From: Amphiscolops sp. MND2022
Taxonomy: Eukaryota
Assembly (NCBI GenBank): GCA_964187785.1
Contig: OZ076409.1
Coordinates: 29,390,001-29,454,000, forward strand
Direction of reading: 5' to 3'
Length of the DNA stretch: 64,000 nucleotides
Shown: in pieces, positions 1-64,000 of the stretch
How positions within the stretch are numbered: the first letter of the stretch is position 1
Layout of the letters: every line of letters begins with the position of its first letter
The notes under the pieces: model-generated
Databases searched by the model: none
The model's input: the letters and a program-made list of their open reading frames with translations, nothing else
What the model was told of the DNA's origin: nothing
Position numbers and translations under genes: made by a program

Positions 1-3000
1 CACGTCTTGATCCAAAACTACTGTACTGGACAAAGTTTCATCGCTCGTCTGGGTGTGTGCCTGATATCACACGGGCTTAGCCGGGGCTCGCACCACTATT
101 TTCATGGCGGTCAGATCTACGAGCACGTTATATGCTCTTAGGAAATTCCGACTCAGCAAGAAATCCTCCAACCCATGTGCATCATCGACTACCACGAAAT
201 TGGTTTCGAGTTCATATCCACCAAGTTGGAAGCGCACACGCTCCGCTATTCCAAACGTTTTTATTTTCTTCCCGTTAGCAGCATACAAATTGATTCGGTG
301 AGGTCGTAGCGCTCAACCTGTCTGCAAGGCCACACGGTTAAAGGCTGAGAAACTCATGATTGATACGCCTGACCCCGTGTCGACCATTCCTCTCAGTGGA
401 ATAGGGTTAGCATTTGGCACTGCGAAAGATACCACGAGTGACGCACGCTCATCAATGCGGGCCTCACCTGTGGGGTCCTGCTTGCTCATTGCTGTAGCAG
501 CGTAATTCATGTGGCCCTAGACACACTCCTTGAGGGAACACATCTACTACCACGCTAGCATCAAATTTCATGTCCACGCCATCTATGTTGGCATGCACAG
601 GAACTGGGTTGTACGCCGTGCACGTACTAGCTTCGCCTTCAGTATACCACTCTTTTGGCAGTGGTAAGGAGATCCTTTTGACAGCCGTATTGCTAGCTAA
701 CTCCAGCTTCAATTGTTCCAAAGTCAAATCCGGGCGTATTTGTTGCTCCGAGGCTAGCATTAGATGTACAGACAGTATAGTTCGGCCACTAGGGTCGAAT
801 GTTGTGGACTCAAAGCTTGTCTGCACCTGATATGTGCCACAGGTAACTGTCAGTGGAGCATTTACAATGGGTTGATCAGCTGGACGTAACAACAACACCT
901 TGTCATAGGCAGTTGGTGCAGTTTGCGCTGCATCAGCTTTCATCTCTACTTCAGCCCTCGAGCTGAAAAAATCCGATTGAATAGACGATGTTGGACAATC
1001 TGCAGATACATCACTTGTGCACGATTTCACAGGGGCAGCAAGCGCTGAACTCGCAGCAGCAGCAGCAGCAGCAGCAACTTGTTGAGGTTTACTATCTGGG
1101 TCCTGAATCTGACGTCTTTCCGCAGAATGCACTACTAGCTTGTGTCTAAAGCAAGCACTATTCACACAGTTTGAGCGCTGAGATGCGGTTGCGTCCTGTC
1201 TACAAACGGGAGTTGTGTGCACCGAGGCGGCCGGCACTTGTTCACCCTGCAGGGACTGATAAGTTCCAGACTCAGTACGTCCTGTGTGTTGGTGACGTCG
1301 CCTTTGAAGTTCTCGAATGGAACCGTAACGATTCTACGGTAGGTGGGTCTGTTAGAAATGCCTCAGTGGCATAAACCACCGTCAGTTCTCGTTGCAACAC
1401 GGGATCACTGACCATGTCCATGAAACGATGCAAGATTTCATAGCGTCGGGTAGTGAGAGGCTCATCAGGAAAGCCCTGACTCCTGAGACATTCCAATGCA
1501 TCTAAATATTGCATCGGGTCCTCCTTTTCAAATTGATTTCGCAACCTGAAGGCCTGCTTCACCGGCCAGCGGCTACTCCCCGTCCTAAATCTACTGGAGA
1601 GCAAGGTACTCACTGATCGATTATAGCCCAAGCTTTGTCAACAGGTAAAGAATTCAAAGAAACTCGTTCCAGATACCGTTTCATACCAAGCAGCCACTCA
1701 TCAATAGTTCCGTCCTTCGAACCCCGGTATGCGGTTGGTCACTGCTGTTTGATCACGATTGGCAGTTAAGGGGGCCAACTCTTTATACATGGCTTTGGAT
1801 ATCGCCTCCGTGAATTTCAACTGTTCGGGTGATATGAATTCACTTTCTGTATCACTGGTACATGAGATTCGCTCGAGCAACCTGTCGTCAGCGATGTGAC
1901 CCACCGGCGACGCATTAGCAATGCCGATGATTGTGTTGTTCAAGGATATTGCGTCTGCAACATCACCTATTGTAGGCGCTGTCATCGGTTCAACCTTGGT
2001 GTCGTTTGGCATTTTAGTTGTGACACTTTTAAGGGACACGGGTTCCTGCTGGTGCGATGGAGTATTGGCACACAGTGCCTCTATCTGCGTTAGAGCTTTT
2101 ATCATTTCAGCAATCTGCTGGGTCAACTCACGGACTTTTACTTCAGGTTTCTCCGCTTTCTCAGTTTTCTCCAATATTTCTCTGAGGATATATGATCTTT
2201 TCGACGATGTTGAACTGGAGGTGGATATTATCGTCTCCCTCTCCGTTTCGGTAGCCTGCGAGCTACCTATCGTTACGTCTGAAAAATCAGAGTCAACTCT
2301 GAAACTGTCTCGAGAAGGCCAGTCTTCCTCGTCCAAATCATCGAAATTCGTTGATTGATCTGACTTTTGGGGTTCATTTTTGACCTTCAAGGGCGGTTCA
2401 TCAATCGGTTGTGCTGCGCTGGTGCCCTCCCCCCTTCAAAAAGAAGCGGAGGTGCTCGAATTTCTTCGAACGTTTCATTTCAGTTTCAGATAGTTTACAA
2501 CGGCTTTGAAAGAACTTCTCGTGTACCCAAATGTAGTCTCCGGGTTGAAGTCAAGAAGTCAAGATAAATTCTAACGGTCCCAGCGCGCTGTAAACTCCTC
2601 CCCACGTTTCACACTACTCGATGGGCTAAGAGAATTGCTCTCGGGCAATTTGTTGCAGTGATGTTTGATAATGCGCACCAAACACACTGTTAAGCCGTCT
2701 ATTGATCTCTCAGCCTCACTGAATTTGGGTATGTTGTGACTACCCAAAATTGTTGTCGGCAAAGTACACGTGTTAATCGGTGTTCACGCTACTTGACACA
2801 GCTGAATAACACCAGTTTTGGACAAAAACGTTGTCAAAAAGATTGTACACACGGGCAAATTGGTCAAACTTTTTGTCACAAAAAGTTTACACCTCTCAAA
2901 ATCTCGTGATTTTGGTTAAGTCGGATTTCTCAGGGTAATTTCTGGATATTCAAAACCCTGCTCAGGCTCACAGCGTAACTCCTAGAGACGTTTCGTTGAA

Positions 3001-5873
3001 AAAATTCAGTCGGAAGTGCGTCGCAGACACTTAAAACCTCCGATTGGGAGTTTATCGGGAACAAATTTTAAAGTTTCAGTGGAGCCAAAATTTATGACCC
3101 CTGCCGGTAAATTTTATTGAGCGTAGGATTTGCCTCGTTTGCACCCAGGAATGCCTGCCAGATCCGTGTGGTTGGAAAATGAAGGCTTCTGGTCTCTGCC
3201 TTCCGGACAGCGGGAGCACTAAAGTTTTATGTTTTCGTTTTGCTGACAGTTTTTCGGGATTTTGGCCAAAACCTGCCTCTGAGCGCCTCTGAGCACAATC
3301 AAACTCAGTTCTATCAGGCGTGTTGGGTAGAAAAATACACAGCACGTTTGCTCAGTCACGCAAGTTGGAAAAATGACCTCCCGAAGCTGATAACTACGTT
3401 CAGCTACAAGCTAGAGCCTTTTCCACCAATTTTTGAAGTTTTAAAAATTTTTCGAAAAACACTCAAGTGGCTCTTACAAACACTGGAAACGTAAGATCAG
3501 GCTCAAAATCAGCCACGCGATTGCACGTATAGCCAGATACACTGTGACAGGCACCAATTGGGGCTCAGACCAATGAATGGGTTGCAGATGCTGTACAGCC
3601 TTTCCGTATCACCGTGTCTTGGGGGGACACGATTTCTCACGTGCAACCAAAGACTCTTGTCCGCAGCGTTGAGCTCGTGAGCTCACTTTTTCACCAACGG
3701 TGCACCAAATGACACTGAAAACAATGGTCCAGATCAATGTGGTCCCAACTTTCCGATGAGGAGCGCCGATAACTCCCAAAAATAGTCCAAATCGTTACAA
3801 TATACGGGATGTCACAACTGTAAGTAACAAAATGCTGTGTTCCAGTAAGTCGGTTCACTCGACACTGACCGAAATTCACACGGCCAGCAAAGTATTTGCG
3901 AATAGCAATTCACACTAGTGGGTTTCCACAGGTTTCCAGCACGTAGAACTGGGTTTTGTCCAACTTTCCAAGTTTTCGTCTTGGTGAAACCTTAAGCCAG
4001 AATAACGAGATGCACGTCTCAAGTTAGTGGAAATTACTCCTATGGATCGGAGCGAGTTCAAACTCACTCAGGCAGTTGGTACCAACCCACAAGCTCAGAA
4101 AATGGGCTTAGATTGAAGCTACACTTTCGCGGAGACAAGCACGAGACGTTTACAACAAATTTTGAACTTTCTCGGAAGGTACAAAAAAAACACAAGTGGC
4201 ACGTATTCGTCACTCAAGGGTCGGATCAGGCTCAAAACTAACCAGAGGAACCTGCACCCACGTAGGTTCACGGAATTGAGCACCGATTTGGGCTCCGAGG
4301 CTTGTACAGTGTTTCGCCTTGGTACAGACATGCGGTACTCCTATGTATCAGTAGAAGTCAAGATGCACACTTATTATACAATTTCTAAACACAGGTATGA
4401 GTTAGCGGCTTGGTTTTCTGGCTAACAATGCATCAACTAGCACAAATTACGTTAGTGGGCTGCAATTTGTCCCCACTTCCCGGGTAAGGTGTTAAAGCAC
4501 TTCCAAAAAATTTCGAAAAGTTTGCCTATTTGCACCTCTTTTTGTGCAGTACGTTTTTGCCAATTTCCCAACAAATATTGCATCTCTTGAAACTTGGCAG
4601 GCGCTGTCAGTGGGCACCCGCAATGCTGGTTCAATGGTCTGATTGGATTGAAGCCCGCGAGCTTTCCTGGAATTCCGACTGAGTACAGACACTATCTCAG
4701 CAAAAACGGTCTTTTTTGACACTTTTTTCACAAATTGGCTAAGAGGGTCAACACTACCACTGTTACGGCAGGCAAAATAGGGTCAACGTGTTGCCCCACT
4801 GGTCACAGCACTGCCACAAGCCCTCAATTAGCCGTGCCTGTTAGGTATGAGGCGCTCTCCGTTAACCAAATGAACAGCTACTCTTTAGTCATTGACATAT
4901 CTTCTGATGAAGAAAACGCAAAAACGAGCACACCACCGAAATCACTGCCCCTTAATATGGTTGACTCACTAAGTGATTCCTCAATCGAAGTATATCGCGG
5001 GAGTGATGCGGAGTTAGATTCTACCTTTGAATCGCCCCAAAAGTCGGGATTAACTCCCAAGAAAAAGAAGAAACTGGGAAAAGTTACCTTCAACTTGCCC
5101 CCATAGGAAACACCGTCTCAGACTCGGATGAAAATTATGAAGAGCCACCCACTCCGCAGAAACAACCCCCTTTAAAACCTTCGCGGAAAACAAACGTGCC
5201 CCAAGAGCGAATGAATGACCTAAATGAGCCCTCCTCTACCGGACCCACGAAAAAGTCGGCACGAGATTATCACGAAGAATCGTGTTCTTTGGAAGAGAGA
5301 GAATATTTCACTACATTAGTCCTCGAGCTTGAACAAGAGGAGAAGAAAATAACGTACATGACAGCGGGAAGAGGACGTGGTCCCCACCAGGTGCGAAACT
5401 ATATTAGCCGCCCCCCAGTGGTTAAAAAGAAGGAGATTCCGCACTGCCGCGCCCTAACACTATCTCTAGCTTCGAGAGGGCCCCTGTCACGACCCGCTCC
5501 CGGTCGTAATTTTACTTGTTGCTCCGGCATACCGGGATTCGGCAGAGGACCCGGACAAGGACAAAATAAATACTTTTAAACTACTAAAACTAATTTAACT
5601 CTACTTACAGTACAGCTAAAACTATTTGCACATAATTTTCCAGCTATGAAATCCAACGTAAGCGCTGAATATTTTCAAAAATGATTTTAAAATAGCTAAA
5701 ACTTCCGATCTAATGTTTTCACGCGCAACGCTATTTTGTTTCCAGTTTTGTCTTCTGAACTTTTCATACTAATCTAAATATCAGAACAAAACATTTTGAA
5801 AAACAAAACACACTAAAATGAAAACATTAAAAATAGAGTTTAACTCCGGGATCCCAACGGAGTTCATACAATC
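1..5873 (-). mobile_element. Ty3/Gypsy LTR retrotransposon A, decayed 5' half (long leader, gag, protease); continues off the left edge
   Basis: Minus-strand frameshifted ORFs: gag-like 1272-2390, retropepsin motif MVDTGSGVSIM (313-510) and protease C-terminus NFVVVDD..FLLSRNFL (67-288). Confidence 0.8.
1053..1076. repeat. (GCA)8 microsatellite, read as poly-Ala in the gag-pro region of element A
   Basis: Direct reading of the sequence; AAAAAAAA in ORF 464..1237(-). Confidence 0.9.
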
Positions 5874-6260
5874 TGAAATGAAAGAACATACAAAAGAATA
5901 GTGGAATTGTGCTCTAGTAATAAAGTAGTTGCCAAATATCCACTTAACACCACAGTCAAGTAGTTTTAAGCAAATGTGTACAACGTTATGACAGAGTCAC
6001 TCAACTAAACTAGAAACAAGTATTTGTATTTTTACGGACCAACAGCGTTGCCCCTCAACGGAATTATTTGAGCTAAAGTCGGTAAAGCTATGCTTGGTTG
6101 CCCCTAGCAACGCCAATTTCTTGAGAGAATGAGAATGAAGTCGCCTACGCGCTCCGCTTTCTCACCGATGGCCTCCGCAGCTCAGCTATAGCTAATCTTA
6201 ATACGTACGGAGCGACTACGGAGCAGATTGTAAAATTGTAAGATACGAAGTTTTGACACA
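5874..6260 (-). mobile_element. Putative 5' LTR of element A
   Basis: On the minus strand it starts TGTG (6260) and ends TTTCA (5874), upstream of the gag region. No second copy in the window to confirm the ends. Confidence 0.45.
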
Positions 6261-7195
6261 AAAGGAATTATGACAAAATCTACCTTTCTGAATTGACGCA
6301 TTTAAAAGATTTTTAGGATAGGATTTCACATGAAGAAAAGCTGTACTGTAAGAAAACTGAAGTACTAATCTGATGATACCAAATGTAAAATGCGATTGAC
6401 TTACGTTGCAATATACTTATCAACAAAAGAATTTCAATCGAATAGTTTTCTTTTATGTATTGCAATGATGAAATTGGAAAATGCAACGTAAGATTAACGT
6501 TTTTTCCAGATGCCTCTTCAGAATTCCATGTGTTGCTATTCATTTCAAATTATTGCACATTTGATATCAATTCATTGTCTATTTTGATGAAGTGAAAGCT
6601 TTAAAATGATGCCTCTAATTGCTGTAAAAATGCCGTTTTATACAAGCGGATTAATCCCGTTATAAGTGTTGATGTTTTGTGTTTATTCCATACCAGTACT
6701 AAAGGTATGCAGAATGTCTGTTTAAGTTGTCAGTTACAATAGGCCGTTCCAGCATCGTTTGTTCTTTTCCAGTAATTAAGTATTCTCCATTTTTAATGTT
6801 CATTACTTCGTTTCATTTCCGTCAATATTTTCAGTGTCACTCTTTTGCTTCGAATCTCAGTTTTCCCAAGTTGGAAATTGACTAATTGATCACGCCGAAG
6901 TGCCTACGCTGATGAAAATGTTAGCTAGAATTTTATTTTACCGCAATTTTGAAGCTTAGACAGGAAATGAATTGTCTGAACAAAAATGATTTCAACAAAG
7001 TTTTACGGAACAATGACGCAACTAGGAATTTAGATACCTGATTTTATGACGCCGAGTTGAAATAATTTTAGTCATTAACGGTTTTTGATGAACAAACCCA
7101 ATTTTTGTGATACCTAGGAATTTTTAGGTGAGGAACAAATGATGCTGGAAGGGTATAAATATGTAGAGTTTACATGTAAAATCAGTAAGTCTTTG

Positions 7196-7658
7196 TGATA
7201 TCTTGCTGTCCAAACTGTTCTTTTAAAACGAAAAATCAATATTCTTCGAAAAATAAATTTTACAGAAGACCCTGAAATTTCAATCCAAAATGACAACTAG
7301 AAGTCAGAAGAGGAAAGCTGTAGCCGAGTTAGTTTCTGGAGATTTTGAAGTTTCTGTAGCCGAGAACTCTCCATCTGAAAATCTCATAGCTGGTCCTAGC
7401 AAAGTTCCTAGAGTGGAGCCTGAGAGTCTAGATGAGATAAAAACATCTCTAAGGAAAAAAATTATGTCTGATTTAACTAAAATACTTGCGGAAAACCAAA
7501 AGGAAATGCTTAAACTAATAGCAACTTTGAATAGAAAGCAAACTGTCCGTACAGATGTTCAAGATTCCGATTCTGAACCAGAGAACGTCTCTGTAACGAG
7601 AACCTCCACGTCAACACTGCGACTAGCTCTAAAACAACACCGGTAAATAGTCGTAACG
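7196..7658 (+). mobile_element. LTR remnant or solo LTR carrying a gag-like N-terminal ORF (MTTRSQKRK...)
   Basis: ORF 7290-7646 is homologous to the 29855-30254 remnant; both stop at AGTCGTAAY. Possible CTTTG TSD (7191-7195 / 7659-7663); left boundary uncertain. Confidence 0.55.
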
Positions 7659-7899
7659 CTTTGTCTGGCAGGTACTTGAGAAATAATTTTGTCGATTAGT
7701 TTTGTGTTGACAGTTATTACGTAACTTACGTCTCTGCCTCATTACCCTTTTTGTTACAAAAACTACAGGGATACAACTAGACTACATACTGAATAATAAA
7801 ATTAGTACAATTTTAAAATGGACAAATGATTTTTTTGAATGAAGTTTTAAAATTGACAATGTCAAAGCGTGATTACAACATAATAAAACTTCAAGATGC

Positions 7900-8391
7900 C
7901 GAATTCAAAAGTTGAAAAGATTGATGATTGATTTCCATTTCATGTAGACTTTCCTTCTGCTTCCTTCATCACAATGTTATCCATAACCTTTTGACTCAAA
8001 CTTTTTCATTATACACCCTGATCTTGTCCTTTGTCTTTATACTGGTGATGGAACTTCGCTTCCACTTTTTTATTTCTCTCTTTTGTTTCCTTCTTCATTC
8101 TTGCAATTTTGGCTCATTCGTCATTTCTGTCGTTTTTGGCCTTGTCCGAATTTTACCAACTCTATCAGTTCTTGCTTTTTCAATGAACCTGAGTGCTCTG
8201 GTTTCAGTGTATCTTGCATTCCTTCATGTCCGGATTAGCTCGATTGGGCAAAGTTGTAATAGTGTCGATTGATTACAGCTTCGAGCCTCTGGCTCTCGTT
8301 CTCCGACTTTACTTCTTGAAAAAAATCTTCTATATGCAAAGTCGGTCGTTCTCTAAAACAAGTCCATGGATCATTGCAAGTTTAGGGTATT
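7900..8391 (-). mobile_element. 3' part of old host Gypsy element B, split by the 18-kb provirus
   Basis: Degenerate K/R/E-rich minus-strand coding relic directly beside the GTATT TSD, collinear with 26434-29263. Confidence 0.5.
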
Positions 8392-11300
8392 TGTAGGATT
8401 TTTGACCATTTTTACATATACATATGAAGTTTATTTAAATCATTACTCAGCAAGGTTTATCAAAACGAACCAGGGGCGATATCCACTAATCACATGAAAG
8501 AGTCACATAGATAAAAAATCAAGTAAATGACGACAATAATTCACCCAATAAATCCAGTGCTTGCGCAGTTGTTCTTTTGATGCTTGAGGGCCCACCGCTG
8601 AGCAAATTTCCAATTTCGTAATGCCCCTCTGCCTTGTATTCGTAGATTTTCCTTCAGGTGCCACGTCGTACTCTCACATTGTATTCGTCCAACGTCCTCG
8701 TAATGATAGTTGAATCCGCGATGGTAGAAGCGTCCCACCCCGACAAATTAGTTGGCTTACCTGTATCTAGAATGAGGACGGCATGAGGCCGCAATCTAGG
8801 AACATAAGTTAAATCCCCCTGGCCGCTCAATGGTAAATCTTAAACAAACTCGCCTCCCGTTCACGTGGTCCCTTTTGAAAGAAATCAATAAAACTATTAG
8901 CATTATTACAGCAACGTTCTAATAAGCGGGAAGAACTATTAGTAGTAGTTGCACCCCATATCTTAACTCCCGTATGCAAAAGGGCATAAGAAACGCCTCC
9001 ACAAACTTAAATATGCGCATACGAAAACCAAGTGCCCTGTACTAATAAACCTATACAACTAGTTACAATTTGATCAATAAAGGAAAAAGAAGTAAGTCAA
9101 TTAGCAAAATCCATATCTCCCTGCATAGAATTAACAAAGTCACGAGTTACAAAATAATTTGGGCCTTTCGTAATATTCATTGAAGATGATCAATATCATT
9201 CTCAGAATCAAACCAAGTCAAATCGGATCTATCAGATCGTTGCTTTAAAACGCCTCTAGGCTGAGCATTCACGCCGGCAACAATGCAAGGCTGCGGGGGA
9301 GAGATTGAATTAAAATTAACAGGGGAAATAGTAGAGAAATGCAGCCGAAGTTCATGAATTATAGTCAAGCCAGAAACAGTATTATTAATACTAAAACCAT
9401 TGTAAATCTCGTTCGTACGTTCAACCACACCCTGACTGTGTGTTGAGTAATTAGTAGAGTACTTTAAAGAACGAGAAAATGAAGAAGCAGCCATTTTTCA
9501 CAGTGTATAGAGATTCAGTCAAATCGCTATATTAATACGTGTATTTGGAGGCATGTGAGAGTGAAACTTCACAGTGCGCGGTATAAACAATGAATGCAAC
9601 TCACCAAAGCGTGTCAGAAAGCGGAAGAATGGAATTGAGATCGCGCTGTGGATGGCTGTACGCATAGTTAATAAGAAAACGGCCGCCGCACACTTTGGAA
9701 TTATCCCCTCTGTTTATGCAAATTAAAAATTAAAACCCGATTTCTCAAAGATTAAAAAAGATAGCAACAAAACGTTTGCAGCATTCGATAGCCCGTCTAA
9801 AGGAGCGCTTGAGTTGCGAATATGAGCACCGTGCAACAACGGGAACCTATTGGGTAGAAGCATTGAATATAAGCTCTTGTAAAATTTTGACAATTTTCCA
9901 AAAACGAGTTTCCTTTAAAACATTCGTGTGATCACTACAGTTGTCAAAAATTTTTCGCATATGACGTAAACTAAAGTTGAACAAATGTCCTAACTTGTGG
10001 TGAATGGAAAAGAAATAATATTACGCAGTTTTTGAGATTTGACCCAGCAAACGTTAAAAATGGCCCTAAAATGGCCCTAAAATGGCCAAAATAGCCGTGT
10101 TTCGCGTGTTATCGCTTAGTACTCAACGTATAAGCGTACAATAGCCGCGTCAGTTGCAGCGTAGTTCTGAATTGAAGTGAATGAGTGAACGAAACAATAA
10201 ATAGAGTGCTGCGGCGCGCTAGCGAGAATTCCAAGAATTTGAAGTTGAGAATTTTCGTTGTCAGTAGTGAAATCGACTTACCAAAATGCTAATCGTTTTC
10301 GCACGTTTTGGACAATTTCGAGCTGAACCTTTCCGGTACACGCACACGAGTCTGGCGCACGTCGTTTAGCAGGAGCGTTTTTCCGAAAAAGGACCTGGTG
10401 TCAAGATATTGACCTCTAAATTTGGAGGTTATGTCACCAAAACTTAAAAAAACCTCTTTCAGAAAAAGTGTCACCAAATGTTGTTGAAACAAGCAAGAGA
10501 CGTTATCTAAATTGCAAAATACTCCTAATAGCTTGAGCTAGCGATGTGAATAGGCCCCCAGCCTTTATAGTCCGAATTGCCAGAGTAGCAGCCCTCCAAA
10601 GTTGAGAATCCGTGCAAAAGTTGGTTTGTGATTTTCGACTACGAACTTTAAAGGGCGTTTTCCACTGTAAAGGAGTTGAAACAGAAAGATAGCCAAGAGT
10701 AAATATTTGTAGCTCTTTCACCGGACTTTCACAACATGTTCTTGATTTCAGCCTTCAAAGATATGAACATTTAGTTTTTGCCCTTCAAAAGTGAAACACG
10801 AGAATCGACTCAATAGAGTTTGAATTAAAATTGCCTTTTAGGTCATTGTATTGTGTTTTGTTTTCACTCCAAGACCAATAGAGAATTTGCGGCGAGTTGA
10901 TTCTTTCGATATCTTCGATATCAACTCCATCCTCATGGAAACACAACTAAATTTTGCTAAAACCCTTGCTTATTGTTTTGTTGTGTTATATGCCTCCTAA
11001 TATTCTCCGCTATTATCGATGATAAAATATTATTCACTCTATTATTCGGTGTTGTGAAACTGTTTTTGTGTCTTTCAATCGACTTTTTTATTTTTTGCGT
11101 ATGAATTAAAGTTCAACCTGCTTCTTTTCATCAGCGATTAGACACCCTAAAACAGCTCAAGAGTAACGAGACAAACCCCCTGAAAGACGGTAAAATAGCA
11201 AAGATGTAAAGATCGTGATTTCCTTGTCACACTTACCCCCAACCTCCTTCGGTTAAGTTGATTTGTCTCTTCTTCGGAGTTAATAAAAATTTATGAAGAT

Positions 11301-11407
11301 ACTCAGACAGTCCTAGTCTCGTGTATGGTACCTACGGGTTCAAATGAGTTGTAGTGGAGCTATTCTCACAAATAGTTAAAGCTACTGGAATAACGAAAAA
11401 TCCTACA
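8392..11407 (+). repeat. 5' LTR (3016 bp)
   Basis: TGTAGGATTTTT...AAAAATCCTACA; collinear with 21186-23092, 24779-25308 and 25859-26433. Confidence 0.95.
8519..9494 (-). pseudogene. Decayed antisense ORF (~320 codons) inside the 5' LTR, unknown product
   Basis: ATG 9494 (MAASSFSRSLKY...). With about two frameshifts and a few stops it continues ..ITKGPNYFVTRDF..LRPHAVLILDTGKP..LGELLSSFT* (8519). Homologous copy in the 3' LTR. Confidence 0.55.
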
Positions 11408-11408
11408 T

Positions 11409-11426
11409 TGGCGCTCCTGGGTGGGC
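11409..11426 (+). promoter_or_regulatory. Primer-binding site, tRNA-Asn-like
   Basis: TGGCGCTCCTGGGTGGGC, 1 nt after the LTR end; 16/18 match to the complement of the vertebrate tRNA-Asn 3' end as recalled (TGGCGTCCCTGGGTGGGC). Confidence 0.8.
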
Positions 11427-11519
11427 TTCCTTTGTGTCTTTGTTATTACCTGTTTCCTTGCTTCACTTCTTTCCTTTCCCTTCCCTTCACCCCTTTGAGT
11501 TGCTGAAGTTTTTCTCACT

Positions 11520-12950
11520 ATGCCAGGAGACGAGAAAAACGAGCAGCAGATTTCTCCCGTCACCGAAGAAGATTCCAACGGCACCCACACCCTTAGTACG
11601 GTAAACCACTCCTTAGTGAGTCCACTAAACGTTCCTTCGTAGGATTGGCCGACGCGGCGAATGAGCGTAAACAAGATGCCTATAGGCAGTTGAAAGAAAT
11701 GGAAAAAGACGTGAAAAGATTTAAAATCGAAGAAGAATTAGTTTCGGACGACTCTTTGATCCTTGAACATGAAACTAGAAAACGACAAAAACCCTTGATT
11801 GAAAGAACGCCCATACAACCAGAAAAATTCCATAGTAAATATTACAACCGCTGGAGAAATTGGGTAAGACACTTCAAAGCAGTTGCTAAAGCCAATGGGT
11901 GGACCGGTAGTAAAAAAAGTGCAGCAAAGCCTACTTGTGTAATATCTTGGGCTCTTGAAGAATTTGACACTGTCCCCCGAAGGTATGTTGACAAAGAACC
12001 GGGTTGTCATCCCCCACCGTTGATGAACTCCGTGAAGTTCGAAAACCCAAAATGCAGCAATATCGCAGCCAGCGAGCCACGCGGTCAGGATTTACAGCAG
12101 ATAACAATGAGAAAACGAAGATTTAAGGGACTATTCAAGAAGGGTACGCCAGCTCGCCGACATAGTTTTCCTCGAAAAACCCCTCCGCGAGCGTGACCGT
12201 GATTTCGGGGAAACTTTGCAAAGAGCACAGGAACTCAAAGCAATCCACAAGACGCAAGAATCAAAACGCGAGCGAAAACCCGATAAACTGCGCTACTCAC
12301 AAGACGAATTGTAGGATCCCGATATAATGAAAGCGGACTACTTTGAATAACAATCAAATTGAAGAAAAATTCGCAGCTCTACAAACTTCGTTACCTACTG
12401 TAGCAAGTCGTTTTGACCGTTTCAAAAACTCCATTTGCCAACAAATCAGAGCAAATGTCCAAGCAAACTGAACAAAGCTTGAAACAAGCAGAAGCGTTAG
12501 AAAGTTCACAACAGCTTTTCGGCGGGCTGCCCCCGAGTTGGCAGCGTGCCCGTTTTTAAGCCCCTTTCACTCCTAATGTTCATGCGCCTCTGAACAGGGT
12601 GGGATCGTTAGGTCAGTTAAATATCTCCCACGCCCTCCCGAAAAAGCAGAGTGCTACAATTGTAAGACGACAGGTCACTACGCTAAACAATGCCCGAATC
12701 CTCCGCGGCCTATTTTTTTAAACTACCGGCAGCCGTATATGCAGTAGCAGGCTCTACTCGCGCTTGCGATTCGATCGTTTCCCCAGCTGCAAGTCAGCGT
12801 GTTCGTTCTAGGTCTAGGAATAACGATAGCCGTTTGGGACATCGAAATTGCAGAAGGCGGATCGACTTCGAAAGTTGGAAACAAATGTGTGATGAGTTTA
12901 GTCCTGGACATATTGCAAACAAAAATTGCCCATAGCAAATACATCACGGG
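11520..12950 (+). pseudogene. gag: gag (disrupted), with CCHC zinc knuckle
   Basis: ATG 11520; capsid-like WRNWVRHFKAVAKANGW; CYNCKTTGHYAKQC at ~12652-12693. Confidence 0.85.
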
Positions 12951-12959
12951 GGCAACGCT

Positions 12960-15900
12960 CTTAATCTCCTAAGAATCAGAAAGCCTGTGTTGTTGGGCCA
13001 AGATCGACACCGGCGCGAGCAGGATTTTGATGAGTTTAGAGTTTGGTAAAACTATTGGTAATCCAATAGCTCAAAACCCCGGTCGCTTAACGGGTCCAAT
13101 AGCCAATGAGATGCCTACCAAAGGTATCGTAAAAGCAGAGGTCAAAATCGGAACTTGCTACCGATGAATTTGTTGTTGTAGAAGATCGCTATCCAGAAAT
13201 CATGATAGGTTTAAAACTCATGATGGAAAACCGATGTACGACCGACTTAGTCGATCAAAAACTAACGATTACCAAAGATGATGGTTTCATCATCAAAGTA
13301 CCCATACAAGTTTTAAACGGGTATGTTCTTCCTCCGGAAGATGACGCCTTCGTTTGCGAAACGGTACCCCGTACTGACACAGTGTGAGCGGCCTCCAAAA
13401 TAAACAAAAACCTCGAAGAGGACGTAGAGGAGATTTTAAATTTAGCTACCCTTGGCCTCAAGAATACCGGAATAAAGGAAAAATTGTGAAACCTAATTCG
13501 TGATTTTAGAGACGCGTTTTCTCTGTCGTCGGACCCTTTAGGAACCGCGGTAAGAGTAGAACACCACATAGACATAGGCGATGCGAAACCGTTCAAAATC
13601 TCGCCTTATAAAATTGCTCCACACAAATTAGAATCAGTTCGCGAAGAAATTCATGAGATGCTCGATAAAGGAGTAGTTGTACCAAGTAAGAGTCCTTTTA
13701 GCAGTCCCATTGTTATAGTACCTACGAAAGATGGCTCAAATTGAATGTGTAGAGACTACCGAAAATCGAACGATGTTACAGTAAAGGACGCGTATTCGTT
13801 GCCTCGGATCTGTCATACGATTGATACATTACAAGGAGCGGCAATCGCCTCCTCTCTCGATTTAGCAAGAGGCTATTGGCAGATTCCAGTCGCGACCGAA
13901 GACCGCCACAAAAAGGCGTTTTGTACTCCTGTTGGAATATTATGCGAGCGCTTGAAAATGCCGTTTGGCTTAACGAAAGCCCGCCAACTTTCTAACGGAA
14001 CATGAACAACATCTTTTAGAGATCCCTGTATAAACATATGCTCATATTCCTAGATGATGTGTTGACGTTTAGTAAGACTCCAGTAGAACATTTGGAACAT
14101 TTGGAAATAGTGTTTAGAGTTGTGCGCAAGCCCAGGTTTCGTCCTAAACCGAAGAAATGTATTCTGTTTCGCACAGAAGTACACTATTTAGGTCATGTAC
14201 TTAACAAGGAAAGAATCCAACCAGATCCGAAACAGTTAGCGGCAATGGGAGCCTCCGACCGACGTCGCGGGATTTCGTTCATTTGTTGCCGTCTGCAACT
14301 ACTACCGGAAACTTTCAAAACTTCGCAGAAGTGTCTCGTCTACTTTATTTGTTAACCAGCAGAAGTTTAAATTTCACATGGACCGGAAAATATGGAACAG
14401 CGTTCCTAACGCTAATGAAAAGGTTGTTAGAAGATCCAATTATGTCTTTTCCGAGTTTTGAAACTCCGTTCATTATTGATGCCGATGCCAGTGATACTGC
14501 GCTTGGCGCAGTTTTGTCGCAAGTGATTGATGGGATAGAGTATCCGATTGCCTTTGAAACTCGAGTTCTAACTGAAACCGAAGTAAGTTATGCAACGATC
14601 AAGAGAGTAGCCCCAGGTGTTGTCCTAGCAGTCCAATAGTTTTGGCGGTACATTTGCGGGTCTAAGTGTATTATCCGCACAGATCAAGTCCTCAATGGTT
14701 GTTCACGCAAAATGCGGACAGAATGACTTTTCGAATGGTTCAAAAACTTCAGGAGTACGACTACAAAAACGTACATCGTTCAGGTGATGAACATTGTATC
14801 GCAGATGGTCTTGGTCGAAAACCAAATGACGTACCGCATTGACTCCCCGGTGAGGAAGAATCGTTAGAGAACTAATTGCGGAGTTCACAGTATTCGAAAG
14901 TGCTTTGTTTGAAGCAGAAGGCGATCTCCGCGTCGCCCGAACCACAGCTCGTGAGAAATTTGAAACGTCAGATGAACCTCAGATGATGTAGCTCGGCATT
15001 CAAAGATGCAAATTTCTCATCCCCCAAGAGAGGTCGTTCGTTATCGAGTTTTTTTGACTCCCAATTCTTTAGTGTTAAGTGTATCCGCAGACATGAGAGT
15101 AGCCAGTTTTCCCATTTGTGAAAACGTATTGTCATTTACCGCCTTTCTCATAGTCGGTAAACCGTGTGGTATTTTTTCTCGTGTACCGAGACGCTGAAAA
15201 AGGACGTTACTTGTATGTACTTTGTATGTATCACCAAGTATTGTGAAGGAGAAGTCGCCAAAAATGATATGTTGAAAGAATGTCTACTGAGCGTAAAAGA
15301 ACACGCTAGCTCCCATGGATTTTCCAAACTTGCAAGGCCCAGAATAGGTTGCGTTGATGATGACTTAGAATGGATGAATGTAGCTATTTGTCTGGAGGTA
15401 GTGTTCCAAGATTCGTATTTTACAATCTCTGTGTATACTCCGAGAGATCAAATGCAAATGTACCCCTCAGTTTCGTCAAGACGAGGTATTTGACGTTCCG
15501 CAAGCGTAGATTCGGCATGTTCCGTTGTCGCCGTTGAGGAAATGTTAGTATCAGAGCAAGTGGGGGGCATGTATCGTGGACAAGATCCGATAACGACCGA
15601 GCGTATGGTCAAACAATGGATGGTACTATGGGAATTTTATTCCGTAAAATGGTACGACGTGGAAATCGAGAGATTAGACATTAGAATATTTAGGGTCCAA
15701 CCCTATTCCCCGAGACGTCGCCAAAGTATGGTGTTGCCAGAGGCGCTGGAGCTTTGGAGTATATGGGACCAGGTCGCGCTAGCTAAGCAAAGCGAGTCCT
15801 CTATCGGAAATGGAAACCTAGGAATCGTGACCACGAAATATGGCAGGCCGTAGTTCCTTCGACTATGAGAGCTGAAGTGTTGTACCTGTACCAGTTACAT

Positions 15901-17348
15901 GACTCCCCTCTTAGTGGAGGTCATTTTGCAGCTGATAAAACGTTATCGAGGATAAAACAGAGATTTTGGCGGCCTGGTATATTGCAACATGTACGCGTTG
16001 CGCGGCGAGATCAACGCCTGGAAAAGGTCGAAAAGCTTACTGACAAACAATTGAAGCAAAAGCGCCGTTTCGTATTGTTGCCTCAGATATTGTGGGACCC
16101 GTAACGCTAGAGAAAAAGTCACCAGCGCGATACATTTTGGTCACTTCCGATTTGTTTACAAAGTATGCGGTTGCCGTTTCTTTGAAAGACATGACGGCTA
16201 AGACGGTGGCCACGACTTTAGTCGAAGACTGGAGTTTGAAAGTTCGGGCGCCCGATATTTTACATACTGATCAAGGAGCCAATTTCAATATCGAAGTGGT
16301 GAAGGATTTTTGTCAAGTTTTTATGATCGATAGAACTAGGACGTCCCCGTATCATCCAAAAGAAAATGGTCAAGTTGAACGATTCAATAGAGTTATTGCT
16401 GACACTATTTCTATGTATTGCGCCAAAAACCGCAAGATTGGGATCTCTAGTTACCCATGTCAATTTCGTGTACAATACCACCGTGCATAAAACTCTCGGC
16501 ACGACCCCGTTTTCGATGTTGTATGGGAAAAAGCACAAAATCCTATTGATTAGTTCTATCCGAAACCTCCGGGCGACCCTCGTTTAGAATTAGGCGAGGT
16601 AGGAGCTGCGTTGAGTGACAAGTTATACGAAGTGCACAGGCACGCGCAAATAACTATGGGAAAGAGCAACGTCGACAAAAGGATTATTATCGGAGAAAAA
16701 TTCGCGGAGAAGGCTTTAAGACAGGAGACTTGGTGTGGTTAATCCAGCCACACAAAACGAAATCCCGAAAATTCTATTTTCCTTGGCACGACAAGGCCGC
16801 TGCGAAGTGTTAAGCCAGACAAGTGAGGTGAATTTATCAGATTTGTAAGCCAGGTTCACCGGAAAAATGGCAGAATATCCATTTCAATTGTCATAAGCCA
16901 TTTTTAGGCGAGTACCTCCCAAAACAATCCCAGCGGATAGCGGGAAAAACAGTACCGAGTTATGTAGAAGTCGAGGGTGAGTCTGATTCATTCAACCAAG
17001 AAACCGAAAATAGACCATATCATGTATCCCGCACTACTTCGGCGGAAACTCAAGCCAATAAAAATCGGTTGCGCGTGTCGTTCCACAACATTCCCTGCGT
17101 GATAAGTGCCGAAAATGACAGAGACCCCTCTGACAATATACATAGATGTCCCCGAACAGTCAGATGAATCTTCGTTTACTGTTTATAATGTTTATGAAGA
17201 AACTGACGAGAGTAGATTTACTCCGCACCCACGTGATAATGAAGACAGAGAAAGCGATTGTTCAGATTTGCTGTTGATCAAAACGACACGGAGTTGTCGA
17301 CCGCCATTGCGCTTTGGCATAGACGAGTACGTGGTCAACCCAAAATAA
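12960..17348 (+). pseudogene. pol: pol (disrupted): protease, RT, RNase H, macrodomain, integrase
   Basis: IDTGA (~13003); DLARGYWQI, MPFGL and IFLDD (RT); DADASDTALGAVLSQ (RNase H); HDSPLSGGH, SDLFTKY, TDQGANF, NGQVERFNR (integrase). Confidence 0.93.
15006..15493 (+). other. TARG1/OARD1 (Poa1p-like) macrodomain inside pol
   Basis: SLVLSVSADMR...YFVCITK...LKECLLSVKEHASSHGFSKLARPRIGCVDDDLEWMNVAICLEVVFQDSYFTISVY parallels the OARD1 pattern SLAHCISED..YYLITK..L.AMK.H...G...LSMPRIGCGLDRLQW..V...IEEVF.....ITVY. One frameshift. Confidence 0.85.
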
Positions 17349-17723
17349 CATTAGTGTCTTCGGATGATGGTCAGGTGAGTTGAGTCATCCGATGTAGTGA
17401 AGCTCATCATTCGTTTAGCCGTTGGCGAGCATGACTAAGCGAATTACTGTAAGCTCGGACAGTTCATCACGAGGTGTTGAGTCAGAAAAAATAGCATCAT
17501 CTGTGTCGCTATTGGCTCTGCCTCATTCTTCAATTTAACTTCAACTTAGACACTCGCTAGAATAAAAAAAATGTAGTACTTATCCCTACAATCAATTCGA
17601 ACGACTTTTGCTTTCCTTCTCTGTAACTGCGAAATGAAAAACACCCAATATTGTCATATTTTGTTATCGTTCGATATTCCTATTATCGTTTCTAGTTCTT
17701 TTCCGACTCGCTAGTTTAGTTGT

Positions 17724-19845
17724 ATGATGAAACTTGTTTTACTTGTTATCGTTACTTTCACGCGTTGTACTCTGGGAGACGAGGACCATTTCGACCCTTA
17801 CGATTTTCAGAGGAGACCCAATCAACCAGGGATTGTAAATAGCACTCAATCTATCTCCGTCGAGGCATTCACTCCAAAACTCCCAGTTGTACTCGTTTAG
17901 TCCAATAAAACCATTTGGACCTGGATTGCTTTTCTTAAGATGTCTCATCTAGACCCGGAGCCTTTGAATGAAATTTTGGATAAGGCATCAAACCGGCTAG
18001 TCTCCCTTGATCTTCGTATGTTTGCCCGAGAATGCGCTGATCCTCACTTGTTCGAGTATCGGAAATTTTTTTGCGCGATAACCTGGCAGAAATTTTTCAA
18101 GGTCATCAAATGACCCGACAAGATTGACTAGCAATGCGGAGAGCACTCACCTATTTTCTGAATCATACTGTAGATGACATTCCGTTGGAAAACCTAATCG
18201 TTATATCAGATCTATTGTGGGAGCTATTGCAGGATTGCTGGTAGGAAGTGAGTTAGCCCAGGTCTTTTTACGCCTTATATTTGGTTCGGTGTTAAATAAA
18301 ATTTCAAGCTTCGTTGTTGACCTGATCCCATTTGGATCAGTGTATCGAAGTAAAGACCGTGAAATTATTGAAGAGTTGGCTAGAGAAATTGAAGTGTTAC
18401 AAAATGAGGTAGAGTATTTGAGAACTGAGCTGTTGGAAGCGATAACCGTACTTTTACCGGCTGACGTGGAAGGCAGAAAGTTTTTGACTTTAAAACAATC
18501 CCTCGTGGAAAACATCCAAATGTTGAAAAGCACAATTAATGGGGCGATAGATGAAGTATACGATTTTGTATAGCGAGCTGAGTCTGTCTCTAAGATAACT
18601 CAAGATCGACATCGCAATACATTGATCATTGCCGCAACATTCCAAAATTTGACCACTCAGTATAGAAGAATTGTTAAGGAATTCAATCAAAGACGCATCT
18701 CGTTGTCAAATGCTAGACGAAGCTATGTCATCGTTGGTTCACGGCTCTTTGCCTATATCCCTTATTCCGCCATTTTAAATTCTTATCACGTTACTGGTCT
18801 AAATGAGGCTATCCCCAGGTTATTCATCGTCGCTTATTATTTGTTTGAAAATTAAGAAACACGTGTTTGACGAAGGAAGGAATGCACATGTTGATTGAAA
18901 TTCCTATGTACGCGGGACACGGAATTCATGAGGTTTACCGGACAACGCCAAACCCTCAACCAATCCAAATTCCGAACGCGCAACGCACTTTCAACTCGCG
19001 AAAACACACTTATTATTGTCTTGGGACAAAACGAATTTTGCGGAAGTAACCGAACAACAGTTGTGTACGCATTGTTGGGGCTCCCATCGGCTTAGGCTAT
19101 GCAAAGACCTTTTCTCGACTACTAAATCGCAGAAAACGACATGTCTCACCGGATTGTTTTTTAATTTTCTCGCCACCGTATTGAAATTGCGTGCACAAGA
19201 AGTTGTAGCCCTTCCACAGCATCGGCAAGCAATATATCTATCGACTCGACCTACCTATTATTTTCTGCCAAAGCAGATTTCACTACGCAAAACATGCCCG
19301 GCACGGTCGATTATAGAGTTTCAGGTGTCAAAGTTGTCTAGTTCGACACATGTGTGAGGGATTTTTGCCGACCCCCCTAATACGACTATTGTTTGAAAAC
19401 TTGAAAGACCTAGAAAAAATTATCCTCCATCTTTAATGGGCGTTGTTCATCAAGAACTGTTGTCCCTTTCGAAATTATACTTGGCAGGATCGCCAGACCG
19501 CGCAATCACGGAGGAAATGCTTGATGCAATTGCCAAGTCATTTTTGAATGAAATTGAAAAAGTTCATACAACAGTTACAAAGAAAGTGTGGAGAGACATT
19601 GTTTTACCATGTGTAGTCGCGTTAATTGGTTTGATTTTATTTGGATTGTGAGCTTGTTATGCTGGGCCATCAAAAGGGTCAATTATACATCATGCAACAG
19701 TATATACATCGATTGCTGGGTGGGAGGTGAAGAAAAGAAACGGAAGCAGGCTAGAATAGCGGAGCAGCTTCAACATCTTCCCACTACATCTGCCACCGTA
19801 GAAGAGAAAGTGATTACTATTGACCTTTCCCCAATGGAGATTTAA
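17724..19845 (+). pseudogene. env: env-like class I fusion glycoprotein (disrupted)
   Basis: Signal peptide MMKLVLLVIVTFTRCTLG; RYIR (R-X-X-R, 18199-18210) followed by fusion peptide SIVGAIAGLLVG; heptad repeat DREIIEELAREIEVLQNEVEYL; Cys-rich ectodomain; C-terminal TM IVLPCVVALIGLILFGL; sequons NST and NLT; lies between pol and the PPT. Confidence 0.85.
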
Positions 19846-21174
19846 AAGCAGAAGTCACATCCCGAATGAGTATCTTCCTCAAAACCGTGAGAACAAAACG
19901 TTAACTTGTGCTGTTATTTAATTACTCCGCCCCACCCCGTATTTATTCGCCCTCATAACTTAACTGATAGGTCACTCCCGCTCCTTTTCCCACTTAGACA
20001 AATGAGGGAACTTGTTTAAATCAGAGATAAGCAGGACGCCAATCAGATTGAAATGATGAGAAAAAAAGACTTTGTAAGATAACTCAAAAACCCAGTATAA
20101 AACTTATTTCCTAGCTGAACAGTTGTTCGTACCTACATCCACTTCCAAGTTTTTGTTAGGATCCTAACATGAACAATTGAATTCGAAAATGCAACCAGCA
20201 CAACCTGCTAATAACTATAATATCCAATGTTGAAACACCGCAGCTTTTGTAGCAACCCAAATGTATTGCTCTGCTATCGCAGAGACGCGTAATGCCAACA
20301 TGCCTATAACTGCGGGAGTTCTGTCCCCCACCTTACGAACGGGAAATCCCCTGTCTTAGAAACTTAAGTTTATACTGTGAAATGACTCAACAGATTTTAA
20401 TGGCAGTTAGTCAGGCTTCCCTTGAGAAATAGGAAAGAGTCATAGGGACTCTGACAAGGATTCTTGCCTTGCCAGATGAAAGCCCACGAGCAGAGGGGAA
20501 CCCCCTCAGCACCTGATTTCATTGGACAGGGTCCATCGGTCATCAGCATATGTGGAGTTGGGTGCAACCTTGAGAGTCTCCCTGGGACCGATCATTTCAG
20601 GTTTACCCTCATCCGCCTCATCGCCCTCGTGTTGACATTAATTCTTTCCAAAGAGTCATGTTCAGACATTTAGATATCGAGAGTTAAACCTCGACTACGA
20701 CGACTGTATTGCCTACTCCAGCCACTGTCAGCAGCTCAACCTCTACTTCGCGCGCGGGAGCAGTGTTGGTCGACGCCGATAGTAGCGACACGGACAGCGT
20801 TAATATAACAGCGGCAGTGGTATTTCCATCACAGTCGAAGAGAAAATTTTTGCAGACAATGGATCCCCGAGTTCAAGGAAGCAGTTCTTCTTTGCCCTCC
20901 ACCTCCTAAAATTAGAGATATTTGTGAAAACCCGATATAAATCGGAGCACTTTTGTTAAACTCAGTATAATATTATGTTGTGAAAATATGATGTGCCGAA
21001 TCAAAGTATTAATGATGTGAAGTGGTTGTAATTCAAGAGCTCTTGTGTTCACAATAGCTAGAAGGAAGAATTACACAAGGCAAAATTAATACAGACTGGC
21101 CAACAGTCTAACCAATCATCTAAGACTACGCTAAAAATTTAAATAAACCAACTACTCAGGAGAGTAGTAGGCCC

Positions 21175-21185
21175 AGTGGGGGGAA
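21175..21185 (+). promoter_or_regulatory. Polypurine tract
   Basis: AGTGGGGGGAA immediately before the TG of the 3' LTR. Confidence 0.85.
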
Positions 21186-21304
21186 TGTAAGATTTTTGAC
21201 CTGTTTTTACATATACATGTAGTTTATTTAAAATATGACTTATCAAGGTTTATCAAAACCGGGGGTGATATCCACTAATTACATAAAAGAGTCAAATAGA
21301 TAAA

Positions 21305-22298
21305 TTAATAAGTAAATGAGGACAATAAGTCTCCCAATAAATCAGTGCTTGCGCCGTTATTCTTTCGATGCTTGAGGGCCCATTGCTGGAGCAAATACCC
21401 AGTTTCGCAATGTCACCCTGCCTTGTATTCGTAGAATTTTCCTCCAGGGGCCACATCGTACTCCCACATTGTATTCGTCCAACGTCATCGTAAAGATAGT
21501 TGAACCCGCGATGGTAGAAGCGTCCCACCCCGACAAATTATTTGGCTTACCTGTATCTAGGATGAGGACGGCATGAGGCCGCAAACTAGGAATATAAATT
21601 AAAACCCCGGCTGCTGAATGGTAACTCTTAAAGAAATCGCCTCCCGGTCACGTGCTCCTCTCTGAAAGAAATCAATAAAACTGTGAGCATTATTACAACA
21701 ACGTTCTAATAAGCGGGAAGAACTATTAGTGGTATTTGCATACCATTTGTTAATTCCCGTATGCAAAAGAGCATAAGAAGCGCCTCCTCCAACTTTAATA
21801 TGCGCATACGAAATCCAAGGGCCCTGTACTAATGAACCTATAGAACTAATACAAACTGATATGTTACAAATTGATCAATAAATGAAAAAGAGGTAGGTCA
21901 TTTAGCAAAATCCATATCTCTCTGCATAGAATTAAGAAAGTCACGAGTTACAGAATAATTCGGGCCTTTCGTAATAATCATCAGAGGATGATCAATATCA
22001 TTCTCAAAATCGAGATCAATATCATTCTCAGATTTATCAGATAGTTTCTTCAAAACGTCGCTAGGCTGAACATTCACGCCGACAAGATACAAGGCTGCGG
22101 GGGAGAGATTGAATTGAAATTTTGTGGGGAAATAGTAGAGAAACGCTGCCAAAATTCATGAACTTTAGTGAAGTCAGAAACAGTATTATTAATAATAAAA
22201 CCATTGTAAATCTCGTTCAAACGATCAACCACACCCTGACTACGTGTTGAGTAATTGGTAGTGTACTTTAAAGAATGAGAATTTGAAGAAGCAGCCAT
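21305..22298 (-). pseudogene. Second copy of the LTR antisense ORF
   Basis: ORF pieces 22074-22298, 21898-22152 and 21357-21584 match the 5' LTR copy. Confidence 0.55.
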
Positions 22299-23092
22299 TT
22301 TTCACAGTGTACAGAGATTCAGTCGAGTCGCTATGTTAATACGTGTTTTGAGGGTATGTGAGAGTGAAACTTCAGAGTACGCGGTATAAACAATGAATGC
22401 AACTCACCAAAGCGTGTCAGAAGAAAGTGAAAGAAAGAAATTGAGATCGCGCTGTGGATGGCTGTACGCATAGCTAATAAGAAAACGGCCGCCGCACACT
22501 TTGGAATTATCCCCTCTGTAAATGCAAATTAAAAATAAAAACAAGATTTCTCATAGAATAAAAAAGATAGCAACAAACGGTTTGCAGCATTCGATTGCCC
22601 GTCTAAAGGAGCGCTTGGGTTGAGAATATGAGCACCGTGCAACAACGGGAAGCTATTGGGTAGAAGCATTGAATAAAAGCTCTTGTAAATTTTTGAGGAA
22701 TTTCCAAAAATGAGTTTCCTTTAAAAAGTTCGTGTGATCGCTACAGTTGTCAGAAAATGTTCGGGTATGACTTAAATTAAAGATAAGAATGTTCTAACTT
22801 GTGGTAAAAGGAAAAGAAATATTATTCAGTAGTTTTTGAGGTTTGACCCAGCAAACGTTAAAAATGGCCAAAATAGCCGCTTTTCGCGTGTTATTGCTTA
22901 GTACTCAACGTATAAGAGCACAATAACCGCCTCCTTTGCAGCGTACTTGCGAATTGAAGTGGATGAGTGAACGAAACAAAAAACAGAGTGCTGCGGCGCG
23001 CTGGCGAGAAACTCCAAGTATTGAAAGTTGAGAATTATCGTTGTCAGTAGTGAAATCGACTCACCAAAATGCTAACCCCCCGCACGTTTTGG

Positions 23093-24766
23093 GCTTTCAA
23101 AAAATTGACTATAAGTGAGTAATACCAAATTCTGTTTACAGAAAAGTAATTCTTAGGAAAGAACAGGAAAACAAAATTTGAAACACATCACAACAACATG
23201 TATTGCGTAGATTTGCAACTGTTATTGATTATACTTCTTATTTATTTTGTTCCTTGTTTCCAGAAAGTATTTTAGCTAATCTCCACTTGTTTCCGTCCAC
23301 GACGAGAGCATAATTGCCACAAGAAGTTTTGAGAGAGACAACTTCGATCAAGCCATAAATCTTTCCATGAAAAAATGTTTAGTTTCAGTGTTGACGGTTT
23401 TAATTCCTCACATGAAAGCATCAAATGATCCCATGTTTCAAATTCTTCTCCACATGCAAAACACAATAGGTGGAGTACAAGATTTTCAGCCACTTGTTTT
23501 GTTTATCTAAGTACGAGTTCATTAGAAAGCGACAAAGGAAGTTTTTATCAAACGAAGTGAGTTTTCTATTTTTCTAAATGTTTCTTATGACTGAGTACAA
23601 AAGATTGGTGCAACATTTAGTTTTTGTTTGATGTGGCTTCTATTTTTTGAGATAATGGAACGTTTATTGGGAAGTTGTTCAAAAAATTATATATCTCTTT
23701 CGAAATTGTCTCTATTGTTTTTTTTAAGTGTGGTAAAATACTTCTGAAGTGTTATTTCTTCTGTTTTCAGTTCGAGTATCTTCATGTGCTCTCTCTGAAA
23801 ATGTTTTTCTAATTCTGAATATGTTTTTGATCTTTTATAGGCATTGAGGTATTTTTCTTCCCTCGGGTTAAGTGCTAGGAATTTCAAATTCTTGATTTTT
23901 GCAGCTAAAAAGAAGTATTTCGAATAATCTTTAAGATTTAATCACCCTTCTTCAATTGGTAACGAAGGAAATTCTCTGCTAATCTTATGTTTTTCGTACT
24001 GCCAGAAGACGTTTGTTATTTTTGATTGAACTTTCCGAAGATAACTTTTTGTCCAAAATCTCGTGTCTTAGATAGTGAATTATTTCAGAATAGACAAACG
24101 TCTCGATGTTTCTGGTTTTTGCGCGGAATGAGCTGTTTTTTTAATACAAAAGTTTCTGCTGAGATAAACGCATTCATTATTGTGTTTTTCGTTTTTGTAT
24201 TTAGACTTTTATTTAGCGAAATGAATACTCCAAGAAATTTTTTTTTCACTTTTATTATTTTTTCCTAGGCATGCAATTTTTCTGCTTTTGAAAGGATTTA
24301 GTTTTGAAATTGTTGAATTTGCTTCCAATCCTGCTACTTCGTTGAAATGGTCCAGTATAATCAACATTTTTCTGAGAGATTTGTTAAAAAGTCTGATCGT
24401 TGTATCGTCTGCGTAGGCGATACATTTTGTTTGTTGTTTTGATTTTATGTATTTTGGTTTTTTAATTCTCTGCAGAAGGGGCTCAAGGCATAGGAAAAGA
24501 TCATTGCTGAAAGGGGACAACCTTGTCTTACTCCTCTATCAATCTTGGATTTAGTAGAAATTCCATTTTTCATTCGATTGAAATCAAATGTTTCCTTGTA
24601 CATGAGCATAATCATTGTTTGAGTACTTTTATCAATTGGACTTTTTTCAATTAGTTTTTGTATAAAACTACGTTCTACGCAATCAAAGGCTTTGCTAAAG
24701 TTGATTGCTATAAGTGATTGGTTTCGCGTTGTTTCCGGGGCGTAATGTTGAATTTTGTATCCTGGG
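23093..24766 (-). mobile_element. 5'-truncated non-LTR retrotransposon (L1/Tx1-like RT plus C-terminal zinc finger)
   Basis: FSKAFDCV, RGVRQGCPLS, YADD, CFACGEEFETWDHLMLSC. 12-bp TSD CGCACGTTTTGG at 23081-23092 and 24767-24778; the site is single-copy in the 5' LTR. Confidence 0.9.
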
Positions 24767-25800
24767 CGCACGTTTTGGTTGATATCGAGCTGAAGCTTTC
24801 AGGGTAGACGCACACGAGTCTGTCGCACGGCGTTTAGCAGGAGCGTTTTTCCGAAAAATGGCCTGGTCTTGAGCTATGACCTCTAAACTTGGAGGCCAAG
24901 TCACCAAAAATTGAAAAATGACCTTTTTCAGAAAAAGTGTCCCCAAATTTTGTTGAAACAAGTCAAACACTTTATCTAAAGTGCAAAAAACTTCTAATGG
25001 CTTGGGCTAGCGATGTATAAAGACACCTAGCCTTTGTCGTTCAAATTGCCGGAGTACCAGTCCTCCAAAGTTGAGATTTGTGCAAAAGTTGATATGTGAC
25101 TTTTGACAGCCAAATTCAAGGGCGTTTTTCACTATAAAGGAGTCGAAATAGAAAGTTGGCCTCGGACTAAGCTTTTGTAGCCATTCTAATGTACGTTTAA
25201 CTGATGCATTTGATCGGAACACACTAGTTTTTGCACTTCATTTGTGAAACACGAAAATCGACTGTTTAGAGTATGAATTAAAATCGCCTTTTAGGTCATT
25301 GTAAAGTGTTGGAAGTTATTTCCTTCAGCCATATTTTGCTGAAGAGAGTTGTCACGAGCCGTGTGGGAAAAAATCACAATTGTGCAAATGTCAACTGGTG
25401 GAACTGAGTAGAAAAAGTTCTTCTGATGAACCTTTAGTACCGAAGTAGGAAAAACTATATTGCTCAACACTTAGTCAGGTCCCCAAAAAGGAAAGAAGAC
25501 GAAAAATGAATAATGATATTACCAAACCACCGAAAAAATAACTTTGGCCAACTTTGCGCCATTTTAGCGACACACAATGTGAGTTGAAATCTACAGAACG
25601 TATTGCTGCTTTGAGTCCAATAGCATCTCGCATCAGACACCGGACTATCGAAATTGCAGGTTTCCTTCGTTTGGCCGGTTAGCCCGTGCCTTCATCCTAA
25701 TAACCTGAAGCAGCCTGATATATTGCTACCCCTCCGTCCCCTAGTACGGATTTCGACCCGGAAGAGGGTGGACAGCTGGTCTATCGTATTACATGTAAAA

Positions 25801-25860
25801 TTGCCTAAGTGGGCTTAGAATACACGGATTTGCCTAAGTGGGCTTAGAATACACGGATTT
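25801..25860. repeat. Tandem duplication of ~29-30 bp (TTGCCTAAGTGGGCTTAGAATACACGGAT)
   Basis: Direct reading of the sequence. Confidence 0.9.
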
Positions 25861-26433
25861 TGTTTACACTCCAAGACCGATAGAGATTTTGCGGCGAGTT
25901 GATTTTTTCGATATCTTCGATATCAACTCCGTCCTCAAGAATACACAACTAAACTTGTTGATGAAACCCTTGTTTTTTGTTTCTTGTGTTATTTGCCTCC
26001 TAATATACTACGTAATATCATCCGCTATTATCGATGTTACAATATCATTCACTTTATTGTTCGTGGTTGTGAAATTGTATTTGTGTCTATTAATCGACTT
26101 ATTTATTTTATTTGTTTGTTGCGTATTAATTAAAATTCAACCTGCTTCTTTTCATCAGCGAAAAGGCACCCTAAAGCAGCTCAAGAGTAGCGAAACAAAC
26201 CCCCTGAAAGACAGTAGTAAAATAGCAAAGATGTAAAGAGCGGGATTTCCTTGTCACACTTACCCCCACCGCTTTCAATTAAGTTGATTCGTCTCTTCTT
26301 CGGAGTTAATAAAAATTTATGTAGATACTCAGCCAGTCCTTGTCTCGTGCATGGTACCAACGGGTTTCATTGAGTTGTAGTGGAGATATTCTCACAAATA
26401 GTTAAAGCTACTGGAATAACCAAAAATCTTACA

Positions 26434-29263
26434 GTATTCAGTATTTGGCGTTTGTGTTTCGAACGCGTATTTCTCATCCTTTCCTATCTATGATCCTATT
26501 GCAAAGAAAATGCCTGATAATTCGTTAGCTTTTCTATAACAGTACCTCCTTCTGTGTTAAACACCGCTCATTTGCTGTTTCAATCATCCGTTTTACATTC
26601 CTATTTTCAAGACGGTCTTTCATTGCACGTGTAATATAATATGCCAATTATAGCTATTTCTACACATACAATCCAATTTTCCACTTCTAGAGCTGTTCAC
26701 GTTTCCGTAAGTGATAAATCTGGTTTTCGATACTGAACAATTCTAAAATTCTGACACTTTATCTGTAGTAGGATTTGGTAAAAATGCTTCCGGCTACACG
26801 GAGTTACGTCCAACTGTCTCCAGGAAAACACTTTTTGCCGATTGGTGCATTTTGAAATGGGCCGACAAAGTCCATCGCAAAATCGTCATTTGCAAATGAC
26901 GATTTTGCGATGGACTTTGTCGGCCCATGGGTTTAGGTTTCCAAAATTGTTTGAGACTATATGCACTTTAGAATTTTATCTGCAATTTTGCACTGCGGTC
27001 AGTTATTGGCCTTTTCGACGTCATCATGGTAGATTCTCGGCCACTACACATCTGCCGCATCTATCAGCCTTGCGTCTCGCCCTGTGTGTCCGAAATGAAT
27101 GACTGGTTTCTGTCGTAACTTTCGGTGTAGCCAAGCGCTTTTCTAGGTAAAGTAAGTTATCTGAATCTAATAAGAAATAAAAATGTTTCTCTCCTCTGAT
27201 CCGGTAACATGGCAATCTGAGCCGTTTCCTTCAACTGTTCAAGGTTCAATATTTCTTGTGAATAAAGATAGTTCTCATTAAAAGCTTGCACAAAGAGTTT
27301 GCCAGTTCGCGATTCCCTGGTGTTTTGTGATAATTTGCCAATTTGCAATTGTTTGCTAAGACTCTCTATTATCGTTTCTGTCGAAAAATTGTTTCTCAAA
27401 ACAATGCTAATTTCGTTCACGACGGTCAAAACACTGTTCTCAGCTTTGGAAGGCTACTGGTAGTTTTTTCATTTCCTATTTGTTGCCGTTTTGTATTGAT
27501 TGCTCTTATTTATTGATTCATTCTTACGTTAGTTTTAGACCAATCATTAAGCATTTGCGCTGATTTAAGAATCCTTTGATCCTTCAAACCAGGATGGATG
27601 TCTTGACAAATAGCCTGTCATTCCCATGGTTCATCCTGGTGCTTAAGCAACCGTTAAATCAAATAGTACTCAAAAAACCCTTTCGCAAAACTACAGCTAA
27701 CAATTCTAATAGTTCCAACAATTGAACTTCTGACTTAAACTCTGTTAGCACTCGTGAGCCATAAGGTATTGGTTTCCTGCAGTTTCGTTCTATTGATTGA
27801 AGTAGACACCAAGCCGTTGTTTACTTGCACAAAGAAGATTTCTCTTTTGGGAATTTCTTTCGCGTGACCCTTCTTGCTTCCGACTTTTCATGCAAAATTT
27901 ATTCTCATGTTCACTTGTCCACGATCATTGTAAATCTTTCTTCAAAATATCTCGAATAGATTACCTGTGTTGGCTAGTGAAGACGCATCGAGAGCTTTCG
28001 ATAACTCGCAACTTTTGCCAAATGATGCGCTTTTATTCTTTTGGGTACAAATGAAGTGTCATCAATGAACACGAATACTTCTCTAAATCTAGCTAATATA
28101 GTGTCCATTACCTCTTGAAATTTGTCACCACTTCTAGACCATTACAAAACTATTACAAAACGGTATAATCTTGTAGGTTCGCATCCAATTATCTGAACAT
28201 GGCAGTGTTTCCCTGTTAAGAAATGTAGTGGAAGTTGTACAATCGTAACTCGGAGAGCACATCACCCAGCATGTCCAGAGGTTTTTCATTTTGTACGGCG
28301 CCGTGTCACACTTTCCTTCACCTGAAACCTTCAAAACCATCGGGTCTTTTCCAGAACTTCTGTCGTCCCGGTAGTCATCTTCACAACTCCTTGTGCTCGT
28401 CTGACATTTTAGTTCTATTTGTCAAAATGGCGGGCGGTGGATTTCTTGTTTATTCTTTGAATTCTTTTGGAATTTCAATATCTCTCGAAGTGGCCTTCAT
28501 TCTGCAGAAGTTACAAATGGTGCCCAGATCTTTGAAGCTATATAGGTGATTTGCTGTGAAATTGATTGCTCCAAATCGCCAGCTTTTTTCTGCTTTGCTA
28601 ATATCGCGACTGCTGGTTCTTTTTTACCATTGTTGTTGTACATGGTTGACCGATTGCCGTGGCAACCCATCCTCAAATGCGATAGCAAACAGCAGTGCAT
28701 CTCGTGGATTTTCTGTGAGTTTAGAGCATAACTTTTCTTGTCTTGTTTCTAAGACATACTCAAGATGAATATGTCGTACAGCAAACCTTGCGTTTGATCT
28801 CCAAACCAAAAATGCACGTTGCCGCTAAGCCGTTCAAGATAATCACGAATTGAGGCAACAAATGATTTGGTTTCTTCCTTTTAGCCAGGACCCTATGACG
28901 ATCCAGCCTTCTCTACCTACGAAACTCGAAGCATGTTCCGCTATTCTCCAGCAGTTCGATTAATTCGATTGTGGAAATGTTTATGTGCTGGTATTTGTCC
29001 ATTAACAATTTACGTCCAATTTTTCCAATAGCAAGGGATAACAGACTTACATTCACATTCCCCAACAATCCTGAAACTTGAGAGGTTCTCCTTCGCTTGT
29101 TGACTTTGTGATTTCAAACATCGAATCAGAAAATTTGGCAAGCATTGTCAGCTCGAAAAACTTAACCCATTGCTCTCAATCTGTCGTCATAGTTTTTCCG
29201 CATCCTGCTAGAAGTATCGAATTCCAGGAAACGGTGCAAACGTGGACTCTTTTTGTTCATTAG
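26434..29263 (-). mobile_element. Old, internally deleted Gypsy element B (gag, RT and integrase relics)
   Basis: Minus strand DKFQEVMDTILARFREVFVFIDD (~28058-28126); gag-like QEKLCSKLTENPRDALLFAIAFEDG and WEQWVKFFEL-like relics. Confidence 0.7.
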
Positions 29264-29535
29264 CGCGCAGCGCCGTGTTCTAGTTTAGTTGTAAACTGAC
29301 AAGTGAAGAGAATGTGGCGATAATACTTCAATTGTCAAATTTTATCCGAATGGCAATAACTGTGAAACTAACTTTATCACAACTTTGTTTGACAGGTACT
29401 TGATAAATATTTATGTGAACTAATTTACCACCACGAGGCAGGATGAACACTTTTGCTCGCTCTTCTCTAAAAGTAAAACATGTTATTGAAACCTGCTTGT
29501 GACAACTGGTTAAGGTTACAAAGAAAACAGAGATG

Positions 29536-29735
29536 NNNNNNNNNNNNNNNNNNNNNNNNNNNNNNNNNNNNNNNNNNNNNNNNNNNNNNNNNNNNNNNNN
29601 NNNNNNNNNNNNNNNNNNNNNNNNNNNNNNNNNNNNNNNNNNNNNNNNNNNNNNNNNNNNNNNNNNNNNNNNNNNNNNNNNNNNNNNNNNNNNNNNNNNN
29701 NNNNNNNNNNNNNNNNNNNNNNNNNNNNNNNNNNN
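29536..29735. other. Assembly gap (200 N)
   Basis: Run of N. Confidence 0.99.
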
Positions 29736-29759
29736 TGGCCCAATTTTGTAAAAGATTAA

Positions 29760-30254
29760 TTCCCGTTTCTGTAATCTCACAGCTAACATCTTTGTTCTGT
29801 TGAAACAATTTCTCGAAAAACTCAATTCAAACTACAAACTGGAAAGTTTTCTCCAGACAAGGTCTGCAAGAAGCCAAAAGATAAGTGATCTTCCTCAAGA
29901 AAACAACGGAATGGTAAATGAAATTATGGTATCTCCAATTGTAGTTGAAAACGATGGTCCGGTAGATCTGTACGTACTGGTATAGGGTCCTTCCCCATCT
30001 AAATCTCCAAGAGTCGAGAATAGATCTCTAGAAAGCCTAAGAGCTTCTCTAAAGGATGAAATAACCTCTGAAATTAACAACCTACTTGCCGAATCTCATA
30101 GGAATTACTAAAACTGCTAAAACCTAAAGCAGGAGAATGTATTGATGAGGAGGAAGGGACATTATCCGAAAGTGAAACAAGAAGTTTCTACACTCCGACT
30201 AAGTCCGTCAGGATAAATAGTCTCCAAATAACGACCCTTGTACAAGTCGTAATA
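29760..30254 (+). mobile_element. LTR remnant with a gag-like N-terminal ORF relic (same family as 7290)
   Basis: GPSPSKSPRVENRSLESLRASLKDEITSEINNLLAES vs GPSKVPRVEPESLDEIKTSLRKKIMSDLTKILAEN; ends AGTCGTAATA. Confidence 0.6.
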
Positions 30255-30740
30255 AAAGGATGATTTAACCTCTATTTTTTAGTGAAGATCATATTTTCAC
30301 AGCGAAGAAAAAAGAGTCCCAAAACTCTATGATACAAAATTGGAAACGTTTTCCTTAAAACCTGAACAAGCATTCAAGTAAAAAATCTTAAGCTCTTCTT
30401 CTAATCCCAACGTTCACGCAATCGATTTAAGTTGCTGTTAGTTACACTAAAATTTAATTGGTTGTTAGTAATAATTCAATAATAATTTCACTTGACCTCT
30501 TGACTGGGAGGAAATAAATTGGTGGGGGGAAATAATAGGATCCAAAAACCTCAAGTAAAAACCTGAAAGCCTGTCTTTTCGCATCCTAAAAATTTCGGAA
30601 ATTAAAATGAGTTTACTAAAAATGTTTTTTCTTTCATAAATGCTTTTAATCAAATGCTTATACTTCGGCGTGCATGCTTTCAAATACGTTTTTCAAATTT
30701 TCTTCCGTAAATGCATGTCTTGAAGTAGGAACAGGGTTAC

Positions 30741-30873
30741 CATGTCATGAGTGTTTTATGCTCTTTGGCCTTCTGAGAATTGGAGATTGTAGGGCAAATG
30801 AACAGAAAGAAAGAGACAAACATCACAATGGTTCCGTCAGTCACCAAATTCATTCCCAGTACATCGGCCCAGC
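30741..30873 (-). CDS. SLC13/Indy-like transporter, gene A exon 6 (133 nt)
   Basis: AG/GT boundaries, phase 1 to 2; GWADVLGMNLVTDGTIVMF...LMTW. Confidence 0.9.
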
Positions 30874-31422
30874 CTAAAACATGCACGAGATTTCGGGCAC
30901 AGTTTAAATAGTTATTAAATTGAAAACGCATGACAAGTAGACCATGATTTCATTCTAGTTTCAGATCTTGAGAGTACAGTTATTGTCATTTTAATGTTTG
31001 ATCTTACACAATAACGATGTGATTGCTCTGATCTGTCTCCATGGCGTGGAAACCGCACTTTCTTTGGCAAACCATACTGATAGAGTGCCATGTATTATTA
31101 TAAACTGAACATTGAAATTGCGATAATTTTCCCATAGAATGTAGCTGCATGTATATAAACACTAGGATAATACTTAACGGTTCGTGAAAAGATGGTATGG
31201 CATTAAGGCGTTTGTGTGTTACAGTTGTGCTTCACATTTTGCCTTGATGTTTGTCCGTTGTGGGTAAGATCTAACAAAGAAGTGTATGGGAGAAGGTCAA
31301 CATTGGCTTCTACTGGCCGTATAGCCTTGCTTTGTTTGCCGTAGAAATTTCATCGGTGAAGTTTTTAAAAATTCTTGAACTTGTTTGTTTGTAAAACAAA
31401 CATGACAAGAAAAAACCGGTAC

Positions 31423-31714
31423 CTGTAATAATTTGAGGTGATTTGAAGATCCAGAGAAGCGCGAGGACAATGAACATGAGCAAAACTATTTTTTCTTCAG
31501 GTGAGACTGGGCCCAGCTGGTGATACCGACTGTCTATTCTGTTTTTGATTCTAGCCGCGCGGTTCCTTTCCAAAGTTGCCTCTGATTTGTTTGATCTGCT
31601 TTTGAAGGGTAATGGAAGTTGGATGGCACAAACAACCACCCACGCGAAGATCAGACAAATGAAGGATTCCGGGAAGGCGTAGATCATGTAGGTGGCAAAG
31701 TTGAATCCGGTTTT
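31423..31714 (-). CDS. SLC13-like gene A exon 5
   Basis: Phase 0 to 1; KTGFNFATYMIYAFP...YHQLGPVSPEEKIVLLMFIVLALLWIF. Confidence 0.9.
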
Positions 31715-31886
31715 CTATAATAGTGTAAAACATCAAAATGTTTCTCCAGAGATGATTTAGATATCCATCGTTGCTTTGAATACTTGCCGGTACAAATTGA
31801 GCATCAAAAGTTTTTTAAAAAAAAAACAGAAACGAGGCTAAGAAATGTTTCTAACGTTTTTCTTTACTTAGAAAAGGCATCATATA

Positions 31887-33814
31887 TGTCGCAGGCTGCC
31901 GCCTGTGACGGCACAAGAACCACAACGACCACGCAAGGACAGGAGTCAGCTTCCGGCACACTCCCCATTTACTAGCCAGGAGAACGATTAGACAAACTTT
32001 TATAATATTTTGTTACTTTAAATGTGTTGCATTTATTAACGTTACTAGATTTTCCATTTGTGTACGTATATACAATAGTCTGTTAAAATTACAATCGAAA
32101 GGGTGAAAAGTGCAGTACAACAATGTAAGCAATTGCAGTAATTGAAGCAGCTATGCAGTGTAAAGGAAACGAGTTCAAGTGAACGTAACTCCAAATCCGA
32201 AAACGTCACTTGAGCTCGTTATGCTGACCAATCATATTCACTCATTTAGCGGTGCTAGTATTGTATTCATAAAATGGTCGATTTAGGCTACGTGACGTAA
32301 TTCTGCCTTTATTGTATGGTACTTTGGTCAAATGGCCGGTTCCGGCCGTGCTGCGCTTGTGAGTGGCAAATTGCTTTACATGCATGTACTTGACTGATAA
32401 TTAAGTAATTGTGCCTTTCATGTTAGTTAGATACTCATTTTTGCAGTTTCACGCCTTATTTCAATACTAGGCCGAATAAGGCCATTCACCGAACTATTAT
32501 TTTTGATTGGGGAGACCAAACGGATAGTGGCCGGTTCCGGTTACTTTTGATATTAGCTATCCAAATGCTGAATTAAAGTAATGTAGGTACCCTCAGGCTT
32601 TTGATGTCACGTGCTGATGTATCTATACCAGGGAATTATTATCTGCCCCCCTTTTATTAATCGATGCTGTTAATAACAATTCATGATATTGTATTAAATG
32701 TCAATCTCATAGACTGATTTGGCTGATTTGTCCGGCTGATTGATATGAATTGTAGCCGAATGAGGCATGATGAACATGTGCTGTTATACGTAGTTGTAAC
32801 GGTTATTTGCTAAGACAATCCACTCATGTAGGCACGTGCCGACACGGGATTGTTGACATTCCTCAGATACTTGTAACTTGATGTTTTGTTTGATGTGTAC
32901 CGCACCTTTCAAATGTTTACTTGTGTTGTAAGTGAAAGAATTTGAATGGTCCTAGGACACTTCCAACCTCATTTCAGCGGCACTTAGATGTCCACTCAAA
33001 TATGTATGTCAGGTGCTTTTGGAATGTTGTAATTACATTTTTCGAGTGTTTGAATCCTAAACGCTCTACCCAAGGCAGTATATATAGGAGCTACTTCCTT
33101 GGACGGACACAATTTTCTGTTTTGCTCCTCAAACTCAGTTTGTAAAAGTAATCCTTTTGTTGCAAACCTTTCACGAAATACTGTTTTCCGGTTTTAATAG
33201 TTGAAATATTCAACCCGGTTTCGTCTTAATGCCTACAACTAGAAAACAAAAGAAGGCAAGAAAGTGAAGAGAACTTGAAATGTTATCTGATATCGAGAAT
33301 TTAGATATCAAGTTAGGCGAAAACCATTTTGGTGCAAGAGAAATGGATGGCAGCTTGAATAGCAATTTGCCCAGGAGATCTAGAAGCTTTGCAAGCAATG
33401 AATCTGAAAATGAAGACGGGAACATAGGTAGAAACCAGAGAAAAATTAACTCCAGGACAAATACCGAATGTGACCGCAATTCAGTCACGGGTAACTCTAG
33501 TGCTGAGATAAACAGATTGTCAAGTGAGTTAAATTCTCGCATTTCGCGAGAAATGGACGAGATGATGAATTATGTGAACGTCCAAATACAAAGGGCTATA
33601 AGTGATGCAATAAGTACTCAGGTACTTCCTCAAATCCAAAATGTTATTATAGCCGGATCGGGACACGGGACTAGAAAGGGATGGGACGTTCCGTCCGAGA
33701 GACCGGAACTAATTTCCGAAGTTCAGCGAAATCTAAACGCAAAGAACAACTTGAGAAATGAACAGGATGAGAACCAAATAAACAATGATTACCCTGATCT
33801 GAATGTTCATGACA
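31887..33814 (+). mobile_element. Solo LTR (1928 bp) in intron 4 of SLC13 gene A
   Basis: TGTC...GACA termini; perfect TSD ATATA (31882-31886 / 33815-33819); contains ORF 33229-33814. Confidence 0.85.
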
Positions 33815-34189
33815 ATATACTATAAGGCAAATGAAATTAATGTTCTATCTTATCGGAAGATAAAAATAAGAAAAGAGTTGTTCTGGTAACAATGTATTGT
33901 AATTCGTGTTGTACTCAACTGAGTCGTACACGAATATCATTAATATGATAAAAAGATATACATGTAAAAGCATATGTGATGAACATAAATGTTGACAGGT
34001 ACTCAGCTGTCTGGACGTATTGTGACCTTTACGGTTTAACTCACCGACCTGTCACAGTTTAAGACACCAAAGAGTTATTGCACTTTGAAACTTTCTGCTG
34101 CAGCCATGGCAGTTAAAAATTTGTCGGTAAAATTTTTGGCATACAAATTATACTTCAGTGAAAAACCAAGACTTAAACGAAATGCTAAC

Positions 34190-34382
34190 TGTTCCATAGA
34201 TTTCTCTCACGTTTCCTGCCAGAAGAGCGTTTGGTCCTGTCCCCGTTAATGTAGCAGTACCGCCTATGCTACATGAATAAGCAATTGAGAGAAACAGGGC
34301 CACTTTAAATTGCTTGTACTCTTTGTATTCTTTCGAATTTGTCCGTTTCATGTATCCCTTCCTCATCGTTGGATCTTCTAAT
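34190..34382 (-). CDS. SLC13-like gene A exon 4
   Basis: Phase 2 to 0; SIAYSCSIGGTATLTGTGPN signature. Confidence 0.92.
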
Positions 34383-34963
34383 CTAAACGAGGTGGAATGA
34401 ATAATTTAATGGTTGCTCACAAAACACAACTTTGTATGGTATGAATTCTAGTTGTTAACATTCTAACTAGTGAAAACATATTGTACGATTTCCTAAATAA
34501 TGATATCAGTGAGAGCTCCAAAACTCAATAATATACGTTTCAAATACAGGATTAATAGGATATACTGTATTCGAAACTGTTATCTTTATGGAGAGGTCTA
34601 TATGATGTCAATTTTGTGATTTCTGTAGCAATGAAGAATGGATAAAAAGTCGTGAACAGGTCTCTCACGGGTTTAAAAGGGGAGATGTTTCGTCACTAAA
34701 ATTGCTTAAACTTACTTGTCTGCTCTTTATATGAAATGTTTTTAGCGATGTCAATCCATGCCCTCGAAAACTAATTATAAATTCCTTTTGAAACAGGCAC
34801 TTCATTTTTGAAGAAAAAAACCACTCAAAAACAGCAGGTTTTAGCCAAAGTGGCCTAAGATCTGTGAAGTTAAGGTTTGAATCACCGCGCCACTCTGCGA
34901 ATCTAATTGGTTTTTCTATAATTGGTTCAATTCATTGGTTTTTAATTAAATCAAGTATCTTAC

Positions 34964-35243
34964 AGATGAAGGTCAGTCGCTGGTGGATCCGAAGAAACTT
35001 CATCGGAGGCGCATTGGTGTGAATCAACTCCATTGATGGCGTCATCTTTTTCCATCAATTCGTGGTCATCAGCTGATGTTTGATCTTTTTGTTCTGGGTC
35101 GAACTCGCTCGCAACTGCGATGGCAATGGGCATGAGCATTGCAGTGGTAGCAGTGTTGCTCAGCCACATAGACAGAAACCAGCCAATGAGCATGAAGCCC
35201 AGAATTATCATTCTTTGTTGGCTGCCGAACAGTCTGAGGGTGC
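34964..35243 (-). CDS. SLC13-like gene A exon 3
   Basis: Phase 1 to 2; FLSMWLSNTATTAMLMPIA (first SNT motif). Confidence 0.93.
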
Positions 35244-35429
35244 CTGACAACAGAACAGGTGTATCAAGAATTTGAACAATTGCTTCCTTTCAAAGCTTCG
35301 TTGATACTTTTAAATGAAACATAAAATCATTCAGCTCCTCTTGCTTTGTGGGAACATCAGGGATGGAGTCTTAAATTTTTTGGAGGCATTGCAAGTTCTT
35401 AAAGATTCACAGATATTAGTGCTTGCTCA

Positions 35430-37760
35430 TTTTTATTCTCCGCCCACATTCCATATGGGAAAGGAGAATTTTAAATCAAACGTTTTCTTACAAAAATTGC
35501 CAAGTACCAAATTTATATTCAAAATGAAACATATCATCCACAGAATTCAACTCACGTAAATTAAGTTTCGTGTGATATGTATTTGTAGAGATTCTTGGAC
35601 ATTTTTAGGAATGACGGAAATGACCCCATAATGAACCAAAATGACCCCGAAAATACCAAAAATTCTTATAAACTTTTAGGCAATTTTTGTCAAATTTTCG
35701 TAAATCTTCGCGGATTAGAATGCTCAAAACGTTCAACAAGGCAAAAATTCGTTGTCCAGTAGTCACTTCCGAAGAGATAAGTGCTGTATTTTTTTTAAAA
35801 AATCTCAAATCGACATCGAAATAACAAAAAAAAACAAATTTTTCAATTTTCAATGTTTTTATGCAATGTTTCTCAAACTTTCGCCAGACTTCGTGGATTG
35901 GAACGTTGGAAAGTGTCAACAAAGAAAGACTTTGTTATCCAGTAGGCTTAGTGAAAAAATGAATGCTGCTTGTTCAAATGAATATCGGTTCCAAAAGTGA
36001 ATATTCCAAATCACGGATTGACACAGAAAAAAAAAACAAAATTTTCCGATTTTCACCATTTGCATTCTTTTTCTATCGAAGTTTCGACAGACTTCGTGGA
36101 TTAGAACGTGCAAACTGTTAATCAATGGGAGAATTTTTTATTTCAGAAGGCTTTTGTCAGGAGATAAAAACAATGTTCTATGCAAAAATGTATCAAATTG
36201 ACCCAGAAAATGTCAGAAAAACCAAAACTTTCAAACTTTTATCGATTTCAATGCAATTTCTCTACACTTTTTGGAATAATTGATTCCAGAACGTTCAAAA
36301 ATGAAAGAACAAGCTATGCAGTAACTTTTTAACGAGAACGCTGCAGCGGCTTGCTTCAAAAACACTTCAGAATGACTCCAAATGAGTCGAAATTTTTCAT
36401 CTTTTTCACGTTTTTATGCAATTTATGTGTACTTCGTAAATTTGTTTTGGAATGAGAATGTTGGAAAACATTCAACGACTGAACTCAAAATCCAGTAACA
36501 TTTTAAAGGGCATTTGTGCAGACTTCAGTTGAAAATGGCTCCAAATTCACGGCAAAAAGTTGATAATCCGAAAAAAAAGTTTACGGATTTCCAATATTTT
36601 TAGTGGTTTTTAATTTGAGAAAATCAAAATTTGACGATGATAAAAGCTCCAGATGGTAAAACTAGGTTCGCAACACGCATTTAAAGAGACTTTTCCACTT
36701 TTCAAAGAAAGCGTTTTCATTTTTTTATCCAGTTTGTTGTAAAATTTTTGAGCAACTTCCTTGCACGAAATGATTCAAAAAAGTCAGCAACGACTAATTC
36801 TGGTATCCAGTACGCGTCTTCGAAGATGTATTTGCAATTTTTTTGTTAAAGTTGCCCTCAGAAACACCCCAAACCTCAAAAAACGACAAAAGCACAATTT
36901 TTGACACATTCATCCATGTTTTTATTCAAACCACGAAAATTTTCGTAAAAGAACATCCATTGACCAAGACGTTGAAACAATAAGGTGTTCAAAACGCAAT
37001 TTGTGATAGAAAGTGTGTCGAATTTTTCGAACTTTCAGTCAACAAAGGTGCCAAAATTTCCGAAATTGCTCAATTGTCGACAACAAAGTCCCAATTTTTG
37101 ACCCTTCCCGAAAGTTTGCTTCAATCAGAAGGCCCATAGGATCAGGATTGAAACGTGTAGCTACCGTTAGTGTTGCGGAAAGATATCGGACAAGTTCATT
37201 ACCAAAAAACTTTACTTGAAAACTGAGAATTTTTTCCAAACTTTACTATCAACTATTTAATATTCAAAAAGCTCCAAGCCAAATCACAGGTATGGGGTAC
37301 GCCTTCCAAAGGAAGCTGTTTTTCTGGTTGAGTGCGAGACTCGAACCCACGTAACCCTGATTCTAACACTGCATGAAATCCGCGTTAAGCACGTCAAGTG
37401 GTAGTCAGAAGTTACTTGAAAGGTTGAAGAACTTTTGGTCTATCAGGTGTTATCGAACAAAATACTGACAAAAATCCATGACTATAGTCACTCTTTCCTG
37501 GCGAAAAGCGCGGACTGATCATTTGGTATATTAGGTACTGGTATTCACATAGTTCAACAACAAAACAAATAGGTACTTAGCGTGTTTATAAATTAGGTGT
37601 TTGCTTTAAAAATGGGCTGAAATGAATCAAAACTTTATTTTTTTCGAACTTGTTTGCATTTACATAGTGCATTGGCTATTCTTGAGCCTCAAATTTATGT
37701 CGGATTAGAACAGTTTGGGGCGGAAAAGATATCGTTGCTCAGCGAACGGCTTGTTGAAGA
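35430..37760 (+). repeat. AT-rich interspersed repeat, copy 1 (degenerate ~135-bp internal tandem units; hairpin + CTTGT 3' end)
   Basis: Shared left end TTATTyTCCGyCCAyATTyCATATGG, recurring unit GACTTCGTGGATTAGAATGTTG..GTCAAC..TCCAGTAG, shared right end CAGTTTGGGGCGGAAAA..CTTGTT. Confidence 0.7.
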
Positions 37761-38133
37761 TTCTCTCAGTAATACAAAGAATGTTTTGAATTTCGGCAAA
37801 AATCTCTCGTTGCTTCATGGGGCTAAACTTTTGATGATTCCATTTGCAATTGTTCCAAAGTACGCCGCTAACATCAAAACAGATCCAACTGGGGAACCAG
37901 TCTACCATGCACTACCTGGATTACAAAACATTTATCCACTTTTACTTACAGTTGTTGCCAGTTACATTTCGAATGGAATTTATTTCGGAGCTTTACATTT
38001 TTTGAAGTATTTGCTTTGGTAGATTCAAGTCCTTCATCGACAACAGCAAAAAACTCAACAAAAATAGTTATTCATGAATCAACCTTTTGAGGTTTTTAGA
38101 AGCAATTGAAAGTAAACAAACTAACTAACTAAC

Positions 38134-38385
38134 CGAGCGCAATCCTCTTATGAACCTCCCATTCCTCGATAGCTATGGCCACTATCAGTCCTCCCAACAC
38201 TAGCACAATAATATCTTTGAAATACTGGGTGCTGACATCCACCCCATCGGCTATGTCGAGCACAGGGAACAGAACGAGTGGCAACAGGGCGGTAACTGCG
38301 AGGGGTAGCAACTCCAGCATCCAATAAATTGCCATCAGACAGATGACGAAAGCACATCTCAGTTTCACACTTTCAAGAGCGAACC
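38134..38385 (-). CDS. SLC13-like gene A exon 2
   Basis: Phase 1 to 1; MAIYWMLELLPLAVTALLPLVLFP...AIEEWEVHKRIAL. Confidence 0.93.
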
Positions 38386-38786
38386 CTGCAGAAGATAAAC
38401 TCAACTTGTAACAGTGGTAATAGTTTATTTACCGACAATATTAGGTTACAACTAAAAGATGTGAACTAAATTAACGCCAAGAGAACAAAAACAGAACTTT
38501 TCAGCTTGAAATTGACGTTTTCGAACGTTAGTAACCTTGAACAATAAGACATGCCAAACAACTCATTAATTGTTCAACTAATTAAATCAACTGAAAGCAA
38601 AGCCGTAAATTAGAAAGATCTCCGAAGAATTCTCATTTGAATGCTTTCTTTTACAAAACAGGCCAAGACTGGAAAGTCATTAAAGGCGGCTTTGAAAACA
38701 ATTAACTGATGTTCATTTCCTGAGGAATCAGTCACGGTGTATATGCTTTAGAATGCAATCTGAGGAAATTTGAAGGAACTACTAAC

Positions 38787-38880
38787 CGGAAATAAGGATA
38801 GGACTCAATAGAATGGCAATGAACAGCAATAGCAGCTGTTTTTGATAAGTTTTCAGTGATTCTTTCCAGCATTTCGCCAT
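38787..38880 (-). CDS. SLC13-like gene A exon 1 (start codon)
   Basis: GCCATGG context; MAKCWKESLKTYQKQLLLLFIAILLSPILIS then GTTAGT donor in phase 1, matching exon 2. Confidence 0.85.
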
Positions 38881-40183
38881 GGCCAGACTACCAAGAAGAA
38901 GATGATTGCGGATAATTTAATTGAAGAAGTAATTCAGGCCACCAATACTTCAATTTCACTTTTTAGTGCGGTGTATTCAATTTTAATATTTTTCAAATAC
39001 AAATATAAATAAATTCTTATTTTTGTAATAACGACCGGTTTAAGTTTTTACTCAAAAAGCAGAAGCATTTTTCCTTCTACTGAAAAAGAAGAATAGATGT
39101 CGATTAGTCAAAAAAGAAAAATGTTTACAGAATTTTGATCTTTTCCTGAGTCAAGTTTTGGACCTAGAAACTATTAGTCGGATTTTAAACTCCGACTAAG
39201 AGTCTACTATAGACCTATAGGTCTGTCTGGTCTCAAAGATTTTGTTTCAAGATCTTGTCACAGGTTTTTCTCAGGCCCAGATTTCAAAAATACAAGCGGT
39301 GGAAACCCAATGTCAACACTTTTTCCAAGATGTGCATTAATACTTTGCACATTAATAAAACCTTTTGCAGTCTTAATGTGAAGTACCTCAATGTGAATTC
39401 CCAACAGAAGCAGCAACTTTATCGAACGCTTGCTTCTGTCTCAATTATTGAGTTTCAGTCACGCTCAAGAATAATTCGAAGATGCTTTTGTGTCTCAATA
39501 AAACTTGGAATAAGTTTGACGACGAGCAAGCTCAAAAGATTAGTTATGATAATATCTCAAGTCGTTGAACAATTAAGAATCAAAATATTATTATGACACA
39601 CAAAGTGACACACGAAGTGACAATTACAACGTATGACCTTAACTAATATTGATGAATTTAAAGTGAAGATTTGATGTTATTGTTCGAACAGTTCACTCAC
39701 ATTACTCAACAAATGTGCAAATTGAGAATTTAGGGGCTCTTGCAAACGAATATTTTGAACTCTTAGCTTGCAATCAAACGTTTAAAAGAATCAAATGTTA
39801 TGATTGCTTTACTTTAATTAGATAGCAAAAGAAGTGTTTATTCAACTCTTTTGGTCTGCAAAACTTATGTCACAGTAAGTCGGAAGGATTGTAGATAACG
39901 AAAATAGATGTGCGTTGATCAATTGGTTGTCACGGTGCTTCAGTATCTCGGAACACATAAAAAGGTAAACGGATTGTAATTATAGTAACAATCAATTTTT
40001 AGTTACGAAATCACACAAACACGCTGAGAGAATTTGATGTCAGTTTTAAAAAGATGAACGATTGCAACGAGAACTCGTTTTGCAATTTTTGAGAGTCATG
40101 ACTAGATTAGAGCTACATCTTACATTTCTCGGAAAAATCAATGAAAAATTACTAGGAAAAAGTTGGAGGATGTGAGTGCAACG

Positions 40184-43100
40184 ATCCCCTCTTACCCCCG
40201 GTGGTCAAATCAGATGCAAGCCTATGAAGTCAATGAAAAACTCGTTCAAGCCAGAATGACGTCAGCGGCGAGCATGACTTGAGGATCAACTCCACCAAAA
40301 GAGCTCTGTCGTGATTTTCAAAGTCACTTCCTTCATCTTCTATTTCACCTTCCTCGCTTTCGGAGTCAGATTCGGTTCGCTGGTTTTGTACAATTTTCAG
40401 CTTTCCGTTTAATACATCTCTTAGAATCTCGTTCCATTGGATGTATTTGCCATCGACTCCCATGAGACAGTGTCGGTTTTTTGGGGTGATGGTATCTCCG
40501 ATCTTCGGCGCTATCTTTCTTTCTTTCTGAAATACAATTGGATCCGAAACAAATTTTCGTAGAATTATTTTCCCGGTATTAGTGGTTACGGTGTGTTCTG
40601 TGCTTTGTAGGTTTTTCTAAAATCTTCCTTCCAATGATTTTTTTTTCGAATAATTGAAAGGGGTATCTACCAACCGAATTTTTCTTCTTTGGTGATTTTT
40701 CGGCAAGTGTCTTTTCTTCCGTTTTTGTTCGGGCCATAACGAGGTGATTAGATACTTCTCCTTCACCATTTCTGGTCACATAGATCGGTATCTTTGGCCG
40801 GTTGTTTGATAAAACAGGTAATTCCGACCTATTTGAAAGGAAAGATTTTCCGTCCTTTGTTATATCTGTTTATTCGGTTCGTGGTTCCCGACCGTGATGT
40901 AATTCAAACGGTGTGGTCTTTATTCCCGTATGTATTGTGAACCGCAAAACATTCAGTGCTCTATTTACGCATTCGGTTAAACACGTGTTATCTTCCAAGA
41001 TTGCGATGATTAAGTTCTTTAATGTTTGTATTGCGCGTTCTACTGCTGCCAGACCGGTATGCATTCTCGGTGTGCTATATTCAATTTCAATGTTTTTTAT
41101 GTTGCAAAATTCCTTGTATTCTTTCGAAACGAACGCCCCCCACCTTTGTCCGTTTTTATTTTCTACGGTAATCCGTATAAATTGAAAAATTTTGTATCAA
41201 GAAGTTTAATACTTCCTTGGTTTCCGATGATTTGCAAATTTTTGCTGTTGACCAATAACTGAATCTATCTATTGCGATTAATCTTTGGTGTTCTCCGTTT
41301 AGTTTTTTGTTGTTTAGTTTACCGGAGAAATCAATTTGAATTTCCTGTCCCGGTTCCGCAATGTTTTTAGTTTTCCGAACCCGTTTTTCGGTAATTGATG
41401 TTTTAAATTCTTACCCGATGACATGCAGGCCACACAGTTTTTTGTTTTGTCCTCCATCTCTTTTTGCATGTTCGGCTACAAAAAATGTCCGAAATGTAGA
41501 GTGTCCAATAGTTTCTTTCGTAGTTCGGTCGGTACTACTATTCGGTCCTCATTAAATGTAAGCCCCCATTTGATATTCAACTTTTCGAATATTGTTCGGT
41601 ATTGATCCAGGGTCGTGTTTTTCTCGTCTCGTCGCATTGCATCCCGTACCTGGTTGAGTTCGGCTTCCGTTGATGATTTGGCGATCAGTGACTTTAGAGT
41701 ATAAAGTTGAGTTCAGACTTTTTGATGATGTCTTCGGTGTTCTTCTCGCCGGTGACTTTTCCAATGATCTGGATTTTTTGTATGAACTGAACTTCCTTTC
41801 CTTTCGTGTTATATGCCTTTAGATCGACGATGGGAAAGTTATCGCCCCGGGTTACTTGGCTTTCACCATCACTCTCTTGTTCGGTATCTTCGATAGTTTC
41901 CGGTTGCTGGGCTTCTTGCTCTTCTTCCACTCGTTCTTCGAGGGGTTGATATCCCCCGCCGAATCTATTTGCCCTTGATAGCAAATCAGTGTCGATCTCC
42001 GCAATTTCTTCGCGACTTCTCTTATTCGGTCTTGAAGGTACCCAAATCTGTCTTTGCGCGTTCATGACAAATTTTTGGCGCATTGTTCCGGCCCGGGAGA
42101 TTTCTAGTCGTCTTTGTTCGAGTCGGAGGGTTTCTGGTCTTTTTCTTCGTCTTGTTATTATCTCCATGATTTCAGCGTTTGCGCCGCAGTGGAAATAATC
42201 TCTGTCCATTTGGACGAGTCGATCTAACCATCTAGTTAGACTTGCGCTGTATTGTTTATTACACCGGTTTTTCAATGAAGGGTTCAAGTGCTTGGTTGTC
42301 GGTATACAAAAAGACTTTCTTTCCGTATAAATAAAATCGGAATTTTTCTAATCCCCAAACAACTGCGAGTAATTCTAATTCTCCGATTGAGTATTTCTTT
42401 TCGCTATTGTTCAGGTATCTGCTACCGAATGCTCTCGGTTTTTTTTCTCCATCCGACTGTTTCTGCCATAAAGTTATTCCGAGTCCGGTTTTACTGGCGT
42501 CGGTTGTAACAATGTTTTCTCTGTCCTTCGCGTAGTGGGCTAAACAAGGTTCTTCGGTTAACATTTCTTTTATGTTGTTGAAGTCCTCGTCTTGTTCTTT
42601 CCTCCCGTTCCATACCGAGTCCTTTTTTAGGAGTCTTCGGAGTTTTTCTGTTTTTTTTTCCGATAATCTCGGTAAAAACCTTGCAAGGTATTGTATTCCA
42701 CCGAGGAATGACTTCAGTTGTTTTTGGTTTTCTGGATGTTTCAGATCCAAAATGGCTTTCACTTTTTCTTAGTTCGGTTTAATTCCCGTCTCATCAATTT
42801 CATGTTTGAGCCACGGTGTTCTATTTAGGATAAATTCGGATTTTCTTTCGTTTGCTCGGTGTCCGGCGTCTTCTAATTTCTTTAATACATCGAACAGTTT
42901 GTTTTCGTGTTCTTTTCGGTACCCTCTAGTTACCACTATTATATCGTCAAGCCATGCCGGTGTAGAGTATTCTAGAGTCCGGTCAATTTTTTTTGGAATT
43001 TTGTTGGGATATCGGCATGTCCGTAGAAACCCTTTTTTAATCGATAAAATCCGCTGAACTTCCCTCCGGTTATTGCAAATACACATTGTCGGCTTGTTTC

Positions 43101-44034
43101 TTTTGATAATTTCATCTGACCGTATGCATAGTCGAGATCAGATTTGGACATCATTATTTCTTTCGTCCGGTCTCTTGTGATTTCTACCGAAACTTGGTTT
43201 AACAGTTCTTCCATATTCGGCATGTGTGGTCGGGTTTTTATACAGATGTCGTTCAGTTTTCTCGAACCTAATGCAATAGTTACCGACTTGTCGTTCTTTA
43301 CCGTAACTACCAGCGGTGAAACAAAACAGTCTTCATCAACGTGTTTTACTTTCTCCAAGTGTCCGGTTTTTATTATTTTTTCCAATTCTCTCCCGACGTC
43401 TTCTTGTAGATGTAGTGGGATCGGTCTTGCTTTTTGTTTCACCGGATAATGTCCCGGTTTTAATTGGATGTTGATCTTGGTATCTTTTATCGTGGTGTTA
43501 TTTTTAAATAGGTCCGGGAATCTTTCAATTATTCGTTTCTTTTCCAAATGGTTGCTGCCCTGTACTCGGATGTTTCCGATTGCTAAATTGAGGTTTTTTC
43601 ATCCAGTTCATTCCGAGTAACGGTGTAATGTAATCAGAATTTGCATTTTTTGTTTGTTGTTCTCGTATTCGATATCCGCCGGTATTTTTCCCCGGAATTT
43701 CACTTCATTTTTGTTCACGTCTTGGTATCGGTGTTTCTTTTTCTGTATTTCGGTTCGCTTCATTACATTTTCGTCTACGGGCATATTGAAATTGGTGATC
43801 CGGTATCCACTATGAATTCTTTTTCGATTCCGTTTACTTTCACTATTGTTGTTAGGTATTTGTTTCTGTCTGTAATTCTGTTTATTCTTTCGATTCTGGG
43901 TATACTCGTCTCTGATTCATCGGATTCTCCTCCAATTGCCTCTAATTCTTCTTCGGTAACATTACGTACTTTGCGTTTGTAGTTTTCTATTTGTTTGCAT
44001 ACGCGTGAGAAATGTCCTTTCTTCCCGCAGTTAA
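40184..44034 (-). mobile_element. Gypsy element C (zinc knuckle, PR, RT, RH, INT; decayed, 5' truncated); its 3' LTR probably lies below 40184
   Basis: CGKKGHFSRVC, IVDTGSPIS, DLDYAYGQ, WLDD, TTDASKTGLG, AVERAIQTLK; PPT-like GGGGGTAAGAGGGGA at ~40184-40199. Confidence 0.9.
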
Positions 44035-44326
44035 TGTCGTGATTTCTGTAAAAATGAGTCGCGTTGCATACTTGACTACCATCGGAGTCAAGGGAGCCCC
44101 AGGATTTCAGCTGTGGATTTCTGTCTAATTATCATTGTGTTATAATGATAAATAACGGATGTTGCAATGATATGAGCTCCTGGGCTACCAATGGCGATTT
44201 CTGATCATTTCCTGGTCAGTTTGGAAATGAACATAGTTGATTTTGGCCCTGTTTCCGTGAGCTATTACAACGGTGACTGTGGGAAATACCCGGTACTATT
44301 AGCTGTTACAGATAGGGATCGTGACA
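44035..44326 (-). mobile_element. 3' LTR (~290 bp) of another LTR element inserted into the gag of element C
   Basis: Minus strand TGTCACGA...TCACGACA, preceded by CTCGCTGGGGTG; it cuts the zinc knuckle of element C. Confidence 0.55.
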
Positions 44327-46624
44327 ACACCCCAGCGAGGTAAAATTGACCTGTTTGCAGACGAGAGCCCGTCCAGTACAAAATTCCCTATTTCTTCAGG
44401 TTCCTCCCACTAGTGTTTCAATTTAAGCCACATCACAGCTTTCCGTTGCAGTACATCAATGCATGCTCTTAAGCTGAAACTACTCCTTCGAACCGCAGAA
44501 ACAATATGACTGTAAACTCGATGGATGCCTCAGTGGAGAGAATGTATCAATGATTTCGGTTCAATCGTCATATTTGAGCTGATTTGTAAATAGTAGATGA
44601 CAAATTTGTTAAGAAAAAGACGTAATTAAATAAAGTTTATTTCCCCAATTCCGCGGGGTGGACGCCGAATAAGCAGTTCTGCTTTTCTAAGTCGGTGCCC
44701 TTTCGGATACGCTATAGCAAGCTATTGCACCCTAATCTCCCTATAGCAAGCTCTGGTACCATATTTGCAGCCGAATGGTCAAGCAACGGTGGACTTGAAG
44801 CTGTGGTTTCAAAGTGACTTGCTCACGGTCACAAAGGTCTGACTGCTCACCACTGTTTTTTTGTTTTGCTTTTCTCCGCCAAATGCGTTATTTTTTGTCA
44901 CTGACCATACCACTAAAATTGTTTTTTGATTGCATCAAGCAAAAAACTTCAGTTCTGAGGCAGGACACAAACCTTCATAATTTCCAGTTTGTGTCGTTTT
45001 TTATTGAATTTGTGTACAAATGTTGGGGATTTGGTGACTTACATGGTCAAAAATTTTCAGTTTGTTGGAAACAATTGTACCTTGGGAAGTCCCAAATAGT
45101 CTAAAACTTTTAGGCAACTTTTTGAAATGTTTTCAATGAAATGTGTGTAAAGGAATGATGAAACCGTTTAACACCGACTAAAACCGGTTACATGAAAAGC
45201 TTTTTCCAGGCGCTCGAGACAAATATGAACAATCCACCCGCATGAAACTACCCAAACCATAACAGCTACATACCTAATGACTGGAAGAACGTGCAAAAAC
45301 AAAAGAGTAATAGATTCAAATACGTGTAACATGTCTAGGACGAAGCTCCATTAGAAACTAAGACCACGGACACAAAAAGATAAATTGCCCGCTGAAACGT
45401 TGTTTTTGAGTTTTTGGGGATTGTCACTGTACTTTTTTGACTCTAAATGCTACAAATACCGACCATGAAGCTCACAGAATCAGCATTTCAGCAGTCTCTA
45501 AGAACGTGTAAGAAACAAGTTTGGTTGGACTGGTTACTGGGTAAGAAGCAGGTACTGAGATCACAGAAAAAATTAACAATCACAAGAAGACAAGGATTTG
45601 GAATCAGAATATAACGATAAAATCAGGAGGATTATGTCCTTCCTGCAGGTGACTATTTAGCAGAAAACGTTATGCAAAGATTAAAAGCAAATATTTAGGA
45701 AATGCCATCCGGATGTTAACATGGTTTTGGTTTGTTAAAATGTTTTCTGCAATCTTTCATGTTTTTCTCATTACGATACATATGCCGCAAAAGTGGAATT
45801 TATCATCAAGTGTAAACTGTATTTTACCGTAAAATGAGAGCGAACCGTATTCTAGTCAAACAGTGCACCGTGTTCATCATGGATTGTGATGCACAGTGTC
45901 ATCCGAAATTGCGGATTGTGATCATTGAGCGTACGTAATTAGAGAAAAGTGGAAACCAGTCACATTTTGGTACACACCGTGAGTAAAAATAACTCCAAAC
46001 GATGCTTCCATTAAAGTGTGAAGTGAAAACCAGTCAAAGTACGTAATTAATTGTAGAGAGTGTAAAGTAGTCATTTACTGTATTTTGATCACTACACGTA
46101 ACGCCAAATCACACAGTGTAACGAACAAAACTCCAACCGCGTATCTGAAATAAGAACGCGTTTTTATTGGCTGTTAATCGAACTAGCAAGATCTAGTTCG
46201 TTGCGGCATATGTATCGTAATGCTTCAGTTCGTGTTTTTGCCTGTTTATTATTGCTTGTTCGGCACCTTGTATTGAACGTTCTTGCAACCAGGTTGGAAA
46301 TTTCGTTCTTCAAAAAAGTTTTCATCCAAGTTTGGATGGTCGTTGAAATTTGATTATCGCAGTATCTTGAAAAAAAGAAACGAAAAAATATTTGATTGGA
46401 ATCATTTTATCAGAACCGATAATGCATATAAATTGAAATAAAAGAAACCATTCTGGACAGGAAAAGAGACTTGAGGGTCTAAAACGAAGTTCACCAAGAA
46501 TGTGCCACGTAATAGGTGGGTTTTTGCCAAAAGGGTTACGTAAAGGAGTCATAGCGTCAATACCTTTAAGAAAAGTTCATGAGAAAGATCGCTATTTGTG
46601 ACTAATTAAACCATTGTTTTCCTA

Positions 46625-49600
46625 TTGTTATCTTCCGCCCATAATTCATTTAAATCAAACCGCCCCATTTAAATCAAACGGTTTTTTTACAAAATTTGCC
46701 AAGCACCAAAATTTATATTTAACTTTAAGGGTGTTACCCATCGAATTTATTACCATCGTGCGATTTGTATTTATGGAGATTTCTGCACTTTTTTAGTTGA
46801 CCCCAAGGACCCCAGAATGACCCAAAAAAAACCCAAAAAAGAGTAAAAACAGCAAAAAAATCCAATTTTTTAACGTTTTAATGCAATTTCTGTCAATTTT
46901 GCGATAGATGTCAGGGATTAGAATGTTGAAGAGGTTCAACGAGGCAAGATTTCGTTGTCCAGTAGTCGTTTATGAAGAGATAAATGTTTTTTTTTGGAAA
47001 GAAAAAGACCCAAAAATGACAAAACCAAAATTTTACTGATTTTTAACGTTTTTATGCAGTTTTTGTCAAATTTGTGATAGACTTCGTGGATTAGAATGTT
47101 GAAAATGCTCAGAATGGCACTAATTCGCAGTCCAGTAGGTTTTTCCGAAAACATAACTGCTGTTTTCTGAATGAAAAAATCTCAAGTTGACACAGAAAAT
47201 GACAAAGTTCCCAAAATTTTCCCAATTTTCAAAGTTTTTATGCTATTTTTTGTTAAAGTTTCGACAGACTTCGTTGATTGGAATGTTTTAAAGGGTCAAC
47301 AAGGAAAAAATTGAATGTACAGTAGTCTTTTATGAAGAGATAATTGCAATGTTTTAAATGAAAATGTATCAAATTGACACCGAAAATGACAAAAAACCCA
47401 AAATTTTCCAACATTCAAAGTTTTAATGCATTTTTTGTTAAGATTTCGACAGACTTTGTCAGCTGGAAAGTTGAAAAGGGTCAAAAAAGAACAAAATAAA
47501 ACAAAATTTTCTAAAGATGAAAGATTTTATGCTTTTTTCCGAAACTTTCGACGGACTTTGTGGACTGGAATATTGGAAAGGGTCAACAAAGACGGACTAT
47601 ATTGCCCAGTAGGCTTTTCCGAAAAATACACTGCAGTTTTCTTTGTGAAAATGACTCAAATTGACACCGAAAACGACAAAAAAACCAAAAGTTTTCCAAT
47701 TTTCAAAGTTTTTATGAATTTTTTGTTACGATTTCGACAGACTTCGTCAGCTGGAAAGTTGAAGAGGGTCAAAAATGAAAGATTGTGTATTCCAGTACGC
47801 TTAGAAAAGAGGAATGCAGTTTTTGAAACAAAAACTGTCCGGAATTGACATCGCAAAAGACAAATTTCAAAAATTTTTCGATTTTCACTGTTTTGATTTA
47901 ATTTTTGTCGAATTGTCGATAGACTTCGTGGATTAGAATGTTAAAACGCCTATAGAATGTGCAAACTTGTTGTTTCGGCGAGCTTTTGTCACGAGATCAG
48001 TTCAACATGTAAAGCCGAAATGCCTCAAACTGACCCTGAACTGTCGAAAAATTTGAAGTTTCTGTAGTTTTTGATGCATTTTGTGTACATTTTCTAAAGA
48101 ATATGTTCGAAGATCCAACGCAATCAACTCAACAACAAAAGAACGAGCTTTGCATTACATTTTTTGAAGAGAACGTTGCAGCGTTTTGCTTCAAAAACAC
48201 ATCAGAATGACTCCAAAGGAGTCAAAAAATTTCGTCATCTTCGTTTTTGTGCAACTTGTGTACTTTTTGAATCGTTTTGAAGTCAGAATGTTGGCAAACG
48301 TTCAACAAAGGCTTAATTCATAATCCAGTAGCCCTTTAAAGGAAAAATTGCAGGCTTCTGTTGGACAATAGCTCAAAATTGACCGCGGAAAGTCAAAAAA
48401 GTCGAAATTTTTGTTGATTTCCGACATTTTCAGAGTGAATTTTAATAGAACATTTTTGAGATTAGTAAATTTCGGTAAAATAAACGCTTCGGAAAGCTGC
48501 AGATGATGAAACAAGTTCCGAAGCACGTCTTCCAAAAAAATTGCCTAATTTATGGTCGAAAGTTTCCTCAGAACGATCCAAGTATTGGAAAAACTGAGAA
48601 ATTTAGGTATCTCAAGTAGGCATTTTTGAAGAGATGAATGCACTTGTTTGGAATTGGGTTTAAAACACACAAAAATCCATGAAAGAACAAAAGATCACGT
48701 TGTTTGGCAAAGTAATCCCAATTATTGTTCAAATCACGAAGGTTTTTGATGAATAGAACTTCCAATGACCATAACGTTGGAAAAAGAAGGTATTCAAAAC
48801 GCAAGTGGGGAAAAAGTGACATCTAGTTTATAACAAAGATGTCAAAAATTCCGATTTTTCTTTGTTTTCGACAATATAGTCCCAATTTTGGACCCTTTCC
48901 GATAACTTACTCCGAGCAAAAAGACCATAGGCTCAAGATTGAAACGTTTAGCTACCGGTAGTGCTTCGAAAAGATATCAGACAAGTTTTTTTACCCAACT
49001 TTCAAAAACTTTACTTGAAAACGTAAATTTCGACCTCATTTATCTAATATTTAATATTGGAAAAGCTCCAGGCAAAATTACTAGATATTGAGTAAACCTT
49101 CCAAAGGAAGATGTTTCGAGCTATTTCGTGTGTGAGATTGGTGTAAACAGCTAAATTGGTGTCCAGTAGCCTTAATTTTGAAGAGGCATCTGTAAATTCA
49201 TGTTACAAAAATTCCCTAAATTGACCCCAAAGTTATCAAAACTGTTACAAATTTTTGACACTTCTGGTGAAACTATGTGCAATATTTTAACAAAGCGGGA
49301 TCGCCCAACTTTCCCAAATTGGTGTCCACTAGGCTTAATTTTGAAAAGACTTCTGTAGATTCATGTTAGAAAAGTTCCTTAAATTGACCCAAACCCAAAA
49401 TTGTCAAAACTATTACAAATTTTTGACACTTCTGGTGAAACTATGTGCAATATTATAACAATGCGGGATCGCCCAACTTTCCTAAATTTGCAAAGGACCT
49501 GGTTTAAAGCTTTTGCCATTTTCTCAGTGCTGAAAATTAGTTCAAAACATACGCCTGAGTCTAGAAAACAACTGTTCACCCAACAGTAATCACAAGAAAA

Positions 49601-50147
49601 TCCAATATTTTGAATTTTTTCCTGTGAAGTTATATGATGGCGAAACGGAAACGAGTTTCTGCTCGCAAAACTAGTTTTCTCCAGCCAAAATCAGCTATGA
49701 AAGCAAGGAGGTACTCTTTGACCAAATGAAAGTTTCGGAAAGAAATACAGAGTCGAAAAACTGAAATGAGGTAATTTCCACAATCAAGAAGAAACCTCGT
49801 CAGTTCCATATGATCAAATGTAACAAAAAAAGTCACCCTCAAGACTCGGGACACCTATTCTTATCACAGAAAACATGACAAACTAAAAACTGCAAAAAAA
49901 GTTTTTCAAAATTTTTCTCTTTTTTGTGGTGAGTCAGATAGTGCCAAAAAAAAGGAAATTGGCCAGCCATCGCCGAATTTATAAATCAGGGGTTTCCTTT
50001 AAAATGGGCTAAAATGAATCAAAGATTTTCTTTCTTCGAACTTCTTTGCGTTTTTATAGTGCATTGGCTGTTCTTGAGCCTCGAATTTATTTACTTGTAG
50101 AACAGTTTGGGGCGGAAAATATCTCGCTGCTCAGCGGGCGACTTGTT
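46625..50147 (+). repeat. AT-rich interspersed repeat, copy 2
   Basis: Same ends and internal tandem units as copy 1. Confidence 0.7.
49153..49487. repeat. Tandem duplication of ~165 bp
   Basis: AAATTGGTGTCCA..GGGATCGCCCAACTTTCC occurs twice in tandem. Confidence 0.85.
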
Positions 50148-50183
50148 ATATAGCTAATTAAATTCGATAACGTTTCATGAAAA

Positions 50184-50299
50184 ATAAGACGCCCGCTGAG
50201 CATCGGGATGTTTTCCGCTAAAATTGTAACGAATCAGAACGGGTTCGAACCCACGACCTCGTGTCTGCCAGGCAGACACACTACCAACTCAGCCAAAGT
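50184..50299 (-). mobile_element. tRNA-derived SINE-like short element
   Basis: Minus strand A box TGGCTGAGTTGG and B box GGTTCGAACCC, no acceptor stem, followed by the GCGGAAAA..GCTCAGCGGGCGTCTT tail. Confidence 0.6.
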
Positions 50300-50960
50300 A
50301 ACTAAATTAGGTACTAACTGAAGTGGATGGAGATCGTGGAGATTTGGCAGAATTGGTAAACAAACGCAACACAGATTATAATTTTCCTCCCCCATTCACA
50401 AATAAATTTGTGGGGGCGGAAAATAACAAATATAACTATTGTCTTTACATGCTACATCTGTTGAATCCAAAATTGTTTCGATGAAGGAACGGTTAACGTA
50501 GACGAATGAGACCATCAGAAAAGTCGGCGCTGGAAAATTCGCGTACTGATTTCCAGCGCATGGGATCGGAAAAAAATAATTTGTGAACTTAATGAAAACT
50601 CTTTCCATCCTGTTAATAGTATTATTTTACCAATTTAATGAAAAGGTCAGGAAGAATGTTCAAAAAGTCCGACAAAAATGTCGGTGAGTCGAATCGAACA
50701 TTTTCAAAGAAGCAACCGCGTACCTATTGAAAGAAATATGAGCTCAAAAATGAAAACATTGGTAAATTTCACAAAATTGAGACAGGAAATATCGAATCTA
50801 CTCTATGCAAATTAGATTCCAGTAAGGTTAGTTTCGCTCGGCTAAAATGACATTTTTTTATGAATGTGAGAATGATGAAACGAAGCGAGTTTTTTGTTTA
50901 CATAAACTTTGTAATAAAGTCTAGTGGAATGCCCAGAAAAGATTTGTTTTCATTGTGCAT

Positions 50961-51118
50961 TCAGCTGTTGTGAGCTGCAGTTGGGTATTGCCAATTAGGT
51001 GTTTGACTCATGTGGAATATGACGTCACCCCAAGTACAAGCCCATATTGTGGCGATGAGGAAACAGCCCAAATTGAGAACCACTCCCGTGAGAACCATGT
51101 CTTTCACCCGCAGCGTTC
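50961..51118 (-). CDS. SLC13-like gene B, last coding exon
   Basis: Phase 1; GTLRVKDMVLTGVVLNL..TWGDVIF..PNW..stop. Confidence 0.92.
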
Positions 51119-51536
51119 CTAGGGCATGAAACGTTTTTGACCTTTCAAAGAAGACAAGGATGGAAAACCCAAGACAGAACAAATGGTCAAAAGTAGTGGG
51201 AGTCTTTGCTTAAAACAGTTTTATTCAAGAGCTTGTAGTCAAAAACGGTAGAATTGGATTTCCTAAAAGTTTCTTTTTCATTGGCAAAGAGTAAGCTACA
51301 ACATATTCATTTCCTCGATAAGGGCAACACTCTTATATGAACACTCTTATAAGTATCAATAGAGGTAACTTTCAATTATGTATCAATGTGAAAAAAATGG
51401 ACGTACATTTTTCTGCAAGCGCTAATGGAATGATATCGATCTAAAGATAAAATACTACCATAAAAGATTCTTTTCCGAAAACCTTGTCAGTAATTATTTT
51501 TTTCTCAGCCAAATTACCAAAAAAAATGTTAACTAC

Positions 51537-51719
51537 CTTCGCTAAAAGCTACAGCGTTGGGAACAGTAGCCACGGGTAAGCAGAAAGCAAAGGAACATGC
51601 GATGGTCGAGGGTAGAAGCAGAAAGAGAGGATTCACGTGAATAGCATCTGCCAGGGAACACAGAATGGGCTGAATGATTGTGGCTGTGGAGGTATTGCTG
51701 ATGAACTCAGTCAAAAAAC
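51537..51719 (-). CDS. SLC13-like gene B, penultimate exon
   Basis: LTEFISNTSTATI (second SNT motif) and SFAFCLPVATVPNA; phase 1 to 1. Confidence 0.93.
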
Positions 51720-51943
51720 CTGTGAACAAGAAAATCGTGTCCCGATGCTGTAATGCAAAAACTCTGAAGGGTTTTGCTATGCTAAGCTCACTTTTTCTAA
51801 ATGTAAGAACGTATTATTATATTAATATATGCGAGGCGTTTTAAAAGTACTTTCATGAAAAACAGCTTTTTCAAAAACGCAAAACACAATTATTATGAAT
51901 CGGAATCAAAAAATAATTTTACTGCAATTTGGGAGGCACTCAC

Positions 51944-52116
51944 CTACGAATGTGATGATTATGAAGAGCATAAATTCTTTTTGTATGCCTTCCAGTTTCA
52001 TGAACAGATCCACAAGGGTGACATCTAATTGAGATTGTTTCACCCCAAATGCAACCGCAAGGCCCCCTCCGAGAAGAATGGGCAAACTCCACACTAACTT
52101 CTTTTGAACCAAGTCC
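51944..52116 (-). CDS. SLC13-like gene B exon
   Basis: Phase 2 to 1; DLVQKKLVWSLPILLGGGLAVA. Confidence 0.92.
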
Positions 52117-53159
52117 CTGCAACAGTTCTACTGTTTGATTTTTTTTCGAAGTCAGCTGCTTTTCCAAATTCAGTCATGATCATACAACAGAATTTCTTCC
52201 AACAATGACTTCAAAAAATGAATACCAGTAACAATCACTTCGCGGGTTCTCGACCGTTCCAAATGAAGTGAATAGAGAAAGAAACCCACTAAAATTCTTT
52301 TGAATTGACGCTTTTGGAAATTTTCTTCCTAGATAATAAATAGGTCTGATTGTAAAAATCGAAGCTTTTAGTAACTCAAAGCCGAAAACGCCTACAGCAA
52401 GGTCAAACAGATTCTTTGTTTTCGATACACAAATAGTCCCAATATAAAAACATGATTTTGAAGAATTTGAAGATTTTGATCTACTTAATCAAATTAACTA
52501 CCCGACGCCGTTAAATCAGTTTAAATTTAAAATTTTAAAATCAGTTAAACCCGACGCCCCCATTTTGCACTGTATAGGTCAACAGCGAGCAAAACTATAA
52601 TTTATATTGAATGATGAGAATGCTTTACCACTTAATTGCAATGAGATTTATTATTTTCCGTCCATATTTCATATGGAAAGGAAAACATATAAATCAAACG
52701 TTTTTTTACAAAATTTGAAAAGCACCAAAATTTTATCCAAGCTAAAGAATTTCACCCAATAGAATTCAACTGACGTAAAATTAGTATCATGCGGTATGTA
52801 ATTGTAGAGATTTTAAAACTTTTTTGGTTGACCCCAAAGACCCCAAAATGACACAAAAATGTTGCCAGAAATAGAAAAAACAGCAATTCTTAACGTTTTT
52901 ATGACAAATTGTCATATCGTGACGTCAAATTGTCAATTATGACGTTTTGTCAAATTCTGATATATATCGTGGATTAAAATGTTGAAAATATTCAACAAGG
53001 CAAGCATTCGTTTTCCAGTAGTTGTTTATGATGAGATAAATTCGGTTTTTTGAAAAGAAAAAGACCCAAAATTACCCCAAAAATTACAAAAAGTCCAAAA
53101 TTTCTTGATTTTCAACGTTTTCATGCTATTTTTGTCAGGTATTTGATACACTTGATAGC

Positions 53160-53789
53160 TTAAAAAGTTAAAGAAAGTCAGCAATGAAAGAGCACTTGGC
53201 TTCTTCGAAAAGATAAAGGAAATTGGTTTTGAGAAACGTTGTCGATTTAGCAGTTCATCACTATCGAGTTCTGTCATTTGCTCTCTAGTAAGGAGGTCAG
53301 GGAAGCTGGTTTCATTATCTTTGTCACTCATTATTTTTTGTTCTGCTGAATTAATCCTGTTAGTTTAGGATCTGGTAACTACCATAAGAATTCAAATGAC
53401 TGGGAATTTAAGGTTTTATTATTACTGAATACTTGAAATTAAATGAAGTTTTAGATTGAAAAGTTTTGCGATTTTCTAAGTCTGATTGCAACTGTTCGTC
53501 TTACTAGCAAAATTGTAATGGCTGCTTTTAGATTAGACGTTTTCCTCTTTCCAGCGTCTTAGCACCTTCAGTAGTTGCCAATTTTAGTACTACCATCAGC
53601 AGGTGTTAATTTAGCACCAGTTATAATCTTTTGTGAAGAGAACGACCGCGTGTATCGGTCGTCGTAGCAACCAATTATCTCACTGGTAATCACACTACTA
53701 CTGTACGCTTTAATGGCCTTAGCACCTACTTTTACATAACTAATTCGGGTTCAAAGTAACGACTGTGTGATTCCGTAGTCATGTTAACT
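53160..53789 (-). mobile_element. Truncated LTR element: short AGT..ACT-type LTR (53619-53789), TGG-initiated PBS-like site and gag start
   Basis: Minus strand AGTTAACAT...ATTATAACT overlapping TGGTGC; ORF MSDKDNETSFPDLLTREQ from 53331. Confidence 0.55.
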
Positions 53790-53826
53790 TTACATTAACA
53801 TTGCATTCAATAACATGATGATATTT

Positions 53827-54410
53827 TGAAAAGGGGGAAATGTGATGATTGTGTGTTTCAGTCGTACATGCACTGATATTTGATTAAATATGAATTGGAA
53901 ATATCATGGCAACAAATCTAATCAGAACTACGTTGGTTAGTAATAGTACAACAAGGATTGAGTGTACTACACGATACTACAATTGTATGAATATGAAAAG
54001 TTATGAACACAAAAGACTGGCTATTCCAGTAAAATCCGCATGTTGTTTTAGAATAATGTAGAATGATGAGTACTGAAACTAATACATATATTCATTGACG
54101 ACTGATGACTTCGGTCGTGATCATATAAATATTCACATGTAGCTAAATTGGAAGCATCATAAATAGTGGTAAAAGTGTTTAACGACTGATCGTTTCAGTC
54201 GTCTCTACATGCGATGCGTTAACTAGGCGGATATTGCACTGGTAAATATGTGTTTGACGACTGGTTAGGCCTGTCGTTATTTGTTTGAATGCACTGTTAA
54301 AGTTCAAAACGTAATATCATTGGTATATGACGACTTGTAGTTAAATGCGTTCGATAAACGAAATGGTATCTGTTTGTTATTTCCTTCATGCTATTCGGAA
54401 ACGACGCCGA
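53827..54410 (+). mobile_element. PPT plus 3' LTR fragment of another element
   Basis: GAAAAGGGGGAAA immediately followed by TGTGATG (53841); right end uncertain. Confidence 0.45.
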
Positions 54411-56758
54411 GAGCTTTTTGTTGTTTAGAAATAAACACAGTTTTCCAATGGAAAAAGCTCAAATTCTACCAGTATGACAAACTCCAATATGTAACAATTT
54501 TCCACTGTTTTTTGCAACTTCTGTAAATTTTTCAAGAGATTGCATGGATCAGAAAGTTGAAAACGTTCAACTAACAACAATGAGTTCGTTGTCCAATGGG
54601 GTTGTTTCAGGAGATATATGCAGTTTTGAAAGAAAAAATTGCCACAGGGGCCCCAAAATAGTAAAAAAATCTTATTTTTTTAATTTTTAATTTTTGATTT
54701 TCCAACGCAAATTCAGTAAAATTCTCATCGTTTCTATGGAGTCGAACTCTAAAACTGTGCAACAACAACTGAATGGGTTTTCCGGTAGGCGTTTTGAATT
54801 GATAGACGCCGGTTTCTTATAAAATTGTGCTTTACTTTGACACGAAAATTGTCGAGATATTCAAACTTTTTTAGGTTATCTAGCTTCATTCCATTTGAGT
54901 AAAATTTCTGATTCTTTTCTGACCTAGAAGGATAAAAACAATCAAAGGCGATATAATCAGGTACGTAGTGTCCTTCTCTGATGAAAAAATACATTGTTTC
55001 GCATCTGAAAAACTTCAAAACGACAGATTTGAATCGATAAAGTAGAAAAATTGAATTTTAAAAAGTTTTGTGCAAAGTCTGTGAATTTTTCGAAACTTTT
55101 TGATGTTAGAATAATAGACTGGTTCAACAACAAATGCAGTTGATATCCAGTTAACTCTTGTGGTAGGTATTTGCTGATTTTTGCACCGAGAAATTCTCAA
55201 AATGAACCAAAAAAGTAAAAATTATTAAAAGTTTCCTTGTTTTGACAATTTTAGTAATTGTTTGGGAAATTGGTCGTGTTTTAGATGGTCCTAAAGCCCC
55301 AGATTATTTATCAAGCTATGCAGTACGCTTTTTGAAAGAACACGTGATAGTTTTCTAGGTAGAATATTATCTCACGATGACCCAATTGAGTCGAAAGTCT
55401 AAAACTTTCCGGAAAATCGAATTTTGTTAAAAGTTTCGTAAATTTTGTATTTTACAAGAATCAATACACTCAACAGCAAACAAGCGATAAATCTAGTAAA
55501 TTCTTTCAAAATCAACTGCAGATTCAAGTTCGAACAGATCGTTAAAATGACCCCAGAGTAACCAAAAAGTCCGAAGGTCTCAAAAGTTTCGACATTATTA
55601 ACTCATTTTTTTCCGAAATTTTGAAAGACTTCGTAATTTAGAGAAATGAAAACCGTTAACAGCCAACAAACCCTAAAATAGTAGATTTTTTGAAAATCAA
55701 ATGCTGTTTCATGTTCGAAAAGAGCCTCAAAATGACCCCAAAATAGTCGAAAAAAAAAACAAATTTTGGCAGTTTGACCAATTAAGGAATTCTTTTTTAG
55801 AAAATACCATTATTTAGAGTGTTCGAACGCTCTTTTTTTAATTAAGGCATGCAGAATGTTAAGGAAAAGGAATTTACCAATTTTGTATGGATAAAGCTCG
55901 TCAGAACGACGTAAAATAAATCAAAAATCTTATTTTTTGAAGTGTTCTTTTAATTTTTTCTAACCTTCTGACCAAATTTGTAATTCAAGATCGACTGGAT
56001 CCGGTATCCAATGGGTTTTTTTAAAAAAAAGCATATGCAGTTCCTTAGAAAAGATCCTCAAATGACTGCAAAGTTGTCAACAAAGCAAAATTTTCCAAAT
56101 TTTGACGTTTTTGGCGACTTCGCGCAAAATTATGAATGAAAAAGATTGGTTAGGTTTTGGTATCCGCACAAGCCGACAAAAAAACAAATAGGTGGTTAGT
56201 GTCTTCTTGAACTGTTTTTTTTTTCTGAAAAAGGATGACATTTTTCAAAAGGTGTCAGAACTTCTTTCATAAAATTCTATGCCTTTTATATAATAGCCCA
56301 ATGGCTACTCTTGAGCCTCAAAAAGTTGTCATTGCTATAACAGTTTGGACGGAAAGTACCCTGCTGGTCAGCTGGCGTCTTGTTCAAACAGCTGCTCTAC
56401 TTTGATAACGCTTTTCGGCACTCTAAAAGCAACCCCACAGACAATCTCAGAACATGAAATTTTGATGAAAGATAACATGATATAAAATATGAATGGAAGT
56501 AGAAAAACATATCTCCGCTTCTGCTGACCAAAGTGTGTAAGTTGAAGTGGACAGAAAGTCTCAGTTCGTTTAAATTATAACGAATCTTCTGACAGAATGA
56601 AACTTTCAAAGAACACCTTCGTCAAACATCTGCAAGGAGAAAAGGAAAACGCATGGCAAGCTCAGAGGATGATGTTCAAGAAAAGATCGTACGAAAAGGA
56701 ATTTTCAGTCATGGTTGAATTTTGAATTATTTTTGTGACTTTACTCAAGCCTACCAAC

Positions 56759-56891
56759 CAGGTAATTAATGTATTGTATTCTTTGGTTTTGTTAGACCGA
56801 GACAACGTAGGACAGACAAACAGGAAAACTGCCACGCCCATTGCAATTGTGCCATCGGTCACACACTTCATACCCAGAGCATCCGCCCAGC
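56759..56891 (-). CDS. SLC13-like gene B exon (paralog of gene A exon 6, 133 nt); upstream exons lie beyond the window
   Basis: GWADALGMKCVTDGTIAMGVAVFLFVCP..LITW; same length and phases as 30741-30873. Confidence 0.92.
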
Positions 56892-57411
56892 CTGAAGCGA
56901 TTAAACAAAATCTATTTCCAACATCAAAACGGGTCCAAGATTATAAAACCGCTTCTAAGAAACCTAATTGAAAGAAGCTAACCTGTTTGGACAATCTGTG
57001 TTTAAATATTGCCAATTAATTTGAGGTAGAGTGTTAGAAATTTAACTCTTTACAATACATGTGATACTTTTCTTAGAGATACCCTGAAACCTCTTTTGCG
57101 AGGGTCTCTGGAAAATTCTTCCTAGGAACTTGTTTTTCCTTGGCAACAGCTGCTAAGTGACAGTTTTCTTCTTAGAACCATAAAGATGACTTTTATTCCT
57201 CAGTAAAAATTTTCCGACTACTATTTTATGTACCAAACATAAAAAAATAAACAAAGCTTTCAAGATCAATTTTGTGACAAGTTTGTGGATTGGGCATTAG
57301 GGAAAATATGTAAAATATCCATGAAAACAGCAGGGGGCGCCAAAAGCTATTCATTTCATTTTCTCGCCTGAACAATCGAAAATCTGCAACAATTGAAATC
57401 GCTCGCAAGCT

Positions 57412-57522
57412 TTTGAAACTTTGACGAGCTTCCTTAGAATATGTATCTAGAATTAATCTTCTATGATGTCTCCTCCAATAATTCTAGATCCACATTCTAA
57501 GGAAGCTCGTCAAAGTTTCAAA
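57412..57522. repeat. Inverted repeat, 44-bp arms (42/44 match) with 23-nt loop
   Basis: 57412-57455 vs the reverse complement of 57479-57522. Confidence 0.9.
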
Positions 57523-58022
57523 CACTAAGTTTCAAATTACTTACTCAATGCAAATGTATGACAAACCTTCTCTCTGTGCAAAAAGAGAGAACTTTGCTAA
57601 AGTATTTTCCAAACTAGACGATCGCACACCAGCGGATTTCCGTGAGAACTAGATTAGGTACGGCTCGAGCGTGAAGATGACTACCCCTTTCAATTCATTT
57701 CACGCATTGCTTTGGAAGACATTGAAAAAATTATTCTTCATAAACGAAGTTTTGATGGCCATGTTTTCTGTCCATGGTTATTCGCCTTTTAAAAAAACAA
57801 TCGAAGATTATATTAAAAGGCATTAAACGTTCGAAAATGGACTTTTTCGGGTATTGATTAGCCGCTAGTAGATCATACATAGTACGCAGATCTTTCTCTT
57901 TCTTCTAACCATTTCAAACATTCAAACACTTCAAGAAAAATGAAAAAATCTTTTTTGGTGTCGTTGTCACGCTTTTCTTCCGTAAACCCCAAATCGGCCG
58001 TCGCAAAAGCATGCGAGATGAC

Positions 58023-58537
58023 CTAGGGTCGGAAACGTACGGTCTTTATTCAAAATCTACGGTCTACGAGTTTCTTCTTGCGGTCTACGGTTCTAGGCTA
58101 CGGTCCTGAGTAAACAAAACATTTGGAGAAAGAAATTTCAAATTACTGAATTCCTCTGGATGGGTGGTCGCATAGTGTTCCTTGATTGTAGTATAACCAG
58201 TCTTTTGGGGATGAAATTTGAAAATTTTAGGGCAATTCTTACAATGGACAACACCTTGTGCAGGATAGTAATCATATAAAGTTGCATAATCACTGCTAAT
58301 GCCAGACATTATAAATCTGTAATAGATAAAAAACGGATGTTAGGAAATACGGAATCAAAAATATCAAAATTAACGTTAAACTTGAATTAGAACTGAAATT
58401 ACATGTAAAGTGGCCGTTTCTGAGAAATGTGGGCTTGCCTTTTCTCAGAAATGCGTTCTACGGTCTCAACGTAATGTCTACGGTCACGGTCCCAAGGCAC
58501 GGTCTACGGTCCTGCGGTCCCTTATTGCCGGCCCTAG
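58023..58537 (-). mobile_element. Non-autonomous hAT DNA transposon (515 bp) retaining the transposase BED zinc finger
   Basis: 8-bp TSD GAGATGAC (58015-58022 / 58538-58545); TIRs CTAGGGTCGGAAA and TTGCCGGCCCTAG; about a dozen subterminal YRCGGTC repeats; ORF CKNC...HYATTH. Confidence 0.88.
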
Positions 58538-59365
58538 GAGATGACTGTTTGTTTTATCGTTAAGACCTGTGAATGAATTTTCCACAATTTTTGGAGGCAT
58601 AGTTGTGGAGGCATATTTGTTTTGGTCAAAAAAACTCGTTTTTAAAAATTGATTGAAAAACTTCAAACTTTGGAAACTATTGGCACCTCTGTTCAAAGTG
58701 TTGTTTTGATAGGTGGTTGTTTCAAAGTTGCAAAAATTTGAAAACTACAAAACTTGCAAAGGGGTACAATTGGGAAAATTGGAAATCGTTTTGGCAATTT
58801 TGGGGTCATTCTGTTGCCAGTTTTTTGGTCATAACCATGAAACTCCAATCTCTACAAAGATCAATCTCCACGAAGACCCCAATCTCCGCAAAGACATATC
58901 CTACGAAACAAAGTTTCTATCAGTTGAATTCCATGTGGGAGAACTCCCTAAATTTCAGTAGCACCTTGGAACATAGCAATGTTTGGAAAAAGGCTCGTCT
59001 TGTAACAGTTTTTCTGTTAACGGTAAAATTGTGCAGCGATGAAACCATTGGTTTGATCACCCCAGCCTATGAAGATCATTAAGACGCAGCACGTTTGCAC
59101 GCAGCCCGCTTGCATGCGAGGTATTATTTTGTGAAATCCTGAAATATTTGAAAATTCAGAAAGCTTCTCGTGTAAAATTTATAGGGTTACACTGTTGTTT
59201 CGGCTATTGAATCAAATAAGAGTTTTCTCTCGTTTCGTTATTTCCCGCTTCTCCCCGCAACTACTCAATTGGTGTACTCACCGCGTGTCAAATGAATAGC
59301 ACACTGAACATGACGGTAGTTTGCAGTTTATGAAGTGAACTGAATTAAAGTTTCAATTTAATTTA

Positions 59366-60000
59366 AACGAGCCGGAACGGCCCAAGTCGGAGCCCCGTTC
59401 AAGGCTCAAAACAGTAAAGTTCCTTAAATATGCAAGGGACACTTTTGTCAACGGTTTATCAATTTTACAGTGCCAAAAATACCAGAAGAGATACGCATAA
59501 TGCTCGAAAACCGCTTTTTCTTAACTTGAAACATCAAAAAACTGACAAAACAAAATTGAAAAAAAATTTAAAACTATTTTCTTTGGGCAAAAAAAACTCA
59601 TAGTGCCAAAAAAAGCTTTACACTCGCCAAGCGTTTTTTAGGTTGGAAACATTTATCAAAGTGAAGAGGGGTACCCTTTGACGGAGTGAAAACTGTAATG
59701 AAAAAAGTTGCACAGTGTCAAAAAAATCGTAGATCTTTTCCGCAATTATTGAGGAAACTCATCACTTCCGAAGGATCACGAAAAAACTGAGAAAAAATCC
59801 CACTGTGCCGCAAAACGCAAAAGAGGGGACCCTTTGAGCTTTTTTTATCCAGTTGGGTGCAAAAAGATCAAATACCCAAAGAGAGGACGTTTGACGACAT
59901 GAAAAAATTTCGGGAAAAGTCTCCCAAAAACCAACACTTCTGAGTTGTTCAGTAACTAAGCTTCAAAAACGATGGTACCCGAAGGTGGCAACCTTTGGAA
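59366..60000 (-). repeat. Second repeat family ending CCGACTTGGG..CGTTCCGG.CTYGTT
   Basis: End shared with the plus-strand copy at 62740-63144; left boundary approximate. Confidence 0.5.
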
Positions 60001-60098
60001 ACACCTGATTAGGCTTTCTAAAAAAAATAGGAATGCCTATAGAAATTCTGTAGAAAGTGGACCTCTCCGTGTGAGGTCTGTGGTCCGGTGAAAAACAG

Positions 60099-63000
60099 AA
60101 GCAAGACTCCCGCTGACCAGCGAGATATTTTCCGCCCCAAGCTGTTCTGCAAAGACATGAATTTGAGGCTCAAGAGTAGCCAATGCACTAAGAAAACGCA
60201 AAAGTTCGAAGGAAAGAAAAGTTTAATTCAACTTTTGAAGGAAGCACCTAAACCCATTTTAAAAGAAACACCTAATTTATAAAGACGCTGAGTATCTAAT
60301 GGATTTGTTGTTGAAATATGTTGATACCAATACCTAACACCAACTTTTTAGTTGAAAGAAAGAGCGACTTCTTTAGAAAAGAGCGACTATAGGCATGGCT
60401 TTTTGTCAGTTTTCTTTCGAAACACCTGATCTGTCCAAAATAGTTCTACCAAAAATTCATCCATTCAGATTTCTTGGTTACTGCGATGTCTGGTATTTGG
60501 AGGATTTCCGTCAAGGGAAAATTTGCCGATATTTGAAATTGAACTCTTTGTTACTTTTTATCATGTGGAACTGATGAGTTTTCTTACTGATTGTTGTGGT
60601 GGAAATAACTTTGTTTTAGTTTTTTTGGCCCTGTGCATCTTTTCGAAACATTCAATTGATACCCCCACATTTTTCGAATCCAAAAAAAGAAGCTATGCAA
60701 ACTGAAACCTTTTTCGGCTTCATAGGATTTTTTTCGAAACAAACACATTTTTAAAATATGGCATTTCGTGTTCCCAGTTGTGGAAAATTGGTTTCCAGGT
60801 CTCAGGCGTAATTCTTGAGATACGTTTGGCACTGACAAATTGATAAATCTCTTCTAAGAAGCCCAATGGATATAGAGTTCAGTCTCAGTTGAATGTTTAC
60901 ACCAATCTAACCAAGGAAAGAGCTCGAAAACTTAACAAAAAATTGCCCAAAAATTTTAAGTTTTTGGGTCCTTCTGTAGTTATCTTCCTGTGGAAAACTG
61001 CAAAAACATTTTTTTGGAAGACATACTGCAACGGTAGTGTTTTTTTTGGAGCTCATTGAATATTGAATATCTGACTAGTAGTGTCAAAAAATTTTATTGT
61101 TTTCGACTTCAGTTTTTTTTGGAAATCTTGAAAGTAGTTTGTCCCATATCTTTGAAACAACGCCGGTAGCTTTGCGTTTCAATTCTGAACTTTAGGACTT
61201 TCTCAATAACGGAAACATTCGGAAAGTGTCCAAAATTAGAACGATTTTGTCGAAAATTGGGAATGTTTGGAATTTTTGACACCTTTGTTGTCAACTTTAA
61301 GGAACTTTATCCACTTTCTTTCCCAAATTGAAACTCGAATACCCTATTGTTTCAATGTTCAGGTTCATCGTAGTTCTGTTCTTCAAAAAACTTTTGTCTT
61401 TTGAACAAAAGTTGGGATTACTTTATCTGAGAATATGCTTTCGGATTTTGGGGTGATTTGAGGCATACTCCAACAAAACGTTGCTGTTATGTCTTCAAAA
61501 ACTCTTACTTGACACCGATCTTAGTAGTTGCTGGGTTTTGAAAAGCACTGATTGCCATGAAATTGCTCCGAAATTAAACAAAAACTGAATAAAAAATGTC
61601 AAAATTTGAGAATTCACAGTTTTTGCATACGTTCCATCATAAAAAGTACCAAGTTTTCTTTGGAAGCCAGCTTCAGCTCTAGTTATAGTTATCTAATTTC
61701 ATTTCGCTAAAAGTGTCTAATCGCTATTAACAATTTACAGGAATTGTCAAAAATGGTCAAAAATATACTACACTTTCGAAGTTTGTTGTCAATTTTCAAG
61801 CATTTTCCAACAGACACAGGCAAATATGTCTTCATAAAAAGCCTGTTGGATAACGCATTCGAACGTGGTTGAACTTTTTTAATAGTCTGACACTAAAAAA
61901 TTTCCAAAAGTACACATACGTTGCATATAAGACGATGTTGTATTCCAATTCATCTGGAGTCATTCTGAAGTTTCAAAGCAAAATGCTGCATGGTTTTGTT
62001 CAAACAGGCGTGCTGCACCGTTCGTTCTTTGATTTTCGAAAGTTTGGGATTCTCTAATTTATAAAAATTTTCGACGTTTAGTAGTTTTTGACATTTTTTG
62101 TGTCAAATTGAAAAATTTTTTGTCAAGAACTTAAGTTGTCTCCTGCCAAAACCATACTGGACGACGAAATATCCCCTTCTTGGACAGTTTCAACATTCCG
62201 GTCCATGAAGTCAAAAGATAATTTGACAAAAATTGAACAAAAAGGATTGAATAAAAAAGGAATAAAAATTGTGATTAATTGGAATTTTTTTTCGGTGTCA
62301 ATTCGAGAGATTTTTAATTGAAAAACTGCATTTTCTCTCCACGAGGCCTACTGGACAAACAATTCTTTCCTTGTTGACCTGTTTAACATTTTAAACTTCA
62401 AAGTCTGCCAAAAACGTGACAAAACTGCATGAAAACTATGAGAACTAGAAAAATTTAGAGTTTTTTTCTGTTTCGATGCAATTTGATATATTTTTCACCA
62501 AGAAAACTGCAATTATTTCAACCTAAAGGTCTACTGAAAAACGAGTTCTTGCCTTGTTGAACGTTTCCATTGTTCTAATTCATGAAGTCTTTCAAAAATT
62601 TGACAAAAGTTGCATAAAAGTTTAAAAAATCAGAGTTTTTTGATGTTTTCAGTCGGCGCCTTTTCCATCAAGGAAAAAAGCCCGACTATTACAGAGAGTA
62701 GTTTTTTTCAGTTGACAATCTCACTCTGAGTGGTCCACTTTTCTTACATTTTGTTCATTTGTTCAACTTCGACAAATTTTCTTCCACCAAGCCGGAGAGT
62801 GTGGGTTCGATTCTCGCACTAAACCATAATTTTTTTATGCTTCCAAAAGTACAGCTGAGACCAAAGGGTGCCCCGTTTGGGTTTTTTTCGACACTATGCG
62901 ACTTTTTTTGAAAATTTTCGAATTTTATCAAAGGGTACCCTCTTGCATTTTTTGAAGTTTTCAGTTTGTAAAAAACGTTTAATGGTTCTAAATGACCTCT

Positions 63001-63545
63001 TTTTGGGTTTTTCGGCATTGTGCGACATTTTTTACCATATACTTTTTTTGAAGAAAAAAATTTCTCCAAATGGTTCCAATAGTTGTTCCTTGAATATTTT
63101 TGAGCCCTAGATATGGTACCGACTTGGGACGTTCCGGTCTTGTTGATTTCGGTCGCAATGTGAGGCATTTTCCGAATGAAAATTTTTATTTTTTTACTCC
63201 AAAGAAGCCTCCTGAACAACACTTTTTTTCCAGTCTGGACGTTTCAAACTTTCTAACCTACGAAGATTTTCGAAAATATAACAAAAACGGCATGAAAACA
63301 TTAAAAATTGGGAAATTTTGGAATTTTGTCGTTTTTGGGGTTCTTTTGGTCTCAAGAAAAAAGTCCAAAAATCCCTCTAAATACATATCGCACGAAGCGA
63401 AGCTAAATTTATGTGAGTTGAACTCTGTCGGTGACACCCTTGAATTTGATTATAACTTGGGAATATGGCCAATTTTGTGAAATGGACGCTAATGAGTTAA
63501 ATATTTTCCTTTCCCACATGGAATATGGACGGAAAATAAAAAAAC
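60099..63545 (-). repeat. AT-rich interspersed repeat, copy 4 (inverted), with a nested copy of the second family at ~62740-63144
   Basis: Reverse-complement matches to both ends and to the internal units of copies 1-3. Confidence 0.7.
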
Positions 63546-64000
63546 GAGTCACTGTAAGAGTCGAAAGTTTTTTGTTTCACAGAAAGCACCGGCACAAAAA
63601 GAACTAACCATAATTACAACCAGCGAAACTTCCTAGTTTTTAATTTCCGCAAAATTTTCGTGGAACTTTGAGAGCAGGTTGAAAGAGCCAAATAGATTGT
63701 GAAAATTCAAGCCATTTTCACGAGGGTTTTGAGAGTTTCAAGAACATTTGGGTTTTTCAACGAGGGTTTGAAGATGAAACTAAGGCTCTGAAGGAAATTA
63801 GATGGTCAGGAAAAAGTTTTCAGGTACCTCGGAAGGTCTTTTAAACAATGGGACATTTGTTAAAGGTCTAGTAAAAACATCTTTTGAAACTGTCCTTTAC
63901 ATGTAAATTTATGGTCAATTCAGTTTCAAAAGCATGAACGTTTTTTTTCAAAGTAAAAAACATAATTTATAAAGAAACCTTTATATCAAAAGTTCCCCTC

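Follow-up and report, generated by a model that had tools for sequence, protein, structure and literature searches.

The locus considered here raises the question of whether a retroelement that combines a macrodomain, an env and an antisense open reading frame in its long terminal repeats (LTRs) represents a true lineage, and which of these extras could serve against host defence. Transposon-encoded counter-defence enzymes are known from few cases, namely an orchid AlkB, fungal TET/JBP and a giant-virus JmjC. The element is a Ty3/Gypsy provirus at positions 8392-26433 of a 64,000-nucleotide stretch of the Amphiscolops sp. MND2022 genome (contig OZ076409.1), hereafter the window. The reading that is somewhat favoured is that of an old, dead copy of an env-bearing Ty3/Gypsy lineage whose LTR-encoded JmjC protein would act in trans, whose macrodomain would be a pseudo-enzyme, and whose accessory genes would be exchangeable cassettes.

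A previous sequence-only reading had described a complete provirus with target-site duplication, primer-binding site and polypurine tract. This layout is borne out: the duplication is found at both ends, the primer-binding site lies just behind the 5′ LTR, and the polypurine tract just ahead of the 3′ LTR (Table 1). The word “complete” holds for the layout but not for the coding capacity. The two LTRs differ at 340 of 2,952 aligned sites (11.5%, K2P 0.125), and the longest stop-free stretch measures 199 aa for gag, 148 for pol, 141 for env and 72 for ORF4, with 106 and 96 aa for the two LTR ORFs. Because the LTRs have diverged to this extent and every ORF is broken, the window copy is dead. 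The primer-binding pattern has 384 genomic matches versus none for the reversed control, and tRNA-Asn was called at three of the four fetched loci matching it. The natural LTR length of the family is 3.0-3.9 kb. A true 5.2-kb LTR is rejected, since the extra length of the 3′ LTR is made of a LINE fragment of about 1.7 kb, missing from the 5′ LTR, and of about 550 bp which are possibly a later insertion there or a deletion from the 5′ LTR. The macrodomain, env, ORF4 and LTR antisense ORF were placed on the window by tblastn with the proteins of young sister copies.

Table 1. Features of the provirus and its flanks in the window
Feature	Positions	Strand	Evidence or remark
Left target-site duplication, 5 bp	8387..8391		identical 5-mer at 26434-26438
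5′ LTR, 3,016 bp, TG...CA	8392..11407	+	self-BLAST and global alignment with 3′ LTR
AATAAA, antisense, just downstream of JmjC stop; candidate poly(A) signal	8430..8435	-	putative function
Broken antisense JmjC ORF (~330 aa in young LTRs), presumed U3	8506..9497	-	tblastn, 55-70% to P0060
Primer-binding site, complementary to 3′ end of host tRNA-Asn(GTT)	11409..11427	+	
gag remnant with CCHC zinc knuckle	11517..12744	+	Pfam zf-CCHC; tblastn
pol remnant: protease, RT, RNase H, macrodomain, integrase	12714..17345	+	Pfam, window and intact sister pol
Slippery heptamer, X XXY YYZ type, at gag/pol overlap	12717..12723	+	
TARG1/OARD1-like macrodomain inside pol, ADP-ribose pocket residues altered	15024..15451	+	
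env remnant (~755 aa in young copies)	17727..19866	+	tblastn with young-copy protein
ORF4 remnant (~277 aa in young copies), Ser/Thr-rich tail	20189..20876	+	tblastn
Polypurine tract	21178..21185	+	
3′ LTR, TG...CA	21186..26433	+	longer than 5′ LTR
Second broken antisense JmjC ORF	21295..22301	-	tblastn
Later insertion, 5′-truncated LINE-type fragment (RT, zf-RVT), foreign to family	23093..24766	-	Pfam RVT_1 E 3e-8
~550 bp missing from 5′ LTR	25303..25857		partly matched in young LTRs
Right target-site duplication	26434..26438		matches left 5-mer

The sister copies display the same anatomy in better condition, with gag, a frameshifted pol containing the macrodomain, env, ORF4 and one antisense ORF per LTR. 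Their LTR pairs are 98.7-99.97% identical in 14 of the 15 elements compared; the sister families are thus very young, whereas the window copy is old and inactivated. Macrodomain, env and LTR ORF occur intact together in two families whose proteins are 56-88% identical, which confirms all three as family features, and a third, more distant family holds env, the LTR ORF and a weak macro-like remnant. The possibility that the extras are secondary insertions private to this locus is rejected, as the young sister copies carry them too. Their distribution is nonetheless uneven. Among copies selected by pol, nine out of ten lack env and all ten lack the LTR ORF, which encodes the JmjC protein described below; a JmjC LTR is present in 9 of 32 young env copies, and 9 of 16 JmjC-LTR pairs enclose a young env copy. 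Env and JmjC behave as optional, exchangeable cassettes.

Pfam recognizes the zinc knuckle, RT, RNase H and integrase in the broken frames of the window, and the order protease-RT-RNase H-integrase in intact sister pol. An identical heptamer lies at the gag/pol overlap in the window and in families A and C, where a -1 frameshift is suggested by the sequence. Among solved structures, the RT is nearest to Ty3 (E 6e-90 versus 2e-42 for foamy virus and ~1e-29 for gammaretrovirus).

Env has an RxxR motif at residue ~159 with a hydrophobic peptide after it, a C-terminal transmembrane segment (~660-690) and 12 cysteine positions common to families A and C; an N-terminal hydrophobic segment exceeds the hydropathy cut-off in family C only. 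In the Atlas it matches the Baculo_F, Fusion_gly and Gypsy env clusters at 0.91-0.93, with a recognition score of 1543, in the weak range. From these sequence features and this weak language-model match, env is probably an F-type class I fusion protein. No F-family Pfam match is found among the matches listed for 36 members, and the PDB gives none by sequence, either with single sequences or with a profile. The viral fold search (rmsd 20-70) is uninformative because the AlphaFold2 model has a pLDDT of 42. Identity is at least 97% for 32 of 40 scored env matches, and viral contigs contain no env-related loci.

Ty3/Gypsy elements that carry an F-type env, termed “ancient errantiviruses”, have been reported from many animal phyla (1,512 elements; Chary and Hayashi, eLife 2026, PMC13524379). 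The env-bearing part of the earlier proposal is therefore not new; the proposal of a complex env-bearing Gypsy lineage is itself sustained. The window lineage is an errantivirus in the operational sense, that is, an env-carrying Ty3/Gypsy element. Both share the gag-pol-env order, a tRNA primer-binding site after the LTR, multicopy young families and an env with furin site, fusion-peptide-like segment and transmembrane segment. In contrast, the main text of PMC13524379 describes no macrodomain, antisense or accessory ORFs; the listed passages of seven supplementary files contain neither JmjC nor macrodomain, the “macro” matches listed (4 of 14) being species names, and its tables lack the primer-binding 11-mer of the window family. 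The bridge between RNase H and integrase holds a macrodomain here; that study names “pseudo” and “mini” domains.

The macrodomain is in frame within pol, and the sister-copy domain matches human TARG1 (OARD1/C6orf130, PDB 4j5q) at E 4.6e-21, which places it in the same subfamily by sequence, whereas its location between RNase H and integrase and its altered G43, I44 and G123 positions set it apart. It appears to be kept under constraint, since 61% of residues are identical while synonymous sites are saturated. Asp125 of TARG1, which we take to be a catalytic-site residue, is conserved as Asp in 6/6 lineage macrodomains. The position of Lys84, catalytic in TARG1 (PMC8501950), is Lys in five of the six and Arg in family C (possibly two of the six rows). 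These features speak for the earlier proposal of a counter-defence macrodomain, which would strip host ADP-ribosylation from the DNA or the proteins of an element that is itself an infectious complex retrovirus, as do a subfamily of a second Gypsy lineage with canonical TARG1 motifs (E 1.4e-27) and macro domains in fish retroviruses, reported for epsilon-like ERVs in a passage of PMC4977317. Nevertheless, the proposal is improbable. Family A has A, P and V in place of G43, I44 and G123, and comparable pocket changes occur in 6/6 lineage macrodomains checked, with Gly43 and Gly123 lost in every one. In TARG1, replacement of any one of the three by Glu abolishes ADP-ribose binding and activity (PMC5928194); these substitution data concern Glu only, and the lineage carries other residues. 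Moreover, three of four second-lineage copies checked are degenerate and have lost the lysine, and env is missing from most sampled copies. As pocket residues have been lost, a counter-defence hydrolase is doubtful, and the sequence indicates that the lineage macrodomain is most likely a retained pseudo-enzyme, a binding or structural module devoid of ADP-ribose hydrolase function. In family E, tblastn detects no macrodomain; in a pairwise comparison the C-terminal half matches at E 0.002 and the N-terminal half does not match, weakly suggesting a remnant.

The most unusual part of the element is the antisense ORF of the LTR, which the sequence-only reading had recorded but left unnamed. Sequence and structural model identify it as a predicted JmjC-fold Fe(II)/2-oxoglutarate (2OG) oxygenase, a better counter-defence candidate than the macrodomain. 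Its AlphaFold2 model has an overall pLDDT of 77.5, but residues 164-167, among them the first metal ligand, score below 50. Foldseek returns 260 matches at E ≤ 0.001, and all matches listed are JmjC-fold oxygenases. VIA-align places JMJD6 first (Z 13.3, 256 aligned, rmsd 4.5), then JMJD5 (12.8), TYW5 (12.5), FIH (12.0) and PHF2 (11.8). In the Atlas the protein scores 0.97 to a cluster in which 43% of the members carry Pfam JmjC; the Pfam JmjC match of the ORF itself has E 0.0013, under the curated cut-off. Searches of solved structures by single sequence and by profile give spurious matches only, and a broad JmjC alignment is too variable to add patterns. Residues H167, E169, H243 and K184 are invariant in all ten intact carriers compared, at 15-84% pairwise identity. 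The metal triad has the HxE...H form, and K184 is presumably the basic 2OG-binding residue.

The dN/dS of the JmjC gene is 0.12 between families A and B and 0.13 between B and C. In A versus C, synonymous sites are saturated and 58% of residues are identical; the frame is open for at least 300 codons in 27 of the 30 best loci. ORF4, which was not on the list of the sequence-only reading and has no Pfam family, gives 0.09 (family A versus B). These values bear on the view that the accessory ORFs are passengers, host or neighbour-element sequence gained by template switching and conferring no benefit. Such a view would account for the many young copies without JmjC or env, and for a JmjC-less LTR in which exactly the 1.1 kb with JmjC is replaced by an unrelated 0.44 kb. 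The sequences found in place of JmjC or env in variant copies contain neither a long ORF nor any informative match to the proteins compared. The passenger view is hard to reconcile with the low dN/dS, with frames open at saturated synonymous divergence and with metal ligands invariant across element classes; it is largely refuted by this selection result and is very improbable.

The antisense JmjC gene is self-contained and occupies the 5′ third of the LTR. An AATAAA lies near the 5′ end of the LTR in the window and in families A, C and E; the JmjC-less LTR has it too, so that it does not point specifically to a JmjC transcript. Families A and C have a TATA-like box at LTR ~2150-2210, ~1 kb from the JmjC start and facing away from it; the box is degenerate in the window 5′ LTR. 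The U3/R boundaries in the LTRs are putative. L109, L111 and L113 are solo LTRs flanked by 5-bp target duplications in which the JmjC frame is still open. In the favoured reading, the gene would lie in U3, upstream of the presumed promoter of the element and in divergent orientation to it. The genomic RNA could not yield the JmjC protein; reverse transcription would copy the gene into both LTRs, and expression would proceed from integrated DNA through its own antisense transcript. The gene would stay intact in solo LTRs, so that LTR recombination, normally inactivating, would leave an active enzyme gene. The product would most likely be a catalytically active, reader-less, JmjC-only Fe(II)/2OG oxygenase, as sequence and model suggest, and would modify a host factor in trans, easing mobile-element expression. 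JmjC is not needed in cis, because all ten pol-selected copies do without it; indeed, JmjC-less LTRs are at least as successful (10/10 pol-selected copies). JmjC-bearing and JmjC-less LTRs coexist in one genome with promoter regions otherwise 96-97% identical and would provide a built-in control, while an animal retroelement with a conserved LTR JmjC oxygenase would be a directly testable counter-defence candidate.

Related JmjC ORFs are present in the same genome in the second Gypsy lineage (RT ~25% identical), in a BEL/Pao element and in a pPolB element with 4.6-kb inverted repeats. The second lineage also has the trio of macrodomain, JmjC and env, arranged differently, and this recurrence suggests that the same accessory functions were selected more than once. 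Its assignment to BEL/Pao was rejected, because its RNase H and integrase match Gypsy-type Pfam models. JmjC genes may help mobile elements counter host control. As a less likely alternative, the LTR enzyme could be a histone lysine or arginine demethylase erasing repressive marks (e.g., H3K9me) on its own LTRs and on other transposons. The best Foldseek E-values belong to UTY/UTX (KDM6), with KDM7, PHF2 and KDM2 also among the matches listed, and PHF2 reaches the Z-score given above; the gene lies in the LTR that holds the promoter and is found again in four unrelated element types, all of them exposed to chromatin silencing. Passages of PMC11244446 likewise propose an anti-silencing role for KDM4-like JmjC-only genes in giant-virus insertions. 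On the other hand, the best whole-chain Z-scores and Foldseek TM-scores are those of JMJD6, JMJD5, TYW5 and FIH, with TMq reaching 0.38 for FIH versus about 0.26 for UTY; Pfam detects no PHD, Tudor or zinc-finger reader domain, and solved JmjC proteins share only about 8-17% identity with the LTR enzyme. The top Z-scores span about 1.5, hydroxylases leading by Z and KDM6 by Foldseek E-value. On the fold, a hydroxylase whose target is a non-histone protein or lies in RNA processing is tentatively preferred over a classical histone lysine demethylase. JMJD6, JMJD5, TYW5 and FIH are JmjC-only and share the metal-triad pattern, at 11-13% identity, from which a substrate is not transferable. A wider version, somewhat unlikely, holds that one reader-less JmjC family has spread through the four element types as a shared counter-silencing toolkit and in this lineage has moved into the LTR, the LTR copies erasing repressive marks in trans; each provirus would then carry two JmjC copies, solo LTRs would keep making enzyme and JmjC-less copies would free-ride.

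Accessory ORFs in U3 or antisense expression from an LTR are familiar from MMTV sag and HTLV-1 HBZ; neither is such an enzyme, whereas here a whole antisense gene lies in the LTR and is kept in solo LTRs. A parallel to the favoured reading is an orchid Ty3/Gypsy element with an additional 2OG/Fe(II) oxygenase ORF, proposed to act against host surveillance (PMC9289625). The orchid enzyme is of the AlkB family, from a plant, and its m6A RNA demethylase activity has been demonstrated, whereas the present one is of predicted JmjC fold and activity, antisense inside the LTR and accompanied by env. As described in passages of PMC11244446, the giant endogenous viral elements of Amoebidium also have a reader-less JmjC; theirs is an intron-containing, recognizably KDM4 gene of a giant DNA virus, whereas the retrotransposon gene is intronless and has no clear assignment to a KDM subfamily. 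Word searches of the open-access literature found neither a JmjC gene in a retrotransposon nor a macrodomain in Gypsy pol. In bdelloid rotifers (PMC5408684), one lineage of LTR retrotransposons has a paramyxovirus-like F env, and enzyme ORFs (ORF3) are similarly common to unrelated retroelement classes of one genome; those enzymes are a GDSL esterase and a DEDDy exonuclease, and the text contains neither “macro” nor “JmjC”. Viral contigs yield no loci related to either JmjC group. The second group occurs on ten short metagenome contigs, with env as a neighbour on one of the ten and a macrodomain on one of the ten.

The element at window positions 8392-26433 is a dead copy from a young, env-bearing Ty3/Gypsy lineage. 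Its anatomy was given correctly by the sequence-only reading. The LTRs run TG...CA, a 5-bp target duplication flanks the element, and both a PBS and a PPT are present. The PBS pairs with host tRNA-Asn(GTT), with 384 genomic pattern matches against 0 for the control, and tRNA-Asn was called at three of the four fetched loci that match the PBS pattern. The two LTRs differ at 340 of 2,952 sites (11.5%), by 163 transitions and 177 transversions, and at the level of this count the pair gives no sign of CpG-type hypermutation. The 3' LTR contains a LINE fragment and about 550 additional bases, and every ORF of the element is broken.

The lineage was followed through the genome with a 901-bp pol query, which gave 239 candidates, 40 of them scored. 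Eighteen of the 19 other fetched pol loci show 97-99% mutual identity and about 82% identity to the window element. Surroundings were fetched for 10 of the 19, picked mostly for open frames, and further copies were reached via the LTR ORF. LTR pairs are 98.7-99.97% identical in 14 of the 15 elements compared. Intact young copies have a gag of about 470 codons and a pol of about 1,610 codons from stop to stop, which overlaps gag at a slippery heptamer where -1 frameshifting between the two may occur. They also encode an env of about 755 aa, an ORF4 of about 277 aa and an antisense LTR ORF of about 330 aa; among solved structures, the RT is closest to Ty3. The complete layout is found again in the related family C, with identities of 86% (RT), 75% (env), 61% (macrodomain), 58% (LTR ORF) and 56% (ORF4). 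In the more distant family E these fall to 47% for RT, 51% for env and 35% for the LTR ORF, and the macrodomain is only a weak macro-like remnant. The proposal that macrodomain, env and LTR ORF belong to the family is thus borne out, by all three in family C and by env and LTR ORF in family E; because these extras recur in both families, they are old features of the lineage.

A fixed architecture with all three extras, as had been suggested, is disfavoured by the modularity of the copies. Among the 10 pol-selected copies env occurs in one and the LTR ORF in none, the macrodomain being present there by construction, as it was built into the query. Among best-scoring candidates, the LTR ORF lies downstream of 9 of 32 young env copies, and 9 of 16 LTR-ORF pairs enclose one. 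All four combinations of env and LTR ORF presence and absence exist. In the LTR without the ORF, an unrelated 0.44 kb stands in place of the first 1.1 kb, and the remainder is 96-97% identical.

The unusual part of the element is the LTR ORF, which is identified by sequence and structural model as a conserved JmjC oxygenase. Its Pfam match to JmjC (E 0.0013) falls short of the curated cut-off, and sequence searches of the PDB found no JmjC. In Atlas, a language-model-based protein cluster match, it scores 0.97 to a cluster of which 43% of members have JmjC. The predicted model (pLDDT 77.5) matches JMJD6 with Z 13.3 (256 aligned, rmsd 4.5), followed by JMJD5 (12.8), TYW5 (12.5), FIH (12.0) and PHF2 (11.8); Foldseek returned UTY/UTX, FIH, KDM7 and further JmjC-fold proteins. 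Residues H167, E169, H243 and K184 are unchanged in all 10 intact carriers. The 150 library hits include many decayed fragments; of those covering each position, 46/67 (H), 63/68 (E) and 70/81 (H) keep the triad residue. Between families the dN/dS of the ORF is 0.12-0.13 (NG86, single pairs); the frame is open in 27 of the 30 top loci, and three solo LTRs with target duplications retain it intact. A TATA-like box lies about 1 kb deeper in the LTR, and the gene is oriented away from it. An antisense AATAAA lies past the gene's stop, which carries little evidential weight because the ORF-less LTR has it as well.

JmjC genes also occur in other classes of elements. A genome search with a distant JmjC homologue gave many more intronless JmjC ORFs, of which nine were looked at together with the family E pair. 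Seven of the nine belong to a second, distant Gypsy lineage, whose RT shows about 25% identity and whose pol has about 1,930 aa. The order there is integrase, macrodomain (in most), antisense JmjC and then, in six of seven, an env about 25% identical to that of the window family. The remaining two lie after a BEL/Pao pol and in the inverted repeats of an element whose central ORF is pPolB/endonuclease VII-like. In the JmjC tree the LTR-embedded genes separate from those of the second lineage, BEL and pPolB carriers (100/99); this tree is unrooted, with long branches joining at the split, and gives no direction of exchange. JmjC relatives were found on 10 short metagenome contigs.

Carriers of JmjC ORFs and further features of the window and the host genome (G000, with contig number C; L, fetched loci)
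Feature	Location	Observation
Second Gypsy lineage	L144/L145, L146/L147, L148/L149, L152/L153, L154/L155, L158/L159	F-like env after antisense JmjC
Second-lineage pol	L148	weak dUTPase match
Second-lineage repeats	L148/L149	direct repeats of ~350 bp, without TG...CA ends as delimited
RT + PHD ORF	L151:1716-4457	914 codons, opposite orientation, between second-lineage macrodomain and JmjC
BEL/Pao element	L160/L161, G000:C11:7.34-7.36 Mb	identical 243-bp LTRs; intact antisense JmjC ORF after pol
pPolB element	L142/L143, G000:C2:23.20-23.22 Mb	4.6-kb inverted repeats, 99% identical, JmjC ORF in each
ORF4	window 20189-20876; L032:5129-5962; L097:4118-5098	orphan ~277-aa protein after env, purifying selection
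Short ORF4 elements	L107/L108	ORF4 between JmjC LTRs, no pol match; possibly non-autonomous
Tandem proviruses	G000:C11:37.10-37.13 Mb	three JmjC LTRs 12.7 kb apart, partial env between
tRNA-Asn 3' motif array	G000:C7:47.64-47.69 Mb	dense tandem array at intervals of ~200 bp or multiples thereof; probable large cluster of tRNA genes that would supply the primer
Another repeat	window 35430-37760, 46620-50150, 52640-53200, 60080-63550	diverged copies (65-85%), subunits ~173-187 bp, direct and inverted
ORF fragments	window 41694-44128, minus strand	strong strand skew; weak RT match 42975-43445 (E 1e-6); probably a decayed LINE
Open frames	window 464-2435, minus strand	289 and 244 codons, GC-richer stretch
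N run	window 29536-29735	200 bases

Layout, conservation, fold, metal ligands, youth and modularity are established by these data. On the mechanism proposed here, the JmjC gene would lie in U3 and be transcribed antisense, divergently from the element. MMTV sag and HTLV-1 HBZ are cases for comparison. The protein is very probably catalytically active. A non-histone protein or an RNA-processing target is slightly favoured as substrate over methylated histones, because JmjC-only hydroxylases top the structural ranking and a reader domain is absent. The protein may act in trans on a host factor, from which the thriving of JmjC-less copies would follow. It is rather unlikely that JmjC is an anti-silencing demethylase which serves the whole mobilome and persists in solo LTRs. 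Single parts of the element have precedents in published reports, namely an orchid Gypsy AlkB (PMC9289625), a giant-virus JmjC (PMC11244446) and the macro domains of fish ERVs (PMC4977317), and the enzyme ORFs common to several rotifer retroelements are a precedent for sharing (PMC5408684). The passages of PMC6431247 consulted mention neither macro nor JmjC. Word searches of the open-access literature turned up no retrotransposon-encoded JmjC and no Gypsy pol macrodomain.

The env has a layout compatible with a class I fusion protein. In Atlas it is nearest to F-type clusters, with a weak recognition score; Pfam, PDB searches and folding gave no confirmation of this type, which is nevertheless likely. 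Capture of an env by a Gypsy element is not new: according to the part of PMC13524379 consulted, Ty3/Gypsy elements with an F-type env occur widely among animals. The earlier interpretation stands for an env-bearing Ty3/Gypsy lineage with family-wide extras; env capture was already known, and the macrodomain is probably not enzymatic.

This macrodomain is TARG1-like (E 4.6e-21). Lys84, catalytic in TARG1 according to PMC8501950, is mostly retained in position across the lineage, as is Asp125. Where TARG1 has G43, I44 and G123 the domain has A, P and V, and all six lineage members compared show similar changes, which speaks against the counter-defence enzyme proposed before. In TARG1, Glu at any of these three positions abolishes ADP-ribose binding and activity, and RNA binding persists in G43E and G123E, as PMC5928194 reports. 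In the second lineage, one of four macrodomains checked is canonical and three are degenerate. The domain is real but probably not an enzyme; we read the changes as repeated decay into a non-catalytic module, although the lineage substitutions are milder than the Glu mutants. TARG1-like domains are very frequent genome-wide (1,551 candidates); the 150 scored lie mostly within long ORFs, and the candidates occur in ORFs of varied size, including a repeated one of about 834 codons.

Follow-up and report, generated by a model that had tools for sequence, protein, structure and literature searches.

The interrupted reading frames at positions 17724 to 19845 of the window (the whole 64,000-nucleotide stretch of DNA analyzed here) are very probably the dead env gene of a Ty3/Gypsy element; in young sister copies, the intact gene codes for what is predicted to be a class I F-type fusion protein, which likely admits element particles to other host cells. 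This kind of element is itself known. What is new is the likely acoel host, a group unsampled by the survey of Chary and Hayashi (eLife 2026; PMC13524379), together with a large Env radiation and a set of accessory genes.

The window env copy and its element

The original prediction described an Env-like gene split into many small pieces. All of these pieces are present, in three forward frames between 17724 and 19849, including a 58-codon signal-peptide piece that runs from an ATG at 17724 to a stop at 17898 and has a hydrophobic N-terminus. P0001, a natural 755-aa open reading frame (ORF) from a sister locus, covers the region colinearly: tblastn placed residues 1 to 755 on window positions 17727 to 19866 in six pieces (E values of 2e-149 to 1e-8), and the two DNAs are 79% identical over 2,135 bases. 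The window copy carries 14 frame-shifting indels (between ∼18063 and 19749) and five in-register stops (at 17898, 18125, 18571, 19728, and 19843). Because P0001 covers the region end to end, the gene is real; because of the indels and stops, the window copy is dead and unable to make protein. The colinear coverage and the conserved anatomy across relatives also rule out a chance assembly of motifs. Pfam analysis of the window env pieces gave no meaningful match. The features of the env copy are as follows.

17724-17900, plus strand: env piece 1, with ATG, predicted signal peptide, and hydrophobic N-terminus; 58 codons to the stop at 17898
17901-18198, plus strand: N-terminal (F2-like) subunit, helical, broken (tblastn, model)
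18199-18270, plus strand: predicted furin-type R-x-x-R site (here RYIR), then the predicted fusion peptide, which is hydrophobic
18349-18760 (limits approximate), plus strand: HR1-like heptad-repeat helices after the fusion peptide (periodicity, model helices)
18850-19396, plus strand: Cys-rich beta-sheet head (invariant Cys columns in alignment A3, pLDDT mostly 80 to 90)
19397-19660, plus strand: HR2-like membrane-proximal helices and predicted transmembrane anchor, the latter from ∼19598 (model, hydropathy)
19661-19866, plus strand: cytoplasmic tail, poorly conserved

The predicted cleavage site reads RYIR followed by SIVGAIAGLLVG (18199 to 18246). In the frame translations, the Cys-rich piece spans 18932 to 19354, and the last tail piece ends at 19845. 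The Cys-rich head region corresponds to the Baculo_F match region of the relatives. The signal peptide and transmembrane anchor were judged from hydropathy and by eye, with a hydropathy peak of 3.18 at P0001 residues 664 to 682.

The env copy lies within an 18-kb Ty3/Gypsy element (8392 to 26433) with the order gag, pol, env, and ORF4.

8387-8391, plus strand: left target-site duplication GTATT; the same 5 bases follow the 3′ LTR
8392-11407, plus strand: 5′ LTR of ∼3.0 kb with TG...CA ends, 79 to 86% identical to the 3′ LTR
11409-11426, plus strand: primer-binding site, complementary to the 3′ end of the host tRNA-Asn(GTT)
11520-12745, plus strand: gag, decayed (a sister copy encodes 464 aa with a single CCHC knuckle)
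12750-17348 (start approximate), plus strand: pol, decayed, with protease, reverse transcriptase (RT), RNase H, macrodomain, and integrase (Pfam)
15018-15442, plus strand: TARG1/OARD1-like macrodomain, broken, located within pol and flanked by RNase H and integrase (tblastn)
20189-20876, plus strand: ORF4, accessory gene, broken (277 aa in sister copies, L022:1648-2478)
21186-26433, plus strand: 3′ LTR, after a polypurine tract, split by a later insertion of ∼1.7 kb
26434-26438, plus strand: right target-site duplication GTATT

The element has features of a Ty3/Gypsy element (Metaviridae): LTRs with TG...CA ends, a target-site duplication, a tRNA primer-binding site, a polypurine tract, the protease-RT-RNase H-integrase order, and a Ty3-type RT. 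Upstream of env, Pfam matches occur in the order protease, RT, RNase H, integrase zinc finger, and integrase core. The best solved match of the RT-RNase H region is yeast Ty3 (E value of 1e-87), followed by foamy virus (1e-40) and MLV-type (1e-28) enzymes. A Bel/Pao or retrovirus backbone was ruled out by the pol Pfam content and the Ty3-like RT. A retroviral-type RT (Retroviridae, including lokiretroviruses) was likewise not found, as comparison with solved structures gave Ty3 as the closest RT instead. The primer-binding site is the same in the sister copies traced end to end (4/4). The corresponding tRNA-Asn 3′-end pattern occurs 346 times in the source genome (control, 0), and ARAGORN called tRNA-Asn at two of three loci carrying the pattern. 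At C7:47639204-47698977 of the source genome and beyond, tRNA-Asn-like 3′ ends are densely arrayed in tandem.

The two LTRs of the window element differ by Kimura two-parameter distances of 0.12 and 0.16 in the two parts compared, and the insertion is thus old relative to those of the sister copies. The sequence that splits the 3′ LTR (∼23093 to 24770) contains a minus-strand RT fragment (PF00078, E value of 3.5e-10) and is probably a non-LTR element. Elsewhere in the window are dispersed repeats with units of ∼185 bases in both orientations (35600 to 37800, 46800 to 50200, 52600 to 56400, and 60000 to 63500), a perfect 72-base palindrome (26857 to 26928), and a 44-base inverted repeat (57412 to 57522).

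Sister copies and selection on env

A DNA search of the source genome (1.07 Gb) with window positions 18100 to 18900 retrieved 41 matches, namely, the window itself and 40 others at 70 to 77% identity. Among 19 other loci examined, 14 contain an uninterrupted env ORF of 755 codons, one contains an ORF of 711 codons, and four are broken. All four sisters that were traced to both ends are flanked by perfect 5-bp target-site duplications and carry LTRs of ∼3.0 kb, the segments of which are 96 to 99.9% identical when compared stretch by stretch. These four copies encode a Gag of 464 aa, and pol is uninterrupted in three of them. The sister elements were thus inserted recently. The possibility of a host-domesticated single-copy gene was ruled out by the 40 further matches and by the whole ORFs at many loci.

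The env gene of the sister copies is under purifying selection. Across the 14 whole copies, the mean pN/pS ratio is 0.20 (91 pairs, which are not independent). When each variant codon is counted once, there are 60 synonymous and 47 nonsynonymous variants on 543 and 1,722 sites, respectively (P = 1e-12), and variants common to at least two copies comprise 18 synonymous versus 5 nonsynonymous changes. The region therefore does not vary freely among copies, and its variant codons are mostly synonymous per site. The window copy retains the same signature: its mismatches to a sister at codon positions 1, 2, and 3 number 106, 82, and 257 in env and 45, 38, and 111 in the RT-RNase H region, with 22, 22, and 21 mismatches at the three positions of the noncoding spacer. 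The third-position excess in env indicates that the lineage of the window element used env before this copy died.

The predicted Env protein

P0001 matches no Pfam family (neither PF12259 nor PF07253). Searches of the PDB by sequence, using P0001 or alignment A1, gave nothing below an E value of 0.1, and protein-database searches with P0001 retrieved only unnamed close relatives, the sole cluster name being "hypothetical protein." Pfam Fusion_gly (PF00523) and Gypsy env (PF07253) were not matched in the 35, 20, and 28 proteins scanned, and none of 50 pattern matches among IMG/VR viral contigs was confirmed. The curated cutoff of Pfam Baculo_F (PF12259; 24.1 bits) was reached only by the distant relatives L038, P0146, and P0162. 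In a Baculo_F search of the source genome, one locus scored above this cutoff (L038; hhalign to the family, 95.6% probability). A genome search with L038 yielded 579 candidates, of which 150 were scored, and many lie in open frames of 740 to 810 codons. Among 28 database relatives scanned, two pass Baculo_F, two more score below the cutoff, and none matches Fusion_gly. A profile match to the solved "fusion protein" 9w4d had an E value of 0.021, and Atlas features led to Baculo_F, Fusion_gly, and Gypsy clusters at a recognition value of 1543, which is below the reliable range.

To describe the family, we used alignment A3, whose 34 rows comprise the ORFs of 20 diverse genome loci, the P0001 ectodomain, and 13 database relatives; its profile retrieved 2,989 clusters at an E value of ≤0.001. 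The alignment has 18 invariant columns, including six cysteines. An R-x-x-R motif followed by a hydrophobic 14-mer is present in 30/34 rows. Thus, the cleavage motif proposed originally holds across the family as R-x-x-R, but the exact RYIR does not: P0001 has R-Y-S-R followed by SIVGTIAG, a peptide slightly under the hydrophobicity threshold. This fusion-peptide stretch is of the least hydrophobic kind in the family and was modeled at a pLDDT under 50. A Cys-linked loop separates the fusion peptide from the first heptad. In the HR1-like heptads of P0001, hydrophobic residues occupy 8/9, 7/9, and 10/14 of the a/d positions, while the HR2-like periodicity is weak (11/19 versus 17/46). Prediction of a six-helix bundle from two natural segments in three copies each, without an alignment, scored 0.00, a value that counts neither for nor against such a bundle.

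An earlier ectodomain model based on 35 close relatives (pLDDT of 49.7) had no PDB match at an E value of ≤0.001, and the model from the more diverse A3 was used in its place. The A3-based model has a pLDDT of 72.5 and a pTM of 0.60, with low values confined to the N-terminal end, the stretch around the fusion peptide, and two loops. The original prediction had placed the protein in the class I layout of baculovirus F, errantivirus Env, and paramyxovirus F and had proposed fold similarity as a check. Foldseek bears this out, as do the relatives that reach Baculo_F: 49 BFVD matches were found at an E value of ≤0.001, of which 47 are viral glycoproteins or unnamed viral proteins. The top rows are an abalone herpesvirus protein, chu-related glycoproteins, and baculovirus F (2e-17 and 8e-16), followed by lispivirus and paramyxovirus F proteins (respirovirus F, 1e-7). 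These matches are of a predicted monomer, with TM-scores of at most ∼0.5, large rmsd, and 9 to 16% identity in the structural alignments. Among the best 50 VIA matches from 48,161 solved chains, all rows aligning ∼300 or more residues are F proteins of RSV, hMPV, NDV, or PIV, at middling Z scores of 6.7 to 8.5 (rmsd of 5.6 to 9.5 over 299 to 387 residues) and below 12 short helical-bundle rows; no herpesvirus gB chain is among these 50. Taken together, the motif anatomy, the sequence bridge to Baculo_F, and the fold matches suggest that Env would work like a class I F-type fusogen with predicted fusion activity, though P0001 itself falls outside the Pfam families.

Uncharacterized abalone and ranid herpesvirus proteins (BFVD A0A145VUZ2, Q14W34, and A0A1X9T5E6) match the F-type model at E values of 8e-18 to 1e-7 (rmsd large), which hints at class I F-like proteins in some aquatic herpesviruses.

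By analogy with F proteins and the Drosophila gypsy element, a plausible life cycle can be outlined. In the sister copies, env starts ∼390 bases past the pol stop, so a spliced or separate env message is likely; expression would follow from such a separate, probably subgenomic message. A furin-type protease would then cut Env, as in F-protein biology and in gypsy (PMC13524379), and Env trimers would sit on Gag-Pol particles. Refolding of the heptad repeats, as in F proteins, would fuse the particle membrane with that of a neighboring cell. As with gypsy, the element may in this way be carried from somatic cells into the germline or stem cells.

Origin, accessory genes, and host group

The published survey reports 1,512 intact env-bearing Ty3/Gypsy elements in animals, with Env proteins of the F and gB types; the F-type env genes occur in most animal phyla, track pol, and are argued to be pre-Cambrian (PMC13524379). 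The window element fits this F-type class, having gag, pol, and an env with signal peptide, ectodomain, and transmembrane anchor that is whole in the sisters and broken here. The published F-type "ancient errantiviruses" likewise carry gag-pol-env between LTRs, with an F-type ectodomain, furin site, and fusion peptide, and show recent multicopy expansion and an env that tracks pol, as here (PMC13524379). Priming by tRNA-Asn also appears in two rotifer ENV_F elements of the survey table (PMC13524379). Relative to the survey elements, the present element differs in its 3-kb LTRs and in a fourth ORF after env (PMC13524379).

For 19 elements that carry both genes, the integrase and Env trees split into the same three lineages, with almost identical subgroups, although three lineages have only one unrooted arrangement, so agreement at the deepest split is trivial, and the Env tree is a quick version. 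Two of the 20 loci fetched were left out of this comparison, as they gave no integrase match. The moderately supported L072/L073 grouping differs between the two trees. Env and integrase distances are correlated (Mantel rho of 0.80, 0/2,000 permutations), but these 19 elements share history, and thus the value is no proof of coevolution. The three integrase lineages are only 24 to 37% identical, and synonymous sites are saturated between families. From the agreement within lineages and this saturation, any capture must be old, and env is likely a long-standing companion of pol that was passed on vertically rather than a recent acquisition. Tree agreement fits both inheritance from the first animals and an old capture within the host group.

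The original prediction had raised an independent env capture from an unknown donor family. In such a scenario, a virus family infecting marine invertebrates supplied an F-type gene to an ancestor of these elements, separately from insect errantiviruses and from the other "ancient" F-type lineages, and the gene later spread over the three pol lineages of this host group. The sequence matches contain no named relative, Env is ∼750 to 800 aa compared with ∼600 aa for the F-like Env of rotifer TelKA, and the top fold matches are scattered over an abalone herpesvirus protein, chu-related viruses, and baculoviruses; at 24 to 37% integrase identity, env may also plausibly have moved between pol lineages at least once. 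However, the absence of one standout donor is equally expected of an old lineage, the Env and integrase trees agree within lineages, the family is large (the 2,989 clusters) and grades into Baculo_F, and F-type env genes are described across animal phyla with no single viral donor (PMC13524379). We therefore consider independent capture unlikely, and the claim is not upheld by an Env that tracks integrase. A broader proposal, in which acoels own a large, still-spreading infectious group of "complex" elements that combine an independently captured deep F-type Env lineage with defense-countering accessory genes (the TARG1-like macrodomain, ORF4, J-domain, and JmjC proteins), comparable to the accessory genes of complex retroviruses, is similarly doubtful.

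Two further readings concern what the protein does. It might be a membrane protein that descends from an F protein but now serves a different purpose, for instance the blocking of receptors against related elements or cell-cell fusion in the host, and that no longer makes particles infectious; in this subfamily, the fusion peptide has a lower hydrophobicity than its counterparts in the other two lineages, and the cleavage site is a minimal R-x-x-R. We regard this as very improbable, since the ORF sits, at numerous loci, in full gag-pol-env elements whose insertion is recent and keeps its cleavage motif, heptads, cysteines, and anchor. The protein might instead be a class III fusogen, herpesvirus gB-like or chuvirus-like, the second kind of Env carried by Ty3/Gypsy elements; chu-related labels stand on several of the top Foldseek rows, one row is from abalone herpesvirus, and the survey ties chuvirus-like Env to gB (PMC13524379). 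Yet an internal R-x-x-R with a hydrophobic peptide and heptads is class I anatomy, the solved chains with long alignments are F proteins, and the Pfam links are to Baculo_F, which leaves this reading with a negligible probability. A predicted F-type fusogen, likely inherited with pol, is the reading that we retain.

Compared with known Env proteins, the present one resembles baculovirus F (PF12259) in fold (E value of 2e-17), but P0001 matches neither PF12259 nor, on the side of Drosophila gypsy-type errantivirus Env, PF07253. With paramyxovirus and pneumovirus F it has in common a signal peptide, R-x-x-R site, fusion peptide, coiled coil, conserved cysteines, and transmembrane anchor, but the scanned members have no PF00523 match, and the Cys-linked loop is a difference. 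TelKA Env of bdelloid rotifers is alike in layout but aligns to PF00523 over its full length, unlike the present Env (PMC5408684). The lokiretrovirus Env is also F-like and alike in layout, whereas the present RT is Ty3-like and not retroviral (PMC7947760).

Several accessory genes accompany env. The pol macrodomain of a sister copy (L021:6290-6850) matches human C6orf130/OARD1 at an E value of 1.6e-21, and the Lys and Asp that we take to be the TARG1 catalytic pair are apparently retained in the macrodomain alignment. TARG1-like pol macrodomains were also found in 7/20 related loci from two other pol lineages (L068, L069, L071, L078, L082, L085, and L087). The macrodomain bridges RNase H and integrase, where the survey elements have mini or pseudo RNase H domains, and the term "macro" is absent from the survey's main text (PMC13524379). 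ORF4 gave 71 matches and is open at 61 to 78% identity in other subfamilies; its mismatches between window and sister at codon positions 1, 2, and 3 number 30, 14, and 72. It is a conserved accessory gene under codon constraint and of no known family, with no Pfam match and no usable Atlas match.

In the second env lineage, an ORF with a coiled coil and a DnaJ domain lies downstream of env (L068:54-1199, L069:8944-9969, L070:145-1239, L071:252-1355, and L087:42-1160), with PF00226 above the cutoff in three of the five. Antisense JmjC-hydroxylase-like ORFs occur between pol and env at L078:5096-5995 and L084:4669-5565 (PF02373, E values of 6e-7 and 7e-4). In the third env lineage (L074 to L077, L079 to L083, and L086), 2.6 to 5 kb separates the integrase core from env, a gap that contains several conserved antisense ORFs, one of them a small predicted membrane protein. 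This gap exceeds the 1-kb limit of the survey's first filter (PMC13524379). Accessory ORFs captured beside pol or env are also described in rotifer Vesta and Juno elements (PMC5408684). Macrodomain ORFs are known from fish epsilon-like endogenous retroviruses, while here the macrodomain is fused inside pol (PMC4977317). Relative to Vesta/Juno and the fish retroviruses, the present element has env and accessory genes together.

The host group was assessed from the mitochondrial contig, which uses the invertebrate code (AAA for Lys, ATA for Met, and AGR for Ser in cox1). This code excludes true flatworms, echinoderms, ascidians, and cnidarians. In gene order, 4/12 signed adjacencies are common with the acoel Symsagittifera roscoffensis, a level that 532 of 200,000 random orders also attained; the comparison is of one contig against one acoel order, with nad2 assigned by position and sequence type (no Pfam match) and with rrnS and nad4L not located. 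The Symsagittifera order has been described as unlike any other (PMC2973942). From the code and gene order, we read the host as a likely acoel. The survey's genome list is without Xenacoelomorpha, and acoel-related terms are absent from seven of its supplements (PMC13524379). Among the papers listed in our literature search, there was no report of env-bearing acoel elements; subscription papers, Repbase/Dfam, and the survey's figure supplements and long table cells might hold one.

The claim that env-bearing Ty3/Gypsy elements predate the bilaterian split was made without Xenacoelomorpha, a key early-branching group (PMC13524379). The source genome likely fills this gap, with three deep pol lineages, each having a diverged F-type env and many whole ORFs. 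This three-lineage set makes the question of ancient inheritance or repeated capture testable in one tree. By itself, the window copy is of modest interest as a fossil, and its surroundings matter more. Acoel germ cells arise from adult stem cells. LTR elements are reported to make up about half of acoel genomes (PMC9911081). With this high LTR load and stem-cell-derived germ cells, it becomes testable whether an enveloped cell-to-cell route feeds the load.
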